Source: Candidatus Colwellbacteria bacterium CG10_big_fil_rev_8_21_14_0_10_42_22
Lineage (GTDB): Bacteria; Patescibacteriota; Minisyncoccia; UBA6257; Colwellbacteraceae
Assembly (NCBI GenBank): GCA_002773725.1
Contig: PFAH01000008.1
Location: 2,654 to 66,653 of the forward strand
DNA: 64,000 nt
Direction: 5' to 3'
Part shown: positions 1 through 64,000 of the stretch, in pieces
Numbering within the stretch: the first letter of the stretch is position 1
Layout of the letters: each line of letters opens with the position of its first letter
The notes under the pieces: model-generated
Told to the model about the DNA's origin: nothing
The model's database searches: none
Seen by the model: only the letters and a program-made list of their open reading frames with translations
Translations under genes and position numbers: made by a program

Positions 1-455
1 AGAAAGTAACGCGCCTTCATACTGCCACCCACCTTATGCAAGCAGCTCTTAGAAAAGTTTTAGGAGATCAAGTCGAACAGCGTGGATCAGACATCACGGT
101 TGAAAGGACACGTTTTGATTTCACTTTCGACAGGAAACTGACAGACGAAGAGGTGAAGAAGGTTGAAAACTTGGTGAATGGAGTGATCGAAAAAGATTTG
201 CCGGTTAACTTCGAGGAGATGCCTCTGGAGAAGGCAAAGAAAACCGGTGCACTATACTTTTTTAAAGGTAGATATCCTCTTCAAGTAAAAGTTTATTATG
301 TTGGCGAATCTTTGGATAAAGCATTCTCTAAGGAACTTTGCGGAGGACCCCACGTTGAAAGAACCGGTGGTATGGGAATTTTTGAGATAAAAAAGCAACA
401 AGCAGTCGCTGAAGGCATAAGGCGGGTGAGGGCCGACCTTAAGACAGATAAATGA
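1..455 (+). CDS. alaS: alanyl-tRNA synthetase, C-terminal editing-domain region (or AlaX-type editing protein); 5-prime end cut by window edge
   Basis: The frame is open from nt 3. The translation RKVTRLHTATHLMQAALRKVLG...SKELCGGPHVERTGGMGIFEI...GIRRVRA carries the AlaRS editing-domain zinc motifs HxxxH and CGGxH and the G-x-RR-x-xA tail. ORF track 36..455 is the part downstream of the internal ATG. Confidence 0.8.
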   Translation, partial: KVTRLHTATHLMQAALRKVLGDQVEQRGSDITVERTRFDFTFDRKLTDEEVKKVENLVNGVIEKDLPVNFEEMPLEKAKKTGALYFFKGRYPLQVKVYYVGESLDKAFSKELCGGPHVERTGGMGIFEIKKQQAVAEGIRRVRADLKTDK

Positions 456-1348
456 AGATTTTAGAGCTTAGTTCATCAGAGGCCGTTACTATTTTTTCTT
501 CAGTTAAGATTGTGAGAGAATATCCAACTCGAGCCCTAACGAATATAGATTTAGAAAACTATATCTCACAGGCGGTCTGGAAATTTTTTGATAAATGTAG
601 AAGCGAGGCGGCAGAAAGATTGAGCGTGGGGGAGATGGAGCTCGTTTTGAGCGACGTGCGCATTTTGGGCGTCAAGATAGATGGGCATCGTGTTATAAAC
701 CCAATCGGTTTTACAGGCAGAGAGCTTGAAATCAGCTTAAGCTTGACGGTTATCGGCAAGGGCGAGAGTGATGAGAATGTATATATGGTAGAGGGGGCTA
801 GTATGAGGGCTTATATTCTTTCACGTCTTTTAAATCTCGACAGGGCATTCTATGTAGAGAGCGATCAGAACAAAACGGGTATATATTATATCAACGGGTC
901 TGATATTCGCTATTTTAGCGGTTTTGATTGGGGTGGCGAGCATGCCGTGTCAGCTCTTCAAGAAATTTTAGAGATTGATGGCGATGTCCTTGAGAGAGTT
1001 TATAGAAAATATGCCAGAGGAGATGTCTCCGAGAGATTAGACAGAAGAATAGGCAAACCTTTCTATACAAATTTTGGCATATTGGTTAATGGCACCTTGA
1101 TGAATGTTAGGAATGCCGGTGCAATGCGGGGTAAGACGCCCCCCATTATTTATTTCAACCCTCTTTTTCCCGTTCCCGAAGGTGTTTATAGAAAAAACTT
1201 TACTTTTGGTAGGCATAAACTTAGATTTCAAAAGCCAGAGGATGAACTAGATATAGAAACTTTCATGAAAGACAATATTCATGGAGTGTATGAAGACCTA
1301 AACGATTTGGCTCGTCGAAGAATAAGTTGGCTTACGCCCAAGTCGTAG
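452..1348 (+). CDS. hypothetical protein, possibly a divergent actin-fold (FtsA/PilM-like) protein
   Basis: 298-aa ORF with an ATGA overlap with the upstream gene. The segment VRILGVKIDGHRVINPIGFTGRELEISLSLTVIGK and a later FDWGGEH resemble the FtsA subdomain pattern and the phosphate-2 region. There is no recognisable N-terminal phosphate-1 motif. Confidence 0.35.
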   Translation: MKILELSSSEAVTIFSSVKIVREYPTRALTNIDLENYISQAVWKFFDKCRSEAAERLSVGEMELVLSDVRILGVKIDGHRVINPIGFTGRELEISLSLTVIGKGESDENVYMVEGASMRAYILSRLLNLDRAFYVESDQNKTGIYYINGSDIRYFSGFDWGGEHAVSALQEILEIDGDVLERVYRKYARGDVSERLDRRIGKPFYTNFGILVNGTLMNVRNAGAMRGKTPPIIYFNPLFPVPEGVYRKNFTFGRHKLRFQKPEDELDIETFMKDNIHGVYEDLNDLARRRISWLTPKS

Positions 1349-1390
1349 ATTTTCGGAAACTACGTTTAAGAGATATAATAGTATCTGTCT

Positions 1391-2935
1391 GTGAGTAAAA
1401 AAGTTTATCTAAATAAATCCGACTCTGTGACGTCTGCCATAGATAAGGTTATCAATGCCCCCGATGAAGAGGTCGTTTTATATATTCCAAGAGGGGCGGA
1501 GGTTGCCAGCAACCGAAAAGATATAGAGCTTTTAAAAAGAGAGGTTGAGGCGTCCGGGAAATCCCTTATTGTGGAATCGGTTGACGACGACATTTTAGAA
1601 ATAGTAGCCACCTTGGGCATCAGAGCGAACAATCCATTTTTAGGCAGGAGCAAACACACTGTTTCTGACATCGTTGTGATTAAACCCAAGAACAGAGCAC
1701 CTGGAAATAATAAAAACACCCCCACATCTAAAAAGAAAAAAAGCAGAGCATCCAAGGTGAGGGTTGGGACAACTAGATCTCCGATTACAAATTCTGTAGG
1801 TGGTATGAAGAGAGTGGCTATCATCGCCGGTGTTATCGCCGGCTTAACGATGATAATTACTTTAGTTGTTGTCTCCACACCGCGAGTTAGCGTTGCTCTA
1901 ACATTAGAGAAAATCGATCAGGGGTATATAGGCCCTTTAATCGTTTCGCCTAATACTGAAGAAAGTAGTATTAGTGACAAGATGATAAATCTGCGTGGAA
2001 TCATTCTCTCTAAAAAGAAGAATATCACCAAAAGTTATCCTGCCACAGGCACAGATAGTGTCGGTAGAAAAGCGAGAGGAACAATTACTATCTATAACGA
2101 TTTTGGCGTCGAAAAACAGACATTAGTAAAAACAACTCGCTTTGTTACTCCTGACGGAAAGATATTCCGCTTAGATTATGACGTTGTTGTGCCTGGACGT
2201 AATGCAGATGGATCGCCATCAAGCATTGATGCGTCTGTTACTGCCGATCAACCGGGTGAGAGTTATAATATCGGACCGGTTTCCAAGCTTCGCATCCCCG
2301 GTTTTCAGGGATCTTCTAAATACGAAGGTTTTTACGCCGAGTCAAAAGAAGATATGAAAGGAGGAACAACCGGTGAAGTTAAGGTGCCGACAGATGCCGA
2401 TATAGAATCTGCTAGGGAAGACGCTAAAAAATCCCTGGAAGATGTTTTAAAAACAGACCTGTTAGTGGATATGCCCGAAGGAGTTGAGGTGCTAGAAGGT
2501 GCCTACGAGCTATTCATAACAAAAGAAGAGATTAACGACGTTGTTGACAAGAAGAATGAATTTAACATCACTCTCTACGGCGAGATGAAGATTGTTGGCT
2601 TTAGTGAAAAGGAATTACTTGAGGTGTTGGGCGAACGTTTTTCCGAAGAAGCCGGCAAAGAGCTTACCAGCTATATGGCCGAAGTGGACTATGGAGAGGT
2701 AAGTGTTGATTTTGAGAACCAGACCATGAAATCGGCTGTTAATATTAGATCTCAGTGGATAGAGCCGTTTGATGTTGAAGAGTTTAAACAAAGGGTTGCT
2801 GGTCTTACCGAGAACCAGCTTAAAGAGGCAGTTTTTTCCACTCCAGGAGTAAGTGGAGGGGAGGTTAGAATGTGGCCATTTTGGGTAAATAAAGTGCCTA
2901 AAGACATCGATAGAATCAGCGTTGACGCTACTTAG
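1391..2935 (+). CDS. hypothetical membrane-anchored protein (single TM, large C-terminal extracytoplasmic domain)
   Basis: 514-aa ORF with a GTG start. It has a lysine-rich linker, then the hydrophobic helix VAIIAGVIAGLTMIITLVVV, then about 350 aa of soluble domain. No family recognised. Confidence 0.5.
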   Translation: MSKKVYLNKSDSVTSAIDKVINAPDEEVVLYIPRGAEVASNRKDIELLKREVEASGKSLIVESVDDDILEIVATLGIRANNPFLGRSKHTVSDIVVIKPKNRAPGNNKNTPTSKKKKSRASKVRVGTTRSPITNSVGGMKRVAIIAGVIAGLTMIITLVVVSTPRVSVALTLEKIDQGYIGPLIVSPNTEESSISDKMINLRGIILSKKKNITKSYPATGTDSVGRKARGTITIYNDFGVEKQTLVKTTRFVTPDGKIFRLDYDVVVPGRNADGSPSSIDASVTADQPGESYNIGPVSKLRIPGFQGSSKYEGFYAESKEDMKGGTTGEVKVPTDADIESAREDAKKSLEDVLKTDLLVDMPEGVEVLEGAYELFITKEEINDVVDKKNEFNITLYGEMKIVGFSEKELLEVLGERFSEEAGKELTSYMAEVDYGEVSVDFENQTMKSAVNIRSQWIEPFDVEEFKQRVAGLTENQLKEAVFSTPGVSGGEVRMWPFWVNKVPKDIDRISVDAT

Positions 2936-2963
2936 GACATATGATAGTATCATCCCGCGTTAA

Positions 2964-3161
2964 ATGACCGTTGAAGGAACAGTCGTGGAAGCCCTGCCGG
3001 GAGCTACTTTCAGGGTCAAACTTGATGATGAAAGAGAAATCCTGGCCTATATCGCAGGCAAAATGCGTATGCGTCGTATTAGAATTTTGCCCGGCGATAA
3101 AGTAAAGATAGAATTACCCGATTCGGGTGGTGAAAGGGGCAGAATTACTTGGCGGTTGTAA
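2964..3161 (+). CDS. infA: translation initiation factor IF-1
   Basis: 65 aa; [47 protein letters not shown] matches the IF-1 S1-fold consensus. It sits in its conserved position before rpmJ and rpsM. Confidence 0.9.
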
Positions 3162-3169
3162 CCGATTGT

Positions 3170-3286
3170 ATGAAGGTACAAGCATCTGTTAAAAAGATTT
3201 GTAATAGTTGCCAAACTATCCGCCGTAAAGGGCGGGTTTATGTAATCTGCAAAACAAACCCTAAGCACAAACAAAGACAGGGATAA
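3170..3286 (+). CDS. rpmJ: 50S ribosomal protein L36
   Basis: A 38-aa ORF, too short for the ORF track, read directly: [38 protein letters not shown]. It has the canonical L36 zinc ribbon CxxC...C...H and lies between infA and rpsM. Confidence 0.9.
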
Positions 3287-3288
3287 AA

Positions 3289-3672
3289 ATGAGATTATTT
3301 GGGAGAAATATACCTGATGAGAAGAAGATAGCGATTGCGCTTACTTCAGTTTATGGAATTGGCCACACATTGGCTGGAAAGATTTTGAAGAAAGCAGAGA
3401 TTGACCCCAATCGAAGAACTAAAGAGTTAAGCCAAGCCGAATTAAACAGAATTAAACAGGCAGTAGAGCAAGAATATACAGTTGAAGGAGAGTTGCGTCA
3501 GAGTATTCGCCAAGACATCAACCGTCTTAAAAATATTAAAAGCTATAGAGGGATAAGACACGTAAAAAAGTTGCCCGCTAGAGGACAAAACACTAAACGT
3601 AATTCCAGGACCGTTAGAGGAAACGTGAGACGCACTATGGGAAGCGGTCGTAGAAAATTAACTCTCAAATAA
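3289..3672 (+). CDS. rpsM: 30S ribosomal protein S13
   Basis: 127 aa; IPDEKKIAIALTSVYGIGHTLAGKIL...YRGIRH is the S13 signature; conserved operon context. Confidence 0.93.
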   Translation: MRLFGRNIPDEKKIAIALTSVYGIGHTLAGKILKKAEIDPNRRTKELSQAELNRIKQAVEQEYTVEGELRQSIRQDINRLKNIKSYRGIRHVKKLPARGQNTKRNSRTVRGNVRRTMGSGRRKLTLK

Positions 3673-3676
3673 AGCC

Positions 3677-4132
3677 ATGGGTAAGAAAAAAGTTGTTGAA
3701 AAAGGTCTAGACACATCGGGAACAAAGGTTGAGGGTGCTTCTGCTACTCAAGCGGGTGGTTCGCTCAAGAAGAAACCTGCTCGAAAGCTTGAAACGGGCA
3801 GGGTTTATATAAAATCTTCATACAACAATACCAGTATCACCGTTACGGACGATAAGGGAGATGTCGTCGCCTGGTCTTCGGCTGGTTCTATGGGATTTGC
3901 CGGACCTAAAAAAGCGACTCCTTTCGCGGCATCCAAAGTAGTTTCAGCAATTGTTGAAAAGATTGAGAAAACCGGACCCAAAAAAGTTGATTTATATATA
4001 TCTGGCATTGGTCCTGGCAGAGACAGCGCAGTCCGATCTTTGGCTGCTCAAGGTTTTGAAATTGAATCAATAAAAGATGTTACTCCTCTTGCCCACAATG
4101 GTCCCAAACCCAGAAAAATTAGGAGAACTTAG
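3677..4132 (+). CDS. rpsK: 30S ribosomal protein S11
   Basis: 151 aa; VYIKSSYNNTSITVTDDKGDVVAWSSAGSMGFAGPKKATPFAA is the S11 core. Confidence 0.93.
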   Translation: MGKKKVVEKGLDTSGTKVEGASATQAGGSLKKKPARKLETGRVYIKSSYNNTSITVTDDKGDVVAWSSAGSMGFAGPKKATPFAASKVVSAIVEKIEKTGPKKVDLYISGIGPGRDSAVRSLAAQGFEIESIKDVTPLAHNGPKPRKIRRT

Positions 4133-4134
4133 TT

Positions 4135-4761
4135 ATGGCTAAAATACTTGAGAAAAAAGAAAGAAGCTTGGGGGTTAAACTTTTAAGAAAGGGAGAGCGT
4201 GCTAATTCTCCTAAGGCAGCTCTTTTACGTAAACCATACCGACCCGGTCCACAGGGAAAGAAATTCAGAAGAAAGCTTAGTGAATACGGCACCCAGCTTC
4301 AGGAAAAACAAAAGATTAAATTTAGTTATGGAGTTACTGAACGCCAGCTTCGCAATATCGTTAAAGAGGTTGAAAAAAGAGTGCTTAAGCAGGATATTTC
4401 AGCTACCAACGAGATTATCAAAACACTAGAAAGTCGTTTGGATAATGTTATTATGCGACTCGGCTTTACGGAAGGACGATCCTTGGCTAGACAGATGGTT
4501 TCACATGGACATTTCATAGTTAACGGAAAGAGAGTAAAAACACCCTCTTTTAGGGTGAAGGTCGGTGATAAGATATCTGTTCGTTCTCAATCGCGGGTAA
4601 TGCCCTATTTTGAGGAGTTAAATGACAAGATTAAGAAATATGAGCCCCCAACTTGGCTCAAGATAGACAAGGCAAAGTTGGAAGGAGAAGTTGTAGGTTC
4701 GCCGGAAGTCGCCGACGCACTTTTTAACGTAAGTTTAGTAGTCGATTACTATTCTAAATAA
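4135..4761 (+). CDS. rpsD: 30S ribosomal protein S4
   Basis: 208 aa; the RPGPQGKK...LSEYGTQLQEKQK N-terminus and the S4 domain HGHFIVNGKRVKTPSFRVKVGDKISV. Confidence 0.93.
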   Translation: MAKILEKKERSLGVKLLRKGERANSPKAALLRKPYRPGPQGKKFRRKLSEYGTQLQEKQKIKFSYGVTERQLRNIVKEVEKRVLKQDISATNEIIKTLESRLDNVIMRLGFTEGRSLARQMVSHGHFIVNGKRVKTPSFRVKVGDKISVRSQSRVMPYFEELNDKIKKYEPPTWLKIDKAKLEGEVVGSPEVADALFNVSLVVDYYSK

Positions 4762-4769
4762 ATAAAAAA

Positions 4770-5507
4770 ATGGAATACCAGTACTTAAGCGAAACAGTCA
4801 AAATTAAAAAAGTATCCGAAGATGAAACAGCCGGTGTTTTTGAGATAGAAGGGCTCTTTAGAGGTTACGGAATCACTATCGGCAATGCCCTAAGAAGGGT
4901 TTTGCTCTCGTCTTTGCCGGGCGCAGCCATCACCAGGTTTAGTGTTAAAGGTGCGGGTCATGAATTCACAACTATCCCGGGTGTGGTAGAAAATGTTGTG
5001 GAATTGGGACTCAATCTCAAGCAAGTAAGATTTACCTTCCATGCGGATGAACCACAGGAATTGATTCTAAAAGTAAAAGGCGAGGGCGAGGTTAAGGCCA
5101 AAGACATAAAGGGCAACGCCCAAGTAGAGATTAAAAATCCTGATTTACACATAGCAACTCTTGGCAATAAGACGGCTGAGCTAGATATGGTTTTAACAGT
5201 TGAGAAAGGTTTGGGATATCTACCCGTAGAGTCACAGAAGATTGATAGGTTGCCGATTGGGACAGTAGCCCTAGATGCTGTTTTTTCACCCGTAGTTAAT
5301 GTTAATTTTAGCGTAGATAACATGCGAGTAGGCGATCGCACGGATTACAACAGAGTAAAGCTTGAAGTTGAAACAGATGGCACCATATCACCATCAAGCG
5401 CTCTTCATAAGGCGGCCAATGTTTTGAGAGACCACCTAGGCAAGATATCTGACATAGAAGTTATTGATGAAGAAAAGCCGGAAAAGCCGAAAAAGGAAGA
5501 TAAATAA
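4770..5507 (+). CDS. rpoA: DNA-directed RNA polymerase alpha subunit (N-terminal domain only, 245 aa)
   Basis: FEIEGLFRGYGITIGNALRRVLLSSLPGAAIT is the alpha NTD signature. The gene lies between rpsD and rplQ as usual. Its length is consistent with absence of the alpha CTD. Confidence 0.88.
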   Translation: MEYQYLSETVKIKKVSEDETAGVFEIEGLFRGYGITIGNALRRVLLSSLPGAAITRFSVKGAGHEFTTIPGVVENVVELGLNLKQVRFTFHADEPQELILKVKGEGEVKAKDIKGNAQVEIKNPDLHIATLGNKTAELDMVLTVEKGLGYLPVESQKIDRLPIGTVALDAVFSPVVNVNFSVDNMRVGDRTDYNRVKLEVETDGTISPSSALHKAANVLRDHLGKISDIEVIDEEKPEKPKKEDK

Positions 5508-5513
5508 TCACCG

Positions 5514-5864
5514 ATGAGGCATCTCAAAAAAGGTCGAAAGTTTGGTTTAATGATGGGAAAACGCAGGGCGTTTTTGCGCATTTTAGTGCATAACCTGATT
5601 ATGGAAGAAAAGATTGAGACCACCGAGGCCAGAGCAAAGGAGATTCGTCCTCGCGTAGAAAAATTAGTAACCATTGCTAAGAAAAACAATCTGATGGCTT
5701 TGCGACTTTTAATGCGTCGATTACCCAAGACATCGGCATATAAGCTTTATCACGAGCTTGCTCCAAAATATAAGGATCGTAACGGAGGATATCTTAGGAT
5801 TAGAAAAAGCGCTGAAGTTAGGCAAAGAGATGGATCAAGGCGAGCAATTATAGAATTTGTTTAA
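5514..5864 (+). CDS. rplQ: 50S ribosomal protein L17
   Basis: 116 aa; MRHLKKGRKFGLMMGKRRAFLRILVHNLIMEEKIETTEARAKEIRP matches L17. Confidence 0.93.
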   Translation: MRHLKKGRKFGLMMGKRRAFLRILVHNLIMEEKIETTEARAKEIRPRVEKLVTIAKKNNLMALRLLMRRLPKTSAYKLYHELAPKYKDRNGGYLRIRKSAEVRQRDGSRRAIIEFV

Positions 5865-5865
5865 A

Positions 5866-6210
5866 ATGGCAAACTTTACCATAGATGCAAAAAATAAACC
5901 CTTAGGAAGATTAGCTACGGAGATAGCCGGTATTCTTCAGGGCAAGAATTCACCTGATTACGAGCCACACAAAGCGGGTGATAATCAAGTTATTGTAAAA
6001 AACATAGATCAGCTTAAAGTATCTGGAAATAAAGATTCTCAAAAAATATATTATCGACACAGTGGTAAGCCGGGAAATTTGAAAAAAGAAACATATGAAA
6101 GCTTGTTTGAAAGGGCTCCCGAGAAGGTTCTTATTAATGCAGTTAGGGGCATGTTGCCTAGAAACAAGCTAAGAAAAGAAAGATTAAAAAATCTGATTAT
6201 AGAGAAATAA
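5866..6210 (+). CDS. rplM: 50S ribosomal protein L13
   Basis: The ATG at 5866 gives MANFTIDAKNKPLGRLATEIAGILQGK (L13). The ORF track begins three codons earlier at a TTG (5857) that overlaps the rplQ stop. Confidence 0.9.
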   Translation: MANFTIDAKNKPLGRLATEIAGILQGKNSPDYEPHKAGDNQVIVKNIDQLKVSGNKDSQKIYYRHSGKPGNLKKETYESLFERAPEKVLINAVRGMLPRNKLRKERLKNLIIEK

Positions 6211-6211
6211 A

Positions 6212-6625
6212 ATGGCTGAGAAAGACAAAAAATATTTTGAGGGAATAGGTAGACGCAAAAGCGCGGTAGCAAGGGTTAGGTTTTTCCCGGCAGGTCCTGG
6301 CGGAATGTTTAAGGTTAATGAATTGGATTACAAAGAGTATTTTGATGTTGAGAGATTGAGGCAATCAGCCATTGCCCCCCTAAAGCTTCTGGACAACACT
6401 TTACGCAAAAATGCTGGAGTGGAGGTCCATGTTCGTGGAGGTGGTATTATGGCTCAGGCGGAAGCGGTTACGCTTGGCTTAGCAAGGGCTTTGGTTAAAC
6501 AAAACGAAGATTTAAAAAAAGAGATGAGGGCGTTTGGATACCTAACTAGAGATCCACGAAAAGTAGAAAGAAAGAAATTTGGTCTTAAAAAGGCCAGAAG
6601 AGCTCCGCAGTGGAGGAAAAGATAA
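6212..6625 (+). CDS. rpsI: 30S ribosomal protein S9
   Basis: 137 aa; GIGRRKSAVARV...VRGGGIMAQAEAVTLGLARAL...KKARRAPQWRKR is the S9 signature with its C-terminal basic tail. Confidence 0.93.
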   Translation: MAEKDKKYFEGIGRRKSAVARVRFFPAGPGGMFKVNELDYKEYFDVERLRQSAIAPLKLLDNTLRKNAGVEVHVRGGGIMAQAEAVTLGLARALVKQNEDLKKEMRAFGYLTRDPRKVERKKFGLKKARRAPQWRKR

Positions 6626-6626
6626 T

Positions 6627-7046
6627 ATGACGCGCTTACGTTTGGAACGCAACCTTACCCTTTCAGTTTTTACCTTCTTCTTACTTCATTCGGTTGCTTC
6701 CGTGAACGATTGGTATCGTTCTTTGGCTTGGATAGATATACCGGTTCATTTTTTGGGCGGGGTTCTTGTCGCCGCTGTTTTTTATTGGTTTTTCCAGAGA
6801 TTTCCAAGTCATTTTGATACAAGCCGTAATTTTTTGATTACTCTAATTATGGTTTTGAGCTTCACTGCTCTAGCGGGAGTATTCTGGGAGTTTACTGAAT
6901 ATATATACGACCTTTTAATAGCTAAATATGGATTGGGTTTAAAGACCCTTCAGTTTGGCCTAAGGGACACCTTGGGAGATTTATTGGCTGATTTAGCCGG
7001 TGGTTTGGTCTTAGCTATTTTTGTGAAGCTTCGCTATCATAGATAG
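6627..7046 (+). CDS. hypothetical integral membrane protein
   Basis: The ATG at 6627 (MTRLRLERN...) avoids overlap with rpsI. The ORF track starts at 6579, inside rpsI. About four hydrophobic helices; possibly VanZ-like, but not confirmed. Confidence 0.5.
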   Translation: MTRLRLERNLTLSVFTFFLLHSVASVNDWYRSLAWIDIPVHFLGGVLVAAVFYWFFQRFPSHFDTSRNFLITLIMVLSFTALAGVFWEFTEYIYDLLIAKYGLGLKTLQFGLRDTLGDLLADLAGGLVLAIFVKLRYHR

Positions 7047-7804
7047 TGATGGCGAATCCAAAACCATATTTATCAATAGTCATTCCAGTTTATAACGAGT
7101 CCAAACGTTTGCCGTTGACCCTTCTTGATATAGATAAACACCTTTCAAAGGTTGATTTCACATATGAAATATTGATCTATAACGATGGTTCCACAGATGA
7201 CACCGTTGAAGTTGTAGAAAAAATGAAGAAGCTTATTCCAAATCTACGTGTGGATGGCTATCAAAAAAATCAAGGTAAGGGAACGGCGGTTAAAGAGGGA
7301 ATGCTAGAGGCCAATGGCAAATATCGTCTTTTCATGGATTCGGATAATTCCACCTCTATAGACCAATTTGAAAAAATGCGCCCTTTTATAGATAAAGGAG
7401 CACATGTCGTAATTGGCTCAAGAGACATAAAGGGGGCAGTCATGGAGCCACCCCAGTCCTTGCTTAAACGTATTATGGGAAATATGGGAAATTTGTTTAT
7501 CCAGATATTGCTTTTGCCGGGCATTTGGGACACCCAGTGTGGTTTTAAGTGTTTTAGCGAAGAGGCCTCTCTTAAAATATTTCCTCTCCAAAAGATTAAA
7601 CGTTGGGGATTTGATCCAGAAATTCTAAGTTTAGCTAAAAAGTTCGGTTATAAAATTGAAGAAATACCAGTTTATTGGATAAATGATACGGATTCAAAGT
7701 TAAGTCCATTTTCATATGTTCAAGTGCTTCTAGAGGTGGTAAAAATACGTTTTTGGTTTTGGTTCGACGCTTACGGTCTGCGAAAAAAACCGCAAATAAA
7801 ATAG
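7046..7804 (+). CDS. family-2 glycosyltransferase (dolichyl/polyprenyl-phosphate sugar synthase-like)
   Basis: 252 aa; LSIVIPVYNESKRL...YEILIYNDGSTDDT...FMDSDNST carries GT2 (GT-A fold) motifs, including the DxD-like DSD. Confidence 0.8.
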   Translation: MMANPKPYLSIVIPVYNESKRLPLTLLDIDKHLSKVDFTYEILIYNDGSTDDTVEVVEKMKKLIPNLRVDGYQKNQGKGTAVKEGMLEANGKYRLFMDSDNSTSIDQFEKMRPFIDKGAHVVIGSRDIKGAVMEPPQSLLKRIMGNMGNLFIQILLLPGIWDTQCGFKCFSEEASLKIFPLQKIKRWGFDPEILSLAKKFGYKIEEIPVYWINDTDSKLSPFSYVQVLLEVVKIRFWFWFDAYGLRKKPQIK

Positions 7805-7878
7805 GGTTTGGATAGCCCTTTACTCTACGCCAGGTTTTCTGTAGAATCTATGTTCGGTTGTTTAGTTATTGCTTAAAC

Positions 7879-8331
7879 ATGGATTATCTAACTAAGAAAA
7901 AATTAGCCGAACTTAAAGAAGAATTAGAAACCCTTAAAACAGAAGGGCGTAAATCTATTGCAGAGAATCTTAAGACGGCGAAAGAAATGGGCGATTTGTC
8001 TGAAAATGCAGAATATATTGAAGCTAGGGAACAGCAACAGAGAACTGAAAAGAAAATTTCCGAACTAGAACAGATGGTGCGTAATGCTGTTGTTATCGGT
8101 GTGCGCAAAAAACACGATGAGGTTGAAGTGGGCTCAACGGTTGCAGTTGAGCGTGATGGAGAGAAGTTCATTTTCCATATAGTTGGAAGCAATGAGGCAA
8201 AACCAGCAGAAGGATTCATCTCAAACGAATCTCCTTTAGGAGAAGCTCTTCTTGGACACAAAGAGGGGGAAGTTGTTGATTTTAAATCTCCTCGGGGGAA
8301 AGTTAAGTATAAGATTAATAAAATAGATTAA
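7879..8331 (+). CDS. greA: transcription elongation factor GreA
   Basis: The ATG at 7879 gives MDYLTKKKLAELKEELETLKTEGRKSIAENLKTAKEMGDLSENAEYIEARE, the GreA coiled-coil with the acidic tip. The C-terminal FKBP-like domain is present. The ORF track starts at a TTG at 7858. Confidence 0.9.
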   Translation: MDYLTKKKLAELKEELETLKTEGRKSIAENLKTAKEMGDLSENAEYIEAREQQQRTEKKISELEQMVRNAVVIGVRKKHDEVEVGSTVAVERDGEKFIFHIVGSNEAKPAEGFISNESPLGEALLGHKEGEVVDFKSPRGKVKYKINKID

Positions 8332-8355
8332 TTTTTTAGAGTTCTAAAAATAGAA

Positions 8356-8385
8356 TGACCCCCGTCGCTGTGGCGAAGGGGGTCA
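8356..8385. terminator. GC-rich hairpin GACCCCC-n14-GGGGGTC between convergent genes; T-run follows on the minus strand
   Basis: Read directly. On the minus strand the stem is followed by TCTATTTTTAG, so it probably terminates the 8948-to-8403 minus-strand cassette. It may also serve greA. Confidence 0.6.
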
Positions 8386-8402
8386 TTCGTCAGCGAAAGG
8401 GG

Positions 8403-8639
8403 TCAGGTGTTATCGAAGAGCAAGGGAAGGAATGTCATCATCGAGAGGATGGCCGTGACGATCCAGGCCAACACGCTCAAAATGTCGAGTGTCCTCCACG
8501 CCCAAGCATTCCAACCCCATTCTTCCGTTGTATTGGAAGCGAAGCCGGTGGCTAGGGCAAAGATGGCCACGCAGACCGCGATGAGAAGAAACTCCCACCA
8601 CGGATCAAACTCTTCCCTGTTCTTGCTAGACCAGGTCAA
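8403..8639 (-). CDS. hypothetical small membrane protein (78 aa, two hydrophobic helices) in a GC-rich insert
   Basis: ATG preceded by AAAGAGGTG. It lies 28 nt downstream of the 92-aa gene and is followed by the hairpin terminator at 8356-8385. Helices FLLIAVCVAIFALATGF and ILSVLAWIVTAILSMMTFLPLLF. Confidence 0.55.
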   Translation of the reverse strand: MTWSSKNREEFDPWWEFLLIAVCVAIFALATGFASNTTEEWGWNAWAWRTLDILSVLAWIVTAILSMMTFLPLLFDNT

Positions 8640-8669
8640 GGTGCACCTCTTTTTATCCGAGTGGTCTTA

Positions 8670-8948
8670 TCAAGAACGAATGGCGTAAGCCATGCCGTTC
8701 CGAATTTCCCAGCCATACTTCGTGTCCTTGCCGAAAGATGGCCAATGGATGATGTGCCCGTTGGGGTCGCGCCTGAAACGTCCCTTGAAACGCCCCCGAA
8801 TGGGTGTTGCCCCCTCCCACGCCTCATGAGCTTCGATGGTATGCGCGAAATCACCTCCCCCGAGCCTGCGGAGCATGTCTTTGAACTCTGGAGACACGCC
8901 CTTTCCTCTCCCGACGGGTTCTGCGCTGTTTCGTATGGTGTACGCCAC
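8670..8948 (-). CDS. hypothetical protein (92 aa) in a GC-rich insert
   Basis: GTG start preceded by GGGGAGG with a 6-nt spacer and a perfect TATAAT about 20 nt further up (plus coordinates 8967-8972, minus strand). GC is clearly higher than the flanks. Sequence MAYTIRNSAEPVGRGKG...GHIIHWPSFGKD; no family recognised. Confidence 0.55.
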   Translation of the reverse strand: MAYTIRNSAEPVGRGKGVSPEFKDMLRRLGGGDFAHTIEAHEAWEGATPIRGRFKGRFRRDPNGHIIHWPSFGKDTKYGWEIRNGMAYAIRS

Positions 8949-9048
8949 TTATCACCTCCCCGTGATATTATATGGGTAACATATCGAGTTTGGGGTTGTC
9001 CAGTTCTCGCTTTGGGGGAAGGATATGATATTCTAATAACTAGTCAGA

Positions 9049-10392
9049 ATGTTAAGTAGAATTCTCAAAGATAAATTCGGGAGATTAGAAAAGCTTAGAA
9101 AAGCTGGTGTTAATCCCTTTCCTGCAAGAGTTAAGAAGCATTTATCTATTAGTTCGGTATTAAAAGATTTTCCAAGCTTGAGTAAGCACCAAAGACCCAT
9201 CTATGTAGTGGGTAGGATTATATCTCGTCGAGATCAGGGAAAACTTTTGTTTATTGATTTATATGATGGAACAGACAAAATCCAAATTTTTGCAGCTAAA
9301 AAGGAATTGTCTAAATTTGATCTCTGGAAAGACACCCTAGACATAGGAGATTTTATAGGCGTAAAGGGAATTTGTTTCAAAACTAAAAAAGGTGAAAAGA
9401 GTATTCGCGCTAAGAGTTTAGATATACTTGCTAAGAGCTTGAGGCCCTTGCCGGATACATGGTTTGGCTTGAAGGATGTAGAAGAGCGCTTTCGTAAACG
9501 CTATTTAGACATGTTGATGAACTTGGAAGTTAAGGAGTCATTTGATAAGCGCTCTAAAATTGTTAGAGAAATGAGAGAGTTTCTTTGGAAAAACGACTTT
9601 ATAGAAGTAGAAACACCCATGCTCCAGCCAATTCCTGGCGGTGCCCTAGCGGAGCCCTTTAAAACGCACCACAACGCCCTCGGGCAAGATTTCTATTTAA
9701 GAATTGCTCCGGAGCTTTACTTGAAACGTTTACTTGTGGGTGGATTCAATAAAGTTTTTGAGATGGGAAGAATTTTTAGAAACGAGGGTATGGATAGGGA
9801 GCACAATCCTGAATTTACAATGCTTGAACTTTACTGGGCTTATCAGGATTACGAAGGGCTTATCAAGTTTACTGAAAAACTACTGAATAATGTTTTGGGT
9901 AAGAAGAAGTGGGAAAAAATTACTTATGCGGAGGCCTTTAAGAAATATGCTAAAAAGGATCTATCTAAGATAAAAGACAAGGCCTCCGTAGATGATGTTT
10001 TCAAAAGAGAGGTGCGCTCCAAGCTCATTAAGCCAACTATTTTGTGCGATCACCCGAAAGCGATTTCACCTTTGGCTAAATCTAAAATAGATAATCCTGA
10101 AATCACAGAGCGCTTTCAGTTCATCATAGGTGGAGTAGAGATAGCTAATGGATTTAGTGAACTTAATGATCCAATAGATCAAAAAGAAAGGATGGAATAT
10201 CAAGAATCTCTGTTTCGTAAGGGAAACAAAGAGGTAACCCGTATGGACAAAGATTTTTTGGAAGCCCTTGAATACGGTATGCCTCCAGCTGCTGGGTTGG
10301 GTGTTGGTATAGATCGTCTTGTGGTTATCGCGACAAATAGAGATTCGGTAAAGGAGTCGATTATATTCCCAACATTAAAAAGTAAAAAATAA
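9049..10392 (+). CDS. lysS: lysyl-tRNA synthetase (class II)
   Basis: 447 aa with an anticodon-binding OB fold N-terminus. Class II motifs include FRNEGMDREHNPEFTMLELY (motif 2) and GGVEIANGFSELNDP...GLGVGIDRLVV (motif 3). Confidence 0.95.
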   Translation: MLSRILKDKFGRLEKLRKAGVNPFPARVKKHLSISSVLKDFPSLSKHQRPIYVVGRIISRRDQGKLLFIDLYDGTDKIQIFAAKKELSKFDLWKDTLDIGDFIGVKGICFKTKKGEKSIRAKSLDILAKSLRPLPDTWFGLKDVEERFRKRYLDMLMNLEVKESFDKRSKIVREMREFLWKNDFIEVETPMLQPIPGGALAEPFKTHHNALGQDFYLRIAPELYLKRLLVGGFNKVFEMGRIFRNEGMDREHNPEFTMLELYWAYQDYEGLIKFTEKLLNNVLGKKKWEKITYAEAFKKYAKKDLSKIKDKASVDDVFKREVRSKLIKPTILCDHPKAISPLAKSKIDNPEITERFQFIIGGVEIANGFSELNDPIDQKERMEYQESLFRKGNKEVTRMDKDFLEALEYGMPPAAGLGVGIDRLVVIATNRDSVKESIIFPTLKSKK

Positions 10393-10395
10393 AAT

Positions 10396-11613
10396 ATGTT
10401 AGATCCTAATTTTATTCGAGAAAATGTAGATAAGGTTCGAGAGGGTATGAAAAAACGGGGTATGGATGCTGGTATCGTAGATAAATTTTTAGCTGCCGAT
10501 ATGGAGTGGAGAACATATTTGACAGAGGAAGAAGGGATAAGAGCACAACGCAATGTTTTAGGCAAAGAAGATAGAGAACGATCAGGAGCACTTAAAAGAG
10601 AGCTCAAGGAAAAAGAGCCCCTAAAGAAAGATGCTTGGATGAGAAGAGAAGAGTTTTTGCGCGCAATTCCCAACATCCCTGAAGCTAGAGTCCCAGTAGG
10701 CAAGGATGAGGAGGACAATGTTGAATTGAGTAGCTGGGGCAAGATTCCTAAGTTCAAGTTTGAACCCAAAGACCACATGGAACTGGCTGGTCCTTTGATT
10801 AACAAAGAGAAGGCGTCCGAAGTATCGGGCAGTCGTTTTAGTTATATTTTGGGTGATTTAGCATTATTAGAATTTGCTTTAATAAAATATGTATTCGAGA
10901 AGCTATTACCCCACGGATTTATACCAGTGATTCCTCCCGTATTGGTGAAATCTAAAACGATGGTGGGAATGGGTAAGACCAAATTTATAGAAGACGAGGA
11001 TGCTTATTATTTGCCCGCTGACGATTTGTACTTAGTAGGGACAGCCGAGGACTCAATCGGTCCGCTTCACTCTAATGAGATAATTGATATAAAAGAGCTT
11101 CCTAAAAGGTATGTTGGTTTCTCGACTGCTTTCAGAAGAGAGGCGGGTACTTATGGCAAAGATGTTAAGGGTATATTGAGATCTCATCAGTTTGATAAAG
11201 CAGAGATGTTCTCCTTTACTCGGCCGGAAGATTCAGTTAAAGAAAATGAGTTTCTTTTGAAGATGCAGGAAGAGATTATGCGGGGGTTGGGACTCCCTTA
11301 TCGAGTTGTTTATATCTGTACGGCAGATATGGGGTTTACCGCCACTAACCAGTACGATATTGAGACCTGGCTTCCAAGCGAAGGGAAATATAGAGAATCG
11401 CATTCCTGTTCTAATACGACAGATTTCCAATCTCGAGGGTTGAACATCAAATCATCAGAGGGAGAGTTTGTACATATGCTCAATGCCACAGGAGTAGCTA
11501 TTGGGAGGATGTTGATTTATATACTGGAGAATAATCAAACTAAAGACGGCAAAATAAAGATACCAAAAGCTTTGCAACCCTATGTCGGTAAGAAGGAGAT
11601 CAAGAGGGGGTAA
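10396..11613 (+). CDS. serS: seryl-tRNA synthetase
   Basis: 405 aa; an N-terminal coiled-coil arm, then class II core FRREAGTYGKDVKGILRSHQFDKAEMF and GVAIGRMLIYILENNQ. Confidence 0.95.
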   Translation: MLDPNFIRENVDKVREGMKKRGMDAGIVDKFLAADMEWRTYLTEEEGIRAQRNVLGKEDRERSGALKRELKEKEPLKKDAWMRREEFLRAIPNIPEARVPVGKDEEDNVELSSWGKIPKFKFEPKDHMELAGPLINKEKASEVSGSRFSYILGDLALLEFALIKYVFEKLLPHGFIPVIPPVLVKSKTMVGMGKTKFIEDEDAYYLPADDLYLVGTAEDSIGPLHSNEIIDIKELPKRYVGFSTAFRREAGTYGKDVKGILRSHQFDKAEMFSFTRPEDSVKENEFLLKMQEEIMRGLGLPYRVVYICTADMGFTATNQYDIETWLPSEGKYRESHSCSNTTDFQSRGLNIKSSEGEFVHMLNATGVAIGRMLIYILENNQTKDGKIKIPKALQPYVGKKEIKRG

Positions 11614-12313
11614 CCGCCTTCGGCGTATACTTCTTTTATTCACAACTCTGATTTTATTAGTCGGAGTGATCTACTTAATATGGTTCTCTCCTATTTTTGA
11701 AATTAAAGAAGTTGAGATTAGTGGAGAAGATTTAATTGCAAACCTCGATGTAGAAACAATTAAAGGGCAGAATATCTTTTTTTGGAAAATAGACCCAAAT
11801 ATTTTTGATGGCTCTCATCGAGTGGCAGAAGTAACGGTTGATAAAGAATTCCTTAAAAGAAAAGTGATTATAACTCTTCTTGCTAGACAAAAATATACAA
11901 TTTGGTGTTTTAACAAAGAAGATGTTTGTTATTGGGTAGATGAAAAAGGATTTATTTTTAGCGAAGCACCAAACTTGGAGGGCTCATTAAACTTGAGAAT
12001 CATAAAAGATTCATCCGAAAGGAAACTCTCGTTAGGGGATCAAGTTCTAGAGGATGAGCTTTTTAAAAACCTAGTTTTAGCCATAACGTTTATGGAGGAT
12101 TTGAATATTGAACAAGAAGAGATTGTTATAGGCGATCTGAAGTTTAAAGAAGCGGTGGCGAGAGTTAAAAGTGGACCAGATATTTATTTCAGCTTAATGC
12201 TTGATCCAAGCTTTGCCCAAAACGTAGTTAAATCTCTTCGCCAGAGCGGAGAGTGGAATGCCATAAATTACTTGGATTTAAGAGTTCCTAATCGAGCTTA
12301 CTACAACAACTAA
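11582..12313 (+). CDS. FtsQ/DivIB-like cell-division protein (N-terminal TM plus POTRA-like domain)
   Basis: 243 aa with a basic N-terminus. The TM helix ILLLFTTLILLVGVIYLIWF is followed by IKEVEISGEDLIANLDVETIKGQNIFFW, typical of the FtsQ POTRA region. The start overlaps the serS end by 32 nt. Confidence 0.5.
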   Translation: MSVRRRSRGGNRLRRILLLFTTLILLVGVIYLIWFSPIFEIKEVEISGEDLIANLDVETIKGQNIFFWKIDPNIFDGSHRVAEVTVDKEFLKRKVIITLLARQKYTIWCFNKEDVCYWVDEKGFIFSEAPNLEGSLNLRIIKDSSERKLSLGDQVLEDELFKNLVLAITFMEDLNIEQEEIVIGDLKFKEAVARVKSGPDIYFSLMLDPSFAQNVVKSLRQSGEWNAINYLDLRVPNRAYYNN

Positions 12314-14133
12314 CGACTTTTCAGATTGTAGACGAAGATAGATTTGCCGATTACATAGTCGGGTTGCGTGGGTCGTTTTAACCATTCATATTCGTCTTCT
12401 GGATTCATCCAAAATCCGGGCGCTTTTTCGCCTATAGATGTTTGTAGGAAACCGACAGACAATGCCAGCCACTCTATATTGCTCTCTCCAGGGTTGCCTT
12501 TAGCAGAGTACCAATTAACCACTCTTTCTTCTCCCAAATAGTATTGAGGCGAACCGGCGCCAAAATAATCAATGGCAATTCTATCTATATTCATTTCGTT
12601 AACAAATGCCGGTAAGCGCTTCAAATCCTGACCCCAGTCGTAATTAGAATCAGTAACATACTGCCAACCATTATCCGTTCCAACTAGTTCATTGAAATAC
12701 GGAAGATAATGCGGATAGGCGGCGATTGAAGAAGCGCCAAACCAAACAAACATGAAAATGACGAATGCAATCTTAAGCTGTTTTTTGTAGAAATCGGTGT
12801 GCACGTATTTTTTGAGTGCCCCAACTGAAAGCATGTATATAAGGGGAATAATGGGCATCAAGTGTCTAAAACCAATATTCAAAGAGCTTTGAATACTGTA
12901 GGCGATATATATGGCTACGAAAGATATGGCCACGAACTCAGAGAGGTTGGTATTTAGATATTCCTTGAGTTTAGGAGTCCTTTTGATAAGCGCCTTAAAT
13001 GTGTTGTAGATACTAAATATCAAAGCAAGAAAGATAAGGATCAAGAGGGACAAGCTTTCTTTTAGCAGATAAACGGCTGGGAAATAAAGAGAGCTCCCCT
13101 TGTTATCAACCGTTCCAAAGAAATAGGCGGTATTTCCTCCGGCGCTACGTTGCATAACCATCAGAAGACCCAACATATATTGGGCATACGGCCTGATAAC
13201 GGGCTTGTCAGCGCTCCAAATCGTGATATCTGCTAAACACCTAAGGGGACTACAAATTTCACCTTCTGGGGTCGGTGGGGCAGGAAAACCTTCTAAAATG
13301 TGACTGGTGTCAGCTAATTGTTTTTCGGGTGGATAATTGAGAGTCGCAATCCAATAGAATGGATAAATTAAGATGGCGCCAATTACAAATATGACAATGA
13401 CTCTCCCCATATACTTTGTGCCAACATTAAATATTTGTTTTCCGATGTGTCCTCCAGATTTTGATATTCGACTAAAGGCAATTATTAACCCTACCAATAT
13501 AAAATGAGCGACTAAAAGAGCGGCTGAGAACTTCATCAATTGGGCAATACCAAAACCAACCCCTGCCCAAATTAAGTTTTTCTTAGTAGGCGTCGCCAAA
13601 TATTTGGAAAATAGATAAAGAGATAGAATAATACCTAGAGTTGCGCCCACATCAGTTGTCACGTAATGGCCATGAGCGAGAAAATTGGGAGATAGAGCGG
13701 TGGCAAGGGTGGGTAAAAGCGCCCACCAATCTCCCATAAGTTCACGTGACCACAAATAAACAACTAGCACCAAAAGAAGCATTAAGAGCATGGGACCAAT
13801 TCTGGATAGCTGGATTATTTGATCTGCGTCATTGCCTGATTCATAGAGAAAAGCACGACCTATATCCCACTGGCCGTTAACCTGACTCTGCCAGTATTCA
13901 TTTTCGATTGGAAAGTTTGGATTAAGCGTCAAAAGAGGGAGACCGGCTAACATTTTTACCAAAGGTGGGTGCTCGGGGTTGAGACGATAGTCAAGGTATT
14001 TAACATATCCGTAACCGGCTGGAATATGCGCCAACTCGTCCATGGTGGCGGACTCTTGCGCGGATGAACCGACCATTAGAAGGAGCGAGAGAATTAATAT
14101 AAAAACTAAAACTACTCTATTTAAAAAAGTCAT
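12310..14133 (-). CDS. GT-C family glycosyltransferase (ArnT / protein-O-mannosyltransferase-like, family 39/83)
   Basis: 607 aa, polytopic. The first loop DELAHIPAGYGYVKYLDYRLNPEHPPLVKMLAGLPLL matches the PMT/ArnT catalytic-loop signature (DE...H...EHPPL.K). Confidence 0.8.
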   Translation of the reverse strand: MTFLNRVVLVFILILSLLLMVGSSAQESATMDELAHIPAGYGYVKYLDYRLNPEHPPLVKMLAGLPLLTLNPNFPIENEYWQSQVNGQWDIGRAFLYESGNDADQIIQLSRIGPMLLMLLLVLVVYLWSRELMGDWWALLPTLATALSPNFLAHGHYVTTDVGATLGIILSLYLFSKYLATPTKKNLIWAGVGFGIAQLMKFSAALLVAHFILVGLIIAFSRISKSGGHIGKQIFNVGTKYMGRVIVIFVIGAILIYPFYWIATLNYPPEKQLADTSHILEGFPAPPTPEGEICSPLRCLADITIWSADKPVIRPYAQYMLGLLMVMQRSAGGNTAYFFGTVDNKGSSLYFPAVYLLKESLSLLILIFLALIFSIYNTFKALIKRTPKLKEYLNTNLSEFVAISFVAIYIAYSIQSSLNIGFRHLMPIIPLIYMLSVGALKKYVHTDFYKKQLKIAFVIFMFVWFGASSIAAYPHYLPYFNELVGTDNGWQYVTDSNYDWGQDLKRLPAFVNEMNIDRIAIDYFGAGSPQYYLGEERVVNWYSAKGNPGESNIEWLALSVGFLQTSIGEKAPGFWMNPEDEYEWLKRPTQPDYVIGKSIFVYNLKSR

Positions 14134-14153
14134 TTATAATCCAATTATACAGT

Positions 14154-14453
14154 ATGAAAGAGCTTTTTTGGACAAGGCATGCAAAAGACAAGATGAATCA
14201 TTGGCGTCTTAGTGAATCGCGAGTAAGGCGAGTGATTAAGTCATATGACAGGATAGAAGAGGGGGTTGCCGAGGATACGATTGCCTTGATGCAAAGAGCC
14301 GGAACGACTAAAAATAAATATGAAATTTGGGTGATGGTGGCTGACAAGGATAATCAGAGAAGAGTGGTTTCAGCATGGAGATATCCAGGCATCACCATTC
14401 CCGGAGAACCTTTGCCGGAAGAGATCATAAAAGAGTTTAGGGCTATTTTTTAG
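14154..14453 (+). CDS. DUF4258-like small protein (RelE/ParE-superfamily toxin-like fold)
   Basis: 99 aa; FWTRHAKDKMNHWRLSESRVRRVIKSYDRIEEGVAEDTIALMQRAG...EIWVMVADKDNQRRVVSAWRYPG follows the DUF4258 pattern (T.HA...M...I....V..VI.......E......I.L.......hVVv......ViTvy.P). Confidence 0.5.
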   Translation: MKELFWTRHAKDKMNHWRLSESRVRRVIKSYDRIEEGVAEDTIALMQRAGTTKNKYEIWVMVADKDNQRRVVSAWRYPGITIPGEPLPEEIIKEFRAIF

Positions 14454-14574
14454 AGATGATACTTATTAACATTGTGTTTGGTGCTCTGGACTGATACAAA
14501 GAGATTAGGAGTCGCAACTAAGAGGGGTTGCAACTTTTTTATTTGTACCTAGACGCAACTAGGAGGTTCAAACC

Positions 14575-14811
14575 GTGAGTAGCGTTGTCGACTACAAGAG
14601 TTGGGAGGATCAGGGTTCATTGCCTGCTTCTCAAATTCAGTCAGGCGACTCGATCAGTGGCCCCTATGGCAAGATCGTTGAATACACTGAGTGTATTCCC
14701 GGCGGCATTCCGAAGATTCGGATTACGTTCGAAGACGGCACACAACAACTCGTCGATAAGGGCCTTATGTTCCATGTTTGGAGACAGCCGTACAGGCGAG
14801 GCGATTGGTAA
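14575..14811 (+). CDS. hypothetical small protein (78 aa) in a GC-rich insert
   Basis: GTG start with AGGAGG 7 nt upstream. Followed by a long GC-rich hairpin plus TTTTT (14873-14938). Composition differs from the flanks. Confidence 0.5.
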   Translation: MSSVVDYKSWEDQGSLPASQIQSGDSISGPYGKIVEYTECIPGGIPKIRITFEDGTQQLVDKGLMFHVWRQPYRRGDW

Positions 14812-14872
14812 TGAATGGACTCGTGGATTTCGGCTCCCAAGAGGTGCGACCCTCAAAAACTTGCCCCGGCGC

Positions 14873-14938
14873 GCGAGAACCCCGACACGATATGTGTGTC
14901 AGGCAACTCGTGCATCATGCCGGGGTTCTCGCTTTTTC
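14873..14938 (+). terminator. intrinsic terminator (GCGAGAACCCCG ... CGGGGTTCTCGC TTTTT)
   Basis: 12-bp perfect stem read directly, with a structured ~36-nt loop containing GACAC/GTGTC, then a T5 run. Confidence 0.6.
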
Positions 14939-15014
14939 GAGTGAGAAAGCTTAGAATCTTCTTTGTAGACCCCCTATATAAAGGCAACTAGGGGGGATTT
15001 CTGCGTTTAACTCC

Positions 15015-17033
15015 ATGTTGAAACTGATATCAGAAAAAAAACCGGCGGGGGACCAACCCAAAGCCATAGATGCCCTGGTTAAAGGATTAAAAAAAGGTCT
15101 TAAGCACCAAACTCTTTTAGGCGTAACCGGTTCAGGTAAAACCTTCACTATCGCCAATGTTATAAACGAAGTGAAAAGACCAACCCTTGTTATCGCACAT
15201 AATAAAACTTTGGCTGCTCAGCTTTGTAATGAATTTAGAGAGCTGTTTCCCGAAAACCAAGTCCACTATTTTGTTTCATACTACGATTACTACCAACCAG
15301 AAGCATATCTTCCCAATACAAATACATATATAGCCAAAGAGGCGCATACAAATGACGAGATAGACCGCCTACGTCACGCTGCCACCACGGCTCTTTTGAC
15401 TCAAAAAGATGTAATTATTGTGGCATCCGTCTCGGCCATTTATGGCCTCGGCACGCCGGAGCTTTATAGAGAAAACATTCTTCACTTTAAAATAGGCGAT
15501 CAGATATCCCGCGAAGAATTGGCGAGGCGTTTAATCAGGGTACAGTTCACGCGTACCAACGCCAACCTTAATCGAGGTTCTTTTCGTTTGCGAGGAGATA
15601 ACTGGGAGATAATGTCTCCTCACGACGACGTTGTTTACAACTTCGTTATGGATAAAGGCAAGATATCAAAGATATATATAGTAGATCCGACTATCGGCTT
15701 CAGTTACGAAAAGACGCCAAGCACGGACGAAGTTTATATATCACCCGTTAAACACTACATTACTTTAGATAGTCAGATAGAGGTAGCTCTTAAAAATATC
15801 GAACAAGAAATGAAGGAAAGAATCAAATATTTTGAAAAAGAAGGCAAACTTTTGGAAGCAGAGATTATAGAACGTCGCACCAAGGGCGATATGGCGATGA
15901 TTCGGGAAGTGGGATATTGCAATGGCATTGAGAATTATTCAAGACATTTAGATGGCAGAGCTCCGGGTGAGCCCCCCGCCACTTTACTTGATTACTTTCC
16001 CGAGGATTTCTTGCTGGTTATAGATGAGTCGCACGTAACGGTGCCACAAATCAGAGGTATGTTTGAGGGAGATGCTTCTAGAAAAAGGACTTTGATAGAA
16101 CATGGTTTTCGCCTCCCGTCAGCTTCTGATAACCGCCCCCTTAAATTTGGTGAATTCGAAAAAAGAGTAGGACAAACAATATACACATCGGCTACGCCGA
16201 GTGTCTATGAGGCAGAACACAGTCAAAAAACGGTTGAGCAGGTTATTAGACCCACTGGTCTAGTTGATCCAATCATCACTATCCGTCCGGCTAAGGGTCA
16301 GATAGACGATCTTATACCTCGCATCAAAGAGCGGATAGAAAAAAGCGAGAGGGTGCTTGTAACGACTTTGACAAAGAAGATGGCAGAGGACCTAAACGAC
16401 TATTTACACGACTTAGGTTTAAAAGTTAATTATTTACACAGCGACGTTGAAACATTGGATAGGATTAGAATTCTGACGGGTCTTAGGAGAGGCGACTTTG
16501 ATGTTTTAGTTGGAGTAAACCTGCTTAGGGAAGGATTAGATTTGCCAGAAGTATCTTTAGTGGCAATCCTAGATGCTGACAAAGAGGGATTCTTACGTAG
16601 CGAAACAGCGCTTATCCAGACAATTGGTCGGGCGGCCAGAAACGTAAACGGGGAAGTACTGATTTATGCAGACCAAATAACTGGTTCGGTAAAAAGGGCT
16701 GTTAGCGAAACAGAGAGGAGAAGAAAGATCCAAATAGCTTATAACAAAAAGCATGGCATTACTCCCCAAACAATTGTTAGAAACATTCAAGATATTTTAC
16801 CAATTGAGAACCGCGAAAGAGAGGCAAAAATAGGTGAAATACTTGAACTTGAGGTAGGTGCGTTACCCAAAACAACCAAGCGTATTGAAGAGATGATTAG
16901 AGACAAAGAACGAGAAATGAAGGAAGTAGCTAAAAAACTGGATTTTGAGTTGGCAGCTATCTTAAGAGATGAGCTGGTGATCCTTAAAGAAAAAATGAGT
17001 CATAAGAACAAAAAGAAACATGGCTCCGCCTAA
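15015..17033 (+). CDS. uvrB: excinuclease ABC subunit B
   Basis: 672 aa; Walker A GVTGSGKTF, helicase motifs, the beta-hairpin region and the C-terminal UVR coiled-coil ELAAILRDELVILKEKM. Confidence 0.95.
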   Translation: MLKLISEKKPAGDQPKAIDALVKGLKKGLKHQTLLGVTGSGKTFTIANVINEVKRPTLVIAHNKTLAAQLCNEFRELFPENQVHYFVSYYDYYQPEAYLPNTNTYIAKEAHTNDEIDRLRHAATTALLTQKDVIIVASVSAIYGLGTPELYRENILHFKIGDQISREELARRLIRVQFTRTNANLNRGSFRLRGDNWEIMSPHDDVVYNFVMDKGKISKIYIVDPTIGFSYEKTPSTDEVYISPVKHYITLDSQIEVALKNIEQEMKERIKYFEKEGKLLEAEIIERRTKGDMAMIREVGYCNGIENYSRHLDGRAPGEPPATLLDYFPEDFLLVIDESHVTVPQIRGMFEGDASRKRTLIEHGFRLPSASDNRPLKFGEFEKRVGQTIYTSATPSVYEAEHSQKTVEQVIRPTGLVDPIITIRPAKGQIDDLIPRIKERIEKSERVLVTTLTKKMAEDLNDYLHDLGLKVNYLHSDVETLDRIRILTGLRRGDFDVLVGVNLLREGLDLPEVSLVAILDADKEGFLRSETALIQTIGRAARNVNGEVLIYADQITGSVKRAVSETERRRKIQIAYNKKHGITPQTIVRNIQDILPIENREREAKIGEILELEVGALPKTTKRIEEMIRDKEREMKEVAKKLDFELAAILRDELVILKEKMSHKNKKKHGSA

Positions 17034-17088
17034 GGCGGATGCTCATAGTTTTAACTAAAATAAATTTTAGAAAACAATGGCACAAAAT
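17025..17088 (+). repeat. copy A of a ~64-nt intergenic module (CCGCC-TAA-GGCGG hairpin, AT-rich tract, start codon)
   Basis: TCCGCCTAAGGCGGATGCTCATAGTTTTAACTAAAATAAATTTTAGAAAACAATGGCACAAAAT. It matches 34070-34132 with about 4 mismatches. The uvrB stop codon TAA forms the hairpin loop, and the module runs into the first codons of uvrA. Confidence 0.85.
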
Positions 17089-19647
17089 AAAATAATCATA
17101 AAAGGAGCTAGAGAGCATAATCTTAAGAATATAAACTTAGAGATACCTCGAGACAAAATGATTGTTTTTACGGGTCTCTCCGGTTCGGGCAAGTCCTCTT
17201 TAGCGTTTGATACTATTTTTGCAGAAGGGCAAAGACGCTATATAGAATCATTATCTGCTTATGCGAGACAATTCTTGGGGCGATTAGATAAACCCGACGT
17301 TGATGAAATAGAAGGATTATCTCCCGCCATTTCAATTGATCAGAAAAGCCATTCTTCTAACCCCAGATCAATTGTGGCGACCATCACCGAAATTTACGAC
17401 TACATGAGGGTTTTATACTCGCGCATTGGCAAACCACATTGCGTAGAATGTGGAGATGAAATAAGACGGATGTCTTCCGGGGAAATAGTAGACGCAATCA
17501 TAGAAACATTAAATACAGAAAAGGAGGCCAAAGAATTAATCGTGATGGCGCCCGTGGTTATTGGTAGGAAGGGCGAATACTATCAATTACTATACGATTT
17601 CCTTGGTTCCGGTTTTACTGAAAGTAGAGTTGACGGGGAATTTCGTTCTCTGCGCGATAGAATAGAAATGGCGCGTCACAAGCGCCATGATATCGATTTA
17701 GTTACAGACAAGATATCCGTCAGTACGGATTTTGGATCTAAGGATGGCAGATTAAGATTGGCTGAAGCCGTGGAGTTGGCGCTCAAATATGGTCACGATT
17801 CCGTAAAGATACTTTTTTCAAAAACCTTAAGTGGTCTTTATCAAAAAAGTATTAAAAAAGACACTAAAGAAAAGGAGATTATTTTTTCAGCACGTTTTGC
17901 CTGCCCGAAGGATAATTTTTCTTTTCCCGAAATTGAGCCACGACTTTTTTCATTCAACAGCCCCTATGGTGCATGTCCAGAATGTCATGGACTTGGCACA
18001 GAGAGCGTGTGGTCTGAAAGGCCTTGTGAAGTGTGCCAAGGTAAGCGTTTAAGACCGGAAGCTCTAAGCGTATTTATAAAAGGCAAAAATATTGTAGAAG
18101 CCACCGCCTTTTCAATAGGTGATGCTATTGATTTCTTTAATTCATTTGACGGATTGTCTACTCAGGACAAAGAGATAGCCCAAGCCCCTCTTAGAGAAAT
18201 TGGTTATCGACTTCAATTTATGAATGATGTTGGTTTGGAATACATTACTCTTGATAGAAAAGCGGGAACACTTTCGGGAGGAGAAGCCCAAAGAATTCGT
18301 TTGGCCTCTCAGATTGGTTCACGTTTGGTCGGGACTCTCTATATTTTAGACGAGCCAACTATCGGTTTACACCAACGAGATAATACTAAGCTGGTAAAAA
18401 CCCTTCAGGACTTGAGGGATTTAGGGAACACCATCGTGGTGGTAGAGCATGACGAAGAGACGATTAGAGCATCCGATTATCTTGTTGATATTGGGCCGGC
18501 TGCCGGAATTCATGGAGGAGAAATCGTAGCCGAAGGCAAAGTGCCCGAAATATTCAAAGATAAATCTCAAAAATCCCTGACTTTGGATTACTTACGAGGC
18601 GATAACGAGATTCCTTTACCGGAGGAAAGAAGAAAGATAAAAACTCCTGGAGATTATTTAAGAATCAAAGGGGCGACTGAAAATAATCTTAAGGGAATAA
18701 ATGTTGATATACCGCTTCGTAAATTCGTAACCGTTACGGGTGTTTCTGGTTCTGGAAAGAGTTCTCTTGTTTACGACGTTCTCTACAAAACTCTGGCTAA
18801 CAAGTTCAATCGCGCTAGTTACCAAGAGGGTGGGCACAAAAGTATTTTGGGCATGGAGTATGTAAATAGGGTGGTAAACATCGATCAATCTCCAATAGGT
18901 AGGACGCCTCGTTCAAATCCGGCCACGTATGTAGGCGCTTGGACATATATCCGAGAACTTTTTTCAGCTACTCCCGAAGCTAGGTTTAGGGGGTATAAAC
19001 CGGGTAGGTTTAGTTTCAATGTAAAAGGAGGAAGGTGTGAGAATTGTCAGGGTCATGGGCAGATTGCAATCGAGATGCATTTTTTGCCAACCGTTTATGT
19101 TAATTGTGATGCGTGTCATGGTAGGAGATTTAATCGGGAAACTTTGGAGGTGGTCTATCGAGATAAGAATATTTTTGAAGTATTAGAGATGACAATTGAA
19201 GAAGCGGTTAAATTTTTTGAAGACATACCTTGGCCTTACGACCGACTAAAAATTATGGACGAGGTGGGTCTTGGATATTTAAAGATTGGGCAATCTGCCA
19301 CCACATTGTCGGGCGGAGAAGCGCAGAGAATAAAGCTGGCTAAAGAGCTTGGAAAAAGGGACACTCGCAGAACCCTCTACCTATTAGACGAGCCCACCAC
19401 CGGATTGCACTTCGAGGATGTTAAAAAGTTATTGATTGTTCTTCAACGACTTGTTGATCGGGGTAATACTGTAGTGGTCATTGAGCATAACTTAGATGTG
19501 ATTAAAACATCCGATTGGGTTATAGATTTGGGGCCTGGAGGTGGAGATAAGGGTGGAGAAGTGGTGGTTGCCGGCACGCCCGAAGAGGTGGCAAGAAAAA
19601 AGACGAGCTATACTGGTGAATATTTGAGAAAAGTACTGAAATGTTAA
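17077..19647 (+). CDS. uvrA: excinuclease ABC subunit A
   Basis: 856 aa with two ABC cassettes: [14 protein letters not shown] and [11 protein letters not shown] Walker A, two LSGGEAQR signatures, and zinc-finger Cys pairs. It is shorter than the usual ~940 aa. Confidence 0.93.
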
Positions 19648-20828
19648 AAGACAAGCTAAAAAAACTACCCCCAAATCCCGGCGTTTATATCATGAAGGGA
19701 CAAAAGGACAAGGTTTTGTATATTGGCAAGGCCGGCAATTTAAAAAAAAGAGTTTCGAGCTATTTTTCTAAAAAACATACTGACAAAACCGCCAGCTTAA
19801 TTGAGGAGGTTAAAAAAATTGATTACATCGAAACTCCAACCGCCATTGAAGCCCTTATCTTAGAAGCGGAACTTATTAAGAAATATAAACCCCCATATAA
19901 TTTCAAAGAGAAAGACGATAAAAGTTTTTGGCACGTAGAGATTACCAAAGATGAGTTTCCGCGAGTCCTTTTGGTGCGTGGGAAAGATAAACCCCAAGGG
20001 GAGCGATCTGGACCCTTTACGAACGCCTCTGACATTAGAGCGGCTCTTCGTATCATTCGTAAGATTTTTCCTTTTAGCACCCACACGCCCAATAAGCTTT
20101 TGGGTAAATCTAAGAGACCGTGCTTTGAAGCTCAGATAGGCCTTTGTCCTGGGACATGCGTTGGGAGTGCTGATAGGGATGCATACAAGAAAAACATTAA
20201 AAATATCAAACTTTTATTCAAGGGAAATAAAAAGAAGATTCTTAAAGATTTAGAAAAAGAAATGAAGCAATCCGCGGAAATGTTGAACTTTGAAGAAGCT
20301 ATTCGACTAAGGGGGCAACTTTTTGCCCTTAATCATGTTCAAGACATAGCCCTGATAGCTCAAGCTGAAAAGATAAGTACAGATAGCGATTTAAGGATTG
20401 AGGGGTATGATGTCTCAAACATTTCGGGAACTAGCCCAGTTGGCTCTATGGCAGTTTTTAAAGGCGACTCTCCAGAACTGCAAGAATATAAAAAGTTTAA
20501 AATCAGAACTATTCATCAGCCGGACGACGTCGGTATGTTAAGAGAGGTCTTAGAAAGACGTTTCAAAAATGAGTGGCCTTTGCCAGATTTGGTACTAGTA
20601 GATGGAGGAAAACCCCAAGTTAATACGGCAAGGCAGGTTTTAGAAGAAGCGGGGCTTAGTATTCCATTAGTAGGCATTGCTAAAGGGCCCAAAAGAGACA
20701 AGAATGAATTTATAGGAACTATACCTAAAGGTTTTAGTAGAAAAACCTTAATACAAGTAAGGGATGAGGCCCATAGATTTGCAATCAGTTATCACAAAAA
20801 AGTACGCAGTAAAAGATTCTTATCTTAA
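19641..20828 (+). CDS. uvrC: excinuclease ABC subunit C (short form lacking the C-terminal HhH domain)
   Basis: 395 aa; GIY-YIG GVYIMKG...[21 protein letters not shown] domain [11 protein letters not shown], and an RNase H-like endonuclease region [20 protein letters not shown]...[14 protein letters not shown]. Confidence 0.85.
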
Positions 20829-21838
20829 TGAGTAAATTATCAGTTGGCATAGTGGGTCTTCCCAATGTGGGTAAATCAACTCTTTTTAAGGCCTTAACTG
20901 CGGTGGATATTAATATTGCCAATTATCCTTTCGCCACTATTGACCCAAACGTGGGCGTGGTTAGTGTTCCAGACGAACGATTAGATAAATTGGCAACGCT
21001 TTCCAAATCCGAACAAAAAGTGCCAGCAGTGGTGGAATTTTATGATATTGCCGGCTTGGTTAAGGGAGCTAACCAAGGAGAGGGATTGGGTAATCAGTTT
21101 CTTGCCCACATTAGGGAGACAAAAGTGCTTATACACGTAGTCCGAATTTTCAAGTCAGAAGAGATAATTCATGTAGAGGGCTCGGTGGATCCAATTAGAG
21201 ACATAGAGACAATCAATACAGAATTAATGTTGAAAGACATGGAGACGCTTGAGAGGCGCCTCAAGACCGCTGTAAAAGAAGCCAAAACTGGTGATAAGGG
21301 AAAGGCAAAAGATTTAAAAACATTAGAAAGCGTAAAGAAAGTATTAGATGATGGAAAGCTGGTAATTTCTGCGGACGAGGATGTTGTAAACACCCCCGTT
21401 GTGCGCGAACTCGGTCTTTTAACAGCTAAGCCACAAATTTTACTTTTAAATGGCGAGACCCAAGAGGCATCAGATGAATTGAAGAAAAAAATTGAAGACC
21501 TTGGGTTTTATTTTATAGTTGCTGATCTAAGCAAAGAAGTTAATTTAGAAGGTCTGATAAAAGAATCTTACAAAACCCTCGACTTGATTAGTTTTTTAAC
21601 AACTGGTCCTAAGGAAACTCGTGGATGGACAGTTAAAAAGGGGAGTAGTGCTCCGCAGGCCGCCGGTGTTATTCATACAGATTTTCAGGACAAGTTTATT
21701 AGGGCAGAAGTTATTAATTGGGAAAAGCTTTTAGAAGCGGGGGGATGGAATGAAGCTCGCGCCAAGGGCCTTATAAAGACCGAAGGCAAGGCGTATATTA
21801 TTCAAGACGGAGACGTTTTGTTGATAAGGCACTCCTGA
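20828..21838 (+). CDS. ychF: ribosome-binding ATPase YchF (Obg-family GTPase)
   Basis: 336 aa; G1 GLPNVGKSTLF, then NYPFATIDPNVGVV and DIAGLVKGA, with a C-terminal TGS-like tail. Confidence 0.9.
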   Translation: MSKLSVGIVGLPNVGKSTLFKALTAVDINIANYPFATIDPNVGVVSVPDERLDKLATLSKSEQKVPAVVEFYDIAGLVKGANQGEGLGNQFLAHIRETKVLIHVVRIFKSEEIIHVEGSVDPIRDIETINTELMLKDMETLERRLKTAVKEAKTGDKGKAKDLKTLESVKKVLDDGKLVISADEDVVNTPVVRELGLLTAKPQILLLNGETQEASDELKKKIEDLGFYFIVADLSKEVNLEGLIKESYKTLDLISFLTTGPKETRGWTVKKGSSAPQAAGVIHTDFQDKFIRAEVINWEKLLEAGGWNEARAKGLIKTEGKAYIIQDGDVLLIRHS

Positions 21839-22042
21839 GAAATGTTTTTCTTTTTGGGGAGAGGGGAGGGGGAGAAAGCGAGCTCAACTCGATCACTAAG
21901 GCCATCGGCCCACTGGACCTTCGCTCGAATCTCTCCCTCTACCGCCGTTCACGGCTGTGGTACTAGGCGGCGCTCCTCTTGCTGTTGCTATCCATGGGAT
22001 CCTCCCATGTGATTCGCTCCGGAACAAGTCCGGCTTCTTTAT

Positions 22043-22318
22043 ATGTTAAGAAGGGGGTTCTCTCGTTGTCAATATGTTAAAATTGAGTTAATGCAGAATC
22101 TTTTGGACAACCTAGATTCTTTAGCTCCGGAATTTTTGTGGACGAGCGCTTTTTTTGTAGTGATTTTTACTATCTTAATTGCCTGGGCGCTTTCGTATCA
22201 TTGGCGAGAGTATTCTATAGACATGCATAGGGACGCAAAGATGTTTAAAGGGTATTTGAGCATAGCAGGTGTCCTGATGGTCGCTATGTTTTTAAGCTTA
22301 ATTTTATATTTATACTAA
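22043..22318 (+). CDS. hypothetical small membrane protein
   Basis: Two hydrophobic helices. An in-frame ATG at 22091 (MQNLLDNL...) is an equally plausible start. No ribosome-binding site seen for either. Confidence 0.4.
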   Translation: MLRRGFSRCQYVKIELMQNLLDNLDSLAPEFLWTSAFFVVIFTILIAWALSYHWREYSIDMHRDAKMFKGYLSIAGVLMVAMFLSLILYLY

Positions 22319-22842
22319 TGGCCGGAGTAAACATAGATGCAGGCGAGAAAGTTTTAGCGGAATTCAGGCGTCACTGGTATGTGCTGGCGACAGAATCGGC
22401 TGCCATCGCTGCTATGGCCCTCTTGCCTTTTGGCGCTCTCACAGCCCTGACGGCTGTTAATTATTCTGAAAGGATATTCTTCCTTATTCTTTTTATGTCT
22501 ATGGCGTGGCTTACTATTCTTTGGTCGCTTTTTTTTATAATTTGGACTAATTACTACTTAGATGTTTGGATTCTGACGGATAAGAAAATTATAGACATAG
22601 AGCAATATACTCTTTTTAGTCGAGATGTTTCGGAATTCAGGTTAGACAGAATTCAAGATATTACAGTAGAGGTAAAAGGTATCGTGGCCACCTTTTTAAA
22701 ATTTGGCACTTTGCACGTACAAACTGCTGGCACTCATCATGAGTTTATGATTAAGAACGTCCCGAATCCGTATCAAGTGCGAGATATGATCATGGATTGG
22801 CACAGTCGGGCTATGAAAGTAAATAACCCTAAAGATGCCTAG
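22318..22842 (+). CDS. membrane protein with bacterial PH (bPH_2/DUF304, YdbS-like) domain
   Basis: 174 aa; GEKVLAEFRRHWYVLATE, then two TM helices, then a C-terminal beta-rich domain. Typical bPH_2 architecture. Confidence 0.6.
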   Translation: MAGVNIDAGEKVLAEFRRHWYVLATESAAIAAMALLPFGALTALTAVNYSERIFFLILFMSMAWLTILWSLFFIIWTNYYLDVWILTDKKIIDIEQYTLFSRDVSEFRLDRIQDITVEVKGIVATFLKFGTLHVQTAGTHHEFMIKNVPNPYQVRDMIMDWHSRAMKVNNPKDA

Positions 22843-23299
22843 AAAGAATATTGAAGGACAAATAGGATTTCCAGGTATAGAAGAAGAGGAGACAAAAGAA
22901 CAGATTGAAAAAAGAAAAATAGGGGCAAAAAGAAGAAGCGAATTAATCGGTACGAGAATTTTCCCATTTGGGGAAGTTAATGAAGGCGGAGCACAAGCAT
23001 TACAAGACGGTTATATAGTAACCACAGAGGTGAGACGATGGGGTGGAAAACTTCTTGATAGTGTCGAAGACCAGTTGACCAGGGTTACTGGTAAGGAAAG
23101 AGGTCCTATGCCTCCGGACGAAAGTAGTTGGCCCAATGTTATACCCGAAACAAGAAAATTCAATTTGGACAGAATAGTGGATGAAAGACGTCGGTCTTTA
23201 ATCAAAAAGTATGTTGAAGAAGGCGATATAGAGAGGGCAGGAGATTTAAAAAGAAAAAGAAGAGAGGGTAGAGCCAAACAAGAGAAAAGAAGGTCTTGA
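22835..23299 (+). CDS. hypothetical highly charged protein
   Basis: 154 aa with an 8-nt overlap with the upstream gene. Lys/Arg/Glu-rich tail. No family recognised. Confidence 0.45.
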   Translation: MPRKNIEGQIGFPGIEEEETKEQIEKRKIGAKRRSELIGTRIFPFGEVNEGGAQALQDGYIVTTEVRRWGGKLLDSVEDQLTRVTGKERGPMPPDESSWPNVIPETRKFNLDRIVDERRRSLIKKYVEEGDIERAGDLKRKRREGRAKQEKRRS

Positions 23300-23350
23300 T
23301 TTGACGTTTTTCCTATAATACGATGTCTCCACGCTAGGTAAGGAGATACG

Positions 23351-23881
23351 TTGACATATCAAGTTCTGGAGAAAGGGCCTTGGCTCTTCAGAGTGGCGGA
23401 TGACGGCTCGCACGCTTGGGGTATCTACGCCGGCATCGTCCGGTTTTACTTGCTCCCCCAGCCAGGTCGGCTCCATGCCGATTGGAGTCGTCGGAAAACC
23501 ATGAAGGGTTATCCGGGTTTTGTTCCGGATGAGCACTTCTGGCCCTATTTGCAGGAAATCAACAAGTTGATGCTGGATAGACGGAAGCGAATTCCGTTCT
23601 CGCCTGGTCGGCGGGACTTTGCGAATCGTCGCAAGGTTTCCATGGAATTTTCGAATGGCAGAGTGGACTTCTTCATCCATCCCATGGGTGAGGATTGCTG
23701 GGTTCACATCTACTCCGGAGAGAGGGTGGAAGCGGTCCTTCTCTTCACTCGAGGGATTATGGGCGAAGTAGAACGCGACCTTTCCAAGTCCTCTGGCCAC
23801 ACATCGGAAAATATGGAGACCTACGTCCGGCTTTCCGCCGATCAATTGATGCATTGGCAAGCCAGCTTCGCTCATAGTTGA
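23351..23881 (+). CDS. hypothetical protein (176 aa) in a GC-rich insert
   Basis: TTG start with AAGGAG 6 nt upstream. TTGATT/TTGACG and TATAAT elements lie just upstream (23297-23325). A hairpin terminator sits at 23905-23945. Composition differs from the flanks. The antisense 209-aa ORF is judged spurious. Confidence 0.5.
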   Translation: MTYQVLEKGPWLFRVADDGSHAWGIYAGIVRFYLLPQPGRLHADWSRRKTMKGYPGFVPDEHFWPYLQEINKLMLDRRKRIPFSPGRRDFANRRKVSMEFSNGRVDFFIHPMGEDCWVHIYSGERVEAVLLFTRGIMGEVERDLSKSSGHTSENMETYVRLSADQLMHWQASFAHS

Positions 23882-23904
23882 TCGTGCTACATGAGGGGGC
23901 GATG

Positions 23905-23948
23905 ACGCGAGGGGGTGAAGCGTCAGGACCCCCTTTCGTCATTTTCAA
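23905..23948 (+). terminator. intrinsic terminator (AGGGGG...CCCCCT plus a T-rich tail)
   Basis: Read directly: GACGCGAGGGGGTGAAGCGTCAGGACCCCCTTTCGTCATTTTC. Confidence 0.55.
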
Positions 23949-23991
23949 ATAATTAATAACCTACTTTTTAAAGAGTCATTTTTATGGCACC

Positions 23992-24264
23992 ATGAAGTAT
24001 ATGTTTCCAGAAATAGATTCTAGTTTGATGGCAGATAGTCCGGTTTTCTGGATGATGGTATTAATCCAGCTTTGGGAGTTGCCCTGGAAGGGTTATGCCC
24101 TTTGGAAAGCTGCTCGTAATAAACATATAGGTTGGTTTGTTGCCCTCCTTTTTATTCACCTAGCCGCCCTTATAGATATCATTTACATTTTTTATTTCAG
24201 CGAACCCAAGAAAAGGGTTGTTCATAAGTTTATAAAGCGTCCAAGCAAAACCACTAAGAAATAG
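23992..24264 (+). CDS. hypothetical small membrane protein
   Basis: 90 aa; two hydrophobic helices, W-rich, with a basic C-terminus. Confidence 0.45.
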   Translation: MKYMFPEIDSSLMADSPVFWMMVLIQLWELPWKGYALWKAARNKHIGWFVALLFIHLAALIDIIYIFYFSEPKKRVVHKFIKRPSKTTKK

Positions 24265-24266
24265 TA

Positions 24267-25115
24267 GTGAAAAGACCCAACTTAGGTGCACACGTTAAAG
24301 CAGCGGGTGGTCTTTATCGATCTGTAGAAAACGCCCAAGCTATAGGTGCAGAGACGATTCAAATATTCGGCGCCTCGCCTCGACAGTGGAGAGCCAAAAC
24401 TCCAAGCAAAGATGTTGTTTTAAGATTTAAAGAAGAGTTCAAAAATAGCAACATTCAATCCGTTTATCTTCACGCCGCTTATTTAGTAAATCTAGCAACA
24501 AGCGATAAAGATTTGCATAAAAAGTCCGTAGAGAACCTAGCAATCCATTTTGAGATAGCCAATATGATTGGCGCCAAGGGCTTGGTCTTCCATATAGGTT
24601 CCGACAAGGGCCTAAATAGAGAAGAGGCGTTGATGAGAGTGGTGAATGGCATGGAACAGGTCTTAAAGAAAGTATCCGGCGAAACTTTGCTTATCATGGA
24701 GAATTCTTCCGGTGGTGGTGGAAAAATCGGTTCTGACTTATTCGAGATAGGGAAATTATTGAAAATGATTAAGTCAAAAAGAGTAAAGATATGTTTGGAT
24801 ACTGCCCATGCTTTTGAAGCGGGTAAAATAAAATATGAATCAGCAGAAATTAAAGAATATTTTGATAAATGGGATAAGGAGATTGGCATAGACAACTTAG
24901 TGGTGCTCCACGCCAACGACTCTAAAACAGCTTATGGTTCTAATATAGACAGGCATGAAAATATTGGTGAAGGATATATTGGAAAAACGGGTTTTAAAAA
25001 CTTGGTAAGAGAAAAGCGTTTATGGAACAAGGACTGGATTTTGGAGGTGCCCGGCTTTGATGGCAAAGGACCCGATAAAAAAAATTTAGAAATCTTAAAA
25101 TCTTGCTTTAAATAA
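24267..25115 (+). CDS. nfo: endonuclease IV (AP endonuclease family 2)
   Basis: 282 aa; NLGAHVKAAGG...AIGAETIQIFGASPRQW...YLHAAYLVNLA...GLVFHIGS...CLDTAHAFEAG match the Nfo TIM-barrel metal-site blocks. GTG start. Confidence 0.85.
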   Translation: MKRPNLGAHVKAAGGLYRSVENAQAIGAETIQIFGASPRQWRAKTPSKDVVLRFKEEFKNSNIQSVYLHAAYLVNLATSDKDLHKKSVENLAIHFEIANMIGAKGLVFHIGSDKGLNREEALMRVVNGMEQVLKKVSGETLLIMENSSGGGGKIGSDLFEIGKLLKMIKSKRVKICLDTAHAFEAGKIKYESAEIKEYFDKWDKEIGIDNLVVLHANDSKTAYGSNIDRHENIGEGYIGKTGFKNLVREKRLWNKDWILEVPGFDGKGPDKKNLEILKSCFK

Positions 25116-25149
25116 GTGAAGATTTTATTCTAATTGCTATAATTAAGAC

Positions 25150-25869
25150 ATGCCTCAAAAGAAAAGGATTAATAAAGATGAAGATGATATCCTTGCTATC
25201 AAGGCAAGGGATCAATATAAAACAATCGACGAATTAGTTAAGAAGAGTAAACCGAACTCGGTTTATTACACTCTTTTGATAATTTCATCTTTAATCATTG
25301 CTTTTGGTTTACTTTTGGGCAATTCAACGGTTGTTATTGGTGGGATGTTGGTTACGCCGGTGCTCACCCCAATTCTTTTTATTGCTCTTGGTATAGTCAC
25401 CGGAGAGCTAGGTCTTATTAAAAGCGTAGGTCAACTGATAGCTAAATCATTTGCTATCGTATTTGCGAGCGGTTTAGTGGCGGCTTGGATTTTCGGAACC
25501 GGCGGAAGTTCACTGAATTTCATAGAAAATGATATTACAGTACCGGCACTCTATTTCAGCGTAGCTCTTTTAGCTGGTGCGGCAGCCACCTTTGCCTGGA
25601 CGCGTAAAGACGTAGTGGATATTTTACCCGGAGTTGCTATTGCCGTTGCCTTGGTGCCTCCCCTTACCCTATCGGGAATAGGACTAAGCCTTTTAAACGT
25701 GACTTTAGTTAGGATAAACTTTCTCATTTTTCTTTTCAATGTTTTCGGCGTAATTATTGGAAGCTTGATAGTTTTTTCTTTGCTTGGATTTTATAAAACT
25801 AAAGAGCGAGTTCATCGCGAAGCTGAAGTTGTAGAGAAGGAGACCAAGAGGACATCAAAGAAGAAATAG
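25150..25869 (+). CDS. DUF389-like integral membrane protein
   Basis: 239 aa; the hydrophobic repeat VVIGGMLVTPVLTPILFIALGIVTGE resembles the DUF389/TIGR00341 core. Confidence 0.45.
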   Translation: MPQKKRINKDEDDILAIKARDQYKTIDELVKKSKPNSVYYTLLIISSLIIAFGLLLGNSTVVIGGMLVTPVLTPILFIALGIVTGELGLIKSVGQLIAKSFAIVFASGLVAAWIFGTGGSSLNFIENDITVPALYFSVALLAGAAATFAWTRKDVVDILPGVAIAVALVPPLTLSGIGLSLLNVTLVRINFLIFLFNVFGVIIGSLIVFSLLGFYKTKERVHREAEVVEKETKRTSKKK

Positions 25870-26412
25870 TTGAAAAAGCTCTTTGTATCCATAGATTTGA
25901 GTGATGAAATAGCCGGCTATTTAGCCGGCTTCGTTAAACACTTACCTCGAGTTCACGAGTGCAGATTGGTTCCCCACGAGAACTATCACATTACAGCCAA
26001 TTTTATTGGTTATGTGGGTGAAGATATTATAGGTGAGATAAAAACACGTCTCGAGAAAGTGTCTTTATCCAACGGACCCTTCTATTTAGAGTTGGAGAAG
26101 ATGATTGCTGGACCTCCAAACAAAACACCTAGACAGATTTGGGCTGTTCTTAACGAAAGTCCGCAATATAACAAACTAACAAACAACTTGCGAGAATCCT
26201 TAATTCAGTTCAGTGATTCAAAACTTAAAGAGATGATTCCGCACGTGACATTAGTCCGATGTTATAAACCAGATAAGAATCTTCGTCAATTTGAACGAGA
26301 GATTGAACCTGGTCGTAGTATGCTGGTTGGTAATTTGTTTTTAATGGAGAGCATACAGGCATCAAAAGGGGTTTATTATAAACCACTTGCAGAATATAAA
26401 TTACGGGGATGA
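25870..26412 (+). CDS. thpR: RNA 2',3'-cyclic phosphodiesterase (2H phosphoesterase, LigT/ThpR family)
   Basis: 180 aa with a TTG start. Two H-x-T/S-x motifs (HITANFIG and HVTLVR) at the characteristic spacing. Confidence 0.75.
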   Translation: MKKLFVSIDLSDEIAGYLAGFVKHLPRVHECRLVPHENYHITANFIGYVGEDIIGEIKTRLEKVSLSNGPFYLELEKMIAGPPNKTPRQIWAVLNESPQYNKLTNNLRESLIQFSDSKLKEMIPHVTLVRCYKPDKNLRQFEREIEPGRSMLVGNLFLMESIQASKGVYYKPLAEYKLRG

Positions 26413-26630
26413 AGCTACGCCTTAAGGTCAAAACTAATTCAAAAGAAGCATCTATCGAAGAAAAAGATGGGTATCTTTTGGTGAGAGTGGGGGCGTCTGC
26501 CAGAGAGGGCGCTGCCAATAAAGAAGTTATAAACCTAGTAGCTAAATATTTTGGGGTTTCAAAAAGTGAAGTAGAGATTGTTTCAGGATTGAAATCAAGG
26601 AATAAAGTGATTACTATCAAGGATAAATAA
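26409..26630 (+). CDS. yggU: DUF167 (YggU/UPF0235) family protein
   Basis: 73 aa; LKVKTNSKEASIEEKDGYLLVRVGASAREGAANKEVINLVAKYFGVSKSEVEIVSGLKSRNKVI matches the YggU pattern. Confidence 0.7.
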   Translation: MKLRLKVKTNSKEASIEEKDGYLLVRVGASAREGAANKEVINLVAKYFGVSKSEVEIVSGLKSRNKVITIKDK

Positions 26631-26636
26631 GATCAA

Positions 26637-27323
26637 ATGCAGGCAGTTATATTAGCAGCGGGTGAAGGAAGCAGATTAAGGCCGTTTACGGACAATTTGC
26701 CAAAGCCAATGGTAAACGTTTCTGGTAAGCCCATTCTTGAAAGAACCTTGGATATTTTGCCGGACGAAATAGAAGAAGTTGTATTAATCGTAGGTTATAA
26801 GAAAGAAAAAATTATAGAGCATTTTGGAGACGAATATAGACGTATCAAGATTACGTATGCTGAACAGAAAGAACGAAAAGGTACATACGATGCCCTTCTT
26901 TGCGCTGAACCGTTCTTAAAAAAAGGTTTTTTCTTGCTTTTACAAGGAGACGAACTTTATCACCCCTTTGACCTCAAAAGATGTGTTGAATCAGAAGAGT
27001 TGGCTGCTTTAGTTATTGAAACGGAACATCCCGAAAGGTTCGGCATCTGTATTCCGGATGAAAATGACTATGTTGTTAAGATTATCGAAAAACCAACAGA
27101 TGCTCCCGGCAACTTGGCAAGTATTGGCGCCTTTCTCTTACATACAGATATATTTAAAATGTCCAAATTTGCATCAGAAGCTATTCCCGGGGAATATGTT
27201 TTAGCTGAACATATTAGCAAGTGGGTTGAGGAGGTCAAAATGAAAATGATAAGAGCCACTTTTTGGTATACCATCAGTTCCCACGAGGATGTTTATATAG
27301 CTGATAAGTTCTTGGGGATGTAA
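26637..27323 (+). CDS. sugar-phosphate nucleotidyltransferase (NTP_transferase domain)
   Basis: 228 aa; MQAVILAAGEGSRLRPFTDNLPKPMVNVSGKPILE is the classic G-x-G-x-R-L nucleotidyltransferase N-terminus. Confidence 0.8.
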   Translation: MQAVILAAGEGSRLRPFTDNLPKPMVNVSGKPILERTLDILPDEIEEVVLIVGYKKEKIIEHFGDEYRRIKITYAEQKERKGTYDALLCAEPFLKKGFFLLLQGDELYHPFDLKRCVESEELAALVIETEHPERFGICIPDENDYVVKIIEKPTDAPGNLASIGAFLLHTDIFKMSKFASEAIPGEYVLAEHISKWVEEVKMKMIRATFWYTISSHEDVYIADKFLGM

Positions 27324-27341
27324 GTGTTATAATTAAATCAA

Positions 27342-28022
27342 ATGTTTGATTTTTTGAGTCCCATAGACGCGCTTTCGTCTGTAACCCTTTTATTCTTGGC
27401 TGTCTTTGGACTAATCGAACTATTAATTATCCTAAGACATCGTTACTACTTAGAGAAAAAACACCTAGCTATTTTACGACTAGACCCACAAATACAGGAG
27501 GGGAAAATTGGAGAATTCATTAAATCTATAAGACCCCCATTTATCTTTGAGGTTGCGGTTCATCAACTGGGTAAAGAGATTCACTATTATCTTATTTTGC
27601 CGAGAAAAAGAGTTAAACATTTTAAGAATCTAAGTCAGATAAAACGGGTTGAGGATTACCATTTATTCCATCACGGAGGCGAACACCTCGGTGCCTATTT
27701 AAAAGGTGATGACAAATGGCCGGATATAGATTTTAAAAAAATAGATTTTTCTAAAGTGAACGAAGTGGGTGAGGGCGTAGCAATTCAGTTAGTGTTCGGT
27801 AGGCGTCGCATGAAAAAAACAGCAGTTAATTTTAGGATATTGATTTCTGCTCCCTCTAGTTATCAGGCAAAAGAAATATTAAGCGCTATCAAGCCAGCAT
27901 TTTCGAACCTTAGTTTAATTGAGTCCAAAAGCGAGGAATTTTTGCGCAAAGCTAATTTCAGAGAATTTAATGAAAAGGAGGCGATGTATTGGATGGTAGC
28001 TGGGAATAAGAACAAAGCTTGA
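27342..28022 (+). CDS. hypothetical protein with N-terminal TM helix
   Basis: 226 aa; no family recognised. Confidence 0.45.
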   Translation: MFDFLSPIDALSSVTLLFLAVFGLIELLIILRHRYYLEKKHLAILRLDPQIQEGKIGEFIKSIRPPFIFEVAVHQLGKEIHYYLILPRKRVKHFKNLSQIKRVEDYHLFHHGGEHLGAYLKGDDKWPDIDFKKIDFSKVNEVGEGVAIQLVFGRRRMKKTAVNFRILISAPSSYQAKEILSAIKPAFSNLSLIESKSEEFLRKANFREFNEKEAMYWMVAGNKNKA

Positions 28023-28063
28023 AAACCTTTATTTATTAAAGCTAAAATACTCATTGGAGCGGC

Positions 28064-28170
28064 ATATAGGGCGCTCACTCAACACAGAGGCTTAGGAGGC
28101 CACCATGTCCGCTCCATATCACAGCCCTTAACAGCCCTCAATATTTGAGGGCTGTGATATTCTTATATAT
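28064..28170 (+). promoter_or_regulatory. structured leader upstream of murB with nested inverted repeats and an 8-codon upstream ORF
   Basis: TGGAGCGG...CCGCTCCA stem (28066-28118). It encloses AGGAGG-5nt-ATG TCC GCT CCA TAT CAC AGC CCT TAA (MSAPYHSP). The duplicated arm CACAGCCCT/CAGCCCTCA can pair either way with TGAGGGCTGTGATAT (28116-28160). The structure ends 10 nt before the murB ATG. Confidence 0.45.
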
Positions 28171-29238
28171 ATGGAGTTTCGAGAGAACGTATCGCTTGCT
28201 GAGTATACGACTATGAAAGTCGGTGGTCCCGCGCGTTATCTTGCGTGCATCGGGAATGAAAAAGAGCTAGTAGAAGCTCTGGGCTTCGCCAAAGAAAAAG
28301 GATTATCCGTGATAGTTATCGGCGAAGGTTCAAATACTATATTTGCAGACAAGGGCTACGACGGTTTAGTGATTATTAATAGAATCAAAGGAATTGAGGT
28401 CTCTGAAAAAGAAGGCAGTTTTTCAATAAGAGCGGGTTCGGGTGAGAAGTGGGACGACGTTGTTAAGAAGAGTGTTGATCTAAGCCTTACAGGGATGGAA
28501 GCTCTATCCTTAATTCCGGGAAGCGTGGGGGCGGCACCTGTTCAAAATATAGGAGCTTATGGCCAAGATATATCTGGAGTTCTGGAAAGTGTCGAGGTCT
28601 ATGACGAGACTAGGCAGAAATTTGAAATTATAAGTCGGGAAGAATGTGGGCTTGGGTACAGAACCAGCATTTTCAAGTGGGGGCATCCCGACTATGAAGA
28701 AGGGAGATATATTATTACGGCCGTTACTTTTCGGCTCAAAAGAGGATTTCTAGAACCTCCTTTCTACAAGGACATAGAAGCATATTTGAAAGAGAATAAT
28801 ATTTCTGAATATACGCCCGCCAATATTAGAGAAGCAGTTTTGCAAATACGGACTAAAAAGTTACCAGATCCTAAAAAGGCTCCTAATAGCGGCTCTTTTT
28901 TTCGTAACCCGATTGTCTCCAAAGAAAAATTCACCCAGATAGAAGAAGAGGAACCTTCTATAAACGAGGTACCCGAGGGGTGGTCTCAGCCTCCGCGTTG
29001 GATATTGCCTGACAGCTCTGTAAAAATAGCGGCCGGTTGGCTTCTTGAGCAAGTTGGCTATTCTGCCTATTACGATAAGGCAACGGGGATGGAGACTTGG
29101 CCAACTCAAAATCTAACCCTAGTTAATAAGAGCGCAAAATCTGCTGAGGATGTCATTAAGTTCAGGGACGTCATAGTTAATAAGGTTAAAGATAAATTCG
29201 GAATCGAACTTGAAGAAGAAGTAAGGGTAATAGAATAA
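28171..29238 (+). CDS. murB: UDP-N-acetylenolpyruvoylglucosamine reductase
   Basis: 355 aa; FAD-binding N-terminus YTTMKVGGPARYL...VIGEGSNTIF, and the C-terminal MurB domain AAGWLLEQVG. Confidence 0.88.
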   Translation: MEFRENVSLAEYTTMKVGGPARYLACIGNEKELVEALGFAKEKGLSVIVIGEGSNTIFADKGYDGLVIINRIKGIEVSEKEGSFSIRAGSGEKWDDVVKKSVDLSLTGMEALSLIPGSVGAAPVQNIGAYGQDISGVLESVEVYDETRQKFEIISREECGLGYRTSIFKWGHPDYEEGRYIITAVTFRLKRGFLEPPFYKDIEAYLKENNISEYTPANIREAVLQIRTKKLPDPKKAPNSGSFFRNPIVSKEKFTQIEEEEPSINEVPEGWSQPPRWILPDSSVKIAAGWLLEQVGYSAYYDKATGMETWPTQNLTLVNKSAKSAEDVIKFRDVIVNKVKDKFGIELEEEVRVIE

Positions 29239-29244
29239 ACGAAG

Positions 29245-30546
29245 ATGAAGGGAAAGATAAAAAACTTTAAAGAACTGGCGAACACCGACTTAAGGCGCAC
29301 CCTTTTAGAGGTTGTAGAGGTCGGTCTTGAGGCGATAGATACGTCTGATGTGATTAGAGAAGATATTGTTTTGGAGGGAGATATGTTCACAATCGGAGAT
29401 AACAAATATTCTCTGAAAGACATCGAGAATCTCTATGTGATTGGGGCCGGTAAGTGCGTTCTTGAGGCAACGGAAGTTTTGGAAGAAGTTTTGGGGGATC
29501 GTTTGATGGGTGGTTTTGTGGTGGACGTCAGCGTCCCGAGAAAACACAAGCTCAAGAAGATAAAATGCTCCGAAGGAACGCATCCTTTACCATCATCAGC
29601 TAATGTTAGGGCGTCTGGTTATATACAAAAACTTTTGAAAGATACGACCGAAAAAGATATGGTAATTTTTGTTATCTCTGGGGGTGGGTCTACTCTTTTG
29701 TGCCTACCAGAAAAAGGTGGTGATTGTAAAACAGAGGCGAAGATTCTAAAAACGCTTTCTAGCAAAGGAGCGAGTATAGAAGAAATCAATACTTTGCGTA
29801 AACACATGTCTTTGGTTAGGGGAGGGTTTTTGGCGAAGCACGCTTATCCGGCTAAGGTGGTGAGCATTATTTTGTCTGATGTTCCGGGAAATGATTTAGA
29901 ATTTATAGCTTCTGGTCCGACGGTTAAGGACAGAACAACAGTTCAAGATGCGGAAGAAATTATAAAAAAATACGATTTACTCAAAGACGTTAAGCCCCAT
30001 ACGCTTAAATTGATTGAGACACCGAAGGAGGATAAATACTTCAAAAATGTAGACAACATAATGTTCGTATCTAATCAGCGAGCATTGAACGCTATGGCTC
30101 AAAAGGCGAAGGATTTGGGCTATAGGTCGGAAATAATAACAACAGCTATGACAGGAGAGGCGAGAGATGTAGCACAAGATATTGTCAAAGAACTACATAA
30201 GAAAGAATCGGGAACAGTTCTACTATATGGTGGAGAGACAACGGTTACTATTAAGGTTAAGGGTAAAGGTGGTCGCAATCGGGAACTTGTCTTGTCGGCT
30301 CTACTTACAATTGGGGAAGGTGAGGTTTTGGCATCTGTTGCATCTGACGGTAGGGATAACAGCGAATATGCCGGAGCGATTGCAGACGTTGAAACGCTTA
30401 CTCATGCCAAAGCCAAAGAGTTAAACGTTCTGTGGTATCTAGACAATAATCAGTCAGATAAATTCTTTAAAGAGACAAAGGACTATATAATGACAGGAGA
30501 TACTGGTTCAAACGTTTCGGATCTGGTCATAGCAATTAAGAAATAA
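29245..30546 (+). CDS. glycerate 2-kinase (MOFRL family)
   Basis: 433 aa; DUF4147-like N-terminus and MOFRL C-terminus. LYGGETTVTIKVKGKGGRNRELVLSALLTI...ASDGRDN matches the GckA/TtuD family. Confidence 0.75.
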   Translation: MKGKIKNFKELANTDLRRTLLEVVEVGLEAIDTSDVIREDIVLEGDMFTIGDNKYSLKDIENLYVIGAGKCVLEATEVLEEVLGDRLMGGFVVDVSVPRKHKLKKIKCSEGTHPLPSSANVRASGYIQKLLKDTTEKDMVIFVISGGGSTLLCLPEKGGDCKTEAKILKTLSSKGASIEEINTLRKHMSLVRGGFLAKHAYPAKVVSIILSDVPGNDLEFIASGPTVKDRTTVQDAEEIIKKYDLLKDVKPHTLKLIETPKEDKYFKNVDNIMFVSNQRALNAMAQKAKDLGYRSEIITTAMTGEARDVAQDIVKELHKKESGTVLLYGGETTVTIKVKGKGGRNRELVLSALLTIGEGEVLASVASDGRDNSEYAGAIADVETLTHAKAKELNVLWYLDNNQSDKFFKETKDYIMTGDTGSNVSDLVIAIKK

Positions 30547-30549
30547 TTA

Positions 30550-32985
30550 ATGAGAAATAAAAAACTAATTTTGGATTTAGAAAAGGTGGGACTGAAAGAC
30601 GTTGCGTTAGTGGGCGGTAAAAATGCTTCTTTAGGGGAGATGCTCCAGAAACTCACGCCCAAGGGAGTGGCTATACCGTCGGGCTTCGTGGTAACGGCTG
30701 AAGCATATAGATATTTTCTTAGAGAGACGAAATTGGACTCCTTCATAAAAGAATCTTTAAAAGGTTTAAACACACACAATGTTCGCGATTTAGCTGTTGT
30801 AGGTAAGAAGATCAGAGAAGCGATTGTGAATGCTGAATTTCCAAAAGAATTGGAGTTAGAAATAGAAAAAGCATATAAGGGTTTGGAAAAGAAATATGGT
30901 AAAAACATTGACGTAGCAGTTCGTTCTAGCGCGACAGCCGAAGACCTGCCTGGTGCTAGTTTTGCCGGTGAACACGAAACATATCTTGGCATAAGAGGGG
31001 TTGAAGACGTGACAAGGGCCACTCGCTCGGCCATGGCTTCTCTTTTTACAAACAGAGCTATTTCTTACAGGGTGGACAAAGGTTTTGGTCATACTAAAGT
31101 AGCGCTTTCAGTCGCTGTCCAGCTAATGGTTCGTTCAGATTCGGGGGCGTCTGGTGTCATGTTCACGCTTGATACAGAATCCGGCTTTAAGGATTTGGTT
31201 TTGATTAATGCCGCTTGGGGTCTTGGAGAGATGGTGGTGCAGGGGAAGGTGAATCCAGACGAATACTTAGTAGCTAAGAAAAACTTGGGGAGTGTTCCTA
31301 ATCCAGTCATCTCAAAATCTTTAGGCAGTAAAGATCGCAAGATGATATATGCGAAGGGCAAGAAGGGGATTCGTCCGGTTAAGGTTGTCCCCACATCCCC
31401 GAAGGAACGAAATAGTTTTGTATTAAGCGAGAAGGAGATTTTAACTCTTGCTCGATGGGGAGTTGAGATAGAAAAGCATTATTCTAAAAAATACGACAAA
31501 TGGACGCCCATGGACATGGAATGGGCCAAAGATGGACGGACCGGCAAGCTATTTATTGTACAGGCCAGACCGGAAACTATTCATGCTGGTCGGGATTTCA
31601 CAAAGGTTCACGAATATATACGCCTTGAAGACGGTAAACTTTTGACTCAGGGGGTATCTGTGGGTAGCAAGATAGCCGTTGGTAAAGCTAGGGTTATTTT
31701 AGATGCAAAGGACATTCATAAATTTAAGGCCGGTGAGGTGTTGGTAACCGATATGACTGACCCCGATTGGGAGCCGATTATGAAGATCGCTTCAGCCATC
31801 ATTACGGATAAGGGTGGGCGCACTTCTCATGCGGCTATTGTCAGTCGAGAGCTTGGCATACCGGCCGTAGTGGGATCTGGTAACGCCACTAGAAAAATTA
31901 AAACGGGTCAGGATGTGACAATTGATACAGTTGGTAGCGACGGCTTGGTTTTTCAGGGGCTCCTTAAATTTAAGGTCAGGGAACGCGATTTAAAGACGAT
32001 TCCCGAGACCAAGACCAAAATAATGATGAATATTGGCACGCCCGAAACCGCTTTTGAAAAATCTCTCCTACCGAATAAGGGCGTAGGGTTGGCGCGAGAA
32101 GAGTTTATTATCGCTTCTGAAATTGGTATTCATCCGATGGCTCTTATCAACTACAAAAAATTATCCACCCCCCTTAAAAAGAAGATAGATGCCAAAAGTT
32201 TGGGTTGGGAAGATAAGAAACAGTTCTATGTCGATAAACTGGCTTATGGAATTGCTAAAATAGGCACAGCTTTTAATCCGCACCCCGTCATTGTTAGGTT
32301 TTCAGATTTCAAAACCAACGAATATCGCACCCTCTTGGGAGGAGAGCTTTATGAGCCGATAGAGCAAAACCCGATGATAGGTTGGCGGGGCGCCTCTCGC
32401 TATTATCACGAGAATTTTAAAGAAGCTTTCAAATTAGAGCTCCTTGCCCTCAAGAAGGTTCGTAACGAGATGGGCCTCAAGAACGTAATACCGATGGTGC
32501 CGTTTTGTAGAACTCCGAAAGAGGGGATTGCGATTCTCAAATTAATGAAAGAAGCGGGATTGAAACCCAAATATTTTAATAAAGACAAAGACACCCTACC
32601 TAACCGACAGACAGACATGCCGGTCTATGTTATGTGCGAGATTCCTTCGAATGTTATTAATGCCGAAGAATTTTTAGATATATTTGATGGAATGTCTATT
32701 GGCTCCAACGATCTTACGCAATTAATTCTAGGACTGGATAGAGATTCTGAAATTGTGAGCGGTGTTGGCAACGAGAAAGACCCAGCTCTTAAATCAGCTG
32801 TAGCGGATATTATTAAAAAGTGTAAGAAACGGGGTAAATATATAGGTATTTGTGGACAGGCGCCGTCCGACTATCCCGACTTCGCCGCCTTTTTAGTAAG
32901 CGAGGGGATAGAGAGCATGTCTTTGACCCCGGATACGGTCGTTGAAACCACTATCGCAGTCGCTAAACAAGAGAAGAAAAAGTAG
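30550..32985 (+). CDS. ppsA: phosphoenolpyruvate synthase (pyruvate, water dikinase)
   Basis: 811 aa with an ATP-grasp N-terminal domain. The phosphohistidine domain is GGRTSHAAIVSRELGIPAVVG. The C-terminal PEP-utilising TIM barrel contains MIGWRGASRY and CGQAPSDYPD. Confidence 0.9.
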   Translation: MRNKKLILDLEKVGLKDVALVGGKNASLGEMLQKLTPKGVAIPSGFVVTAEAYRYFLRETKLDSFIKESLKGLNTHNVRDLAVVGKKIREAIVNAEFPKELELEIEKAYKGLEKKYGKNIDVAVRSSATAEDLPGASFAGEHETYLGIRGVEDVTRATRSAMASLFTNRAISYRVDKGFGHTKVALSVAVQLMVRSDSGASGVMFTLDTESGFKDLVLINAAWGLGEMVVQGKVNPDEYLVAKKNLGSVPNPVISKSLGSKDRKMIYAKGKKGIRPVKVVPTSPKERNSFVLSEKEILTLARWGVEIEKHYSKKYDKWTPMDMEWAKDGRTGKLFIVQARPETIHAGRDFTKVHEYIRLEDGKLLTQGVSVGSKIAVGKARVILDAKDIHKFKAGEVLVTDMTDPDWEPIMKIASAIITDKGGRTSHAAIVSRELGIPAVVGSGNATRKIKTGQDVTIDTVGSDGLVFQGLLKFKVRERDLKTIPETKTKIMMNIGTPETAFEKSLLPNKGVGLAREEFIIASEIGIHPMALINYKKLSTPLKKKIDAKSLGWEDKKQFYVDKLAYGIAKIGTAFNPHPVIVRFSDFKTNEYRTLLGGELYEPIEQNPMIGWRGASRYYHENFKEAFKLELLALKKVRNEMGLKNVIPMVPFCRTPKEGIAILKLMKEAGLKPKYFNKDKDTLPNRQTDMPVYVMCEIPSNVINAEEFLDIFDGMSIGSNDLTQLILGLDRDSEIVSGVGNEKDPALKSAVADIIKKCKKRGKYIGICGQAPSDYPDFAAFLVSEGIESMSLTPDTVVETTIAVAKQEKKK

Positions 32986-33053
32986 AAAATAGTCGCAACC
33001 CCGACCTGGGTCGGGACGCTCAAAATTTTAATTAAAACAAGTTTTAAAAAATT

Positions 33054-34061
33054 ATGGCGAATATAGCGTTTTATGGAGTTAAACCATGGGGACAAGAATA
33101 TCTTAAAAAATACCTTAAGGGGCACAAGCTTTATTTTCACGAGGAACATATAGACGAAGAACATCCGCCGACTGAAAAAGATATTGATATACTCTCTGTT
33201 TTTGTTGGCTCTAATGTAACGGCAGAGGTGATAGGTTCTTTGCCGAAACTAAAGTATATAACAACTCGTTCAACGGGCTTTGACCATATAGATCTTAAGG
33301 CATGTGAAGAAAGAAAAATTTTAGTTTCGAATGTACCCTCTTATGGAGAAAACACGGTAGCCGAATATGCTTTTGCTTTGATCTTGGTTTTGTCCAGACG
33401 CATCTACGATGCCTACGAACAAGTGCGAGAAGAAGGAGATTTTAGCTATGACAACCTGCAGGGATTCGACTTAATGGGCAAAACTTTAGGGGTTATAGGA
33501 ACAGGTAGAATCGGTAAACATACGGCTCGCATTGGAAAAGGTTTTGATATGGAAGTTTTGGCGTACGATGTTTCTCCCGACAAGAAATTTGCCAGAAAGA
33601 TAGGCGTTAAGTATGTATCCCTGGAAAAGCTTCTCAAAGAAAGCGACATTGTTTCTCTCCACGTCCCATACATGAAAGAGACCCACCACCTAATCAATAA
33701 AGAGAAAATAGCACTGATGAAAAAGGGTTCATATCTCATTAACACCAGTCGTGGAGCAATAGTGGATACGCAGGCCTTAGTTGGGGCATTAAAGAGCGGT
33801 CTTTTGGCTGGGGCCGGACTGGATGTATTTGAGGAAGAGGAGGCCGTTAAGGACGAAGCGAGCTTCTTGTCAGCGAAAGACACCACCGACCACGACCTGC
33901 GTAACGTGATAGCAGATCATATCTTAGTAGATATGCCCAACGTTATTGTTACCCCCCATAACGCCTTCAATACCAAAGAAGCGCTTGAACGCATATTGGA
34001 TACCACTGTTGAAAACGTAAACAAGTTTCTCAAGAGAAAGCCCCAGAATATAGTTAATTAA
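33054..34061 (+). CDS. D-isomer-specific 2-hydroxyacid dehydrogenase (hydroxypyruvate/glycerate dehydrogenase-like)
   Basis: 335 aa; NAD-binding GVIGTGRIGKHTARIG. Catalytic R/E/H blocks are NTSRGAIVD and TPHNAF. Confidence 0.85.
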   Translation: MANIAFYGVKPWGQEYLKKYLKGHKLYFHEEHIDEEHPPTEKDIDILSVFVGSNVTAEVIGSLPKLKYITTRSTGFDHIDLKACEERKILVSNVPSYGENTVAEYAFALILVLSRRIYDAYEQVREEGDFSYDNLQGFDLMGKTLGVIGTGRIGKHTARIGKGFDMEVLAYDVSPDKKFARKIGVKYVSLEKLLKESDIVSLHVPYMKETHHLINKEKIALMKKGSYLINTSRGAIVDTQALVGALKSGLLAGAGLDVFEEEEAVKDEASFLSAKDTTDHDLRNVIADHILVDMPNVIVTPHNAFNTKEALERILDTTVENVNKFLKRKPQNIVN

Positions 34062-34069
34062 AGATGTCT

Positions 34070-34132
34070 TCCGCCTAAGGCGGATGCTTATAGTTTTAAC
34101 TAAAATAAATCTTAGAAGACAATGGCAAAAAT
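34070..34132 (+). repeat. copy B of the ~64-nt intergenic module
   Basis: TCCGCCTAAGGCGGATGCTTATAGTTTTAACTAAAATAAATCTTAGAAGACAATGGCAAAAAT, near-identical to 17025-17088. It runs into the eno start codon. Confidence 0.85.
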
Positions 34133-35279
34133 ATCCGACATCAAGGCCTCTAAAATTTTAAATTCGCGAGACGACTGGACAATCGAAGTCGAACTTTTTT
34201 TGGATGATGGCGTTAGCGTTAAAGCATCTGTTCCGGAAGGAAAAAGTGACGGCTCGCACGAAGCTGTTTCGGCAGATGTCGAAACGGCGATTTATAATAT
34301 CCATAAAGAAATTCTACCGACCCTACGTGGTCTTGAGGTATCAGACCATTTGGCTCTAGATAACAAACTTATAGAATTAGATGGGACGAATAACAAATCT
34401 CGTCTTGGGGCAAATGCTATCTTAGCTGTCTCTATCGCTTCGTTTCGGGCTTCTGCTCAATCGAGGGACAAGCCCATTTGGCGATACATCAAAGAAGTTA
34501 GCGGGCTTCAATCATTTGGCTCGACTAAAATATATGCAAATTTAATTAATGGCGGGAAACATGCTGGAAACAATTTAGATATTCAAGAATATTTGGTTAT
34601 TCCAAAGACGGAAAACATCAAAGAAGCGGCCGATATTATAAGTCGTATATATCACAATCTCGGCACTATCTGTATTGAGAAATACGGAGAGTCCGCGACA
34701 TTGGTTGGAGATGAAGGAGGGTATGCCCCATCTCTTGATAACAACCTTATCCCCCTTAAATTAATTAAAGAGGCGGCTGGTGATTTTGAGATAGATTTGG
34801 GCATAGATGCCGCTGCTAGTGGTATTAACATGAGTAAGGAAAAATTAATGAAGATATATCGTGAGATGGTTAGCGCCTATAACCTTTTTTATTTAGAAGA
34901 TCCTTTTAACGAAGAGGATTTTCCGGCATTTAAAGAAGCGCTACTCGAATTTGGTGAAGAAGTGGTGGTAACGGGAGATGATTTGACCGTGACCAATACA
35001 GAGCGTATGCGCATAGCTAAGAATCACAAGAGCATTAATGGAATCATCATCAAGCCCAATCAGATTGGGACGGTCTCAGAGGCGATTAGGGCTGTTCAAA
35101 AGGCGCGGGAGTATGGTTGGTCTGTGATTGTATCCCACAGATCTGGCGAAACTAACGACGACTTTATAGCCGATTTTGCCGTAGGTGTCGGAGCCGATGG
35201 TGCCAAGATTGGAGCACCAGCGAGAGGGGAAAGAATTGCCAAGTATAACCGTCTTCTAAAAATTGATGAAGAAAAATAA
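34122..35279 (+). CDS. eno: enolase (phosphopyruvate hydratase), short form
   Basis: 385 aa; ILNSRDDWTIEVEL...SVPEGKSDGSHEAV...LDGTNNKSRLGANAILAVSIA and C-terminal IKPNQIGTVSEAI...SHRSGET enolase blocks. Confidence 0.82.
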   Translation: MAKISDIKASKILNSRDDWTIEVELFLDDGVSVKASVPEGKSDGSHEAVSADVETAIYNIHKEILPTLRGLEVSDHLALDNKLIELDGTNNKSRLGANAILAVSIASFRASAQSRDKPIWRYIKEVSGLQSFGSTKIYANLINGGKHAGNNLDIQEYLVIPKTENIKEAADIISRIYHNLGTICIEKYGESATLVGDEGGYAPSLDNNLIPLKLIKEAAGDFEIDLGIDAAASGINMSKEKLMKIYREMVSAYNLFYLEDPFNEEDFPAFKEALLEFGEEVVVTGDDLTVTNTERMRIAKNHKSINGIIIKPNQIGTVSEAIRAVQKAREYGWSVIVSHRSGETNDDFIADFAVGVGADGAKIGAPARGERIAKYNRLLKIDEEK

Positions 35280-35340
35280 TTAGCAAAAGTTATTAGACCT
35301 TTATCTAACCACAAATTAGTTTCATAATTCTTTTATACAC

Positions 35341-36681
35341 ATGAACAATAATGAAAGTGTGCCGGTGAATGGTAAAGAGATTTTTCCGAAAAAGAAGTTT
35401 CTTTTTGTTTCTCTAGAGAGTTTAAGTGGCGACCTTGCTTGGACGTTGGTTAAAGAAGGCCACGAAGTCAAGTCATATATAAAATCGCCAGAAGACGAAG
35501 GCGTTTATTCGGGATTTTTTGAAAGAGTTCCGACATGGAAAGAACATGTGGATTGGGCAGACGTCGTTATATTCGACGACGTTGAGTTCGGTTTAATTGC
35601 AGATAATCTTCGTAAAAAAGGAAAGCTTGTAATAGGCGGATCCGAGTATACAGATCGGCTTGAAATTGATAGAGAATTTGGACAGGCCGAACTTAAACGT
35701 CACGGGATTAATGTTCTTCCAAGTTGGCAATTTACCAACTATGACGAGGGGATTAAATTCGTCAGGGAGAACCCCGGGAGATATGTTTTTAAACCCGGCG
35801 GGAATACTCCGTCCAGCGGTAAGGGAATGTTGTTCCTAGGGCAAGAAGATGATGGTCGAGATATTCTTGAGTTGCTTGAGCAGAACAAGTCGGTTTGGGA
35901 GAAACATACACCCGTTTTTCTTCTCCAGAAGTATATTTCGGGAGTAGAGGTGGCAGTCGGCGCATTCTTTAACGGACACGATTTTATATATCCGATTAAC
36001 GTTAATTTTGAGCATAAACGTACTTTTCCGGGGGATATTGGTCCCTTTGCCGGGGAGATGGGAACCCTGATGTATTGGAGCGAGCCGAATAAACTTTTTA
36101 AGGCAACTTTAGAGAAAATGCATCCAGCTCTTAGAGAATCGGGTTATGTAGGATATGTAGACATTAACTGTATTGTGAATCATAGAAGTATTTACCCTCT
36201 TGAATTTACATCCCGTTTCGGCTATCCGACTACCTCTATTCAGCTCGAAGGAATCATGACCCCAACCGGTGAGTGGCTTTATAAAATGGCGATGGGTGAG
36301 AATTTTGATCTCAAAACAAAACGGGGATTTCAAATTGGCATCAGAATATTAGTCCCATCATATTTCGCGTCCGACAGGAAAGCCGAGATAGTTCAAAGAT
36401 ATAAAGATTTAGCCATTACTTTTAAAAATCCGTTAATGAAAGAAGGCGTTCATATAGAAGATGTTAGAGATGATAATGGAGTATGGAGAGTTGCCGGATG
36501 TTCCGGAGTGGTTTTGATTATCACCGCTAGCGGAACAACTGTTGAGGATACAAGGCGTTTGGTCTATAACAGAGTCCAAAACGTAGTTATTCCCAACATG
36601 ATTTATCGTACTGATATTGGGGCTAAATGGCCGATTGATAGCGACAGATTACAAACTTGGGACTATCTTAAACTGGCCTAA
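35341..36681 (+). CDS. purD: phosphoribosylamine--glycine ligase (ATP-grasp)
   Basis: 446 aa. It aligns block by block with E. coli PurD: FKPGGNTPSSGKGMLF/IKADGLAAGKGVIV, GDIGPFAGEMGTLMYWS/GDKDTGPNTGGMGAYSP, EFTSRFGYPTT/EFNCRFGDPET, VVLIITASGTTVEDTRRLVYNRV...RTDIG/RVLCVTALGHTVAEAQKRAYALM...RKDIG. Confidence 0.8.
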   Translation: MNNNESVPVNGKEIFPKKKFLFVSLESLSGDLAWTLVKEGHEVKSYIKSPEDEGVYSGFFERVPTWKEHVDWADVVIFDDVEFGLIADNLRKKGKLVIGGSEYTDRLEIDREFGQAELKRHGINVLPSWQFTNYDEGIKFVRENPGRYVFKPGGNTPSSGKGMLFLGQEDDGRDILELLEQNKSVWEKHTPVFLLQKYISGVEVAVGAFFNGHDFIYPINVNFEHKRTFPGDIGPFAGEMGTLMYWSEPNKLFKATLEKMHPALRESGYVGYVDINCIVNHRSIYPLEFTSRFGYPTTSIQLEGIMTPTGEWLYKMAMGENFDLKTKRGFQIGIRILVPSYFASDRKAEIVQRYKDLAITFKNPLMKEGVHIEDVRDDNGVWRVAGCSGVVLIITASGTTVEDTRRLVYNRVQNVVIPNMIYRTDIGAKWPIDSDRLQTWDYLKLA

Positions 36682-36690
36682 TCTCTACGA

Positions 36691-38010
36691 TTAAATTTTA
36701 TAGGTCGGAGCTATCGGTTTAATAAAATCGTTCGCGAGAGCGTATGTATAAGCGCCCTGGAAGGGAATAACCATAACATCCCCCTCCTTGATTTTGTTTG
36801 CGTAGCAGTAAAATCCCCATATGTCATACGGAGTGCATAGATTTCCGTATAGGGTAAACTTCCTTTCTCTATGGGAGGGGTTTGTAAAATTGATAACTGG
36901 TGAATAATAATCTTCATATTTTTCCCAAACGCCAATCAAATTGGTGCCACCGTCAGCAATGCCGAAATTTTTATTTTTCAAATCTGCTAGACGTACGACT
37001 ATATGCATTGAACGTTCTGCAACCATTCGTCCCGGTTCGCACATATAAGTACATTGAATTAGCGGATCAAGATATTCTTTGCAGGCGTCGCTGATGCCCT
37101 TGGCGAACTCCATAGGAGTTTCTGGCTTTAGGGGGTAGTATTTTTCATTAAAATCTGGATGTAGATTGTAATATTCATTGGCGGTCTGGATAATACGTCC
37201 TTGAGGGGTCGTCCAAGGGTACTCTGCCTCCAACAAAGAAGGCGAGAACCCTCCACCAAAATCAAAGAACTTAATTTCCTCTAATTCCTGCGAGCTGAAT
37301 TGTTTACGCAGGTAGTTTGCGATTTCGATAATCATTTTTTGATAAGGTTCCGCCGATTGATTGAAACTAATGTGACATTGCAGACCCGATAAATTAACAC
37401 CTGGATATTTTTTTGCCTCCCGCCAAAAATTTGCTAGATCTGTAAGCGGTATGCCAAATTTGTGCCAATCCCCATGATGCCCAGTAGAAACCCTAATACC
37501 GGCTCTAATCTGTTGATTCTTATTTAATGTTTGACCTAATTTCTTAAGTTCTCCGAAGCTGTCTAGGTGAATAATTGTTTTACGACGGTTGGTAATAGCT
37601 GTTCTTAACTCCAAACTACTTTTAGCCGGCCCCGAGAAGATTATTTTTTCAACACCGTGCTTTATAGCCAGTTCCAACTCTTTACCGCTGGATACATCAA
37701 GCCCGAGGCCATTCTTAACCACTTCTTTCAAAAGAAAGTCGTGGTCATTCGCTTTAACGGCATAGTATATTTGAAGCCCCGGCATTCTTTCTTTAAAGGC
37801 GTTTGTGAATTCATCAATACTTTTTTTAACTTCCCTCTGATCAAATACATAAAAGGGTGTTTGATGTTTTTTCGTTAGGGCTAATATACTGGCACGTTTT
37901 TTAAGGGCAGATTTGACAGTTGGTAGGAGGTTGCCGGTAGCAGCCCTTACCGGTTCAGCAAGGACCTTGTTTACTATTGCTTTTTGGGCTTTAAGATTTT
38001 TTGAGATCAT
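36691..38010 (-). CDS. PLP-dependent decarboxylase of the Orn/DAP/Arg decarboxylase family (alanine-racemase fold)
   Basis: 439 aa; TPFYVFDQREV...YYAVKANDH...GLGLDVSSGKELE and the C-terminal beta-barrel block GAYTYALAN. Confidence 0.75.
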   Translation of the reverse strand: MISKNLKAQKAIVNKVLAEPVRAATGNLLPTVKSALKKRASILALTKKHQTPFYVFDQREVKKSIDEFTNAFKERMPGLQIYYAVKANDHDFLLKEVVKNGLGLDVSSGKELELAIKHGVEKIIFSGPAKSSLELRTAITNRRKTIIHLDSFGELKKLGQTLNKNQQIRAGIRVSTGHHGDWHKFGIPLTDLANFWREAKKYPGVNLSGLQCHISFNQSAEPYQKMIIEIANYLRKQFSSQELEEIKFFDFGGGFSPSLLEAEYPWTTPQGRIIQTANEYYNLHPDFNEKYYPLKPETPMEFAKGISDACKEYLDPLIQCTYMCEPGRMVAERSMHIVVRLADLKNKNFGIADGGTNLIGVWEKYEDYYSPVINFTNPSHRERKFTLYGNLCTPYDIWGFYCYANKIKEGDVMVIPFQGAYTYALANDFIKPIAPTYKI

Positions 38011-39352
38011 AGTCGAAATAGTCGGAGAGCATTCTACCCGCAGAGTTTATGTTACCGGAAGAGTCAAAGAGGGGAAAGTTGGCGGTGATTATGCCTGCTG
38101 CCCTGTTCTTCCTAAAAATTTCGTTTAGGTCGACGGTTGAGAAATAGATAAACTGGTCGTCTTTTTGGGCTTGTCTGATATCCGGTGACACAAATTTTAC
38201 ATCCTTATTTTTAAATGAATACACACCGATGGGATACGTTTGCTTAACTTTAAATCGTTTACCATTTTCAATATCTAGATTTAGGACCGATCCACTATAC
38301 TCCGATTGAGGTATTGGAAGGACTTTTTTGGGCGTGATGAGAGATTTTTTTATATATCTCTCTATAATCAAGTTGCCGGCTTGGATGTTTGAAATTAGAT
38401 TTGGATTAATGGCGATTTGGGTAGTTGAGGATGAAAAGCGGGGATTGCATTCTATTATTTTAATCGCTCCCCCTTCTGAAAGAATAAAATCAACATTAGC
38501 GAATCCCAAAAATCCTTTTTCCTGTAAAATAGATCCGAGGCGTAGAAAAATTTTGTTAATCGGTTCTTTATTTCGTCCTATTGATGAATTAGGTAGCCAT
38601 TGTATACCGGCGAATATGTGGTCTTGACCATCTTTATTAGAAAAGCACTGCTCTCTGATGGGAGAGAGCGCTATGATGTCTGGTGTGCAAAGAATAGTAA
38701 TACCGCAGGGTTTGCCTGGAATAAATTCTCTTAATAAATAGTCCGGATTATTCTTATTTTTTCTGTTTAGGATTTTTTGCAGGTCATCCTTTGAATTTAT
38801 GAAAAAAGTTCCCTCCCCTCCATCTGAGATTGCTTCCTGTAGAACTAGCCGACCGGAAATTTTCACCTTGCTTTTGGTAGGGTTAATAATTTGACTAGAG
38901 GGCTTAGGCAAATTGTTTTCTGCTAAGAATTGATCAAACCAAATTTTATTTTCTAGATTGTTTTGCCAGACCAGATTTGGGCCTATAACTTCAAAGTCGT
39001 GATTCTTAGCTACGCCGTATATTTGTTTGCGATCTTTATTAGCAACGGTCAGCCAGAGATATTTTATTTTATTCTCTTTTATGACCTTAGTGACATCAGA
39101 GTGTTTTAAAATACTGCCGAAATCATTTTTTTCAAGAGAGGGTTTTTTGGTCGATAGGGAATATAGACAAATTTTCTCTTGGGGCAAGAATTGCCTAGCC
39201 CAAAGCTCTTCGGGAGTTTTTCTAGCAACCAAATAGCGTAAATCAAAATATTTGGAGGGCTGTATGATAATAGATTCCTGATCGCACGGGAAAACTCCAA
39301 CTAGGACGGCTTGCTTATTTTTTAGCTTGGAAAGGTGTAAGTTCTTCTTCAT
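37991..39352 (-). CDS. ATP-grasp domain protein with N-terminal uncharacterised domain
   Basis: 453 aa; C-terminal half DGGEGTFFINSKDDL...REFIPGKPCGITILC...FLGFANVDFIL...IKIIECNPRFSSS is the ATP-grasp core. It overlaps both neighbours, by 20 nt and 38 nt. Confidence 0.65.
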   Translation of the reverse strand: MKKNLHLSKLKNKQAVLVGVFPCDQESIIIQPSKYFDLRYLVARKTPEELWARQFLPQEKICLYSLSTKKPSLEKNDFGSILKHSDVTKVIKENKIKYLWLTVANKDRKQIYGVAKNHDFEVIGPNLVWQNNLENKIWFDQFLAENNLPKPSSQIINPTKSKVKISGRLVLQEAISDGGEGTFFINSKDDLQKILNRKNKNNPDYLLREFIPGKPCGITILCTPDIIALSPIREQCFSNKDGQDHIFAGIQWLPNSSIGRNKEPINKIFLRLGSILQEKGFLGFANVDFILSEGGAIKIIECNPRFSSSTTQIAINPNLISNIQAGNLIIERYIKKSLITPKKVLPIPQSEYSGSVLNLDIENGKRFKVKQTYPIGVYSFKNKDVKFVSPDIRQAQKDDQFIYFSTVDLNEIFRKNRAAGIITANFPLFDSSGNINSAGRMLSDYFDYDLKKS

Positions 39353-40703
39353 AAATCGAAATTAATTTCTTTTCAATAGATTTTGGCACACTTGGTCCGG
39401 CGTGAATACCAAAAAAACGATTTCTCAAGTCGGCCTCTCTATTAATCGCTTCTCCGAGAAGATTTTTCTCGAAAAGTTCTACAAGATATCCTTTAGCGCC
39501 AAGGCGATAGGCGAGTAGGAAGGCCAAAAGTTGTTCCTCCCTTACTGCCAGTGGTTTTTCGTAAGGTCGTTTTATTCTTTTAGCGAAGAGGGGATAAAGA
39601 TTTTTATACTCTTTACCAAAGAGGTCTTTATGAAAATCCATTTGTGTTGGTCTTCCGTTTACGGCAATGGAATAAAGAAAAGATTTCGCACACATTGGAC
39701 AAGCGTAGCACCATCTGGATTGAGACCCTTTATTTGGTGAGCACGACATCATATATTTCAAAAGGTGGGGGTAACGATTATAAAGGATTTTCATCTCGGC
39801 AAGATTATATATTGGCTCTACGGGGCTTAATATTTGAATATTGCGATCCGTGAAACCTGCCAAAACCTCATTTTCTTTTTCGGTATAGACGGAGCTTTGG
39901 TCAAAAGAAGGATATGTCTCCGCACCGAACCGGTTTATATAAGAGTCGTCCATATTTTTTTCATTACCCAATACGATATATTTCGCTCGGTGACTAAAAG
40001 CAAAAGGCATTAATTCAAGGGCGAAAGCTAACATGCCGTTTGTATTTTCAAATTCACCTAGTCCCTTTGTAGGGGGTGCATAATACATATCATCGGCCGT
40101 ATCCTCAAAGAAAAGGATTTTTTCCCCTTGCTCACGGACAAAGGTGTTCATAATATTCATCTTAAATTTATATTCTCCGCTGTTCTGGGATTCCATCTCA
40201 ACACCGAAGACAATTTGCAAGTCAAGACCTATTTCTTTAAGCAGGGCGTATGAAAGTAAACTGTCCTTTCCGAAGGAAAGGGCTAGAATGGCTTTCTCTT
40301 CAGAATGATTCGCAAGTGGTGTTATTTTCTGTTCCTCCCTATCTTTGCCCAAAAAGTTTATCTTGCTCGATTCTAGAATTAATTTATTTAACCTCTCGTT
40401 TTTTAATCCAATAAAATCACTGATGCGGGGCAGGTCTTTAGTCACCCCGTAATCGACAAACTGTCTAAATCTTGGTTCTGAAAATTGATAATTTAATTGA
40501 TTGGTCAGCATGGCCAATGGTCTGGTTCTGGCGTAAGTAAAATTTTCAGCCAAGACCTGCCTGTCCTCATTGTCTAGAGAATTAAAGACAGTGGTGGGAT
40601 ATAGAATTGAGTATTTTCCCCCAAACCCAGGTTCAATTACAAACCCGTTCTCTAAAACTCGATAGGATATCTCAAGCTTTTTTCTTGGATTAACCCTTGT
40701 CAT
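39315..40703 (-). CDS. PP-loop (adenine nucleotide alpha-hydrolase superfamily) ATPase with C-terminal Cys cluster
   Basis: 462 aa; PP-loop ILALSFGKDSLLS (SGGxDS-type) and C-terminal WCYACPMCAKS. The specific family is not assigned. Confidence 0.55.
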   Translation of the reverse strand: MTRVNPRKKLEISYRVLENGFVIEPGFGGKYSILYPTTVFNSLDNEDRQVLAENFTYARTRPLAMLTNQLNYQFSEPRFRQFVDYGVTKDLPRISDFIGLKNERLNKLILESSKINFLGKDREEQKITPLANHSEEKAILALSFGKDSLLSYALLKEIGLDLQIVFGVEMESQNSGEYKFKMNIMNTFVREQGEKILFFEDTADDMYYAPPTKGLGEFENTNGMLAFALELMPFAFSHRAKYIVLGNEKNMDDSYINRFGAETYPSFDQSSVYTEKENEVLAGFTDRNIQILSPVEPIYNLAEMKILYNRYPHLLKYMMSCSPNKGSQSRWCYACPMCAKSFLYSIAVNGRPTQMDFHKDLFGKEYKNLYPLFAKRIKRPYEKPLAVREEQLLAFLLAYRLGAKGYLVELFEKNLLGEAINREADLRNRFFGIHAGPSVPKSIEKKLISIYEEELTPFQAKK

Positions 40704-40814
40704 TCACTTCCGGATCATATCGGTTTTACAATTCCGCCAGTTGACGAACCGATATATTTTGTTTGAATTCTCTGCCGAACTGTTTTATGGACACCATAGC
40801 CATTAATGCACAAT

Positions 40815-41606
40815 CTACCTAATTTCGTATATGAGCATAATGCTGATTGCGATCTTCTCTGAGCCGGGTTCTACTGAAGGCGCCATTGGTCCGTCTCCTC
40901 CCTTGCCGTATCCCAAATTGTAACCCTCTACGGAATCCGCATAATAGTCATAGTACGGTTCGTTTTCGCTGATAGAAATGAGCTTGCCCAGACGAAAACC
41001 TCCCGCCTTGGCAATACTTTTAGCTTTTTCTTTTGCTTGACTGATGGCGCTAGCGCGCGCCTCATTTTCAATTTGAGTCGGGTCATCTGCTGAGAAATTA
41101 AGCCCCGAAACGTTATTGGCGCCATTTTCAACTACGCCCGAAAGCAATGCTCCTACATTTTCTAGATTACGTACCTTTACAGATACGGTGTGTTGGATGG
41201 AGTACCCAACAATTTCGGGTGGAGAGCAAATACCATCTTCATCAAAGCATCGACTGTATTGATATCGAGGCGAAACGGAATAGTCCTGCGACTGAATATC
41301 TTTTTCGTCAACGCCGTTACTTTTAAGATATTCAATAACAGCATTCGATTGCTCATTGTTTTGTGTTTGAAGAGATGTCGGATTTATCCCGCCCTCTGTC
41401 AAAACACTAAAAGTGAAAGTTCCAATATCGGGAACGACGACTGCTTCTCCTTCTCCCGTTACGGAAAAGGTTCTTTCGCTATAGTCGGGCTGGTTATATA
41501 CATAACCGACTGAAGCGAAGGCAAATGCGAGAGATGTGACAATTAGAGACATCCCCAAATAATTTTTAATTTTTTCGCTCATAATGTTCCTATTATATAC
41601 TTCCAT
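40815..41606 (-). CDS. SIMPL-domain (DUF541) secreted protein
   Basis: 263 aa; an N-terminal signal/TM, then GYSIQHTVSVKVRNLENVGALLSGVVENGANNVSGLNFSADDP, typical of the SIMPL family. Confidence 0.6.
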   Translation of the reverse strand: MEVYNRNIMSEKIKNYLGMSLIVTSLAFAFASVGYVYNQPDYSERTFSVTGEGEAVVVPDIGTFTFSVLTEGGINPTSLQTQNNEQSNAVIEYLKSNGVDEKDIQSQDYSVSPRYQYSRCFDEDGICSPPEIVGYSIQHTVSVKVRNLENVGALLSGVVENGANNVSGLNFSADDPTQIENEARASAISQAKEKAKSIAKAGGFRLGKLISISENEPYYDYYADSVEGYNLGYGKGGDGPMAPSVEPGSEKIAISIMLIYEIR

Positions 41607-41660
41607 TCTAGAAAAATCCTTTACTACTGGCTCTTGGGATGGCTATAATAGATTTAAAGG

Positions 41661-41969
41661 ATGACTATAGACATAATAGCCAATGGGATAGAGCTCACAG
41701 ATCCGCTTAGGGAATATGTAAATATGAAAATCGGTTCTTTAGAGAAGTATTTAAAGAGCTATGGCCCTGAGAATTTACGGATAGATGTGGAGGTCGCTCG
41801 CACTACCCAGCATCACCGACACGGAGACGTATTTTACGCCGAAGCCAATCTAAATTTGCCTGGCAAGCTTTTAAGGGCAACTCACGAAGCATCTGATATT
41901 AGGGTGGCTATTGATAAGGTTAAAGACACGCTTCAAAGAGAGATTAGGAAATATAAAGATCAACATTAA
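41661..41969 (+). CDS. hpf: ribosome hibernation promoting factor (YfiA/HPF family)
   Basis: 102 aa; IELTDPLREYVNMKIGSLEKYL...IDVEVA fits the sigma-54 modulation / ribosomal subunit interface fold. Confidence 0.8.
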   Translation: MTIDIIANGIELTDPLREYVNMKIGSLEKYLKSYGPENLRIDVEVARTTQHHRHGDVFYAEANLNLPGKLLRATHEASDIRVAIDKVKDTLQREIRKYKDQH

Positions 41970-41972
41970 TCC

Positions 41973-44549
41973 ATGAATATAATTAAAGGCATCGGGAAGC
42001 GCCTGTTTTCGAGTGCTCCCAAGCGTCCCAAAGAAATAGATGAGATTAATGCCCTCGAAGAGGAGGTCTCAAAATTAACTGACGAAGAACTTAAGGAAAG
42101 GGGATTGGCATTAAAAAAAGAAGCCCAAAGTGGGGTTGGTTTAGACGATTTACTTGTTAGAGCTTTTGCTGTTGTTAGGGAAGTGGCAAAAAGAAAACTT
42201 GGTCAGCGTCACTACGATGTCCAGCTTTGGGGCGGTATTGTGATGCACCAACAAGGTATTGCAGAGATGGTAACGGGTGAAGGAAAAACCTTAGCAGCGA
42301 CGGCGCCAGTTTATCTAAACGCCCTTGATGGCAAAGGAGTGCATGTTATAACCGTCAATGACTACTTGGCTAAAAGAGACGCCGTTTGGATGGGGCAAAT
42401 CTATTACGAACTTGGTCTTTCGGTCGGTTGTTTGCTTCACGACCAGGCCCTTGTTTATGACCCTGAATGGAAACTTACGGATGAAGAAAGGGAGGCGTTG
42501 GATAAAGAAAGAGACGAAACTGGTAGTTTCAAAGTTAAAGAAGAATTTTTAAGACCCGTAGACAGGAAAGAAGCATATGCAGCAGACGTAACATACGGCA
42601 CTAATCATGAATTTGGTTTTGATTATCTGAGAGATAATCTTAAACGTTCTAAATTCGATCAAGTTCAACGTAAGCTTAATTTTGCAGTGGTTGATGAGAT
42701 TGACTCTATTTTAATAGACGAAGCTAGAACGCCTCTTATTATATCTGTTCCAGATATGGGGTCTTCTGATTATTACAGAGTTTTTGCCGGAGCGGTTAGA
42801 AACCTAGTTCCTGAAGAGGATTACATCGTTGATGAGAAACTACGCTCGGTGGAAATTACAGAACCCGGCATTGATAAAGTCGAGAAGAAAACGGGTATAA
42901 AAAATCTTTACGATGTTCATAATCTACGCCTAGCTCATTATCTAGAGGCGAGTTTAAAAGCGAGTATTCTTTTTGAGAAAGATAAGGAGTATGTGGTTAA
43001 AGATGGGCAAGTTATTATCGTCGATCAATTCACGGGACGTTTGATGCACGGTAGGCGATACAGTGCTGGCATTCATCAAGCAATAGAAGCCAAGGAGGGC
43101 TTAGCTGTCCAAGACGAGTCGCGGACATTTGCCCAGATTACAATTCAAAACTATTTCCGCCTTTATAAAAAATTAGCGGGCATGACAGGTACTGCTCAGA
43201 CCTCAGCTGAAGAATTCTTCAAAGTTTATGAACTTGAGGTGGTCTCTATTCCGACAAACAAACCCCTAATCAGGAAAGATAAGGAAGACCTTATATACAA
43301 AAATATGCACGCTAAACATGACGCTATAGTTAAGGATGTCAAAAGTTGTCAGGAAAAGGGCCAGCCCGTTTTGATAGGCACCGTTTCTATTGAAAAGAAC
43401 GAAGAGCTGGCAAAAGTTTTAAAAAGAGCAGGTATTCAGTATGAAATATTAAATGCCAAAAATCATGAACGAGAAGGAAGTATTATTGCCCAAGCCGGTA
43501 GAGAGGGCGCGGTGACAGTTGCCACCAATATGGCTGGTAGGGGAGTAGATATAGTTCTTGGTGGCAATCCGTACAATCAGGAAAAAGCAGAGAAAGTAAA
43601 AGAAGTGGGTGGATTATATGTAATTGGCACAGAGCGTCACGAAGCCAGACGCATTGATAATCAGCTTAGAGGGCGTGCTGGTAGGCAGGGAGATGAGGGA
43701 GTGTCTCAATTTTATCTTTCACTAGAAGACGATTTGATGAGAATTTTCGGTGGTGAACGTTTGCAGGGATTAATGGAGAGATTTGATTTTCCCGAAGACG
43801 TGCCTATAGAAAATAAAATGGTGTCTGGTGCTATTGTCCAGGCGCAAAACAAAGTAGAAGGATTCAACTTCGATTCCAGAAAACACCTACTAGAATATGA
43901 CGACATTCTTAATAAACAAAGATTATCTTTTTATAGAAAACGCCAGGAAATATTGGAAAATATTGAAGACGACCTGGGCAAGATTAGGGATTTGATAAGT
44001 CAATTCTTTGCTAACCAATTAGAGGTTTTTAGAGTTGCCGAGATTCCTCCAGAGCACCGAAAGAAAGTTCTTGTTGAAATTGGAGCTCCTACAGAAGACC
44101 TTGGTAAGCTCCAAGAGTTTGCTGATAAAAAGATAAAAGAGATAGAGAATATGGTCCCCCTAGGCCATCAGCTTCTTAATATTATGGACACCCTTTGGAT
44201 GAATCACTTAGAAGATATAGAAGCGCTTAGAGAAGCGGTGCGCATTAGGGCTTATGGTCAAAAGGACCCGTTGGTTGAATACAGACGTGAGAGTAAAATA
44301 CTTTTTGACAGGATGAACGGTAATTTAGAGGCATGGATTTTCATGAATCTTCTTAGAATAAAAACAGAGAAAAGAGATGGTGAAGAAGAAGATCTAATTC
44401 AAGAAAGAATCCAAATTGTTCGTCCTAAAGGAGGGGACAAAATTGGACGTAACGACCCATGCCCTTGTGGAGCGATTAACCTAGACACCGGGAATGTATA
44501 TAAATATAAAAAGTGCGGTTTAATTAATGCTCCACATCATCAAAAATAA
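41973..44549 (+). CDS. secA: preprotein translocase ATPase SecA
   Basis: 858 aa; DEAD motor with MVTGEGKT and VDEIDSILIDEARTPLIIS, and the C-terminal zinc motif CPCG...C. Confidence 0.95.
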   Translation: MNIIKGIGKRLFSSAPKRPKEIDEINALEEEVSKLTDEELKERGLALKKEAQSGVGLDDLLVRAFAVVREVAKRKLGQRHYDVQLWGGIVMHQQGIAEMVTGEGKTLAATAPVYLNALDGKGVHVITVNDYLAKRDAVWMGQIYYELGLSVGCLLHDQALVYDPEWKLTDEEREALDKERDETGSFKVKEEFLRPVDRKEAYAADVTYGTNHEFGFDYLRDNLKRSKFDQVQRKLNFAVVDEIDSILIDEARTPLIISVPDMGSSDYYRVFAGAVRNLVPEEDYIVDEKLRSVEITEPGIDKVEKKTGIKNLYDVHNLRLAHYLEASLKASILFEKDKEYVVKDGQVIIVDQFTGRLMHGRRYSAGIHQAIEAKEGLAVQDESRTFAQITIQNYFRLYKKLAGMTGTAQTSAEEFFKVYELEVVSIPTNKPLIRKDKEDLIYKNMHAKHDAIVKDVKSCQEKGQPVLIGTVSIEKNEELAKVLKRAGIQYEILNAKNHEREGSIIAQAGREGAVTVATNMAGRGVDIVLGGNPYNQEKAEKVKEVGGLYVIGTERHEARRIDNQLRGRAGRQGDEGVSQFYLSLEDDLMRIFGGERLQGLMERFDFPEDVPIENKMVSGAIVQAQNKVEGFNFDSRKHLLEYDDILNKQRLSFYRKRQEILENIEDDLGKIRDLISQFFANQLEVFRVAEIPPEHRKKVLVEIGAPTEDLGKLQEFADKKIKEIENMVPLGHQLLNIMDTLWMNHLEDIEALREAVRIRAYGQKDPLVEYRRESKILFDRMNGNLEAWIFMNLLRIKTEKRDGEEEDLIQERIQIVRPKGGDKIGRNDPCPCGAINLDTGNVYKYKKCGLINAPHHQK

Positions 44550-44818
44550 TGGCGGAATATAAGAAAAAGGTTTGGCCTCAACAGTTTGAATCGCTTAAAT
44601 CGGGCAAAAGGAAAGCTGATTTAAGATTGGCAGAATTTGAACCCCATGAGGGAGATACGATGATTTTGCAGGAATGGAATCCGGAAACACAAGAATATAC
44701 GGGTAGAGAATTAAAGAAAAAAATAACTCATATCAGCAAATTTCGTGTGGACGACATACCCTTTTGGGCAGAGCAGGAAATTAGAGAAAAAGGAATCTTA
44801 ATTATTTCTCTAGAATAG
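44549..44818 (+). CDS. DUF3850 (ASCH-like) domain protein
   Basis: 89 aa; KVWPQQFESLKSGKRKADLRLAEFEPHEGDTMILQEWNPETQEYTGRELKKKITHI follows the DUF3850 consensus. Confidence 0.6.
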   Translation: MAEYKKKVWPQQFESLKSGKRKADLRLAEFEPHEGDTMILQEWNPETQEYTGRELKKKITHISKFRVDDIPFWAEQEIREKGILIISLE

Positions 44819-44821
44819 ATT

Positions 44822-45910
44822 CTATAGAACGGAATTCACGACTTTCATGAATTCTTCCCTAAATCTTTTCTTTGAATATTTTTCAGCTGTTTCAGACACT
44901 CTTTTAGGATTAAATGTTCTCTTCTCAAATCTTTGAACTGCCTCAATAAGACCATTCTCGCTCTGCTCGCCAAAGAGTATTCCGTTCAAGCCATCTTCTA
45001 TTATTTCGGCTGTTCCACCGGCATTATAGCCAATAACGGGCGTTCCACAGGCGATAGATTCAGCGCTTACCAAACCGAAATCTTCAATTTGAGGAACAAT
45101 AACGGCTTTCGCTTTGGCAATAATTTCCCGAAGCTTGTTCTCGTCTTCTACAAAGGAAAGATATTCTAATCCATCAGAGCCATTTATGAGTTTTTTGACT
45201 GCATATTCTTCGGGGCCAGCGCCTACCACCTTAAGGGGCAGACCCATTTTCTTAAAGGCGTGAATGACCATTAAGAATTTTTTATAGTGAATAATCCTAC
45301 CGTAAATTAGATAGTAGTTTTGTTTTTCTATCTTGGGGTCGTAGTAAAAGACGTGGTCTTCAATTGGTGGGTTGAGCACCTTAGCTTCTCGACCGTAATA
45401 ATTATTAATCTTATCAGCAATGTGATTAGAGTTAGTCAGGATGTGGTCGGGCTTCTGGGAAAATTTTTTATCTTGCCAACGCACATATTGAATAGCTGGC
45501 ATGCCTGCCCAAATAAGGGGTTTGGGGAAAAGATCGGGGAGATATGTCCATGGTTCCCAAGCATATCGTAAGGGAGAGTGGATATATGAAATATGAACGC
45601 TATTTTTATACCTAACTCCTTTTACAAAACCCATAGTATTAGTGATTATAAGATCATATTTATCTCCTAAATTTAAACTTTGAGCGGCGTGTCCAAGGAT
45701 AGGAATAAATAGGCGGTGGCGTTTCCGAACAAAAGGAGTATCGATAAAACTAGTGTGAATTTCTTTATTTTTGAATAGATGTCCAAGAGATTTGGGCTCA
45801 TAAAGTAGAGTGTAGATGGGCGCTTCGGGAAACATCTCAATAAGGTTTAGCAATACCCTTTCTTGGCCTCCAAATTGGTCTAAATAATCGTGAACTAGAG
45901 CTACGCGCAT
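44822..45910 (-). CDS. family-4 glycosyltransferase (GT-B fold)
   Basis: 362 aa; MRVALVHDYLDQFGGQERV N-terminus. C-terminal sugar-donor block GTPVIGYNAGGTAEIIEDGLNGILF carries the EX7E-like motif. Confidence 0.8.
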   Translation of the reverse strand: MRVALVHDYLDQFGGQERVLLNLIEMFPEAPIYTLLYEPKSLGHLFKNKEIHTSFIDTPFVRKRHRLFIPILGHAAQSLNLGDKYDLIITNTMGFVKGVRYKNSVHISYIHSPLRYAWEPWTYLPDLFPKPLIWAGMPAIQYVRWQDKKFSQKPDHILTNSNHIADKINNYYGREAKVLNPPIEDHVFYYDPKIEKQNYYLIYGRIIHYKKFLMVIHAFKKMGLPLKVVGAGPEEYAVKKLINGSDGLEYLSFVEDENKLREIIAKAKAVIVPQIEDFGLVSAESIACGTPVIGYNAGGTAEIIEDGLNGILFGEQSENGLIEAVQRFEKRTFNPKRVSETAEKYSKKRFREEFMKVVNSVL

Positions 45911-46014
45911 ATTTAGTTTCTAATTGATAGGTTTTAGTTGAAAGTTAATGGTTTATAGGTCCTAGCCACTAGCCACTACTCCCTTCTAGGATGCTATAAT
46001 CTTATCACTCAGCG

Positions 46015-46617
46015 ATGAAATATCCTCTGTGGAAAAGATTTTTTGATATTACGGGGGCCGTCTTAGGCCTTTTAATTTTTTTACCCCTATTTCCGCTTAT
46101 AGCTTTAGCCATAAAGTTAGATAGTGAAGGGCCCGTCTTTGTGAGATTGAAGAGGGTGAGCGAGGGTAGAGAAATTATGGTTTATAAATTTCGTTCTATG
46201 ATTAAGAATGCCGAAGAGCAAAAAGTTCGACTGGCTCATCTTAATGAGCGTAACGATGGTCCTCTTTTCAAAATTCGGAAAGATCCACGTGTGACGAGAG
46301 TCGGTAGATTTATACGAAGAATTCGGATAGATGAATCTCCACAATTAGTAAATGTTCTAAGAGGTGAGTTGGGATTGGTGGGCCCTCGTCCCCGTGAGCC
46401 AGAAGAAGCAAGACAATACCCTCGCGAATACAAAAAAATTATTGATTTTCGAAACGGCGTAACGGGTTATTCTCAAGTAAACGGAGCATCTAGTTTGCCT
46501 TTTATAAAAGAGCTTGAACTCGATAAATATTATGTTGAGAACTTTTCTTTTTGGCTCGATTTAAAGATTGTTTTAAAGACAATCGTTATTTTATTTTTCG
46601 ACCCCACAGCCGTATGA
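46015..46617 (+). CDS. polyprenyl-phosphate sugar-1-phosphate transferase (monotopic bacterial sugar transferase, PglC/WbaP C-terminal type)
   Basis: 200 aa; one re-entrant helix, then GPVFVRLKRVSEGREIMVYKFRSM...NDGPLFKIRKDPRVTRVGRFIRRIRIDESPQL...GELGLVGPRP. Confidence 0.8.
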   Translation: MKYPLWKRFFDITGAVLGLLIFLPLFPLIALAIKLDSEGPVFVRLKRVSEGREIMVYKFRSMIKNAEEQKVRLAHLNERNDGPLFKIRKDPRVTRVGRFIRRIRIDESPQLVNVLRGELGLVGPRPREPEEARQYPREYKKIIDFRNGVTGYSQVNGASSLPFIKELELDKYYVENFSFWLDLKIVLKTIVILFFDPTAV

Positions 46618-46624
46618 TTGATTT

Positions 46625-48580
46625 ATGAGTTTGAGAGACGGTCCGGTCATGGCTGATATTAAAAAGCCCAAAAAGGTGGACCGACATCAACCCAACAAAA
46701 GCCCGGTAAAAAAGGAATCTTTGAGCCGTAGTAGAAAGGTGGCGGTATTCCTGCTTTTTGTTTTATTAATAGCATCTTCATCTTATTTTGCCCTTGATTT
46801 AAGCAGTAGTGCCAAAAGAATTTACAGAGGATTTAAAGATCTTGCGGGGGATATAGCTGGTTTTGGTGGTTCTGGATTTGAAAACTCCTTGAACTCTATA
46901 GGACAGGATATAGATGATTTAGGCAGAAGAGCAGAGCTTCTTAGCTTAATTCCCCAACTTAAAGAAATACCGGGCGTTGTGGCAGATTTAAAACAAATTG
47001 TCTCAATCGTCGCAAACTTAGGGGCAGTATTTTCTGAAACCAGAGATAATGGTCTATCTCTAGCATTTAACGGTGAGGGAGAAGAGCTTTTAAAAGCTTT
47101 AAAAATAATGAGTTTTGATTTGGGTCAATTAGAAGTGATCAGCAATAGATTATTGGAAAGAGTTGGAGAGATTAGCCCATATGAGGAAAAATTTAATGGT
47201 TTTGGCCTAGAACTGTTGGATGTCAAAGAAAGAATGGATGCGTTGATAATATTCTTAGACGTTCCTCAAAAGAGAAATATTATTTTACTTTTTGAAAACC
47301 CTTCTGAACTAAGACCATCTGGTGGTTTTGCCGGCAGTTATGGAGAACTCGCCTTATTAAAAGGTGGGATAGAGGAGTTGGTAGTTAATGATATATATTA
47401 TCCAGACAAATTTTTAACCGAAAAAGTGGTTCCACCACTACAACTTCAAGGCATAACACCCGACTGGGGTGCTCGAGACACTAATTGGTTTTTTGATTTT
47501 TCCCTGTCATCAAGAAAACTGCTCGAATATTTAGAAAAGTCGGATGTTTATAAAGAGACCGACTTCGACGGGGTTATTTCAATAAACGTCAGAGTGGTGG
47601 AAGATATTCTTCGCTTAACCGGTCCTATCAAAATACCAGAATATAATATGGAGCTTGGGTATAAGGATTTTTTAAGAGAGATACAGGAGCAAGTTGTTGA
47701 AGATCGAGCGCCAGGACAAAACCCAAAGGAAGTATTGAAATATGCCTTACCTGCCCTCATCGAAGCAGTTGGCAACTTAAAGGCAGAGAAAAAGGCGGAA
47801 CTTTTAAATATATTTACGGAGCGAGCACGGAGAAAAGATGTTAAGTTCTATTTTGAAGACGAAAGAATGCAGGCAATGGTTGCCCAAATGGGTGTAGCTG
47901 GTCAGGAATACAATATTGAGAATGGTTTTGTGGGCGATTATTTAGCAGTAGTTAATGCAAACATAGCCGGGGGTAAGACAGATGTTTTTGTCGACCAAAG
48001 AGTGGTTCTTGAAAGTAAGATTAATTCCGACGGTTTCGTCCAAAACAGATTACTTATATCGAGACGACACTGGGGAGGAAGGGAGCCCGAGATTTTTTAT
48101 AATCAAACTAATAAAAATTTCTTGCGTATTTTTACTGTTCCAACTGCGAATCTTAGTTATATAGAAGGAGGTTTTAGTAAGCAGATAGAACCACTTGTAA
48201 ATTACAACAGTTCTTTTGAGAAAGATCCCGACTTGTCAGTTCTTGAGAATACACGTACGCTTCTTTCGACTTCACCAGACGGGTATGCGGAGCGCTATAT
48301 GTATTCCGGAAAGAGAATTTTTGGAACGTGGTTCGATATAGAGCCGGGTGAAAATAAGTCGCTCGAACTTAGATATAGTGGTCAAAGAGTAGCGATTAAA
48401 AATGGTCAGCAATATAAATTCATCTTAGATAAACAATCTGGAAGTGAGATGATGTTTGAATACACCCTAGTGGCACCCGAGGCCTTTATTTGGGCAGAAA
48501 GTGGCACTAAGGAATATCGGTATCAAGAGAAGATATTACCAGCCAGATTAGAAATAATCCTAACATTACAGAAGAAATGA
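46625..48580 (+). CDS. large membrane-anchored hypothetical protein (possibly DUF4012 family)
   Basis: 651 aa; basic N-terminus, a single TM VAVFLLFVLLIASSSYFAL, then a large soluble domain. It sits between a sugar transferase and lepA. Confidence 0.4.
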   Translation: MSLRDGPVMADIKKPKKVDRHQPNKSPVKKESLSRSRKVAVFLLFVLLIASSSYFALDLSSSAKRIYRGFKDLAGDIAGFGGSGFENSLNSIGQDIDDLGRRAELLSLIPQLKEIPGVVADLKQIVSIVANLGAVFSETRDNGLSLAFNGEGEELLKALKIMSFDLGQLEVISNRLLERVGEISPYEEKFNGFGLELLDVKERMDALIIFLDVPQKRNIILLFENPSELRPSGGFAGSYGELALLKGGIEELVVNDIYYPDKFLTEKVVPPLQLQGITPDWGARDTNWFFDFSLSSRKLLEYLEKSDVYKETDFDGVISINVRVVEDILRLTGPIKIPEYNMELGYKDFLREIQEQVVEDRAPGQNPKEVLKYALPALIEAVGNLKAEKKAELLNIFTERARRKDVKFYFEDERMQAMVAQMGVAGQEYNIENGFVGDYLAVVNANIAGGKTDVFVDQRVVLESKINSDGFVQNRLLISRRHWGGREPEIFYNQTNKNFLRIFTVPTANLSYIEGGFSKQIEPLVNYNSSFEKDPDLSVLENTRTLLSTSPDGYAERYMYSGKRIFGTWFDIEPGENKSLELRYSGQRVAIKNGQQYKFILDKQSGSEMMFEYTLVAPEAFIWAESGTKEYRYQEKILPARLEIILTLQKK

Positions 48581-50313
48581 AAATCAGAAATTTTGTCATT
48601 ATAGCCCACATTGACCACGGAAAGAGTACTCTTGCAGATAGAATGCTCGAAGTTACAGAGACGATTCCTGCGCGTGAGATGAAGGAGCAATATTTAGATT
48701 CTATGGAGCTGGAACGGGAAAGGGGTATTACTATCAAGATGGCCCCTGTAAGGATGCATTTCAAAGGCACTACTTTGAATCTAATAGATACACCTGGACA
48801 TAGTGATTTTTCATACGAGGTTTCCAGGTCGCTTAAGGCGGTTGAAGGAGCTGTTCTTTTAGTTGATGCCACTCAAGGTATTCAGGCGCAAACTCTTGCC
48901 AATCTAGAAATGGCTAAAAACAGCGGTCTTCAAATTATAGGAGCTATTAATAAGGTTGATATGAACCCACCCGGCATGGATCTTTTGATAGAAGAATTGG
49001 CAGAACTAATAGAGCAAGAACCGGATAAGATACATAGGATTTCTGCCAAAACTGGAGAAGGAGTCGAAAAGTTATTAGAAGCAATCGTTGATGAATTTCC
49101 TTCGCCTAAAAACGAACTAAAGGAAAAGGCGCTCATATTTAGCTCTCTTTACGACGAGCACAAAGGAATTATTGCTTTTGTTAGAGTATTTGGTGGTGTA
49201 TTCCAAAGAGATAAGCGCACTACTCTTCAGGCGTTTAACAAAAATTTTAAGGTTAAAGAGGTTGGCTATTTTGCCCCAGAGTTTAAAACTATTAAAGATC
49301 TTTCTGCGGGCGAAATGGGTTATATAGCAACCGGCATTAAAGATCCTGAAAAAATAAGAATCGGAGACACTATTGGCGAAGAGGCCCTCCCTGGATTTAA
49401 AGTTCCTAAACCAGTTGTTTTTGTTTCCATCTACCCCGACGGCGGAGGAGATTATGATGATCTTAAGGTAGCTCTAGAAAAGCTTAAGCTTAACGATTCA
49501 TCTCTAGATTTTATGCCCGACTCTAGTCATGTTTTAGGGAGAGGATTTAAGTGTGGATTTCTAGGGCGTCTTCATTTTGAAATTACTATGCAACGTCTCG
49601 AGCGTGAATTCGGGTTGGAGACAGTAAATAGCTTCCCATCAGTTGCATATAAAGTTGTTATGCGTGGGGGCAAGGAGTTGTTTGTAGAAAATGCTAGAGA
49701 TTTTCCAGACGATTATGAAAGAAGCTTTGAGCCAATGGTGCGCCTCAACATCTTAGTGCCCAATAGGTATTTAGGAGCTGTTTTGGGATTGAGCGAAATT
49801 TTTCGTTTGAGAGGGATAGAAACGGGCAATGCGGGTAGCAACATCATTATTAATGCCAAATTGCCTTTATCCGAATTAATCTTAGATTTTGACGATAAAT
49901 TAAAATCAATTTCGCAGGGATTCGCTTCTTTCAGCTATGAATTTGATGACTACGTAGAGGCCGAGCTTAGAAGGTTGGATATATTGGTAGCAGGCGAGAT
50001 AGTGCCGGGCCTGTCTAGGGTTGTTTATAAAGATGAGATGGAAAATGAAGGTCGGCGTATGGCGAGCAAGCTTAAGGATCTTATGCCTCGTAGACAGTTC
50101 GTTCAGCCCGTACAGGCCGTTGTCGGAGGTAAGATTGTGGCGCGAGAGAACATAAAAGCAATGCGCAAAGACGTAACAGCTCCGCTTTATGGAGGAGATG
50201 TGACCAGAAAACGTAAACTCTTGGAGAAACAGAAAAAAGGTAAAAAACGATTGGCTGGTGTTACTAGGATATCTGTCCCCCCGGAGGTCTTTAAAGAGTT
50301 GTTGAAGAAATAG
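48577..50313 (+). CDS. lepA: elongation factor 4
   Basis: 578 aa; G1 AHIDHGKSTLADR, DTPGH, NKVD, and the LepA-specific C-terminal domain. Confidence 0.93.
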   Translation: MKIRNFVIIAHIDHGKSTLADRMLEVTETIPAREMKEQYLDSMELERERGITIKMAPVRMHFKGTTLNLIDTPGHSDFSYEVSRSLKAVEGAVLLVDATQGIQAQTLANLEMAKNSGLQIIGAINKVDMNPPGMDLLIEELAELIEQEPDKIHRISAKTGEGVEKLLEAIVDEFPSPKNELKEKALIFSSLYDEHKGIIAFVRVFGGVFQRDKRTTLQAFNKNFKVKEVGYFAPEFKTIKDLSAGEMGYIATGIKDPEKIRIGDTIGEEALPGFKVPKPVVFVSIYPDGGGDYDDLKVALEKLKLNDSSLDFMPDSSHVLGRGFKCGFLGRLHFEITMQRLEREFGLETVNSFPSVAYKVVMRGGKELFVENARDFPDDYERSFEPMVRLNILVPNRYLGAVLGLSEIFRLRGIETGNAGSNIIINAKLPLSELILDFDDKLKSISQGFASFSYEFDDYVEAELRRLDILVAGEIVPGLSRVVYKDEMENEGRRMASKLKDLMPRRQFVQPVQAVVGGKIVARENIKAMRKDVTAPLYGGDVTRKRKLLEKQKKGKKRLAGVTRISVPPEVFKELLKK

Positions 50314-50331
50314 TAAACTAAAGACAAAATT

Positions 50332-50628
50332 ATGAAAAAATGGTTGGTAACAATAATTGTATTGATGATGATGACCTTGTTGGGATCCCAAGTGTATGAA
50401 CTTCAAAAAAAGAGAATTGATATATCCAAGGAATATGGCGAAATTAATGCTTCATATCAAGAAGTGGAGGAAGATAGTTCACGACTTTCAGAAAAGATAG
50501 AATATTTGTCGGAACCTCGTAATTTAGAAAAGGAATTGAGGTCGAAATTTAATTACAAATATCCAAACGAAACGCTTATAATAGTGGTGCCGAAAGATAC
50601 TGAAGGGGAATCTGGCACTGGAGAGTAA
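50332..50628 (+). CDS. FtsB/DivIC-like septum formation initiator
   Basis: 98 aa; an N-terminal TM, then the coiled coil SQVYELQKKRIDISKEYGEINASYQEVEEDSSRLSEKIEYL and a conserved PNETLIIV tail. Confidence 0.55.
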   Translation: MKKWLVTIIVLMMMTLLGSQVYELQKKRIDISKEYGEINASYQEVEEDSSRLSEKIEYLSEPRNLEKELRSKFNYKYPNETLIIVVPKDTEGESGTGE

Positions 50629-50629
50629 C

Positions 50630-50700
50630 GCGGGATTGGTACAGTGGTAGCACATCAGCTTCCCAAGCTGAAGACACGGATTCGATTTCCGTATCCCGCT
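50630..50700 (+). tRNA. tRNA-Gly (anticodon CCC)
   Basis: Hand-folded: acceptor GCGGGAT/ATCCCGC; anticodon stem TCAGC/GCTGA with loop TTCCCAA; T arm ACGGA-TTCGATT-TCCGT. One A-C mismatch in the D stem. CCA is not encoded. Confidence 0.75.
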
Positions 50701-50750
50701 CAGGGAATAATCCCCCTAGGGACGGATTAGTTATCAGCTGGGATTAGAAC

Positions 50751-50822
50751 GCCGGAGTAGCTCAGTGGTAGAGCAATCCACTCGTAATGGATAGGCCGGG
50801 AGTTCAATCCTCCCCTCCGGCT
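50751..50822 (+). tRNA. tRNA-Thr (anticodon CGT)
   Basis: Hand-folded: acceptor GCCGGAG/CTCCGGC; D arm GCTC-AGTGGTA-GAGC; anticodon stem ATCCA/TGGAT with loop CTCGTAA; T arm GGGAG-TTCAATC-CTCCC. Confidence 0.85.
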
Positions 50823-50826
50823 CAAG

Positions 50827-51786
50827 ATGATAGATAAAAATCAAAATATAGAAGAATCCAAGGTCCAATTGGGTGAGCGTCTTGATATTGAAAAGAAACG
50901 TATAGAACTCAAAAATCTAGACGCCGAAATCAGCGACCCCGATTTGTGGAAGAATAATCGAGAATTAGCGGAAGAGAAGACAAAACAAGCAGGTATTTTA
51001 AAAGAGATTATTAATGAATTTGATTCAATTACTTCAGAAAAAGATATCAAGAAGTTAGAAATAAAAGTTTTATTATCGGGCAAGTATGACGTCGGTTCAG
51101 CCACCATATCTGTTTTCGCCGGTGCTGGTGGAGATGATGCTAGTGATTGGGCGTCTATGCTTTTGGATATGTATAAAAAATATGCTGATATACGAGGTTG
51201 GAAAGTGCAATCAATCGCCGACAACGCCATCACTATAAAAGGTTCTTACGCCTATGGTTTTCTTAAAAACGAATCTGGAGTTCACAGATTGGTGAGGATT
51301 TCTCCTTACGATTCAAAAAAACTTCGCCACACATCTTTTGCTTTGGTAGAAATTTTGCCGGAATTACTTCGTGAGGATTCCGACAAGCTTAAGATTCCAG
51401 AGAGTGATATTAGATTAGAATTCTCGCGAGCGGGTGGTCCGGGTGGGCAGAATGTGAACAAGGTGGAAACATCTGTCAGAGTGGTTCATGTACCAACGGG
51501 GATTTCTGCTGGTTCTGATGCAGAGCGTTCTCAAGCCCAGAACCGCGAAAAGGCAACCAAGTTACTAAAAGCCAAACTTATTCGTTTAATGGAAGAGAGG
51601 CAAGCTAAAGAGGTTTCTGATTTGAAATCAAAAGAGAAGCCGGAGTGGGGGAGCCAGATTCGGTCGTATGTTTTGCACCCCTATAAGCTAGTTAAGGACC
51701 ATCGGACTGGCGCAGAGACCTCGAAAGCCGAAAGTGTTTTAGAGGGAGCACTTGATGAATTCATAGAAGCCGAGCTAGAATTATAG
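50827..51786 (+). CDS. prfB: peptide chain release factor 2 (no programmed frameshift, short N-terminus)
   Basis: 319 aa; the RF2-type RISPYDS (SPF-like) motif and GGQ in [20 protein letters not shown]. It starts 4 nt after tRNA-Thr. Confidence 0.85.
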
Positions 51787-51810
51787 AACAGCATTTAAAC
51801 AAGAATTCGA

Positions 51811-52497
51811 ATGATACTTTTTGAAAACGTCTCCAAGCAGTACGACGGTGGAGAGTACACCGCGCTGGAGGATATTAATTTTGAAATTAAACCCAAAGAA
51901 TTTGTTTCTATTGTTGGTAGGTCGGGCGCGGGTAAATCAACAGTTATTCGACTTTTAATAGGAGAAGAAAGACCTACGACTGGCAGGATTGTTTTTGGTG
52001 AAGATGAGATAAGCACAATGCACCCAAGAGATTTACCAAGAGTCCGTAGGGGAATAGGAACTATTTTCCAAAACTATCGTTTACTCCCAACCAAAACTGC
52101 TTATGAGAACGTTGCTTTTGCCCTAGAGGTGGCGGGTGTATCAGAACGTGAAATAGACGACATGGTGCGCGAATCTCTTGACCTAGTAGGACTTTCGGAC
52201 AAAGCAGGGAATTTCCCCCACGAACTCTCTGGTGGAGAAGCCCAGAGAGTAGCTATGGCTCGGGCTATGGTTAACCACCCTCGATTGATAGTGGCCGATG
52301 AACCTACTGGAAATTTGGACCCACTCAATACAGCTGATGTTATTAAGGTCCTTGAACAGATTAACGATTTGGGGACAACCGTGATTTTAACTACTCACAA
52401 TAGAGATGTGGTGAACAAGCTCAATAGGAGAGTCATCCAACTTGATAACGGACGTATTATTAGAGACGTAACGAAAGGGAAATACACATTAGCATAA
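51811..52497 (+). CDS. ftsE: cell-division ABC transporter ATP-binding protein FtsE
   Basis: 228 aa; Walker A GRSGAGKST, signature LSGGEAQR, Walker B LIVADEPT. Confidence 0.88.
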   Translation: MILFENVSKQYDGGEYTALEDINFEIKPKEFVSIVGRSGAGKSTVIRLLIGEERPTTGRIVFGEDEISTMHPRDLPRVRRGIGTIFQNYRLLPTKTAYENVAFALEVAGVSEREIDDMVRESLDLVGLSDKAGNFPHELSGGEAQRVAMARAMVNHPRLIVADEPTGNLDPLNTADVIKVLEQINDLGTTVILTTHNRDVVNKLNRRVIQLDNGRIIRDVTKGKYTLA

Positions 52498-53408
52498 TGT
52501 TTACCAACATTTACCGACTTTTAAAATATTCTTTTCAGAGCTTTTGGAGGCAGAAACTTCTGTCGGTTGCAACTATGGCAGTCATGCTCTTAGTGCTTTT
52601 TGTTTTTCAGGGAATATTCATATTCGGAGCAATAGGGGATAATGCCCTCGAATCGATTAAGGGCAAGATAGATGTTAGTTTGTTTTTCCAAGTGGATGCA
52701 CCGGAGGACGAGATTTTGGCTGTTAAAAATGAGGTTGAAAAACTAGATGTAGTTAAGGGGGTTGAATATATTTCACGAGAAGAGGCATTAAAGCTTTTTA
52801 GAGAAAGGCATCGGAAAGACGAAACGGTGACCCAAGCATTAGATGAGTTGGACGACAATCCACTTTCTGCTTCTTTAAACATTAAAACCCATGAAACGGA
52901 TCAATTACCCGTAGTGGCTGCTTATCTTAACAACATTGTTTCGGAATCTTTGGTGGATGAAGTAAGTTACAATGAAGACAATAAAGCAGTTATAGATCGT
53001 CTGACAGCCATCATTACGGTCAGCGAGATAGCCGGAGTAATTTTGGCACTCTTCTTGGCTATCGTTGCCATCCTAGTTGCCTTCAATACAGTTCTTTTGG
53101 GTATTTATTCAAATCGTGACGAAATATCAATCATGCGTTTAGTGGGCGCTTCAAACATATTTATTAGGGGACCATTTATAGGGTTGGGTGTGATATACGG
53201 ATTTATAACAGCTACGATTGTGATGCTTTTGAGTATTCCGGTGGTCTATGCGATGGCACCGAATGTTATCCCATTTGTACCGGATTTTGATTTGGTTAAC
53301 TGGTTCAATAGTGGATTTATCGGACTCTATTTATTGCAAATAGGTATTAGTGTATCTATTGGAGTAGTTTCCAGTATGATTGCTATCAATCGTTATTTAG
53401 AGGCCTAA
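52497..53408 (+). CDS. ftsX: cell-division ABC transporter permease FtsX
   Basis: 303 aa; an N-terminal TM, an extracellular domain, then three C-terminal TMs. Immediately downstream of ftsE with an ATGA overlap. Confidence 0.85.
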   Translation: MFTNIYRLLKYSFQSFWRQKLLSVATMAVMLLVLFVFQGIFIFGAIGDNALESIKGKIDVSLFFQVDAPEDEILAVKNEVEKLDVVKGVEYISREEALKLFRERHRKDETVTQALDELDDNPLSASLNIKTHETDQLPVVAAYLNNIVSESLVDEVSYNEDNKAVIDRLTAIITVSEIAGVILALFLAIVAILVAFNTVLLGIYSNRDEISIMRLVGASNIFIRGPFIGLGVIYGFITATIVMLLSIPVVYAMAPNVIPFVPDFDLVNWFNSGFIGLYLLQIGISVSIGVVSSMIAINRYLEA

Positions 53409-53502
53409 AATATTTAGAAATTTTTCTCCTGTGGATTTTTGAACCCTTCTCTTTTGGTGTCGTGTTAGAATGTAAATAAAGGTCAAATTAATTTAACAAA
53501 AC

Positions 53503-53760
53503 ATGAAATTAAATCCTAAAGCTTTCGGTTTAGCGTGTGGTTCTATCTGGGGAGCATTAATGGCTTTAATGACAATAATCAATCTCATACCAATGTTTGG
53601 CGGATACGCAGGCGAAATGTTGCTTGTTTTTGCCGGTATTTACCCCGGATACACCATAAGTTGGTTTGGTGTTTTGATTGGGGCGATTTACGGTTTCATA
53701 GACGCCTTTATAGGTGGATGGTTGTTTGTCTGGGTCTATAACAAATTTGATAAGGAATAA
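53503..53760 (+). CDS. hypothetical small membrane protein
   Basis: 85 aa; three glycine-rich hydrophobic helices. A TTGAAC-18-TGTTAGAAT promoter-like element lies upstream at about 53440-53472. Confidence 0.45.
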   Translation: MKLNPKAFGLACGSIWGALMALMTIINLIPMFGGYAGEMLLVFAGIYPGYTISWFGVLIGAIYGFIDAFIGGWLFVWVYNKFDKE

Positions 53761-54114
53761 ATGGAAGAGATTAAGAGTATTGATAGAGACCGTTTGAGGG
53801 GTTGGGTGAGCGATAGAAGCGACTTCGTCCTTGTTGATATAAGAGATAGCGAAGATTACAAAGAGATGCATATCCCCGGGGCCAAAAATATTGGCTTGGA
53901 GTCCAAGGATTTTTTGGGTGAAATTTCTAAGTTGGCTTCCGATAAAAAAACGACGGTTGTTATCTATTGTTATGCTGGAAATTCATCTCCCAAGGTGGCT
54001 GAAAAACTTGTAAAAGTCGGATATGAAGACGTGTACGATTTTAGTGGTGGTATGGACGATTGGGAAGATGCGGGTTATCCAGTAGAAAAGAACGGACAAA
54101 TGATTTATAGGTGA
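53761..54114 (+). CDS. rhodanese-domain sulfurtransferase
   Basis: 117 aa; active-site loop CYAGNSS, with flanking rhodanese blocks VLVDIRDSEDYKEMHIPGA and FSGGMDDWEDAGYPV. Confidence 0.8.
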   Translation: MEEIKSIDRDRLRGWVSDRSDFVLVDIRDSEDYKEMHIPGAKNIGLESKDFLGEISKLASDKKTTVVIYCYAGNSSPKVAEKLVKVGYEDVYDFSGGMDDWEDAGYPVEKNGQMIYR

Positions 54115-54189
54115 ATCTTTTCATACTTTTTTGATGTGGCCTTTATTAAATCTTCTTTATATTAATGACGAAAATAGGGGATGGGTCTT

Positions 54190-54250
54190 AAAAACAGAAA
54201 CGCCCACCAAAGATAGCGAGCAGAATCTGCTCACGTCCCCAGTGGGCGCG
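54190..54250 (-). terminator. intrinsic terminator for the minus-strand small-gene operon (CGCCCAC...GTGGGCG with inner GAGCAG/CTGCTC; U-run on the minus strand)
   Basis: Read directly: plus strand AAAAACAGAAACGCCCACCAAAGATAGCGAGCAGAATCTGCTCACGTCCCCAGTGGGCG. On the minus-strand transcript the stem is followed by UUUCUGUUUUU. Confidence 0.6.
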
Positions 54251-54263
54251 TGATGAGGTGTTC

Positions 54264-54605
54264 CTAGTTTTCGTCCTCATCTTCAGCTTCAGAGAACCAC
54301 TTCTCGTTTTCGGGGGGCGCAATTCGCACCTCGACGACGTAGGAGCCCCCACAATCGTCGAGTTCCTGTCCACAGAACGGACAGATGTACTCGAGCAATC
54401 CATTGACCCGAAGATCCCCTCCTGGTGCTCTGCCCCCCGCATTGCATTCCCATTCCGTAGAAGAGTCAGCAATGGATGCACCGATTGCCTTGAAGTGTTC
54501 CTCGACAATCTCAATACAGGCACAGACATCCGGATCGATGAGGTCTGCCGAGCATTCGAATTTTTCGAAAGCCCTGCCAACGAAGTCCAAGTCGATGGGT
54601 TTCAT
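54264..54605 (-). CDS. hypothetical acidic protein with Cys pairs (zinc-ribbon-like), GC-rich island gene 5
   Basis: 113 aa; CSADLIDPDVCAC...EWECNAGG...ICPFCGQELDDCGG and the tail EAEDEDEN. AGAAGGGA lies upstream of the ATG. Last gene before the terminator. Confidence 0.5.
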   Translation of the reverse strand: MKPIDLDFVGRAFEKFECSADLIDPDVCACIEIVEEHFKAIGASIADSSTEWECNAGGRAPGGDLRVNGLLEYICPFCGQELDDCGGSYVVEVRIAPPENEKWFSEAEDEDEN

Positions 54606-54620
54606 ACTTCTTGTTCCCTT

Positions 54621-54989
54621 CTACGCAATCCAAAGACCGTGCAGACCGGATAGTTCACGCCTGAACACTCCGCCCCTCTTCTCCACATGCTCGCGAAACA
54701 TACGAAAAACGTTGTCCACGTTCTCCGCGTCGTACCACCCATCGTATAGACCATCATCATCGAGGGCGATGTAAATGAGTCCTTTTGGTTGGAGAGAAGC
54801 ATCGTGCTGGGAAATGACCTCCTCACGTTCTTCGTCCCAGAGAAGAATGTGACCCATGTTGGGCAGAAACCCCACTCTTTTCCCGAGGATTCTTGGATGG
54901 GATTTCTCCAAGTTGGCCAATGCCGTTCCGCCGGGGTGGTGTCCCTCTGTCCATCCATACCTCGCCCTATAGAGCCAAAGCGTTTCCAT
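54621..54989 (-). CDS. hypothetical protein, GC-rich island gene 4
   Basis: 122 aa; AAGGGG 5 nt before the ATG, and 11 nt after the stop of gene 3. The alternative frame 54602..54994 looks compositionally like noise. Confidence 0.45.
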   Translation of the reverse strand: METLWLYRARYGWTEGHHPGGTALANLEKSHPRILGKRVGFLPNMGHILLWDEEREEVISQHDASLQPKGLIYIALDDDGLYDGWYDAENVDNVFRMFREHVEKRGGVFRRELSGLHGLWIA

Positions 54990-55000
54990 ATCAACCCCTT

Positions 55001-55339
55001 CTAGGTACCGATGGTGTGAATACCGCGTTGCCCCGGATACTCTGGGGCCTCGACGATGGTTCGTGTCCTCACATACGCGTCGTAGTTGTCTTCATAAACC
55101 CAACCCAGGATTATTCCATTCAGGTTGTTGTCTTCGAAGAAAACTCGAATCTTATGACCAACATGTGGCCATGCTCCGGTGTGGTAGTTGAAGTGCTCAC
55201 CCTCCATCCATGAAAGAAGCCCTCCATTGGAAAGATCGAATTGGTGAATCTGGTAAGATTCGTTCAAACGAACTTCTCCCACCATATTCGTGACATCGAC
55301 CTCGATAACCACACCAGCATGCCAATCGCGATATGTCAT
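55001..55339 (-). CDS. hypothetical protein, GC-rich island gene 3
   Basis: 112 aa from the ATG at 55339 (MTYRDWHAGVVIEV...). The ATG overlaps the stop of gene 2 in an ATGA motif, indicating translational coupling. Confidence 0.45.
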   Translation of the reverse strand: MTYRDWHAGVVIEVDVTNMVGEVRLNESYQIHQFDLSNGGLLSWMEGEHFNYHTGAWPHVGHKIRVFFEDNNLNGIILGWVYEDNYDAYVRTRTIVEAPEYPGQRGIHTIGT

Positions 55340-55500
55340 GATCTGTGTCCTCCGGTTGTTATGAAGCGACGAAATCTCGGATTGTGGCGGTTGTCCCTGC
55401 ACTCAAGTCGAGCGGGCGCAACTCGCATCTTCTTGTCTTCACGATGCAGAAGTTTGGGAGAGCCCAACGCTTGTGCAACATGTCTCCAGAAATCGTTCAT
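55336..55500 (-). CDS. hypothetical small basic protein, GC-rich island gene 2
   Basis: 54 aa from the ATG at 55500, with GAGGAAG 7 nt upstream. The ORF track extends to a GTG at 55548, which has no ribosome-binding site. Arg/His-rich. Confidence 0.4.
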   Translation of the reverse strand: MNDFWRHVAQALGSPKLLHREDKKMRVAPARLECRDNRHNPRFRRFITTGGHRS

Positions 55501-55609
55501 AGTTCTCTTCCTCAGTTGTGAAAGAGCGAAGCCCTTTCTTTTCCCCACGGGGCTTATAGGTCTTGAATATGCAATATTTATAAGAGTCAGTCAACTTCGT
55601 TAGAGTTAA

Positions 55610-55625
55610 GCTATCTCAAGATAGC
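55610..55625. promoter_or_regulatory. near-perfect palindrome GCTATCT-CA-AGATAGC in the intergenic region upstream of the gene 2-5 operon
   Basis: Read directly. A TTGACT box (minus strand, plus coordinates 55589-55594) lies next to it. Candidate operator. Confidence 0.4.
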
Positions 55626-55746
55626 CATCGGATGCCAAAGGGCACTTTATCTCTAACGGGGTCAATTTTAATACACCCAAAAATGCATGAACCCCACCTT
55701 TGTGAAATCGGGCGGGATTCACGCAGATGGGGTTGTTGGGCTCGCT

Positions 55747-55983
55747 TTAGACGCGCCCTCGGATTCTGGGAAAAGAGAAGCATCGGTCGTGCTGATGGCA
55801 CCTCTCGGCGCTGTTGTAGATAGAAAGGCGAATTTCGCAGCCCTTCTCCGCGCAAATGCGTCCCGTGGGATACACCTTGTGTTTGCGGTTGCTTCCGCCG
55901 ATTCTTCTCGCAATTGTCGGATTGCGACGCGTAGTCGCTCCTCCAAAATTGCCTCCCACTCCCTCGTTCTCAAAGAGCGGCAT
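55747..55983 (-). CDS. hypothetical zinc-finger-like small protein, GC-rich island gene 1
   Basis: 78 aa; GGGAGG with a 6-nt spacer before the ATG. Cys/His pattern CAEKGC-x12-CHQHDRC. It is the first gene downstream of the divergent promoter region. Confidence 0.5.
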   Translation of the reverse strand: MPLFENEGVGGNFGGATTRRNPTIARRIGGSNRKHKVYPTGRICAEKGCEIRLSIYNSAERCHQHDRCFSFPRIRGRV

Positions 55984-56009
55984 CTTTTTCCTCCCTATCC
56001 CGATGCCTT

Positions 56010-56126
56010 AGACCCCTAAAATACAATTTTTAATTATTAAAAGTCAATATTCGTATTTGACTAGCGAAATAAATTGTGGCAATTTCTATATGTACATTGA
56101 AGTCTAAGTTGAAGGGAGCGTTCATC
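56010..56126. promoter_or_regulatory. divergent control region between the minus-strand and plus-strand small-gene operons
   Basis: AT-rich, with AGTCAA (56042-56047) and TTGACT (56057-56062) forming an inverted pair of -35-like boxes 9 nt apart (AGTCAA-ATATTCGTATT-TGACT). Genes with good ribosome-binding sites start on both sides. Confidence 0.45.
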
Positions 56127-56405
56127 GTGCAAGACATTCCCGAAAACGTGGAACTCGGAAGTCAGCTCTATTGGGAGTATCGACTTCGCAACGAACTGAA
56201 CTCCAGATGGAATCGTGTTGCCAATCATCTCGTGGCTTTGAAGAAGCGGATGTATGAACAGAGATGTGATGACGGATGCATTCTCGGGATTTGGCACTGG
56301 CTTGTGAATCAGTGGGGAGAGTCCCTTCTGAGAAGGCGTAATGCCTGCGAGGAACGCATTCGCATTTTGGAGCACCAGATTTGGATTAAAGGAGAACGAG
56401 AATGA
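56127..56405 (+). CDS. hypothetical protein, GC-rich island plus-strand gene 1
   Basis: 93 aa from the GTG at 56127, with AAGGGAG 8 nt upstream. The ORF track ATG at 56076 lacks a ribosome-binding site. The stop overlaps the next ATG (ATGA). Confidence 0.4.
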   Translation: MQDIPENVELGSQLYWEYRLRNELNSRWNRVANHLVALKKRMYEQRCDDGCILGIWHWLVNQWGESLLRRRNACEERIRILEHQIWIKGERE

Positions 56406-56650
56406 ATGGTATGAGCATCATTCAGCGCATTGACACCGCCTTCATCCTTATAGCAAGCGTTGTCGGGTTTGTAGTTGGCGTTGTTGCGGGTTTGCTTACT
56501 GGTCTTTGTGTCCTTGTCGGCGTTGTTTTCGGTTTTGATTGGCTCCTAGAAATCAATCCGAGATATTTGGTTGCCGTTTCGGTCTTTGTTGTTTGCCTGA
56601 CGGTAATCGTGCTGGCGAGGATTCGATTGAAGAAAGAAATGCTTCTGTGA
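56402..56650 (+). CDS. hypothetical small membrane protein, GC-rich island plus-strand gene 2
   Basis: 82 aa; AAGGAG 7 nt upstream; hydrophobic stretches FILIASVVGFVVGVVAGLLTGLCVLVGVVFGF and YLVAVSVFVVCLTVIVLA. Confidence 0.5.
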   Translation: MNGMSIIQRIDTAFILIASVVGFVVGVVAGLLTGLCVLVGVVFGFDWLLEINPRYLVAVSVFVVCLTVIVLARIRLKKEMLL

Positions 56651-56886
56651 TGGAAAATCCTTCCGAGCGAACGGCGTTGGCTGTCGTCATCGGTATCGCT
56701 GTCACACTGGTGTTGGTCTGGTTTGCCTTCCGTGTGGGAGACCCCCAGTGGTTCATTCTCATCCTCGCTTTTCCTATCGGTGTCGTCTCCTTCCTCGCTC
56801 TCGTTTTCAGCTTGGTGTGCTGTCTTCAGAAGGGGATTTGCACAGCGATCATCGAAGACAAGCGCCGGCAAAAGCCGGACAGGTAA
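56650..56886 (+). CDS. hypothetical small membrane protein, GC-rich island plus-strand gene 3
   Basis: 78 aa from the ATG at 56650, overlapping the previous stop (TGATG). Two TM helices and a CC pair. The terminator follows immediately. Confidence 0.45.
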   Translation: MENPSERTALAVVIGIAVTLVLVWFAFRVGDPQWFILILAFPIGVVSFLALVFSLVCCLQKGICTAIIEDKRRQKPDR

Positions 56887-56887
56887 T

Positions 56888-56946
56888 ACCCGCACATCGA
56901 GACGCAAAACTCGCGCGTCTTAGGGGGAGATGTGCGGGTTTTGTGC
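56888..56946 (+). terminator. intrinsic terminator (ACCCGCACATC ... GATGTGCGGGT TTTGTGCTTC) with an inner palindrome GAGACGC/GCGTCT
   Basis: Read directly; an 11-bp outer stem followed by a T-rich tract. Confidence 0.65.
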
Positions 56947-56971
56947 TTCTTGGGTGTATGATTAGAGCAGT

Positions 56972-57169
56972 GTGAAGTTAAAAGAATTTCAAAAACTAGA
57001 GAACGAGGATAAGCTCGAAGAGATTTTTAAATCCGTCGAGAAGACGAGAAAGTATTTCAAAGTGACACTCATCGTCGCCTTAGTTGTTATCGTCTTACCA
57101 CTTTTAGTTTTGCCAATGATAATCGGGCAATTCTTAAATACTTACAATTTAAACGTATTAGGATTATAG
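56972..57169 (+). CDS. hypothetical small membrane protein
   Basis: 65 aa; GTG start; low GC; one TM helix. Confidence 0.35.
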   Translation: MKLKEFQKLENEDKLEEIFKSVEKTRKYFKVTLIVALVVIVLPLLVLPMIIGQFLNTYNLNVLGL

Positions 57170-57173
57170 AATA

Positions 57174-57587
57174 ATGATCGAATGGAAATTATATCTAGCC
57201 AAACTCTTGGGTAAAAAGCGCCATACGGCGTATGTTCTTTTAGAGAAAGAAGGCAAGTTTTTGCTTGTTCAGGAATCGACTTCGGGAATTCGTGGATTGT
57301 GGGGTTTGCCCGGTGGTGGTATCGATGGGGGCGAATCTCCCGAACAGGCAGCCGAAAGAGAGGTCGAAGAAGAATCGGGCTTTGATGTAGAGCTGATCCG
57401 GAAGATCGCGGAGATTCAGGATAAAAAACGAAACAGTGTGCGCCATATTTTTCTAGGGAAAATAAAGTCAGGTGAGCTTAGAATTGATAAACGTGAACAT
57501 ATAGATGCTGGTTGGTTCAGTAAGGAAGAAATGCAATCTCTCAAATTAAGAGGCGATTGGGTGATAGAAGCTTTTGACTTGATATAA
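57174..57587 (+). CDS. NUDIX hydrolase
   Basis: 137 aa; Nudix box GLPGGGIDGGESPEQAAEREVEEESGF (G-x5-E-x7-REUxEExGU). Confidence 0.85.
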   Translation: MIEWKLYLAKLLGKKRHTAYVLLEKEGKFLLVQESTSGIRGLWGLPGGGIDGGESPEQAAEREVEEESGFDVELIRKIAEIQDKKRNSVRHIFLGKIKSGELRIDKREHIDAGWFSKEEMQSLKLRGDWVIEAFDLI

Positions 57588-57594
57588 TCTCAAT

Positions 57595-57990
57595 ATGGAA
57601 ACATACGTTTGGTATCAGCAATTAATTCGCCCAGATTGGGCACCGCCAGCTTGGGTTTTTGGACCTGTTTGGAGTGTTTTATATTTATTAATATTTATTT
57701 CCTTTGGAGCAGTTCTTTTAAAGGTTTTTCAAAAGAAATTACCAGCAAAGATTGCCCTACCATTTGTCTTGAATATTGTTTTTAATTTGGCCTTTACGCC
57801 CATTCAGTTTGGGCTACAAAATAATATTTTAGCCGCCCTAGATATCTTGTTTGTTTTGGGCACTATGGTTTGGATGTTTAAGTTCATTTGGCCCCACATG
57901 CGTTGGGTGATTTATGTAAACATCCCTTATTTTCTTTGGGTCTCTTTCGCTACTATCCTACAGCTCACTATCACTTATCTAAATCTATAA
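57595..57990 (+). CDS. tspO: TspO/MBR family tryptophan-rich sensory protein
   Basis: 131 aa; five TM helices; W-rich N-terminus WYQQLIRPDWAPPAWVFGPVWSVLYLL. Confidence 0.8.
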   Translation: METYVWYQQLIRPDWAPPAWVFGPVWSVLYLLIFISFGAVLLKVFQKKLPAKIALPFVLNIVFNLAFTPIQFGLQNNILAALDILFVLGTMVWMFKFIWPHMRWVIYVNIPYFLWVSFATILQLTITYLNL

Positions 57991-58037
57991 AAACGAAGAA
58001 GACCACCGCGGGGCGAGGGAAGACGATGGTCTTCTTC
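57990..58037 (-). terminator. intrinsic terminator (11-bp stem GAAGAAGACCA/TGGTCTTCTTC; U-run on the minus strand)
   Basis: Read directly. On the minus-strand RNA the stem is followed by GUUUUUA. It sits between convergent tspO and the 58583-to-58065 gene. Confidence 0.6.
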
Positions 58038-58064
58038 GGGCCGTGATGGTCTTTTGATGTGGTT

Positions 58065-58583
58065 CTAGCAGACGGGTATGGGGGCAATCAATCGCCCACG
58101 CGACCGCCTGCAGTCGGCGATGTCCCAGACCTCCACGAGATCCAGATCGCCGTTCCCTCCGTCGCCGTGCTCGAACGAGCGGTGTTCCAGCTCCGGAACC
58201 TCTTCGATTGCTCTTGAGCAACAGACGCTCGCGAACACGGAAGGCATCATGAGATCAGCGATCTCATGATCGCGGAGGCGGAGGAGCAGATCCTCCAAGT
58301 CCGAGACCGCTTCGTCCCAGGCGGTCTCTTCGCACCAGACCGGCGCGAATCCAAATCGGCGATCGTACCGGTGCGGACGGTACTCATAGAGCACCGTCAC
58401 GCCATCAGGCGGGATGCAGGGCATGGTGCCCTTTTCCACCCACGGCTCGCACTCGCGGAAAATCACTTCCCCCCCGTTACGCAGGGGAGCGATGACTTTC
58501 CGACCTCGCTGGGTCGGTTCGATGATGGCAAACCACTCACCATCATCACCTTGAAATGCTTCAAAGATCGTTCCCCCAAACAT
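58065..58583 (-). CDS. hypothetical protein (172 aa), GC-rich
   Basis: ATG at 58583 with AAGGAGGG 4 nt upstream. A TTGACA-17-TACAAA promoter lies on the minus strand (plus coordinates 58622-58650). The terminator is downstream. No family recognised. Confidence 0.5.
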   Translation of the reverse strand: MFGGTIFEAFQGDDGEWFAIIEPTQRGRKVIAPLRNGGEVIFRECEPWVEKGTMPCIPPDGVTVLYEYRPHRYDRRFGFAPVWCEETAWDEAVSDLEDLLLRLRDHEIADLMMPSVFASVCCSRAIEEVPELEHRSFEHGDGGNGDLDLVEVWDIADCRRSRGRLIAPIPVC

Positions 58584-58644
58584 GGTCCCTCCTTCTTGTC
58601 GCTTCAAGGACCGTTGCGGTGTTTGTACCATAAAACAGAATAAA

Positions 58645-58700
58645 TGTCAATAAAGTGGATACTTTCCACTCTTGATTAAATTAATTTTCTATTGTATAAA
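58645..58700. promoter_or_regulatory. back-to-back divergent promoters: minus-strand TTGACA (58645-58650) for the 172-aa gene and plus-strand TTGATT-17-TATAAA (58672-58700) for rnpB
   Basis: Hexamers read directly. A small hairpin GTGGA-TACTT-TCCAC (58655-58669) sits between the two -35 boxes. Confidence 0.5.
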
Positions 58701-58734
58701 CTTTTCCGCCTACTTATTTGTAGAAAAACTTATC

Positions 58735-58803
58735 TGACAGTAGGTACGCCTACCTGACAGTAGGTGCGCCTACCTGACAGTAGGTAGGCCTGCCTGCCGA
58801 TAG
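58735..58803 (+). repeat. three tandem ~20-nt units (TACCTGACAGTAGGT-N-CGCC), each a CCTAC/GTAGG mini-hairpin, in the rnpB leader
   Basis: Read directly: TATCTGACAGTAGGTACGCC TACCTGACAGTAGGTGCGCC TACCTGACAGTAGGTAGGCC, then TGCCTGCCGATAGGCAGGG. Related GC-rich motifs (CCTGCC, TAGGTAGG, and the palindrome CCTACCGGTAGG) recur at 59211-59262, 3-prime of rnpB. Confidence 0.7.
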
Positions 58804-59210
58804 GCAGGGAGGCAATTTAGATAGCAGCTTTGTGGACTCTACACAGTCGAGATAGTGATTGTTCTTTACATCAGGAGTCCGCAAAGAGGAAAGTCCGGAC
58901 ACTCCTCCGACTTAGGTCGGAGAGCAGGGTAGCGGGTAATACCCGTCGTTCGAAAGAATAGAGGTGCGAGCAGTGACGCTCTGTTTAGAAATATGCAGAG
59001 AGGCCCGATCCCAACGTAGATGGTCTAATCCCGCCATAGGGGCAAAAAGCGGGAGTGAAACGGCTAAATCCTTACCTGAGTGCAAGGCCGTGCTCCGACT
59101 TCGGTCGGAGAGAGCCGCACGAGCTTGAGAGTAATCGATGGCCTAGATAGATTGCTATCATCCGACCACGCGTCGGATTACAGAATCCGGCTTATTAATT
59201 GCCTCCCTGC
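58804..59210 (+). ncRNA. rnpB: RNase P RNA (bacterial type A)
   Basis: P1 pairing GCAGGGAGGCAATT (5-prime) with AATTGCCTCCCTGC (3-prime). P4 strands AGGAAAGTCCGGACACTCC and ACAGAATCCGGCTTAT. Conserved AGGGTAGCGGGTAATACCCG, GGGCAAAAAGCGGGAGTGAAACGGC and TGAGTGCAAGGCCGTGCTCCGACTTCGGTCGGAG modules. Confidence 0.85.
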
Positions 59211-59263
59211 TTACCGGCAGACAGACCTGCCTGCTGATAGGTAGGCCTGCCTACCGGTAGGTA

Positions 59264-59309
59264 AAAGAGGTCATCCGAGATTTATCTTAGATGACCTCTT
59301 TTGGTTTTT
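59264..59309 (+). terminator. intrinsic terminator after rnpB (AAGAGGTCATC ... GATGACCTCTT TTGGTTTTT)
   Basis: 11-bp stem with a T-tract, read directly. Confidence 0.7.
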
Positions 59310-59393
59310 GAGTTGAGAACCAATAGAATTATCAATTACAAAACTAGATTGTCCACTATCAACTATTCTCTAAAAACTATAAACTGACAAAGT

Positions 59394-60146
59394 ATGTCAA
59401 AGTATTACACACCTCGAAGAACAAGAAATATCTATGAGCCAAGCTCGGATGAGCCCTTTAAGTTGAGTCGCTCTAAGGTAGATCTTTTCATTGAATGCCC
59501 AAAATGTTTCTATCTTGATCGTCGTCTTGGAGTTGGCAGACCCCCCGGCTATCCGTTTAGTTTAAATTCTGCGGTTGACTCGCTTTTAAAAAAAGAATTT
59601 GATATCCACAGAGCTGATAAAACGGCTCATCCCTTAATGGAGCAATATGGAATAGACGCTGTTCCTTTTGAACACGAAGATATAGATAAATGGAGAGAAA
59701 ACTTTGTTGGTGTTCAGTATTATCATAAACCAACAAACTTTGTCTTAACCGGAGCTATAGATGATGTTTGGGTAAATCCCAAGGGAGAGTTATTAATTGC
59801 TGACTATAAAGCAACTTCTAAAGATGGAGAAGTTGATCTAGATGCAGATTGGCAGATTAGTTACAAACGCCAAATGGAATTCTACCAATGGTTAATGCGT
59901 CAAAATGGATTCGACGTATCTTCGGTTGGGTATTTTGTTTACGCCAATGGCAAGACGGACACAAAGGCGTTTGACGGCAAACTGGAGTTCGATGTTAAGG
60001 TGATTCCCTATGAGGGCGATTCGTCTTGGGTAGAGCCCACTCTCGAGAAGATTAAATCGACTCTAGATGCAAATAATGTTCCGGAGGCAGATGATGATTG
60101 TGATTTTTGCAGATATAGAAAAGCGGTGGTGGAAGTGGGCGAATAG
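59394..60146 (+). CDS. PD-(D/E)xK nuclease with four-Cys cluster (Cas4-like / DUF83-type)
   Basis: 250 aa; N-terminal ECPKCFYLD and C-terminal CDFCRYRK Cys pairs flank the nuclease core GAIDDVWVNPKGELLIADYKA (D...D/E-x-K). Confidence 0.65.
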   Translation: MSKYYTPRRTRNIYEPSSDEPFKLSRSKVDLFIECPKCFYLDRRLGVGRPPGYPFSLNSAVDSLLKKEFDIHRADKTAHPLMEQYGIDAVPFEHEDIDKWRENFVGVQYYHKPTNFVLTGAIDDVWVNPKGELLIADYKATSKDGEVDLDADWQISYKRQMEFYQWLMRQNGFDVSSVGYFVYANGKTDTKAFDGKLEFDVKVIPYEGDSSWVEPTLEKIKSTLDANNVPEADDDCDFCRYRKAVVEVGE

Positions 60147-60171
60147 ATTAAAGTTTTGTTATAATTAAGGT

Positions 60172-60504
60172 ATGAAGACGCTTCTTCGTTGGATAGCTCT
60201 GACGCTTACGATATTGGCTCTTTCGAATCTTCTACCATCTGTCAGTATAGACGGATTTTTGACAGCCCTGGTGGCTGCCTTAGTTTTGGGTATCATCAAC
60301 ACTTTTTTAAAGCCGATTATTACCTTCGTTGCTTTCCCCATAAACCTCCTTACATTTGGTCTTTTTACATTAGTTATTAACGCTGGCCTTGTGATGTTGG
60401 CAACTTATATTGTGCCGGGATTTGAGGTAGCTGGTTTTTGGTCTGCAGTTTTGTTCGGTTTTCTACTATCGATTATTTCACCCATTATTTCACTTATTTT
60501 TTAA
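60172..60504 (+). CDS. DUF360 / phage-holin-4-like four-TM membrane protein
   Basis: 110 aa; FLTALVAALVLGIINTFLKPIITFVAFPINLLTFGLFTLVINAGLVMLATYIVPGFEV matches the PF04020 pattern. Confidence 0.6.
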   Translation: MKTLLRWIALTLTILALSNLLPSVSIDGFLTALVAALVLGIINTFLKPIITFVAFPINLLTFGLFTLVINAGLVMLATYIVPGFEVAGFWSAVLFGFLLSIISPIISLIF

Positions 60505-60582
60505 CCCGTTAGGAACAGATCGTTCCTAGATGGTCGTAGCCCACGCTTTTGCAGAGTGTTTTCTAACGGGCTGAAGCGCCTA

Positions 60583-60688
60583 TTGACACCTAGTTTTCTA
60601 TGTTATAGAATTTACTTGTCTGCTGAAGGATTCGTCTTTCGGTAGACAACCAAGAAAGGCCCCCGTCAGGGGGTTTTTCTTTTTTCCC
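60583..60688 (+). ncRNA. candidate small RNA: a strong promoter (TTGACA-17-TAGAAT) followed about 50 nt later by a canonical intrinsic terminator
   Basis: -35 at 60583-60588 and -10 at 60606-60611. Predicted transcript of about 70 nt (60619-60688) contains the internal stem TTGTCT...AGACAA and the terminator GGCCCCCGTCAGGGGGTTTTTCTTTTTT. No ORF with a ribosome-binding site. Confidence 0.5.
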
Positions 60689-60802
60689 CATCCGCCTGGT
60701 TATTCATTAGTTACAAATAGCAGTCCGCCTTTGGCGGAGCGCATATCAAATTGACAATTATGAATATTTGTATCATCATCCGAGAGTCCTTTAAAATACA
60801 TC

Positions 60803-60856
60803 CTCTTGCAAGCTTCTTAGTAAGTTTGTAATTAGCTTTCTAAGAAGCTTGCAAGA
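60803..60856 (+). promoter_or_regulatory. long perfect inverted repeat (17-bp arms, 19-nt loop) in the pgsA 5-prime region
   Basis: CTCTTGCAAGCTTCTTAG...CTAAGAAGCTTGCAAGA, read directly. Each arm contains the 8-bp palindrome CTTGCAAG. It ends about 25 nt before the pgsA ATG. Confidence 0.55.
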
Positions 60857-60880
60857 ATTACTCCAAAGAAAGGGGCAGGC

Positions 60881-61417
60881 ATGCTAAAGAAATTGCCCAA
60901 CTGGTTGGGCTACGCGAGAATGGTCCTGACCCCTGTGGTTATGGGCTTCATCTACTACGGTGACAACGAATTCTGGACGGGGTTCGTTTTCGCCATCGTT
61001 GTGGCGACAGATGGCCTTGATGGCCCCATCGCCCGAGCAACACATTCGACCAGCCAATTTGGCATCATGTTGGACACGCTGGCAGACAAGTTCTTGATTG
61101 CCGGTTGTGTCCTCGCGTTGGTAGCCAAGGACCCAGTTTGGCTTTGGGCGGGATTCATCATCATCGACCGTGATTTCTTGGTGATGACGCTGAAGGCAAA
61201 CGTAGGCGGGGGCTTCATCAAGGCATCCAACTTGGGAAAGATCAAGATGGGCCTTCAATCGGTGGCTATCTACCTGGTCATCAATCCTTGGCCTTTCAAT
61301 GGTGCCACCGGCTGGAACTCTCCTGGTGGGGCGGTGATGGCGTTGGCTCTTTGGTTCACCCTCTTCTCGGCTTGGGACTACTACCACAAGTACACCCGTT
61401 TCTTGCGGTGGAATTAA
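60881..61417 (+). CDS. pgsA: CDP-alcohol phosphatidyltransferase (phosphatidylglycerophosphate synthase-like)
   Basis: 178 aa; D-G-x2-A-R ... G-x3-D-x3-D signature in ATDGLDGPIARATHSTSQFGIMLDTLADKF. GC is clearly higher than the neighbouring genes. Confidence 0.75.
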   Translation: MLKKLPNWLGYARMVLTPVVMGFIYYGDNEFWTGFVFAIVVATDGLDGPIARATHSTSQFGIMLDTLADKFLIAGCVLALVAKDPVWLWAGFIIIDRDFLVMTLKANVGGGFIKASNLGKIKMGLQSVAIYLVINPWPFNGATGWNSPGGAVMALALWFTLFSAWDYYHKYTRFLRWN

Positions 61418-61550
61418 GCCCAGCTAACCACTTGGAGTGTATGTGCCCCGGAAATCGTAAGATGACCGGGGCACCTTCACTTATAGAGTGAGTGAATATA
61501 GAATAAAAACGCTCATTGCCCTCCGTCGCCGATTGGCTATGGAAGGACTA

Positions 61551-61624
61551 TGCCGGATCGTCTAGTGGTAGGACGTCTGTTTCTGGAACAGAAAACCGGG
61601 GTTCGAGTCCCTGTCCGGCAGCCA
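61551..61624 (+). tRNA. tRNA-Gln (anticodon CTG), CCA encoded
   Basis: Hand-folded: acceptor TGCCGGA/TCCGGCA (U1-A72); anticodon stem TCTGT/ACAGA with loop TTCTGGA; T arm CGGGG-TTCGAGT-CCCTG; discriminator G then CCA. Confidence 0.8.
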
Positions 61625-61692
61625 AGTCGTGCTAGTACGAGAAGCGTATGGATCTCGTGCGCTCGAGGAGGGTGATGTGATAAGATTCCAAT

Positions 61693-62538
61693 ATGAATAT
61701 TTGGAAATTAGATAACGGATTTGAATTGCCGAAGGTGGGTTTGGGCACCTGGCTTATGGGAGGGAATATGGAGGCTAATTCTTCAGACGATGAAGTTTGT
61801 TTGAGAGCCATACAGTCAGCCTTAGACTTGGGGTACAGGCATATAGATACAGCTGAGCTTTATGGGAACGGCCACGCTGAGGAGCTAGTTGGACAAGCCA
61901 TCACAAACACCAAAAGAGAAAATCTAATTATAGCCACTAAGGTGGCTAAAACTAACTTGCAATACGAGGATGTCCTTAAAGCGGCCAAAGGAAGTTTGAA
62001 AAGACTGAAATTAGATTACGTAGACATATACTACATCCACGCTCCCAACCCAAATATTCCCGTAGAGGGAACTATGAAAGCAATGAACAAACTAATAAAA
62101 GAAGGGCTAATAAAGAACATCGCCGTAAGTAACTTCACAATAGATATGATTAGAGAGGCACAATCATTCGCCGACACCAAGATCGTGGCTAACCAGGTTG
62201 AATACAGCCTATCCACCCAACTGGAAGACAATTATGGATATAGCAAGAATGTGTGTTCAGAAATGGTTCCCTACTGTCAGGAAAACGGCATTATGCTAGT
62301 AGCCTATAGACCAGTTAACAGAGGTGAGTTACTAGAGCCAAACAAAATTTTGGATAAGGTGGCTCAGAAATACGGTAAGACAAGAGCTCAAATCGCCATT
62401 AACTGGCTTGTCTCCCAAAAGAACGTGGTAACTATTCCGATGTCTCAGAACGAGACACACCTCAAAGAAAACTTAGAAGCGGGGGACTGGGAGATGGATC
62501 CAGAGGACATCGAAGCCCTCGGAGTGGCGTACCGATAG
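61693..62538 (+). CDS. aldo/keto reductase
   Basis: 281 aa; LGTW...RAIQSALDLGYRHIDTAELYGNGHAEELVGQAI and IIATKV carry the AKR catalytic tetrad context (D, Y, K, H). Confidence 0.85.
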   Translation: MNIWKLDNGFELPKVGLGTWLMGGNMEANSSDDEVCLRAIQSALDLGYRHIDTAELYGNGHAEELVGQAITNTKRENLIIATKVAKTNLQYEDVLKAAKGSLKRLKLDYVDIYYIHAPNPNIPVEGTMKAMNKLIKEGLIKNIAVSNFTIDMIREAQSFADTKIVANQVEYSLSTQLEDNYGYSKNVCSEMVPYCQENGIMLVAYRPVNRGELLEPNKILDKVAQKYGKTRAQIAINWLVSQKNVVTIPMSQNETHLKENLEAGDWEMDPEDIEALGVAYR

Positions 62539-62542
62539 TTAC

Positions 62543-62566
62543 GTTCGATTCCCAGACCCCCAGCCA
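62543..62566 (+). other. tRNA 3-prime-end-like fragment (T-loop, T-stem 3-prime strand, acceptor 3-prime strand, G, CCA) without a 5-prime partner
   Basis: GTTCGATTCCCAGACCCCCAGCCA. It reads as TTCGATT (T-loop), CCCAG, ACCCCCA, G, CCA, but no matching 5-prime half (TGGGGGT...CTGGG) lies upstream. It is not identical to the tRNA-Gln at 61551. Confidence 0.4.
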
Positions 62567-62596
62567 AGGTTTGAAGTTCCTAGTGACCACTAGGGA

Positions 62597-62850
62597 TTGC
62601 AATTTTCTATCAGCATTCTATAATCCACTTAATAGCTATGACCCTGGGAGACACAGGTGAGCTGAGGGAAGAAAACCATTATGGTGAGTAGAACCCTTCG
62701 GGAGTGCCCGTGACAGCATAGGACCATTGTCCAATGGTTCGCGAGGCTCTAACTGGTAACAGTTGAGTAAAGCAGGGTGGTATCGTGCACAGAGCGCCCC
62801 TGTAAACCTATTAGCTTAAACTAGTGGGTTTGCAGGGGCTTTTTGTTTGT
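62597..62850 (+). promoter_or_regulatory. promoter (TTGCAA-16-TATAAT) plus T-box riboswitch-like leader with intrinsic terminator, upstream of aspS
   Basis: -35 at 62597-62602 and -10 at 62619-62624. The leader is about 225 nt and contains AGGGTGGTATCGTG (62774-62787; T-box consensus AGGGUGGNACCGCG). Terminator GCGCCCCTG...CAGGGGC (62795-62839) plus TTTTTGTTTG overlaps the T-box 3-prime side. GAC triplets occur in the 5-prime stem region. Confidence 0.5.
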
Positions 62851-62856
62851 AGAAAC

Positions 62857-64000
62857 ATGAAGAGAATCAAAATAGAACAATTAAATAGAAGAGTAGGAAA
62901 GAAAGTTCGGATAGCTGGTTGGGTTCAAACCATCCGAGATCAGGGCGCGATTAAGTTTTTGTTAATTAGGGATGATAGTGGCGTTGTCCAAGTGGTGGTG
63001 AAGGGATCCAAAAGCAAGACTGTTTTCGACTCTATCAGCGATCTTACCACTGAATCTGTGGTTGAGATCCTTGGATTAGTCAAAGAGGAGAAGCAAGCGC
63101 CAGGAGGACTAGAGATGGCAGCCACTTCCCTTTCGGTTTTATCCAAAGCAGATCCAATGCTCCCAATTCCTATAATGGAAAAAGGGGATGGGGAAGCTTC
63201 TCAAGGAAAACGTTTAGACTGGCGATGGCTTGATCTTCGTAAACCGAAGAGTGCTCTCATATTCAAAATCTGGACTACAATGGAGCAGGCCCTTGTTAAC
63301 CACTGTAGCAACAATGGGTTTACCAGAATACATTCTCCCAAGTTTATGAGTAGTCCAAGTGAGTCGGGAGGGGAATTGTTTGAGGTAAAATACTTCGATC
63401 GAAAGGCTTATCTTGCCCAGTCTCCTCAGTTCTATAAACAAATGGCTATGGCTTCCGGTATGGAAAGAGTATTTGAGATAGGTCCGGTTTTTCGAGCAAA
63501 CCCATCCTTTACATCCAGACATGACACGGAATGGACAAGTTATGACATGGAAATAGCTTTTATAGACTCTCACCAGGACGTGATGGCAGAAGAAGAGAAG
63601 CTCATTGTAGCTATGCTAAAAGCTGTGGAGAAAAAATATGGGAAACGAGTAAAAAGAATTTTAGGGAGAAAATTGGTTGTGCCCAAGAGACCTTTCCCTC
63701 AAATAGAATTTTTCGAGGCAAAGAAAGTACTAAAGAGTATGGGTCTAAAAAGTGATAAACCAGAGGACCTTTCGCCAGAGGAGGAGCGTGCTATTAGTAA
63801 GTATGTGATGGAACAACACGGGCATGAATTTGTTTTTGTAACTAACTGGCCTGTTTCAGCAAGACCCTTCTACCACATGAGGTTTGAGGATGAACCTGAA
63901 TTGACCAAAAGCTTCGACTTGCTTTGGAATGGTTTAGAAGTTACAACAGGTGCTCAAAGAGAACACCGCTATAATGTTTTAATTAAACAGGCTAAGGAGA
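62857..64000 (+). CDS. aspS: aspartyl-tRNA synthetase, archaeal/eukaryal-like short type (possibly non-discriminating); 3-prime end beyond window
   Basis: N-terminal OB fold VRIAGWVQTIRDQGAIKFLLIRDDSGVVQVV, then class II motifs FRANPSFTSRHDTEWTSYDMEIAF (motif 2) and GLEVTTGAQREH. The ORF is open to the window edge. Confidence 0.85.
   Translation, partial: MKRIKIEQLNRRVGKKVRIAGWVQTIRDQGAIKFLLIRDDSGVVQVVVKGSKSKTVFDSISDLTTESVVEILGLVKEEKQAPGGLEMAATSLSVLSKADPMLPIPIMEKGDGEASQGKRLDWRWLDLRKPKSALIFKIWTTMEQALVNHCSNNGFTRIHSPKFMSSPSESGGELFEVKYFDRKAYLAQSPQFYKQMAMASGMERVFEIGPVFRANPSFTSRHDTEWTSYDMEIAFIDSHQDVMAEEEKLIVAMLKAVEKKYGKRVKRILGRKLVVPKRPFPQIEFFEAKKVLKSMGLKSDKPEDLSPEEERAISKYVMEQHGHEFVFVTNWPVSARPFYHMRFEDEPELTKSFDLLWNGLEVTTGAQREHRYNVLIKQAKE

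What the first reader, a model, noticed from the sequence alone, without database searches (positions are those of the whole stretch)
36691..40703. Overlapping three-gene operon: PP-loop ATPase with Cys cluster, ATP-grasp ligase, PLP-dependent (Orn/DAP-type) decarboxylase
The three minus-strand genes overlap by 38 and 20 nt, so they are tightly co-translated. The combination is an adenylating or amidotransferase-like PP-loop enzyme, an amide-bond-forming ATP-grasp enzyme with an unknown 230-aa N-domain, and an amino-acid decarboxylase. This is a plausible minimal pathway for a modified amino acid, polyamine or peptide-like metabolite, or for a cell-wall precursor. It does not match a canonical pathway I can name.
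Basis: inference. Interest (0 to 1): 0.55.

Follow-up and report, generated by a model that had tools for sequence, protein, structure and literature searches.

The report
Unknown small-peptide pathway in tiny bacteria
Three overlapping genes in a Candidatus Colwellbacteria (Patescibacteria) genome are a real operon and part of a gene cassette shared by many ultra-small bacteria and archaea; it probably builds an amide-linked, decarboxylated amino-acid derivative whose identity nobody has determined.

Summary
Three minus-strand ORFs of 462, 453 and 439 aa overlap by 38 and 20 nt, and each has many homologs.

- **Gene 2** is an ordinary full-length ATP-grasp ligase of the PurD/biotin-carboxylase type.
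- **Gene 3** is a catalytically intact fold-III PLP decarboxylase, but not LysA. It scores 151 bits against a cutoff of 298 and lacks the DAP-specific CES and IRP motifs. Its CTPYD motif resembles BtrK.

The genes are co-conserved. An ATP-grasp gene and the decarboxylase both lie within 8 kb of gene 1 in 21 of 33 Patescibacteria- and DPANN-type loci. Gene 2 is followed by gene 3 in all 16 loci that have gene 2. Fuller cassettes add LAL/Ddl-type ligases, a PurD-like ligase (adjacent here, 35341..36681), GNAT and SET proteins.

The most likely function is an ATP-grasp-built, side-chain-tethered amino acid that is alpha-decarboxylated, with a MurL-like adenylation step (epimerisation or amidation). 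The product is unknown.

The parts
39315..40703 (-). Gene 1 ('c0'), 462 aa. QueC-fold PP-loop adenylating enzyme with extra N-terminal (about 1-125) and C-terminal (about 350-462) domains. Distant MurL homolog. No Pfam family.
40260..40277 (-). PP-loop motif SFGKDS (residues 143-148), the ATP pyrophosphatase signature.
   Evidence: Translation. G145, K146 and S148 are invariant in 84 sequences.
39690..39743 (-). Cys4 cluster C321-x10-C332-x2-C335-x2-C338, with the spacing pattern of the QueC zinc site (recalled, not checked here).
   Evidence: Translation. All four Cys are invariant in 84 sequences. The comparison with QueC's C-x8-C-x2-C-x2-C zinc site is from my own knowledge.
37991..39352 (-). 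Gene 2 ('c7'), 453 aa. Full-length ATP-grasp ligase of PurD/biotin-carboxylase/CPS-like architecture, with the ECNPR catalytic loop at 38438..38452.
   Evidence: PF02655. AF2 pLDDT 90. Foldseek: PurD, biotin carboxylase and PurK with TM about 0.6 over 440-460 columns. Motif translation. The family has only about 56 database hits, and every one that carries a source name is from Patescibacteria.
36691..38010 (-). Gene 3 ('c2'), 439 aa. Fold-type III PLP decarboxylase of a separate subfamily, not LysA.
   Evidence: PF02784 and PF00278. lysA 151 bits against a cutoff of 298. K86 (YAVKAN), H213, GGG, EPGR and C392 in CTPYD are present. CES and IRP are absent.
39315..39352 (-). 38-nt overlap between gene 1 and gene 2 (translational coupling).
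37991..38010 (-). 20-nt overlap between gene 2 and gene 3.
35341..36681 (+). Convergent neighbour ('c23'), 446 aa. PurD-like ATP-grasp that is not a purD equivalog. It is probably a fourth member of the cassette.
   Evidence: GARS_A and GARS_C. purD TIGR00877 102 bits against a cutoff of 288. It lies next to gene 1 or gene 3 in L001, L003 and L006, and in the same operon in L081/L082 and L084.
40815..41606 (-). Upstream SIMPL/DUF541 gene, 111 nt from gene 1. Possibly co-transcribed, probably not functionally linked.
   Evidence: PF04402. Among the 79 related loci it was detected (by tblastn) only in the closest relative, L001.

Best explanation
The operon is the reduced form of a dedicated cassette that builds amide bonds without a ribosome. 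The cassette is found in Patescibacteria and DPANN archaea.

Shown:
- Gene 1 has the fold and motifs of a carboxylate-adenylating PP-loop enzyme of the QueC type, and is a distant homolog of MurL.
- Gene 2 is an intact ATP-grasp carboxylate-amine ligase.
- Gene 3 is an intact PLP alpha-decarboxylase that lacks the DAP-specific residues.
- Genes 2 and 3 always travel together.
- Gene 1 travels with ATP-grasp ligases.

Inferred:
1. The ATP-grasp ligase (gene 2) joins an amino acid to an acceptor through a side-chain or distal group. This leaves the alpha-amino-acid head free.
2. The decarboxylase (gene 3) removes the alpha-carboxylate of that tethered residue, exposing a new amine. This is the logic of BtrJ/BtrK, CtaD/CtaF and FslA/FslC.
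3. Gene 1 adenylates a carboxylate of the same intermediate or of a peptide partner. The most likely purpose is to invert C-alpha (L to D) as MurL does. Less likely, it forms an amide.
4. The adjacent PurD-like ligase adds a further residue.

The product would be a small amide-linked, amine-terminated, possibly D-configured amino-acid derivative. I cannot tell from sequence whether it is a metabolite, an envelope component or a compatible solute.
For: - **Gene 1.** PP-loop and Cys4 motifs are invariant. The QueC fold stands clearly above other PP-loop enzymes. MurL is the only family hit: 72 of 84 members, with collinear coordinates (window 106-165 to model 111-167; L077 221-334 to 224-336). 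MurL needs ATP and Mg, forms AMP, and is encoded next to its ligase MurD2 (PMC5808125).
- **Gene 2.** ATP-grasp fold and ECNPR loop.
- **Gene 3.** Catalytic K86, H213, E325 and C392 are invariant, and the DAPDC motifs are replaced. BtrK is its second-best PDB relative and shares the CTPxD motif. PLP decarboxylases acting on side-chain-tethered Glu or Asp are documented (PMC11350588).
- **Co-conservation.** In 21 of 33 Patescibacteria- and DPANN-type loci (grouped by identity to gene 1), an ATP-grasp gene and the decarboxylase both lie within 8 kb of gene 1. Gene 2 is followed by gene 3 in 16 of 16 loci, including non-CPR loci without gene 1. There are tight 7-8 gene operons in L081 and L084.
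- **Hints of D/L chemistry among the neighbours.** Ddl-family ligases in 44 loci. DgcN-like genes in 3 loci, and an L-Ala-D/L-Glu-epimerase-like gene inside the L017 operon. The decarboxylase's closest characterised relatives are DAP decarboxylases, which act on a D-centre (the stereochemistry is from established knowledge).
Against: - No substrate is identified, and every substrate assignment rests on analogy.
- Similarity to MurL is weak: 20 bits for the window protein and at best E 8e-14 in the family, against a cutoff of 700. I could not obtain a genuine MurL sequence to compare catalytic residues.
- There is no carrier-protein gene in the operon, unlike the Btr, Cta and Flv systems.
- A PLP decarboxylase needs a free alpha-amine, while MurL's substrate has an acylated alpha-amine. 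Genes 1 and 3 therefore cannot act on the same residue in the simplest scheme.
- Genes 2 and 3 occur without gene 1 in some bacteria (L080, L083, L085), so gene 1 may serve a separate step or a separate product.
- Gene 1 relatives in Asgard and Bathyarchaeia genomes have no decarboxylase nearby (0 of 38 loci in the group with less than 36% identity to gene 1).
Confidence: 0.45

Rival explanations
1. Peptidoglycan-specific role. Gene 1 would be a functional MurL analogue that makes a D-residue on a murein precursor, or supplies D-Ala or D-Glu without a racemase. The ATP-grasp ligases and the decarboxylase would tailor the stem peptide, for example by adding a side chain or converting peptide-bound meso-DAP to L-Lys at its free D-centre.
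For: - MurL is the only characterised relative.
- In L009 and L065 the cassette directly follows a Mur ligase, FtsW, MurG and a Ddl-like gene.
- Mur ligase genes lie near it in L010, L015 and L018.
- The cassette or its flanks in some loci carry an Acetyltransf_6 GNAT (which I recall as Fem-like), ABC exporters and an L-Ala-D/L-Glu-epimerase-like gene.
- The decarboxylase has lost exactly the residues that I recall as binding the free L-centre of DAP in DAP decarboxylases.
- MurB lies 8 kb away in the window.
Against: - Gene 1 and the decarboxylase are just as tightly linked in DPANN archaea (8 of 10 loci). Gene 1 is also common in Asgard and Bathyarchaeia genomes. As far as I know, none of these make murein.
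- There is no Mur ligase in the window operon.
- CPR genomes are so compact that adjacency to dcw genes in 4-5 loci is weak evidence.
Confidence: 0.15
2. Compatible-solute or small dipeptide-amide pathway of the NAGGN type. ATP-grasp ligase(s), with a GNAT in fuller cassettes, would make an N-acyl dipeptide. Gene 1 would act as a QueC-like ammonia-dependent amidating enzyme on the C-terminal carboxylate. The decarboxylase would remove the remaining charge.
For: - QueC and Cap9, the closest folds, turn adenylated carboxylates into amides (the chemistry is from established knowledge).
- GNAT genes recur next to gene 1: 13 loci in the more distant, mostly archaeal group, plus CPR loci L014, L021 and L084.
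- NAGGN is made by Ngg (N-acetylation plus peptide bond) and the amidotransferase AsnO (PMC8070244).
- The KamA-like gene in DPANN scores almost as an AblA-type lysine 2,3-aminomutase, an osmolyte enzyme (492 bits against a cutoff of 525).
Against: - There is no glutaminase partner.
- The sequence relative is MurL, not QueC or AsnB (no hit to either family).
- Neighbours related to D-amino-acid chemistry (Ddl family, DgcN-like, dipeptide epimerase-like) are not explained.
- The window cassette has no GNAT (and the window annotation).
Confidence: 0.12
3. Salvage or catabolism rather than biosynthesis. The cassette would convert scavenged D-amino-acid peptides (for example murein fragments from hosts or necromass) into usable L-amino acids. 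A ligase would N-acylate a D-residue, gene 1 would invert it D to L, a peptidase would release it, and the decarboxylase would turn DAP-type residues into lysine.
For: - DgcN-like genes (D-Glu salvage by N-acetylation and then racemisation) and a dipeptide-epimerase-like gene are neighbours.
- A 620-aa protein with an HEIGH motif, possibly a metallopeptidase, sits inside 6 CPR cassettes.
- From general knowledge, the hosts are episymbionts or sediment heterotrophs with poor amino-acid biosynthesis.
Against: - Spending several ATP per residue is costly for catabolism.
- MurL works only from L to D.
- The putative peptidase has no family or PDB support.
- The window lacks the peptidase-like gene and the DgcN-like gene.
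Confidence: 0.08
4. Post-translational modification of a protein. The ATP-grasp would attach Glu (or beta-Lys in DPANN) to a protein lysine or C-terminus. The decarboxylase would convert it to an aminobutyryl arm, giving a hypusine-like or beta-lysyl-like extension. A SET protein would methylate it.
For: - SET-domain genes, classically protein lysine methyltransferases, recur in 8 cassettes.
- BtrK acts on a protein-tethered glutamyl group.
- Cap9, a top structural match, modifies a protein N-terminus.
- The KamA-like gene is also related to EpmB.
Against: - No conserved candidate target gene lies in the cassettes.
- The window has no SET gene.
- LAL- and Ddl-type ligases usually make free peptides.
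Confidence: 0.06
5. Null reading: gene 3 is simply lysA, and the other two genes are unrelated housekeeping genes packed together in a small genome.
For: DAP decarboxylases are the best-scoring characterised relatives. Several database records call family members diaminopimelate decarboxylase.
Against: - The lysA model scores half its cutoff.
- The CES and IRP motifs are absent, and a family-specific insertion of about 40 aa is present in all 30 aligned members.
- The gene order is conserved across phyla and across domains.
Confidence: 0.03

Closest known systems
MurD2-MurL (alternative D-Glu route in Xanthomonas peptidoglycan synthesis)
   Same: - An amide ligase gene sits next to an ATP- and Mg-dependent, AMP-forming enzyme that acts on the carboxylate of the newly added residue.
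- Gene 1 is a distant sequence homolog of MurL, with similar length and collinear matches.
   Different: - The score is far below the MurL cutoff (20 bits against 700).
- The partner ligase is an ATP-grasp enzyme, not a Mur ligase.
- The family occurs in lineages (DPANN, Asgard, Bathyarchaeia) that, as far as I know, make no murein.
- A decarboxylase is added.
- The substrate cannot be UDP-MurNAc-dipeptide in the archaeal members.
BtrJ-BtrI-BtrK (butirosin AHBA side chain), and CtaD/E/F and FlvN/L/O
   Same: - A ligase tethers Glu or Asp through its side chain.
- A fold-III PLP decarboxylase then removes the alpha-carboxylate.
- Gene 3 shares the CTPxD motif and 72 bits with BtrK.
- Ligase-decarboxylase adjacency is strict (16 of 16 loci).
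   Different: - There is no acyl-carrier-protein gene.
- I could not compare gene 2 with BtrJ directly.
- The context is a minimal-genome organism rather than an antibiotic gene cluster.
QueC / Cap9 (7-deazaguanine carboxylate adenylation and amide formation)
   Same: - A PP-loop plus a C-terminal Cys4 knuckle with the same spacing pattern.
   Different: - No sequence-level hit to the QueC families.
- Gene 1 is twice the size, with extra N- and C-terminal domains.
- None of the neighbours annotated in the window or the related loci belongs to a queuosine or CBASS family.
DapF-LysA (epimerase followed by a decarboxylase specific for the D-centre)
   Same: If gene 1 inverts an L-centre and gene 3 keeps the D-centre preference of DAP decarboxylases, the pair repeats this two-step logic. 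DAP decarboxylases are the top-scoring relatives of gene 3.
   Different: - Gene 3 lacks the DAP-binding motifs.
- Gene 1 is unrelated to DapF.
- The stereochemistry is untested.
Ngg-AsnO (NAGGN osmolyte) and FslA-FslC (rhizoferrin)
   Same: - Both are short ATP-driven amide assembly lines.
- NAGGN combines a ligase with a PP-loop-type amidation step.
- Rhizoferrin combines a ligase with a decarboxylase of a side-chain-acylated ornithine. FslC scores 77 bits against gene 3.
   Different: - The enzyme families for the adenylating step differ (AsnB-type enzyme and NIS synthetase).
- The window cassette has no GNAT.
- There is no evidence for citrate or glutamine substrates.

Membership tests
[quoted passage not shown] | Sequence reaches the curated equivalog cutoff of 700 bits. 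| tested here: not met
   The window protein scores 20.3 bits. The best E-value in the family is 8e-14 and none is near the cutoff.
MurL | Encoded next to a MurD2-type Mur ligase in an organism that lacks other D-Glu sources. | tested here: not met
   The partner in the window is an ATP-grasp ligase, and there is no Mur ligase among the annotated ORFs around the operon. The absence of murI or dat in the genome could not be checked from 64 kb.
MurL | ATP- and Mg-dependent, AMP-forming, one-way L-to-D epimerisation of a C-terminal residue. | not testable with these tools
   This needs enzyme assays. The property is known for MurL from PMC5808125.
QueC (7-cyano-7-deazaguanine synthase) | PP-loop fold with an SGGxDS-type motif and a C-terminal Cys4 zinc site. 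| tested here: met
   [not shown]
QueC (7-cyano-7-deazaguanine synthase) | Sequence membership (Pfam or NCBIfam QueC models), a size of about 220 aa, and a queuosine gene context. | tested here: not met
   No Pfam hit and no QueC NCBIfam hit. The protein is 462 aa with two extra domains. No queuosine-pathway family was seen among the annotated neighbours.
ATP-grasp carboxylate-amine ligases | ATP-grasp domain above the Pfam cutoff, the E-x-N-x-R catalytic loop, and the multi-domain fold. | tested here: met
   PF02655 scores 44 bits against 23.2. ECNPR is invariant. TM is about 0.6 to PurD and biotin carboxylase over the full length.
D-Ala-D-Ala ligase / PurD / biotin carboxylase (specific ATP-grasp families) for gene 2 | Reaches a curated family cutoff. 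| tested here: not met
   The best hit is the Ddl_archaea model at 39 bits against 500. All other hits are also far below their cutoffs.
Diaminopimelate decarboxylase LysA (TIGR01048) | Curated cutoff of 297.9 bits. | tested here: not met
   151.3 bits.
Diaminopimelate decarboxylase LysA | Residues that hold the distal L-centre of DAP: the Glu of the CES(G)D motif and the Arg of the DxGMNDLIRP motif. This assignment of roles is from established knowledge of DAPDC structures. | tested here: not met
   The motifs are CTPYD and DGGTNLIGVWE instead. This holds across 30 family members.
Fold-type III PLP decarboxylases (Orn/DAP/Arg group) | PLP lysine, His, the GGG phosphate loop, EPGR and the catalytic Cys. 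| tested here: met
   K86, H213, G252-254, E325-R328 and C392 are present and invariant or nearly so.
BtrK-type decarboxylases of carrier-tethered glutamate | Partner carrier protein and ligase; substrate is gamma-glutamyl-S-ACP. | tested here: inconclusive
   A ligase partner is present and strictly linked (16 of 16 loci). The CTPxD motif is shared. No carrier-protein gene was seen in the window operon, whose genes overlap.
PurD (TIGR00877) for neighbour 35341..36681 | Curated cutoff of 288 bits. | tested here: not met
   101.7 bits, although the alignment covers the full length.

The most novel reading that the evidence does not exclude
The gene 1 family (854 cluster representatives at 50% identity; no Pfam model) would be a widespread class of ATP-dependent amino-acid or peptide epimerases. 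It would give Patescibacteria, DPANN, Asgard and Bathyarchaeia a racemase-independent D-amino-acid chemistry. Together with the strictly paired ATP-grasp ligase and a decarboxylase specific for tethered (possibly D) residues, it would make a previously unknown class of amide-linked, amine-terminated metabolites or envelope or protein modifications in ultra-small cells.
Probability: 0.15. Interest if true: 0.8.

Novelty: new variant of a known kind. Interest (0 to 1): 0.58.

Why it matters
Patescibacteria and DPANN have very small genomes and keep few biosynthetic genes. A multi-enzyme, ATP-expensive cassette retained across both groups is therefore likely to make something important for their cell surface, stress tolerance or symbiotic life.

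Gene 1 defines an unannotated family whose only studied relative, MurL, is an unusual ATP-driven peptide epimerase of unknown mechanism. The high-confidence QueC-type model found here gives MurL-like enzymes a structural frame, which suggests a mechanistic one (a PP-loop adenylation site plus a zinc knuckle).

Identifying the product could reveal a new metabolite class and a new route to D-residues outside the racemases.

Tried and rejected
1. **Gene 3 as lysA: rejected.** Its score is half the cutoff and the DAP-site motifs are absent.
2. **An unknown N-domain in the ATP-grasp protein: rejected.** The full-length fold matches PurD and biotin carboxylase.
4. **PDB relatives of gene 1 by sequence: none,** even with a profile.
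5. **Retrieving a genuine MurL sequence for profile-profile comparison: failed.** The low-scoring tail of the exhaustive search contained no MurL equivalog. The afdb50 fold library was unavailable.
6. **Other cassette genes in the window: none.** The double ATP-grasp, the HEIGH protein, SET, Ddl-like and KamA-like genes are all absent from the 64 kb.
7. **Literature searches: nothing on this cassette.** Searches for QueC-like plus ATP-grasp, for CPR glutamate racemase, and for Patescibacteria plus DAP decarboxylase plus ATP-grasp found nothing relevant.
8. **The 620-aa HEIGH protein as a known peptidase: no support** from Pfam or PDB.
9. **Promoter and terminator scans around the operon: uninformative.** Counts were close to the shuffled expectation.

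Full report
**Observation**

The window is a Patescibacteria genome. Gene 3 is 100% identical to a hypothetical protein of Candidatus Colwellbacteria CG10. GC content is about 41%.

Three minus-strand ORFs sit at 40703..39315 (462 aa), 39352..37991 (453 aa) and 38010..36691 (439 aa). They overlap by 38 and 20 nt. Both overlaps survive inspection of the DNA. ATG 39352 is the only start codon before the conserved N-terminus of gene 2. ATG 38010 gives gene 3 the same length as its homologs. Each protein has many homologs.

**Gene 1 (PP-loop enzyme)**

- It matches no Pfam family.
- It carries SFGKDS and C-x10-C-x2-C-x2-C, and the four Cys are invariant in 84 family members.
- An AlphaFold model built on 29 homologs is confident (pLDDT 93.5).
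- The N-terminal 125 and C-terminal 110 residues match nothing solved.
- By sequence, the only curated family hit is MurL. The window protein gives E 1.7e-4, and 72 of 84 family members hit it, with a best E-value of 8e-14. The matches are collinear and the proteins are of similar overall length.
[quoted passage not shown] It is encoded next to its ligase MurD2 and has so far been described as lacking known domains (PMC5808125 and PMC8788868).
- All scores are far below the MurL cutoff, so gene 1 is a distant paralog and not MurL itself.
- The family is modest in size: 854 cluster representatives at E of 1e-3 or better among 1.84 billion.
- It occurs in Patescibacteria, DPANN, Asgard, Bathyarchaeia and a few other lineages.

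**Gene 2 (ATP-grasp)**

- PF02655 passes its cutoff, and the ECNPR catalytic loop is invariant.
- The model (pLDDT 90) aligns over its whole length with PurD, biotin carboxylase and PurK (TM about 0.6).
- No specific ATP-grasp family cutoff is reached.
- The family is small (56 hits). Every hit that carries a source name is from Patescibacteria.

**Gene 3 (decarboxylase)**

- The Pfam Orn/DAP/Arg decarboxylase domains are present.
- All catalytic residues are present and conserved: K86, H213, GGG, EPGR and C392.
- It is not LysA. TIGR01048 scores 151 bits against a cutoff of 298.
- The DAPDC motifs that I recall as holding the distal L-centre are replaced. CES(G)D becomes CTPYD, and DxGMNDLIRP becomes DGGxNxxGxWE. 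This is true across 30 family members, which also share an insertion of about 40 aa.
- The CTPxD motif and 72 bits link it to BtrK, which decarboxylates a side-chain-tethered glutamate.

**Context**

I fetched 79 loci encoding gene 1 relatives from species-representative genomes and clustered their neighbours. I grouped the loci by how similar their gene 1 is to the window's. The table counts partners within 8 kb.

| Group of loci (by identity to the window's gene 1) | Informative loci | ATP-grasp gene | Decarboxylase | Both |
|---|---|---|---|---|
| 42% or more (Patescibacteria-type) | 23 | 20 | 14 | 13 |
| 36-42% (mostly DPANN) | 10 | 10 | 8 | 8 |
| Below 36% (mostly Asgard, Bathyarchaeia, other archaea) | 38 | 22 (Ddl-like) | 0 | 0 |

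- Thirteen loci of the most distant group also have a GNAT gene nearby.
- Gene 2 is followed by gene 3 in all 16 loci that have gene 2. These include three loci, apparently from larger non-CPR genomes, that lack gene 1 (L080, L083, L085).
- Fuller operons read: LAL+Ddl double ATP-grasp, a 630-aa protein, PurD-like, gene 1, gene 2, gene 3, SET (L081/L082). Another reads: double ATP-grasp, GNAT, gene 1, gene 1, gene 2, gene 3, SET, PurD-like (L084).
- The PurD-like gene is the convergent neighbour in the window (35341..36681). Its stop is 9 nt from that of gene 3.
- Other recurrent neighbours:
  - Ddl-family ligases (44 loci).
  - KamA-like aminomutases, sometimes fused to the Ddl-like ligase.
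  - DgcN-like genes, and an L-Ala-D/L-Glu-epimerase-like gene.
  - ABC exporters, and in a few CPR loci Mur ligase, FtsW and MurG.
- The window itself holds only genes 1-3 and the PurD-like gene. Its closest relative, L001, has the same layout.

**Interpretation**

The cassette appears to have two sub-modules:
- gene 1 with a Ddl/LAL-type ligase, with or without a GNAT;
- gene 2 with gene 3, with or without a SET protein.

The second matches the documented pattern in which a ligase tethers an amino acid by its side chain and a fold-III decarboxylase removes the alpha-carboxylate (BtrJ/K, CtaD/F, FlvN/O; FslC).

The first matches the MurD2-MurL pattern of a ligase followed by adenylation of the new residue's carboxylate. 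Which reaction follows adenylation cannot be settled from sequence. It could be inversion, as in MurL, or amide formation, as in QueC, Cap9 and the NAGGN amidation step.

Neighbours tied to D-amino-acid chemistry tilt me toward epimerisation. These are the Ddl family, the DgcN-like genes, the dipeptide-epimerase-like gene, and a decarboxylase whose nearest characterised relatives act on a D-centre.

The product is unknown. A murein-specific role is weakened by the archaeal distribution. The null reading (lysA plus unrelated housekeeping genes) is rejected.

**Novelty and score**

All three superfamilies are known, and the ligase-decarboxylase and ligase-adenylase pairings have precedents. What is new:
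- this combination;
- the unannotated MurL-related, QueC-fold family;
- its retention in minimal genomes across both prokaryotic domains.

I rate it a new variant of a known kind, with interest 0.58.

Noticed in passing
window 58843..59206 (+): A bacterial class A RNase P RNA match covers the full model but scores only 64 bits, below Rfam's gathering score of 100. It looks like a divergent CPR RNase P RNA that the default scan missed.
   Followed up: partly
window about 53500..58650: GC content rises to 0.46-0.50, against about 0.41 elsewhere. The stretch holds a run of short plus-strand ORFs (85-137 aa) and no long ORF. It is probably a ribosomal-protein cluster, but I did not check.
   Followed up: no
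L003:10118-12445 (+) (Candidatus Jorgensenbacteria): The ortholog of the window's PurD-like gene (35341..36681) is split by an insertion of about 330 aa (residues 76-408). The flanks are 61-69% identical to the window protein. It looks like an intein or homing endonuclease inside this ATP-grasp gene.
   Followed up: partly
L020:5963-8074, L030:6534-8618, L038:45-2138, L050:7890-9947 (DPANN): A KamA-like radical SAM aminomutase (nearly AblA-type) is fused to a Ddl-like ATP-grasp ligase in one protein of about 700 aa, next to a gene 1 homolog. This suggests a beta-amino acid is made and ligated directly.
   Followed up: partly
L007, L017, L029, L033, L050, L053, L054, L060, L084: Two gene 1 paralogs sit in tandem. 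In the loci where it was measured, the second copy is only 23-30% identical to the window protein. This implies two distinct adenylation steps in the fuller cassettes.
   Followed up: no
L006/L081, L010, L011, L014, L021, L080, L083, L084: A small SET-domain (lysine methyltransferase-type) gene recurs inside the cassette, next to gene 1 or gene 3. Its substrate, whether a small amine or a protein lysine, is unexplained.
   Followed up: partly
L004, L006, L009, L016, L018, L065 (for example L065:7009-8850): A conserved protein of about 620 aa lies within 8 kb of gene 1 in six Patescibacteria-type loci. In L004, L006/L081 and L018 it sits between core cassette genes. It has no Pfam or PDB match. 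It carries an HEIGH motif followed by EELKAE, which is reminiscent of zinc metallopeptidase motifs.
   Followed up: partly
window 40815..41606 (-): A SIMPL/DUF541 gene with an apparently hydrophobic N-terminal segment lies 111 nt upstream of the operon on the same strand. Among the related loci it was detected only in the closest relative, L001.
   Followed up: partly

Follow-up and report, generated by a model that had tools for sequence, protein, structure and literature searches.

The GC-rich segment at positions 54190-56946 of the window, as we call the whole 64,000-nucleotide stretch of DNA analysed, is a real accessory gene islet, limited to a narrow lineage, in a chromosome of an ultra-small groundwater bacterium, Candidatus Colwellbacteria (Patescibacteria/CPR), and cannot be recognised as a defence, toxin-antitoxin or prophage module. 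Its small open reading frames (ORFs) are arranged in three independently transcribed units, and our preferred reading, to which we assign a probability of roughly 55%, is a single import into a common ancestor followed by retention under selection. In kind, the islet is ordinary: an orphan islet that was probably acquired horizontally and codes for new protein families.

The composition of the islet is foreign, with about 50% GC compared to 40-42% in the Candidatus Colwellbacteria (CPR) genome. Along the window, the GC content is 0.48-0.55 over 54.2-57.0 kb and 0.37-0.42 in the flanks, in agreement with the initial annotation, which had delineated a GC-rich island of 2.75 kb. The same clone, with the islet and its junctions, is present in eight independent assemblies, which excludes a chimera. 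All eight ORFs were found where they had been placed originally (Table 1), in a segment dense in small ORFs, promoters and strong terminators. The islet is poor in stop codons, with ORFs of 100-160 aa open in nearly all six frames, so that ORF length alone is weak evidence. At least six GC-rich orphan patches, the islet among them, are scattered over the window. Elsewhere in it, the GC-rich patch at 58843-59206 is the RNase P RNA, and another such patch codes for an ordinary CDP-alcohol phosphatidyltransferase (GC3 of 0.72).

Table 1. Genes and regulatory elements of the islet, in window coordinates; L021 denotes the homologous islet of the sister species
Feature	Position	Strand	Description or basis
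Intrinsic terminator of p54-p112-p122-p113 unit	54189..54249	-	RNA fold, -34.4 kcal/mol, and terminator scan
p113	54264-54605	-	113 aa, very acidic, pI 4.1
p122	54621-54989	-	122 aa, acidic, soluble; most conserved islet gene
p112	55001-55339	-	112 aa, acidic, predicted rich in beta strands
p54	55336-55500	-	54 aa, very basic, pI 11.6, in leader
5' leader hairpin GAAAGGGC-UUC-GCUCUUUC, then ACAACUGA	55520..55538	-	Conserved in L021
Promoter of p54-to-p113 unit, TTGACT-17-CATATT	55566..55594	-	Promoter scan and L021 alignment
Compound inverted repeat CGTTAGAG...CTCTAACG	55598..55658		Repeat search (I15) and fold
Intrinsic terminator of p78	about 55675..55725	-	Fold of 55595-55746, minus strand
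p78	55747-55983	-	78 aa, basic, pI 10.5; orthologue in L021
Back-to-back divergent promoter region	56018..56062		Promoter scan for minus-strand promoter
p93	56127-56405	+	92 aa, soluble, Trp-rich, GTG start
p82	56402-56650	+	82 aa, membrane protein (hydrophobic windows)
p78b	56650-56886	+	78 aa, membrane protein, two hydrophobic segments (hydropathy)
Intrinsic terminator of p93 unit	56885..56955	+	Inverted repeat I6; fold, -39.1 kcal/mol

A homologous GC-rich islet (L021) lies beside the same rhodanese/FtsX neighbourhood in one sister species and contains orthologues of p78, p93, p82, p112 and p122. The dN/dS values of these five pairs (0.09-0.39) identify them as real genes, and in every pair, conservation is lowest at the third codon position; judging from these comparisons, all five are under purifying selection. 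Alternative-frame "shadow" ORFs are far less conserved, with 37% identity versus 69% for p122. Comparative support extends to none of the remaining three ORFs, p113, p78b and p54. In a codon-usage frame test, the annotated frame was favoured for p78b (score of 0.247), weakly favoured for p54 and, for p113, only marginally preferred over the antisense frame (0.295 versus 0.27).

The islet proteins were searched against four HMM libraries and 5.8 billion proteins, scanned exhaustively with HMMER and compared by fold; a family emerged only for p78, which matches the phage-associated PHROG 10853, and with this one exception, the original impression that the proteins resemble no nameable family was accurate. 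PADLOC produced zero matches in the islet, and no defence, toxin, antitoxin or holin match was obtained with PADLOC, Pfam, NCBIfam or PHROGs, the family search with p82 returning only insignificant matches to FtsX and holin models. Relatives of p93, p112, p122 and p113 were found neither in 2.9 million viral contigs nor by DNA search of phage and plasmid collections, and Rfam gave no match inside the islet even at E values up to 1.

The islet had been described as two divergent operons, but p78 has its own terminator and p54-p113 their own promoter, so that three units can be distinguished: p78 alone, rendered monocistronic by this terminator; p93-p82-p78b; and a conserved promoter and leader followed by p54-p112-p122-p113. 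The strong intrinsic terminators noted at both unit ends are indeed there, each with a U-run. On the minus strand, a nested hairpin is followed by UUUCUGUUUUU; the p93-unit terminator, the arms of which are 14 nt long, is conserved, being 85% identical over 52 nt to positions 1130-1180 of L021, likewise located at the 3' end of the p93 unit. The p78 terminator consists of a GC-rich hairpin and the sequence AUUUUUG. The promoter of the p54-to-p113 unit is conserved as well, its 17-nt AAATATTGCATATTCAA being identical in the sister species, and the leader hairpin, with the loop UUC in the window and GCC in L021, is part of the non-coding block with the highest conservation, in which 83 nt show 79.5% identity to L021 2181-2262. 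Upstream of the -35 box of this promoter, the compound inverted repeat encloses the palindrome GCTATCTCAAGATAGC (55610-55625). This palindrome, the GCTATCT-CA-AGATAGC of the initial annotation, exists, but is not conserved in the L021 islet, which leaves its suggested autoregulation-like role as an operator unsupported.

In the divergent promoter region, the scan placed a p78 promoter, TTGACT-18-TATTTT, at 56047-56018 on the minus strand; the TTGACT at 56057-56062 is the -35 box of the p93 unit, for which no plus-strand -10 box was found by the scan. The inverted pair of -35 boxes, AGTCAA/TTGACT, is present (56042-56047 and 56057-56062), although with a spacer of 9 nt, not 11 nt as previously stated, and the alignment revealed a similar AGTCAA-N14-TTGACG pair upstream of the p93 orthologue in L021. 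The overlaps described initially, ATGA at p54/p112 and p93/p82 and TGATG at p82/p78b, do exist, whereas p112/p122 and p122/p113 are close but separated by gaps of 11 and 15 nt, respectively. Similarly, the Shine-Dalgarno-like motif attributed to every ORF is found in seven of the eight, p78b having no recognisable one.

Within the p93 unit, the p93 orthologue in L021 is 58-60% identical, with an ATG start at the aligned position and dN/dS of 0.29; neither a family nor a viral relative was found for this protein in our searches. p82, which is 47-48% identical to its L021 orthologue (dN/dS of 0.39), contains a conserved glycine-zipper-like stretch, GFxVGxxAGLLxGL, along with a GFDWLL motif and a basic C-terminus. 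The C-terminus of p78b is charged, and its orthologue was not found in L021, its slot there being filled by another small hydrophobic ORF (about 36 aa). Most likely, p93 and the two coupled small membrane proteins would form a small envelope-associated complex.

Behind its conserved promoter and leader hairpin, the p54-p112-p122-p113 unit starts with what may be a basic leader ORF, p54. That p54 is a gene is uncertain: the positional counterpart in L021, a 70-aa ORF with a Shine-Dalgarno motif and GTG start just after the conserved hairpin, has the same ATGA overlap, but the two are poorly conserved, with 26- and 30-nt indels, and share only the C-terminal motif RLExRxxR..P..R..TGGHxS. The p112 orthologues are 48% identical (dN/dS of 0.26). 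A HMMER scan of 1.84 billion cluster representatives with p112 returned only the protein itself, the sister orthologue and two repeat proteins, the latter judged to be spurious, and its AlphaFold2 model is unusable (pLDDT of 42). For p122, one homologue was detected among 5.8 billion proteins, and the structural model is of moderate confidence only. p113 has an acidic tail and seven cysteines, some of them in a CPFC knuckle, and begins with an ATG preceded by the Shine-Dalgarno motif AAGGGA. It is a strict orphan, matching only itself among 5.8 billion proteins and missing from the L021 islet, and is probably, albeit short of proof, a genuine gene. The acidic, soluble p112, p122 and p113 most likely bind other macromolecules rather than act as enzymes.

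The remaining unit encodes p78, the cysteine-histidine motif of which was given inaccurately in the initial annotation and correctly reads C-x4-C-x12-C-H-x-H-x2-C. The protein contains a Cys3His zinc knuckle, R-x-C-A-x3-C-x3-LSxYN-x4-C-x2-H, and is 48% identical to its L021 orthologue (dN/dS of 0.22); a p78-like gene occurs in a third species, alone, beside mem85 (locus L012). All three proteins match PHROG 10853 (best E value, 3.9e-4), relatives of p78 are encoded in eight IMG/VR viral contigs, and the motif occurs in gp74 of Streptomyces phage Faust. A phage connection of the islet, as suggested at the outset, holds for this one gene. A small basic Cys3His zinc-finger protein, p78 would most likely function as a regulator that binds nucleic acid. 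The possibility that the islet is a single system was considered and rejected, given that p78 resides elsewhere in the sister islet and a p78-like gene stands alone in the third species.

Synteny between the two islets is conserved. L021 sits between metK and MFS-rhodanese-mem85-FtsX, and in both species, the p112 operon is oriented with its 3' end towards the rhodanese gene, with a host-like MFS gene separating L021 from the rhodanese gene. The islet coincides with a synteny breakpoint, one flank being metK in L021 and NUDIX/TspO in the window. Third-position identity between the window and L021 is 0.38-0.58 for islet genes and 0.43-0.46 for the flanking ftsX and ftsE; that is, divergence of the islet core genes is similar to that of the host genes beside them. 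The differences are in gene content and order: in L021, p78 flanks the p93 unit on the opposite side, genes of 63 and 101 aa take the place of p113, and the third membrane ORF is different. The distribution is narrow, with the block absent from the syntenic loci of more distantly related Colwellbacteria (L011, L012, L013 and L018), where no islet proteins were found except the lone p78-like protein in L012. This presence-absence pattern at the junction, together with GC and codon usage, supports the view of an accessory block of foreign composition rather than a set of housekeeping genes. The reading as a mobile cassette fared less well: the core genes keep the same neighbourhood and orientation in the sister species, show host-like divergence and evolve under purifying selection, and no integrase, transposase, tRNA target, flanking direct repeats or att repeats were found at the islet. 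The ftsX-mem85 spacer holds differing GC-rich ORFs in L009/L021, L010, L011/L012 and L013, and these orphan ORFs are mostly unrelated between species.

The compositional contrast extends to codon usage, which, like GC and GC3, is non-host in the islets of both species. Read in the annotated frames, islet genes have a GC3 of 0.50-0.69 in both species, and host genes one of 0.30-0.42. Synonymous codon usage (RSCU) in the window islet is correlated with that in L021 (r=0.62) and in other GC-rich window patches (r=0.43), but not with that in host genes (r=-0.07), whereas host gene sets intercorrelate at 0.79-0.90. With dS of about 1-2.5, synonymous sites of the islet orthologues have largely turned over if inherited vertically since the split, and yet, in neither lineage have GC3 and codon usage shifted toward host values. 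Such undecayed GC3 despite saturated synonymous divergence is not predicted by simple amelioration and points to selection on composition, continuing exchange, or independent acquisitions.

Under the favoured scenario, the common ancestor of the source species and one sister species would have imported the islet DNA once, long ago; the donor pool would have been richer in GC and probably consisted of phages or other mobile DNA of Patescibacteria. The DNA would then have been retained under purifying selection, with reshuffling that would have included relocation of p78 and swaps of p113 or the 63-/101-aa genes and of the third membrane gene. Because the islet lacks mobility hallmarks, we infer the import from composition and distribution only. 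Independent recent acquisitions in the two species, from related GC-richer mobile elements preferring this neighbourhood (temperate phages or integrative elements of Patescibacteria, for example), with the remnants being decayed morons of two mosaic relatives, would explain the non-host codon usage and GC3 of both islets despite the differences between orthologues at most synonymous sites. The mosaic differences (p78 position, 63-/101-aa genes versus p113, third membrane ORF), the p78 family in viral contigs and the metK versus NUDIX/TspO breakpoint also fit. Nevertheless, we consider this rather unlikely: the insertion points are not identical, given the intervening MFS gene in L021; neither islet contains phage structural, integrase or att remnants; p93, p112, p122 and p113 have no relatives in the viral contigs or phage/plasmid DNA collections searched; and the islet genes have diverged to a similar extent as flanking host genes.

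It is unlikely, too, that the islet is native, consisting of clade-specific, fast-evolving genes in which GC-rich codon usage is kept by selection, on mRNA structure or stability or through a special expression regime, rather than reflecting origin, with other GC-rich orphan patches of Colwellbacteria being alike. The persistence of non-host codon usage in both species despite saturated synonymous divergence, the conserved position and orientation, the recurrence of GC-rich orphan ORFs between conserved genes in many Colwellbacteria (e.g., the ftsX-mem85 spacer) and the six or more such patches in the window are all compatible with this possibility. However, the spacer ORFs are mostly unrelated across species, suggestive of turnover by insertion rather than descent, the islet codon regime is not the one used by the highly expressed host genes of the window, the phosphatidyltransferase patch has a GC3 typical of a transferred gene, and the p78 family is shared with phages. 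The initial annotation favoured an anti-phage defence, toxin-antitoxin, addiction or toxin-immunity cassette; in such a cassette, p54 could be the antitoxin and p112 the toxin, or the membrane proteins could be abortive-infection effectors under p78 control. Small, tightly packed genes with their own promoters and terminators, the overlapping basic 54-aa and 112-aa ORFs, membrane proteins shaped like holins or membrane toxins, with a glycine-zipper-like motif and charged C-termini, and the accessory distribution would suit such a cassette. It is nonetheless improbable, considering that the domain searches revealed no defence, toxin, antitoxin or holin match, p54 shows hardly any conservation and no recognisable DNA-binding fold, the proposed operator is not conserved, the islet is single-copy, was not found in other contexts and is stably syntenic, and p78 and the p112 operon are genetically unlinked across species. 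Finally, the islet might be non-coding, a structured RNA or junk DNA with ORFs open only through stop-codon scarcity; openness of almost every frame and the RNA nature of the RNase P patch are in keeping with this, but the codon-position-specific divergence of five ORFs, the poorly conserved shadow ORFs, the frame test and the lack of Rfam matches make it highly improbable for the islet; among the ORFs, such a status is conceivable for p54 alone and, to a lesser degree, for p113 and p78b.

Among known systems, horizontally acquired genomic islands are reported to be common in aquifer Patescibacteria, accounting for up to 13% of genome length, with hundreds of such islands mostly exchanged among Patescibacteria (PMC12455944). 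The present islet resembles them in atypical composition within a streamlined CPR genome, patchy distribution and mostly hypothetical genes, but is very small (2.75 kb), lacks mobility genes, is syntenic in a sister species under purifying selection, and has maintained its non-host codon usage through saturating synonymous divergence. With phage morons and prophage remnants, it shares autonomous units, each with its own promoter and intrinsic terminator, deviant GC, small orphan genes, including those for small membrane proteins, and the phage-borne p78 family; unlike these, it is neither within nor beside recognisable phage genes, has no integrase or att site, and seven of its eight ORFs have no relative in PHROGs or the 2.9 million viral contigs. 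The arrangement of p54, a small basic upstream ORF overlapping an ORF of about 110 aa by ATGA behind its own promoter, is reminiscent of type II toxin-antitoxin systems, but no toxin or antitoxin domain or conserved operator was found, p54 is poorly conserved, and the operon runs on with two more genes. Most specific is the similarity of p78 to the small zinc-finger proteins of phages, such as Faust gp74 and 54-aa ORFs in IMG/VR contigs, with which it shares the zinc knuckle of PHROG 10853 (ending in H/C) after a basic stretch. The matches to the PHROG model are weak (E values of 4e-4 to 4e-3), identity to the viral ORFs is 39-44% over 43-51 residues and up to 61% over shorter stretches, and an N-terminal segment of p78, ATTRxxPTI, is confined to Colwellbacteria.

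Open reading frames of 100-160 aa are found in nearly every frame of the islet, which is GC-rich and therefore poor in stop codons, so that ORF length alone proves little. All eight small ORFs of the initial annotation are present (p113, p122, p112, p54 and p78 on the minus strand; p93, p82 and p78b on the plus strand), and their status as genes was assessed by comparison with a sister species. A search of 5.8 billion proteins with p122 returned exactly one homologue (P0002, 68% identity), encoded on L021 (GCA_043819735.1, the same genome as locus L009), a contig of a sister Colwellbacteria whose FtsX and FtsE are, respectively, 82% and 91% identical to those of the window. L021 carries a GC-rich block of ~3 kb (GC 0.50-0.55 vs. 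0.38-0.40 in the flanks) between metK and the MFS-rhodanese-mem85-ftsX genes, and this block encodes orthologues of p78, p93, p82, p112 and p122. In codon alignments of the window with L021, dN/dS was 0.09 for p122, 0.22 for p78, 0.26 for p112, 0.29 for p93 and 0.39 for p82; the third codon position was the least conserved in each, and shadow ORFs in alternative frames were far less conserved than the annotated ones. By these alignments, the five ORFs are genuine genes that evolve under purifying selection. Less certainty attaches to the remaining three. The p113 protein is a strict orphan, retrieving only itself among 5.8 billion proteins and absent from L021, and a codon-usage frame test placed its annotated frame barely above the antisense frame, while favoring the annotated frame for p78b and, weakly, for p54. 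No orthologue of p78b exists in L021, where a different short hydrophobic ORF fills the slot. For p54 there is only a positional counterpart: its start codon, with a Shine-Dalgarno motif, lies just 3' of a conserved hairpin, the ATGA overlap recurs and the C-terminal motif is similar, the sequences having elsewhere diverged, with 26- and 30-nt indels.

As initially proposed, the proteins belong to no nameable family: searches of Pfam, PHROGs, PADLOC and NCBIfam with all ORFs and their orthologues yielded nothing significant beyond a weak match of p78 to PHROG 10853, a phage-associated family. The p78 protein retrieved only itself among 5.8 billion proteins, and an exhaustive HMMER search of 1.84 billion cluster representatives with p112 recovered its orthologue and two repeat proteins only, the latter (P0005 and P0006) being rejected as repeat-inflated noise. 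Designed PPR-repeat proteins in the PDB, matched by p122 in a sequence search, were also rejected because no single stretch was significant, and the structure model of p112 was unusable (pLDDT 42). None of the islet proteins has a paralogue elsewhere in the window, nor are p112 and p122 paralogous to each other. Three proteins are acidic (p112, pI 5.2; p122, pI 5.8; p113, pI 4.1), p54 and p78 are very basic, and p82 and p78b, both small membrane proteins, have charged C-termini, p82 containing a conserved glycine-zipper-like stretch. The size, hydrophobic segments and basic C-termini of p82 and p78b are compatible with holins; this identity was rejected, given that no endolysin gene is located nearby and the sole match to a holin model has E=0.36.

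The Cys3His zinc knuckle of p78 (R-x-C-A-x3-C-x3-LSxYN-x4-C-x2-H) is also found in a p78-like gene beside mem85, the gene for an 85-aa membrane protein, in a third Colwellbacteria, GWA2_46_10 (locus L012). This gene directly follows mem85, is GC-rich for its genome, and is unaccompanied by other islet genes. All three Colwellbacteria members match PHROG 10853 weakly (E 3.9e-4 to 4.2e-3), and further relatives were identified at eight IMG/VR loci (tblastn E 2e-7 to 6e-5, computed against the candidate set only) and as gp74 of Streptomyces phage Faust. The viral relatives reside beside lysis genes, in divergent orientation to a gene resembling a large terminase, or among genes of DNA metabolism, a variety of contexts from which no specific role can be deduced. 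The best PDB match of p78 is the CHORD domain of RAR1 (E=0.76); this assignment was rejected because only the first half of the domain (C-x4-C-x12-C-x2-H) is present and the second half (F-H...W-x-C-C) is absent.

The two operons initially described are indeed divergent, but the number of transcription units is three, namely, p78, p93-p82-p78b and p54-p112-p122-p113, because p78 has its own intrinsic terminator and the next unit a separate promoter (Table). The ATGA and TGATG overlaps were found as described, along with the two strong terminal hairpins (-34.4 and -39.1 kcal/mol, a U-run after each). The inverted pair of -35 boxes exists as well, with a spacing of 9 nt rather than 11, and the Shine-Dalgarno motif claimed for every ORF is missing at p78b. 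The palindrome GCTATCTCAAGATAGC is present in the window; the autoregulatory, operator-like role ascribed to it is unsupported, because it was not found in the orthologous promoter region of L021, where the promoter core and leader hairpin alone are conserved. Between the two islets, conservation at the DNA level is highest in two non-coding pieces, the promoter/leader of the p112 unit and the p93-unit terminator (85% identity over 52 nt). The former comprises the promoter and the first ~60 nt of the transcript and includes AAATATTGCATATTCAA, identical in the window and L021; after it come the hairpin GAAAGGGC-UUC-GCYCUUUC and then ACAACUGA. Rfam covariance models produced no match within 54190-56946 at E up to 1.

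Coordinates of the islet elements, other GC-rich patches and related loci
Feature	Locus	Position	Strand	Details
GC-rich islet	window	54190-56946		eight small ORFs
Promoter of p54-p113 unit	window	55594-55566	-	TTGACT-17-CATATT
Intrinsic terminator of p78	window	~55675-55725
ftsX-mem85 spacer	window	53408-53503		95 bp only
GC-rich patch	window	8321-9060		78-aa membrane ORF (two hydrophobic segments) and 92-aa ORF at 8.4-8.9 kb; no Pfam family
GC-rich patch	window	14481-15080		78- or 119-aa orphan ORF at 14.6 kb; no Pfam family
GC-rich patch	window	23246-23875		209-aa orphan ORF at 23.2-23.9 kb; no Pfam family
188-aa acidic Cys-rich orphan ORF	window	58065-58631	-	GC 0.60, GC3 0.69; between TspO and RNase P RNA
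Bacterial type A RNase P RNA	window	58843-59206	+	full-length model 1-367, 64 bits, E 3e-18
CDP-alcohol phosphatidyltransferase	window	60881-61417	+	Pfam E 5e-28; GC3 0.72 vs. genome ~0.37
tRNA-Gln	window	61551-61624		adjoins the preceding gene
p78-like zinc-finger gene	L012	11965-12243	-	C-x4-C-x3-LSQYN-x4-C-x2-H
ftsX-mem85 spacer insert	L013	10903-11549
ftsX-mem85 spacer insert	L021	5560-6277
2-kb GC-rich block	L018	14460-16172	+	GC 0.55-0.58; 570-aa Thr/Ser/Ala-rich repetitive protein
p112-operon variant	L023 (ENA ERZ27293400 k141_405977)	1-686		DNA 88% identical to L021

The abrupt rise in GC was confirmed (0.48-0.55 across ~54.2-57.0 kb), with the islet as a whole at 0.50 compared with 0.40 in the host, and it extends to codon usage. 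Third codon positions of the islet genes have a GC content (GC3) of 0.50-0.69 vs. 0.30-0.42 in host genes, and their synonymous codon usage is uncorrelated with that of host genes (r=-0.07), whereas host gene sets correlate with one another at 0.79-0.90. By contrast, it correlates with that of the L021 islet (r=0.62) and of the GC-rich patches elsewhere in the window (0.43). Both GC3 and codon usage are non-host in the islets of both lineages. Synonymous divergence between the two islets amounts to dS ~1-2.5, values that are unreliable near saturation; if the islet descends from the common ancestor, most of its synonymous sites have therefore turned over. By rough reasoning, neutral decay toward the AT-rich host equilibrium should erase most of the difference in GC3 and codon usage. 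The persistence of non-host codon usage could thus reflect selection on composition, continuing exchange with an outside gene pool, or independent acquisitions from related donors, explanations that two genomes cannot separate.

The window, with a mean GC of 41.8% and most of its housekeeping genes on the plus strand, contains six or more GC-rich patches. The RNase P RNA, whose score lies under the Rfam gathering score of 100, so that it was missed in the default scan, accounts for one of them, and another corresponds to a CDP-alcohol phosphatidyltransferase gene, likely a horizontally transferred ordinary enzyme gene. The others harbor orphan ORFs. Three of these (GC 0.50-0.53) are embedded between low-GC housekeeping genes and, when pooled, correlate in codon usage with the islet and not with the host; the 188-aa ORF, without Pfam, PHROG or PADLOC matches, is another compositionally foreign patch. 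In five relatives (L009/L021, L010, L011, L012 and L013), the spacer between ftsX and mem85 contains a GC-rich insert of 570-720 bp, with orphan ORFs that are mostly unrelated, the one shared case being an 80-aa protein of L011 and L012 (44% identity). This spacer looks like a recurrent hotspot of insertion or turnover. The GC-rich block of L018, another Colwellbacteria, near the ftsX-rhodanese neighborhood, is a different kind of insert, and the repetitive protein it encodes is probably surface-located. Given the patches in the window and the inserts in five relatives, the islet is therefore the largest local case of a clade-wide habit rather than a unique module.

Independent assemblies (ENA, JGI and Logan) yielded eight contigs with the same DNA and identical junctions, which excludes an assembly chimera; all eight are identical to one another and, hence, offer no usable within-population polymorphism. 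GenBank contains the exact p122 sequence, assigned to 'Candidatus Colwellbacteria bacterium CG10_big_fil_rev_8_...' and labelled a hypothetical protein, and islet genes are already annotated in this way there (COT89_02420 and COT89_02425). Upstream of the islet are prfB, ftsE, ftsX, mem85 and the rhodanese gene, and downstream a 65-aa membrane ORF, NUDIX and TspO. The islet is shared by the window species and L021/L009, with the same neighborhood and orientation in both; the synteny check at the rhodanese junction showed that not all relatives possess it, with no islet protein encoded at the corresponding ftsX-rhodanese loci of L011, L012, L013 and L018, save the lone p78-like gene of L012. 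Third-position identity of the islet genes (0.38-0.58) matches that of the flanking ftsX and ftsE (0.43-0.46). Relative to the p93 unit, p78 lies on the opposite side in L021, and it is solitary in L012; moreover, 63- and 101-aa genes replace p113 in the p112 operon of L021. The islet is thus not one genetic unit. A third variant of the p112 operon, on L023, comes from the same metagenome as the window's contig, so that there are at least three islet-bearing lineages, two of them co-occurring.

What these observations say about the origin and present state of the islet can be considered jointly. The GC3 and codon usage, the absence from the syntenic loci of L011, L012, L013 and L018 (the p78-like gene of L012 excepted), the phage link of p78, and the literature on genomic islands in aquifer Patescibacteria are all evidence for a foreign origin. 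Evidence against an active cassette comes from the lack of an integrase, adjacent tRNA, att repeats or other copies, from a neighborhood and orientation common to both species, and from a divergence in line with that of ftsX/ftsE. Specifically, no integrase or transposase gene was detected inside the islet or next to it, the closest tRNAs lie at distances of 3.4 kb and 4.6 kb, and no flanking att-like direct repeat exceeds the chance expectation. Scans of viral contigs with p122, p112, p93, p113 and the leader hairpin pattern, scans of metagenomes with p122 and the hairpin pattern, and blastn of the islet against phage and plasmid collections returned no matches; accordingly, no copies were seen in other contexts among the window, viral contigs and these collections. 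The best reading is an anciently imported, now resident orphan islet of three independent units, probably of phage or other mobile-DNA origin. In such an islet, p78 would probably be a nucleic-acid-binding regulator, p93-p82-p78b may form a small membrane-associated trio, and the third unit may be an operon of small acidic proteins behind the conserved leader. The more far-reaching proposal is that the conserved core (the promoter/leader hairpin, basic leader peptide, p112, p122, and the p93-p82 pair) forms an undescribed, Patescibacteria-specific functional system, acting in anti-defence or immunity-like protein inhibition or as an episymbiotic envelope module, and that its codon regime, which the other GC-rich orphan patches share, is kept by selection or by continuing exchange with a GC-richer mobile element of these bacteria that has yet to be sampled. 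We consider this improbable; if it were true, the GC-rich patches would be signs of a second gene pool hidden in the genomes of Colwellbacteria.

On present evidence, the resident islet remains an ordinary hypothetical-protein island, and the persistent second codon-usage regime is its sole feature meriting follow-up. GC-rich orphan patches with shared non-host codon usage recur across the genome and its relatives, and undecayed codon usage of this kind, if true, would bear on how streamlined symbionts take up and retain foreign genes. The small genomes of CPR/Patescibacteria are believed to face strong pressure for the loss of dispensable DNA, so that surviving genes without known relatives are candidates for functions particular to a lineage, for instance in symbiosis, in interaction with phages or in the envelope. 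The islet provides five orphan genes demonstrably under selection and a conserved promoter/leader that is directly testable.

Of the initial view of the islet as mobile cargo, its accessory nature, foreign composition and uncharacterised content stand; current mobility and a recognisable defence, toxin-antitoxin or addiction system do not. PADLOC matched no defence component in any of nine proteins tested at E up to 0.1, and Pfam, NCBIfam and PADLOC were negative for a type II toxin and antitoxin pair. A type II system would be expected to include an antitoxin with a DNA-binding fold, whereas in the poorly conserved p54 no fold is recognisable, and to have a conserved palindromic operator, whereas GCTATCTCAAGATAGC is missing from the orthologous promoter region of L021. 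Like a phage moron, the islet has its own promoter and terminator and a composition unlike its neighbors; unlike a moron, it lies neither within nor adjacent to phage genes, none being recognisable in or adjoining it beyond the weak PHROG match of p78, and the neighbors being rhodanese, NUDIX, TspO and FtsEX. With genomic islands it shares composition and codon usage unlike the host and sporadic presence at a conserved locus, without their mobility hallmarks. Genomic islands are reported to be abundant in aquifer Patescibacteria (PMC12455944), and the islet belongs to a known kind, the CPR genomic islets of hypothetical genes, but carries new protein families.

Follow-up and report, generated by a model that had tools for sequence, protein, structure and literature searches.

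Tandem 20-nt palindromic repeats at both P1 junctions of a predicted RNase P RNA gene in Candidatus Colwellbacteria

The locus described here raises the question of how an RNase P RNA gene (rnpB) of a CPR bacterium came to carry arrays of one family of 20-nt palindromes on both of its flanks, and whether these arrays are more than an oddity of a single lineage. An rnpB gene with P1 and P4 pairings and approximate ends at 58804-59210 had been proposed in an earlier note on this DNA, a stretch of 64 kb which was analysed as a whole (the window). The identification is borne out: Rfam model RF00010 (RNaseP_bact_a) matches positions 58843-59206 with an E-value of 4e-19 and a score of 64.4 bits, and covariation of both P1 and P4, as looked for in a type A RNase P RNA, was found among relatives. 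Since this score lies below the gathering threshold of the model (100 bits), the gene is not reported at that threshold; the rnpB genes of relatives score 46-58 bits. The covariance scan had been recommended for fixing the ends of the gene. The model alignment is wrong at the 5' end, and the ends were therefore set by comparison with relatives, which gave the following core:

58808-59206, plus strand: predicted core of the RNase P RNA (type A, diverged as in CPR), 399 nt with GGAGG and CCTCC at its ends

By homology with relatives, the two strands of the ancestral P1 are GGAGGCAATT (58808-58817) and AATTGCCTCC (59197-59206), and the ends differ by no more than 4 nt from those first proposed. 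P1 comprises 8-15 contiguous base pairs in 24 non-redundant relatives, whose sequences differ yet stay complementary. Both strands of P4, GAGGAAAGUCCGG and ACAGAAUCCGGCUUA, are present (58886-58900 and 59181-59195), and at one variable P4 pair 23 relatives have C-G and eight have G-C, with the pair broken in one. The core is about 77% identical to those of two relatives (L131 and L145) and closer to that of a third, L172, in the shared blocks. It is the single rnpB candidate in the window and is located at the conserved site upstream of a PD-(D/E)XK gene. Judged by its sequence, the locus is the RNase P RNA gene of a Candidatus Colwellbacteria bacterium (CPR).

The predicted transcription unit is delimited by two conserved signals, both of which the earlier note had recognized:

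58672-58700, plus strand: predicted rnpB promoter, assigned by homology with relatives, TTGATT (58672-58677), 17-nt spacer, TATAAA (58695-58700)
59263-59309, plus strand: predicted intrinsic terminator of rnpB, in which a T-run follows a 13-bp stem (AAAAGAGGTCATC/GATGACCTCTTTT); folding energy -23.2 kcal/mol, z -5.6

Located some 100 nt ahead of P1, the promoter is homologous in position and sequence to the promoters of L172/L173, L131 and L145, which stop 7 nt short of GGAGG; in the window the 7 nt after TATAAA (CTTTTCC) reach the ancestral junction with P1. The terminator is nearly identical to that of L172. No sigma-70-like promoter that could restore a short 5' end was found inside the leader. 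From homology we infer the start of rnpB transcription, the processing of the transcript and the use of the conserved promoter. Both arrays should lie inside a predicted primary transcript of about 600 nt, because one is situated between the conserved promoter and P1 and the other between P1 and the conserved terminator:

58708-58807, plus strand: 5' insertion, exactly 100 nt long, with five quasi-palindromic 20-nt units in phase, of the CCTAC-N6-GTAGG type
59207-59262, plus strand: 3' insertion, 56 nt long, with 2.8 units that belong to the same 20-nt family (CCTGC...GGCAG, CCTGC...GTAGG and CCTACCGGTAGG)

The limits of the 5' insertion were set from L172, L131 and L145, and those of the 3' insertion from L172, L180 and L181, in which CCTCC runs straight into the AAAAG... 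of the terminator. Three tandem 20-nt hairpin units had been described for the leader. Their tandem arrangement stands, as TRF detected a period of 20 with 3.2 copies, 90% matches and a score of 105 at 58734-58796, the top-scoring tandem repeat in the 64-kb window; their number has to be raised, since at lower identity the 20-nt phase starts at 58707 and yields five units. The two central 5' units both contain an identical 19-nt stretch, CGCCTACCTGACAGTAGGT. The related motifs which had been noticed between the mature 3' end and the terminator form a second array with the same period of 20 (TRF: 1.9 copies, 59226-59263), in which three phased units start from 59206 and CCTACCGGTAGG occupies 59250-59261. 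The unit consensus is CCTRC-N6-GYAGG, with five copies in the leader and 2.8 in the trailer, and the 176 nt of flanking sequence contain 17 occurrences of the pentamers CCTRC and GYAGG, compared with about 0.35 expected. Local hairpin folds of the arrays amount to -36.8 and -27.3 kcal/mol.

The proposed search for the unit elsewhere was run on the 64-kb window and revealed none beyond the two rnpB flanks, not even when a loose hairpin pattern was allowed. The 252 kb of DNA from relatives contained no further copy, apart from one similar palindrome. This intergenic 20-nt perfect palindrome, CCTGCCTACCGGTAGGCAGG (L130:6237), is unrelated to rnpB and shares 16 exact bases with positions 59246-59261 of the window, with an estimated chance probability of about 0.02. 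Derivations of the unit from rnpB itself were considered and rejected. The unit is unlike the ancestral P1, GGAGGYAATT, and is hence no duplicated P1 fragment, which the earlier note had named as a possible refutation; the sole resemblance to P1/P2, that of GATAGGCAG (58799-58807) to GATAGCAG (58821-58828), is too short to interpret. Nor is the unit a copy of the 3' end of rnpB in the manner of E. coli.

For the comparison with relatives, about 45 related rnpB loci were assembled. The closest relative is L172/L173, with a PD-(D/E)XK protein 83% identical to that of the window; in L172 a promoter and a terminator nearly identical to those of the window abut an 11-bp P1, and the units are missing. 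They are absent also from L131, L145, L174-L177, L180 and L181. The array insertions thus occur in the window only, exactly at the two P1 junctions and inside the transcription unit. An intermediate state of the arrays was not found among the recovered contigs: all those with arrays are identical and represent one lineage, and exact-protein look-ups gave only contigs 100% identical to the window. The alignment with relatives' rnpB loci, which had been called for, therefore shows that the repeats are not an ordinary co-varying P1 extension, as no relative has them. The rnpB genes of relatives contain other large lineage-specific insertions in peripheral helices, and in one of them, L156, a similar hairpin (CCTGTCTGCCGACAGGCAGG) occurs elsewhere in rnpB, at P19.

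The two flanks had been viewed as separate sets of mini-hairpins. This description falls short, as the leader and trailer arrays are complementary to each other along 67 nt, where 60 pairs (G-U included) are possible, and the MFE fold of the full transcript lengthens P1 by about 55 bp:

58751-58817, plus strand: 5' arm of a potential extended P1 helix, inverted repeat with 79% Watson-Crick pairs, gapless helix score 46, present in the MFE fold
59197-59263, plus strand: 3' arm of the potential extended P1 helix, pairing with 58751-58817

By pairing of the two arrays, P1 could grow from about 11-14 bp to about 67-70 bp, including adjacent segments of 9 bp and 11 bp with one mismatch between them. 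The full-transcript fold amounts to -266.8 kcal/mol as against -244.4 kcal/mol for the summed parts, a gain of about 22 kcal/mol for the extended fold, and the P1 extension alone to -71.8 kcal/mol. RNAduplex on long flanks did not discriminate, because everything pairs through bulges, and was replaced by a gapless helix score. This score is 46 in the window and at most 17.5 in 33 clade relatives. A background set of at least 120 rnpB loci from many phyla was obtained from a genome scan with the pattern GAGGAAAGTCCGGAC...ACAGAAYCCGGCTTA; among the 112 diverse bacterial loci listed, the score has a mean of 13.4, a standard deviation of 2.5 and a maximum of 25.5.

Pairing was then compared between registers and reached 84% at the P1 register, 83% at +20 nt and 80% at -20 nt. 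The near-equal values in the 20-nt-shifted registers mean that the complementarity stems from the tandem palindromes, and pair-by-pair selection is not needed for it; the register test shows no specific selection for long-range pairing. The local array hairpins would form first during transcription and might persist. The suggestion that the repeats are protein-binding or processing-like motifs finds no backing here, as the rest of the 64 kb is free of the motif and the arrays are complementary independently of the register.

The genes around rnpB differ on the two sides:

59394-60146, plus strand: PD-(D/E)XK (Cas4-like) nuclease gene (Pfam PF12705), conserved downstream neighbour and synteny anchor
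58065-58583, minus strand: 172-aa gene, GC-rich, function unknown, very rare family, a neighbour of rnpB and not part of it
58622-58650, minus strand: putative promoter of the 172-aa gene, TTGACA (58650-58645), 17-nt spacer, TACAAA (58627-58622)
57995-58037, minus strand: putative terminator hairpin of the 172-aa gene, GAAGAAGACCA...TGGTCTTCTTC, with a T-run after it on the minus strand

The PD-(D/E)XK gene adjoins rnpB in every relative examined. Directly upstream of rnpB, eleven relative loci with ten different sequences (L172/L173, L174-L177, L145, L156, L126, L158 and L007) carry an RNase H-like gene, and those with longer upstream sequence (L172, L175, L176) share the order PGK, RNase T, RNase H. 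In the window, genes for NUDIX and TspO and the orphan GC-rich gene are found instead of the RNase H-like gene. Upstream synteny breaks exactly at the -35 box of rnpB, whereas downstream synteny is intact.

A divergent GC-rich 172-aa gene with a back-to-back promoter about 20 nt away had been reported for this site, and indeed the two divergent -35 boxes are 21 nt apart. An inverted repeat, AGTGGA-N5-TCCACT (58654-58670), is situated between them. The gene has a GC content of 0.60 compared with 0.42 for the window (GC1/2/3 = 0.66/0.45/0.70) and a Shine-Dalgarno sequence, AAGGAGG, 5 nt upstream of its ATG. Its product matched only itself in 5.8e9 clusters, had two remote homologues in 1.84e9 representatives and gave no match to Pfam or PHROGs; its AF2 model, with a pLDDT of 38.6, is meaningless as a fold. 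A match to a giant Ig-repeat protein (P0004) was rejected as uninformative. One homologue, P0002, is encoded at a locus (L163) without rnpB or repeats, where it has a promoter (TTGACT-17-TATAAT, TGG before the -10 box) resembling that of the 172-aa gene and the same style of terminator after the gene. On this sequence evidence the 172-aa gene is an unrelated rare cassette. A native-looking CDP-OH transferase gene of the window is GC-rich as well (GC3 0.72), so that GC content alone is no mark of foreign DNA. Small GC-richer ORFs without a confident Pfam family form a cluster at 54.2-56.4 kb.

With a probability of roughly 60%, we regard the locus as a native, single-copy Colwellbacteria rnpB in which P1 was expanded by local tandem palindromes in this lineage only, as one more idiosyncratic helix expansion of the clade. 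Rather than by invasion of a dispersed mobile element, the arrays would have arisen by local tandem amplification of a palindromic seed, with slippage during replication or template switching across the inverted repeat of P1 as possible mechanisms. The P1 extension would then be an expansion segment like the other idiosyncratic rnpB helix expansions of the clade, tolerated because P1 presumably projects away from the catalytic core. The long imperfect duplex could either be retained as a rod or be trimmed to a P1 of normal length, with a double-strand-specific endonuclease (RNase III) and exonucleases as candidate trimming agents, as with rRNA leader-trailer stems; trimming appears somewhat more likely than a retained rod. 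The six-frame translation of the 64-kb window, which is only part of the genome, contained no RNase III signature. It would be an unusual coincidence for pure slippage if the same unit family had expanded independently on both sides of a 399-nt gene. The arrays are a peculiarity of one lineage for which the group already offers parallels, and probably not a new system.

Two readings that give the units a more active role have to be weighed against local amplification, and both seem improbable to us. In one of them the arrays would be non-neutral and form a programmed leader-trailer duplex: the RNA would first be a precursor about 600 nt long and be matured or stabilised via a double-stranded stem of about 70 bp, similar to rRNA, and this stem would go back to a hitherto undescribed 20-nt palindrome of CPR bacteria which amplifies itself, with the L130 palindrome and the P19 hairpin of L156 as further members. 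A duplex longer than the roughly 20 bp expected of an RNase III-type stem is indeed possible within one transcript (67 nt, 60 pairs), with promoter and terminator outside the arms, but it is absent from all relatives and its pairing does not depend on the register. The other reading takes the units for mobile palindromes like REP/BIME or REPIN elements, moved by a RAYT/IS200-type transposase acting on hairpin DNA, which inserted independently on both sides of rnpB and were amplified afterwards. The units are hairpin-forming imperfect palindromes in tandem clusters in non-coding DNA, as BIMEs are, and the L130 palindrome at a locus unrelated to rnpB as well as the L156 hairpin at another rnpB position would fit a mobile unit. 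A typical REP family is expected to have several copies in 64 kb, however, and neither the window nor the 252 kb of clade DNA provided the dispersed copies; a Pfam scan of the neighbours detected no transposase next to the locus, and two 16-mers with six and two single-copy matches in viral contigs were judged not to exceed chance.

The arrays could also act at the DNA level, as phased operator, iteron or centromere-like sites for a dimeric protein which bracket rnpB and perhaps regulate it together with the divergent gene. The 20-bp period of about two helical turns, the dyad symmetry of each unit, in which CCTRC and GYAGG take turns at intervals of about 10 bp, and the inverted repeat between the -35 boxes are compatible with this. 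We nevertheless consider it decidedly unlikely: no candidate binding protein is encoded beside the locus, the sole novel neighbour, the 172-aa gene, occurs in L163 without rnpB or repeats, the repeats are downstream of the promoter and past the gene and not over the promoter, relatives do without them, and the motif is absent elsewhere in the window. The chances are slimmer still that a mobile element integrated at rnpB with the GC-rich gene as cargo and left the repeats as its scars or att-like sites, an idea already implied when rnpB was pointed out as an integration target. It draws on the loss of upstream synteny, with NUDIX, TspO and the GC-rich orphan in place of the RNase H-like gene and a break right at the -35 box, and on the GC-richer ORF cluster at 54.2-56.4 kb. 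Yet no duplicated fragment of rnpB or its flanks exists in the window, where all matches are 15 nt or shorter with chance-level E-values; the repeats flank rnpB on either side, within its transcription unit and past the point where synteny breaks; the gene order downstream is preserved; the native-looking CDP-OH transferase gene is GC-rich, too; and neither an attL/attR duplicate in the window nor an integrase or transposase among the neighbours scanned was detected. Finally, that the arrays result from a mis-joined or collapsed repeat in the assembly is hardly credible. Short contigs do end in or near rnpB (at 58889, 58952, 59058, 59083 and 59243), but these ends are mostly outside the arrays; L002, L003, L160, L161 and L162 all read identically across the 5' array, as do L001, L002, L003, L004 and L160 across the 3' array, and five assembly or sample records agree (ENA ERZ27293414, ERZ27293400 and ERZ17912254, JGI 3300004209, Logan SRR6240789).

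If the reading as a local P1 expansion is right, the locus is a clean natural example of peripheral-helix growth in an essential ribozyme. The expansion would be recent and datable, with 5 + 2.8 copies of one 20-nt palindrome, and L172 would serve as an almost isogenic unexpanded comparison. Some 55 additional base pairs and a leader of 100 nt would apparently be compatible with bacterial P1, whether they are tolerated as such or removed in maturation. The case adds to the unusual plasticity of CPR rnpB genes, which is the reason why standard covariance models miss them. It may be of practical use for annotating the ends of CPR rnpB genes and as a test case of precursor processing in organisms with reduced RNase sets.

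Several known systems resemble the locus in part. The REP/BIME clusters of enterobacteria and pseudomonads, for which a high-copy dispersed distribution is defining, likewise consist of imperfect palindromes arranged in tandem, close to terminators in non-coding DNA that is transcribed; the units of the window are shorter, with no dispersed copies in the 64 kb and no RAYT transposase seen among the scanned neighbours. rRNA leader-trailer processing stems are RNase III substrates which are conserved and co-vary across species. As with these, leader and trailer of a stable RNA can form a long imperfect duplex continuous with the terminal helix in one transcript, whereas the stem of the window occurs in a single lineage and is explained by the palindromy of the repeats; our literature search for RNase III processing of rnpB precursors yielded no precedent. 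The rnpB gene of E. coli is said to have 113-bp direct repeats in its 3' flank, and we located copies at 1177-1258 and 1290-1371 of the E. coli locus (L179) and a partial third. There, too, repeated sequence directly follows the gene, but the E. coli unit is a duplicate of the 3' end of rnpB with the terminator, on the 3' side only and without pairing to a 5' leader, whereas the unit of the window is unrelated to rnpB, 20 nt long, palindromic and present on both sides. In cyanobacteria, STRR heptanucleotide repeats reportedly occur inside rnpB, within the mature RNA (P12), and are reportedly dispersed genome-wide. They share with the window the short tandem repeats in an RNase P RNA gene of particular lineages and a peripheral helix which tolerates them, and differ from its 20-mers as dispersed heptamers in P12. 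The organism group itself offers a further parallel: for CPR, Lui et al. (2021, PMC8172020) published RNase P RNAs that score below the Rfam threshold and have "large extensions of helices"; in the passages concerned, P15 is extended (S5 Fig) and several helices are missing. The rnpB gene of the window agrees with these passages in its sub-threshold RF00010 score and in lineage-specific extensions of peripheral helices, and it goes beyond them in that P1 and its flanks consist of tandem palindromic repeats between promoter and terminator.

Tandem 20-nt repeats flank the RNase P RNA gene (rnpB) of the window on both sides and are shown to lie between the conserved promoter and the closing helix P1, and between P1 and the conserved terminator. 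The 5' array is the top tandem repeat of the whole 64 kb (TRF). The features, all on the forward strand, are as follows.

58708-58807, +, 5' extra sequence, exactly 100 nt, delimited by the junctions of the closest relative (L172/L173)
58734-58796, +, 5' array, period 20, 3.2 copies, 90% matches, score 105 (TRF)
58808-58817 and 59197-59206, +, strands of the ancestral P1, GGAGGCAATT paired with AATTGCCTCC, from homology with relatives
59207-59262, +, 3' extra sequence, 56 nt, delimited by the same junctions
59226-59263, +, second array, on the 3' side (TRF)

Read in register, the 5' array counts five 20-nt units (starting at 58707) and the 3' array three (starting at 59206), every one of them quasi-palindromic with the form CCTRC-N6-GYAGG, and the 176 nt of flanks contain 17 CCTRC/GYAGG pentamers versus about 0.35 expected. 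Since contigs of several independent assemblies span both arrays identically, an artefact is not the explanation. The earlier note had described tandem units in the leader and related motifs in the trailer; this observation is confirmed, with period 20 on both sides, and the interpretation attached to it is partly supported.

An Rfam scan of the window at the gathering threshold returned three tRNAs only and did not match rnpB; at a permissive threshold, RF00010 was matched at 58843-59206 (E 4e-19, 64.4 bits; cut-off 100 bits) with the 5' end of the gene misaligned. The ends used here were set by homology with relatives, the ancestral P1 strands bounding a core of 399 nt. P1 comprises 8-15 bp in 24 non-redundant clade members, with sequences that are diverse yet complementary, and in the relatives a P4 pair is found as C-G 23 times, as G-C eight times and broken once. 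The identity of rnpB, the single RNase P RNA gene in the window, is secure because of this P1 complementarity, the P4 covariation and a conserved location, 5' of a PD-(D/E)XK nuclease gene. Sub-threshold scores and helix extensions of CPR RNase P RNAs are already published (PMC8172020).

Several further observations concern the RNA itself. Among all recovered contigs a single difference was seen, G58812 to A in the contig L162 (coverage about 2.6x); it lies in the 5' strand of P1, where the G-C pair with C59202, a position outside L162, would become A-C, and either a strain SNP or a sequencing error may be behind it. A CTCCGAC-UUAG/UUCG-GUCGGAG hairpin caps two different rnpB helices (58905-58924, 59093-59112), a related hairpin AUCCGAC...GUCGGAU occupies the P19 position (59161-59179), and the CCGACUUCGGUCGG module recurs in three relatives (L172, L174, L177) at various rnpB positions. 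Insertions of a structured module, about 100-150 nt long, recur inside rnpB of Colwellbacteria-clade relatives.

Insertion module copies: L172:2398-2545 and 2780-2900; L177:2190-2290 and 2537-2660; L129:~2013; L127:~4292; also in L126 and L148

The module starts with CCAATTTTGT-hairpin-ACAAAATTGAG, ends with GCTCAATTT...AAATTGGC and is found at at least three different helices (P5/P7 side, P15/16, 'P19' site) in at least four genomes. An alignment of six copies revealed compensatory changes in 15 of 27 predicted pairs. All 12 genuine matches of a pattern search fell within rnpB, a 13th (L053) being rejected as a low-complexity A/T run. The module corresponds to no Rfam family, and no copy is present in the window. 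It appears to be an expansion module specific to rnpB which moved between helices, and it may be of greater interest than the flank repeats themselves.

For the comparison with relatives suggested in the earlier note, 34 loci were collected by scanning metagenomes with an rnpB pattern specific to the sub-clade, and ten further loci via the syntenic nuclease gene (L172-L178, L180, L181). The units are absent from all of them. In the closest relative, whose nuclease protein is 83% identical, the junctions read CTTGATTATC...TTGTATAAATCTTTTC|GGAGGTAATTTAGATAGCAGCTTTGTGGACTCC on the 5' side and ...TAATTGCCTCC|AAAAGAGGTCATCCGAGAG...GGCCTCTTTTGGTTTTT on the 3' side. Its promoter and terminator are nearly as in the window and directly abut P1; the extra blocks of the window are therefore 58708-58807 and 59207-59262. 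Both fall inside the rnpB transcription unit, and no sigma-70-like promoter was found within the leader.

While the earlier note treated the repeats as separate flank motifs, it overlooked the mutual complementarity of the two arrays. The arms 58751-58817 and 59197-59263 are complementary over 67 nt (79% Watson-Crick; repeat search), and with G-U allowed 60 of the 67 positions pair. The predicted transcript, in its MFE fold, uses array pairing to lengthen P1 by about 55 bp, with -266.8 kcal/mol versus -244.4 for leader, core, trailer and terminator folded separately; local hairpins are also stable (-36.8 and -27.3 kcal/mol). Pairing of the arrays into a helix that continues P1, about 67 bp in length, is shown to be possible. 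When helices between the two rnpB flanks were scored without gaps, the window reached 46 versus at most 17.5 in 33 clade relatives and, among the matches listed, a mean of 13.4 (sd 2.5, maximum 25.5) in 112 diverse bacterial rnpB loci. Moderately extended P1 helices are present elsewhere, since in two unrelated members of this background, a Flavobacteriales MAG (L021) and a Spirochaeta MAG (L087), the flanks are complementary over 34-38 nt. Restricted to pairs between the inserted flanks, the count gave 84% of 55 positions for the P1-contiguous register, and 80, 83 and 75% for registers shifted by -20, +20 and -40 nt. Because shifted registers pair similarly, the complementarity is a by-product of two tandem arrays of one palindrome. 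The long helix is explicable without pair-by-pair selection and could still form, contiguous with P1.

The gene order in relatives is PGK, RNase T, RNase H, rnpB, PD-(D/E)XK, holin. In the window the downstream part is kept, and upstream of rnpB stand NUDIX, TspO and a GC-rich 172-aa gene in the opposite orientation (58065-58583, -), with the synteny break exactly at the rnpB -35 box. The back-to-back promoters described earlier were recovered, their -35 boxes 21 nt apart. An inverted repeat, AGTGGA-TACTT-TCCACT (58654-58670), lies exactly between these boxes and could be an operator or merely a rearrangement junction. The 172-aa gene is preceded by a strong Shine-Dalgarno sequence, has a promoter and a terminator to itself, and shows a codon-position GC pattern typical of coding sequence. 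Among 1.84 billion representatives its protein has just two homologues, both remote, one of them in a locus without rnpB; no match was found in Pfam or PHROG, and the AlphaFold model was unusable. High GC alone is no mark of foreign origin, because a CDP-alcohol phosphatidyltransferase gene (60881-61417; GC 0.54, GC3 0.72) is also rich for this genome. A group of small ORFs (54264-56405; 78-122 aa), flanked by a rhodanese gene and the NUDIX/TspO genes, has a GC of about 0.5 versus 0.42 for the window, and none reached a Pfam gathering score. Together with the lost PGK-RNase T-RNase H block, it suggests a rearranged or acquired segment up to the rnpB -35 box. The idea that the stable-RNA gene served as an integration target found no support, as a search of the window for an att-like duplication yielded none. 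Every Colwellbacteria-clade locus examined has the Cas4-like PD-(D/E)XK nuclease gene (59394-60146, +, in the window) immediately 3' of rnpB; its close homologues in Patescibacteria number about 8000.

As to the origin of the repeats, the unit resembles neither the ancestral P1 (GGAGGYAATT), so that it is not a P1 duplicate, nor the terminator. The only similar sequences elsewhere are a P19-position hairpin in L156 and a perfect 20-nt palindrome, CCTGCCTACCGGTAGGCAGG (L130:6237-6256), which is intergenic, about 7 kb from the rnpB of that relative, and has 16 exact bases in common with 59246-59261. This hint at a wider element family is suggestive but marginal (estimated chance probability about 0.02), and the search for further copies proposed earlier yielded nothing beyond the rnpB flanks within the 64-kb window, even as a loose hairpin. 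A 19-nt stretch, CGCCTACCTGACAGTAGGT, is identical between two central 5' units and suggests their recent duplication. Because of this identity, the dissimilarity to P1 and terminator and the few similar sequences elsewhere, we prefer local amplification, through slippage or template switching at a quasi-palindrome, to a dispersed REP-like element.

The primary rnpB transcript would comprise about 600 nt, and the extension may represent a tolerated expansion of a helix directed away from the catalytic core; trimming of the extension as double-stranded RNA is probable. A tolerated P1 expansion fits the habit of the clade, in which every lineage bears large insertions peculiar to it in the peripheral helices of rnpB. 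Expanded helices and repeats in rnpB are already known, and the present case is limited to one lineage. In E. coli, the sequence confirms that rnpB is followed by 113-bp repeats copied from its own 3' end and terminator; the unit of the window differs in being copied from neither.
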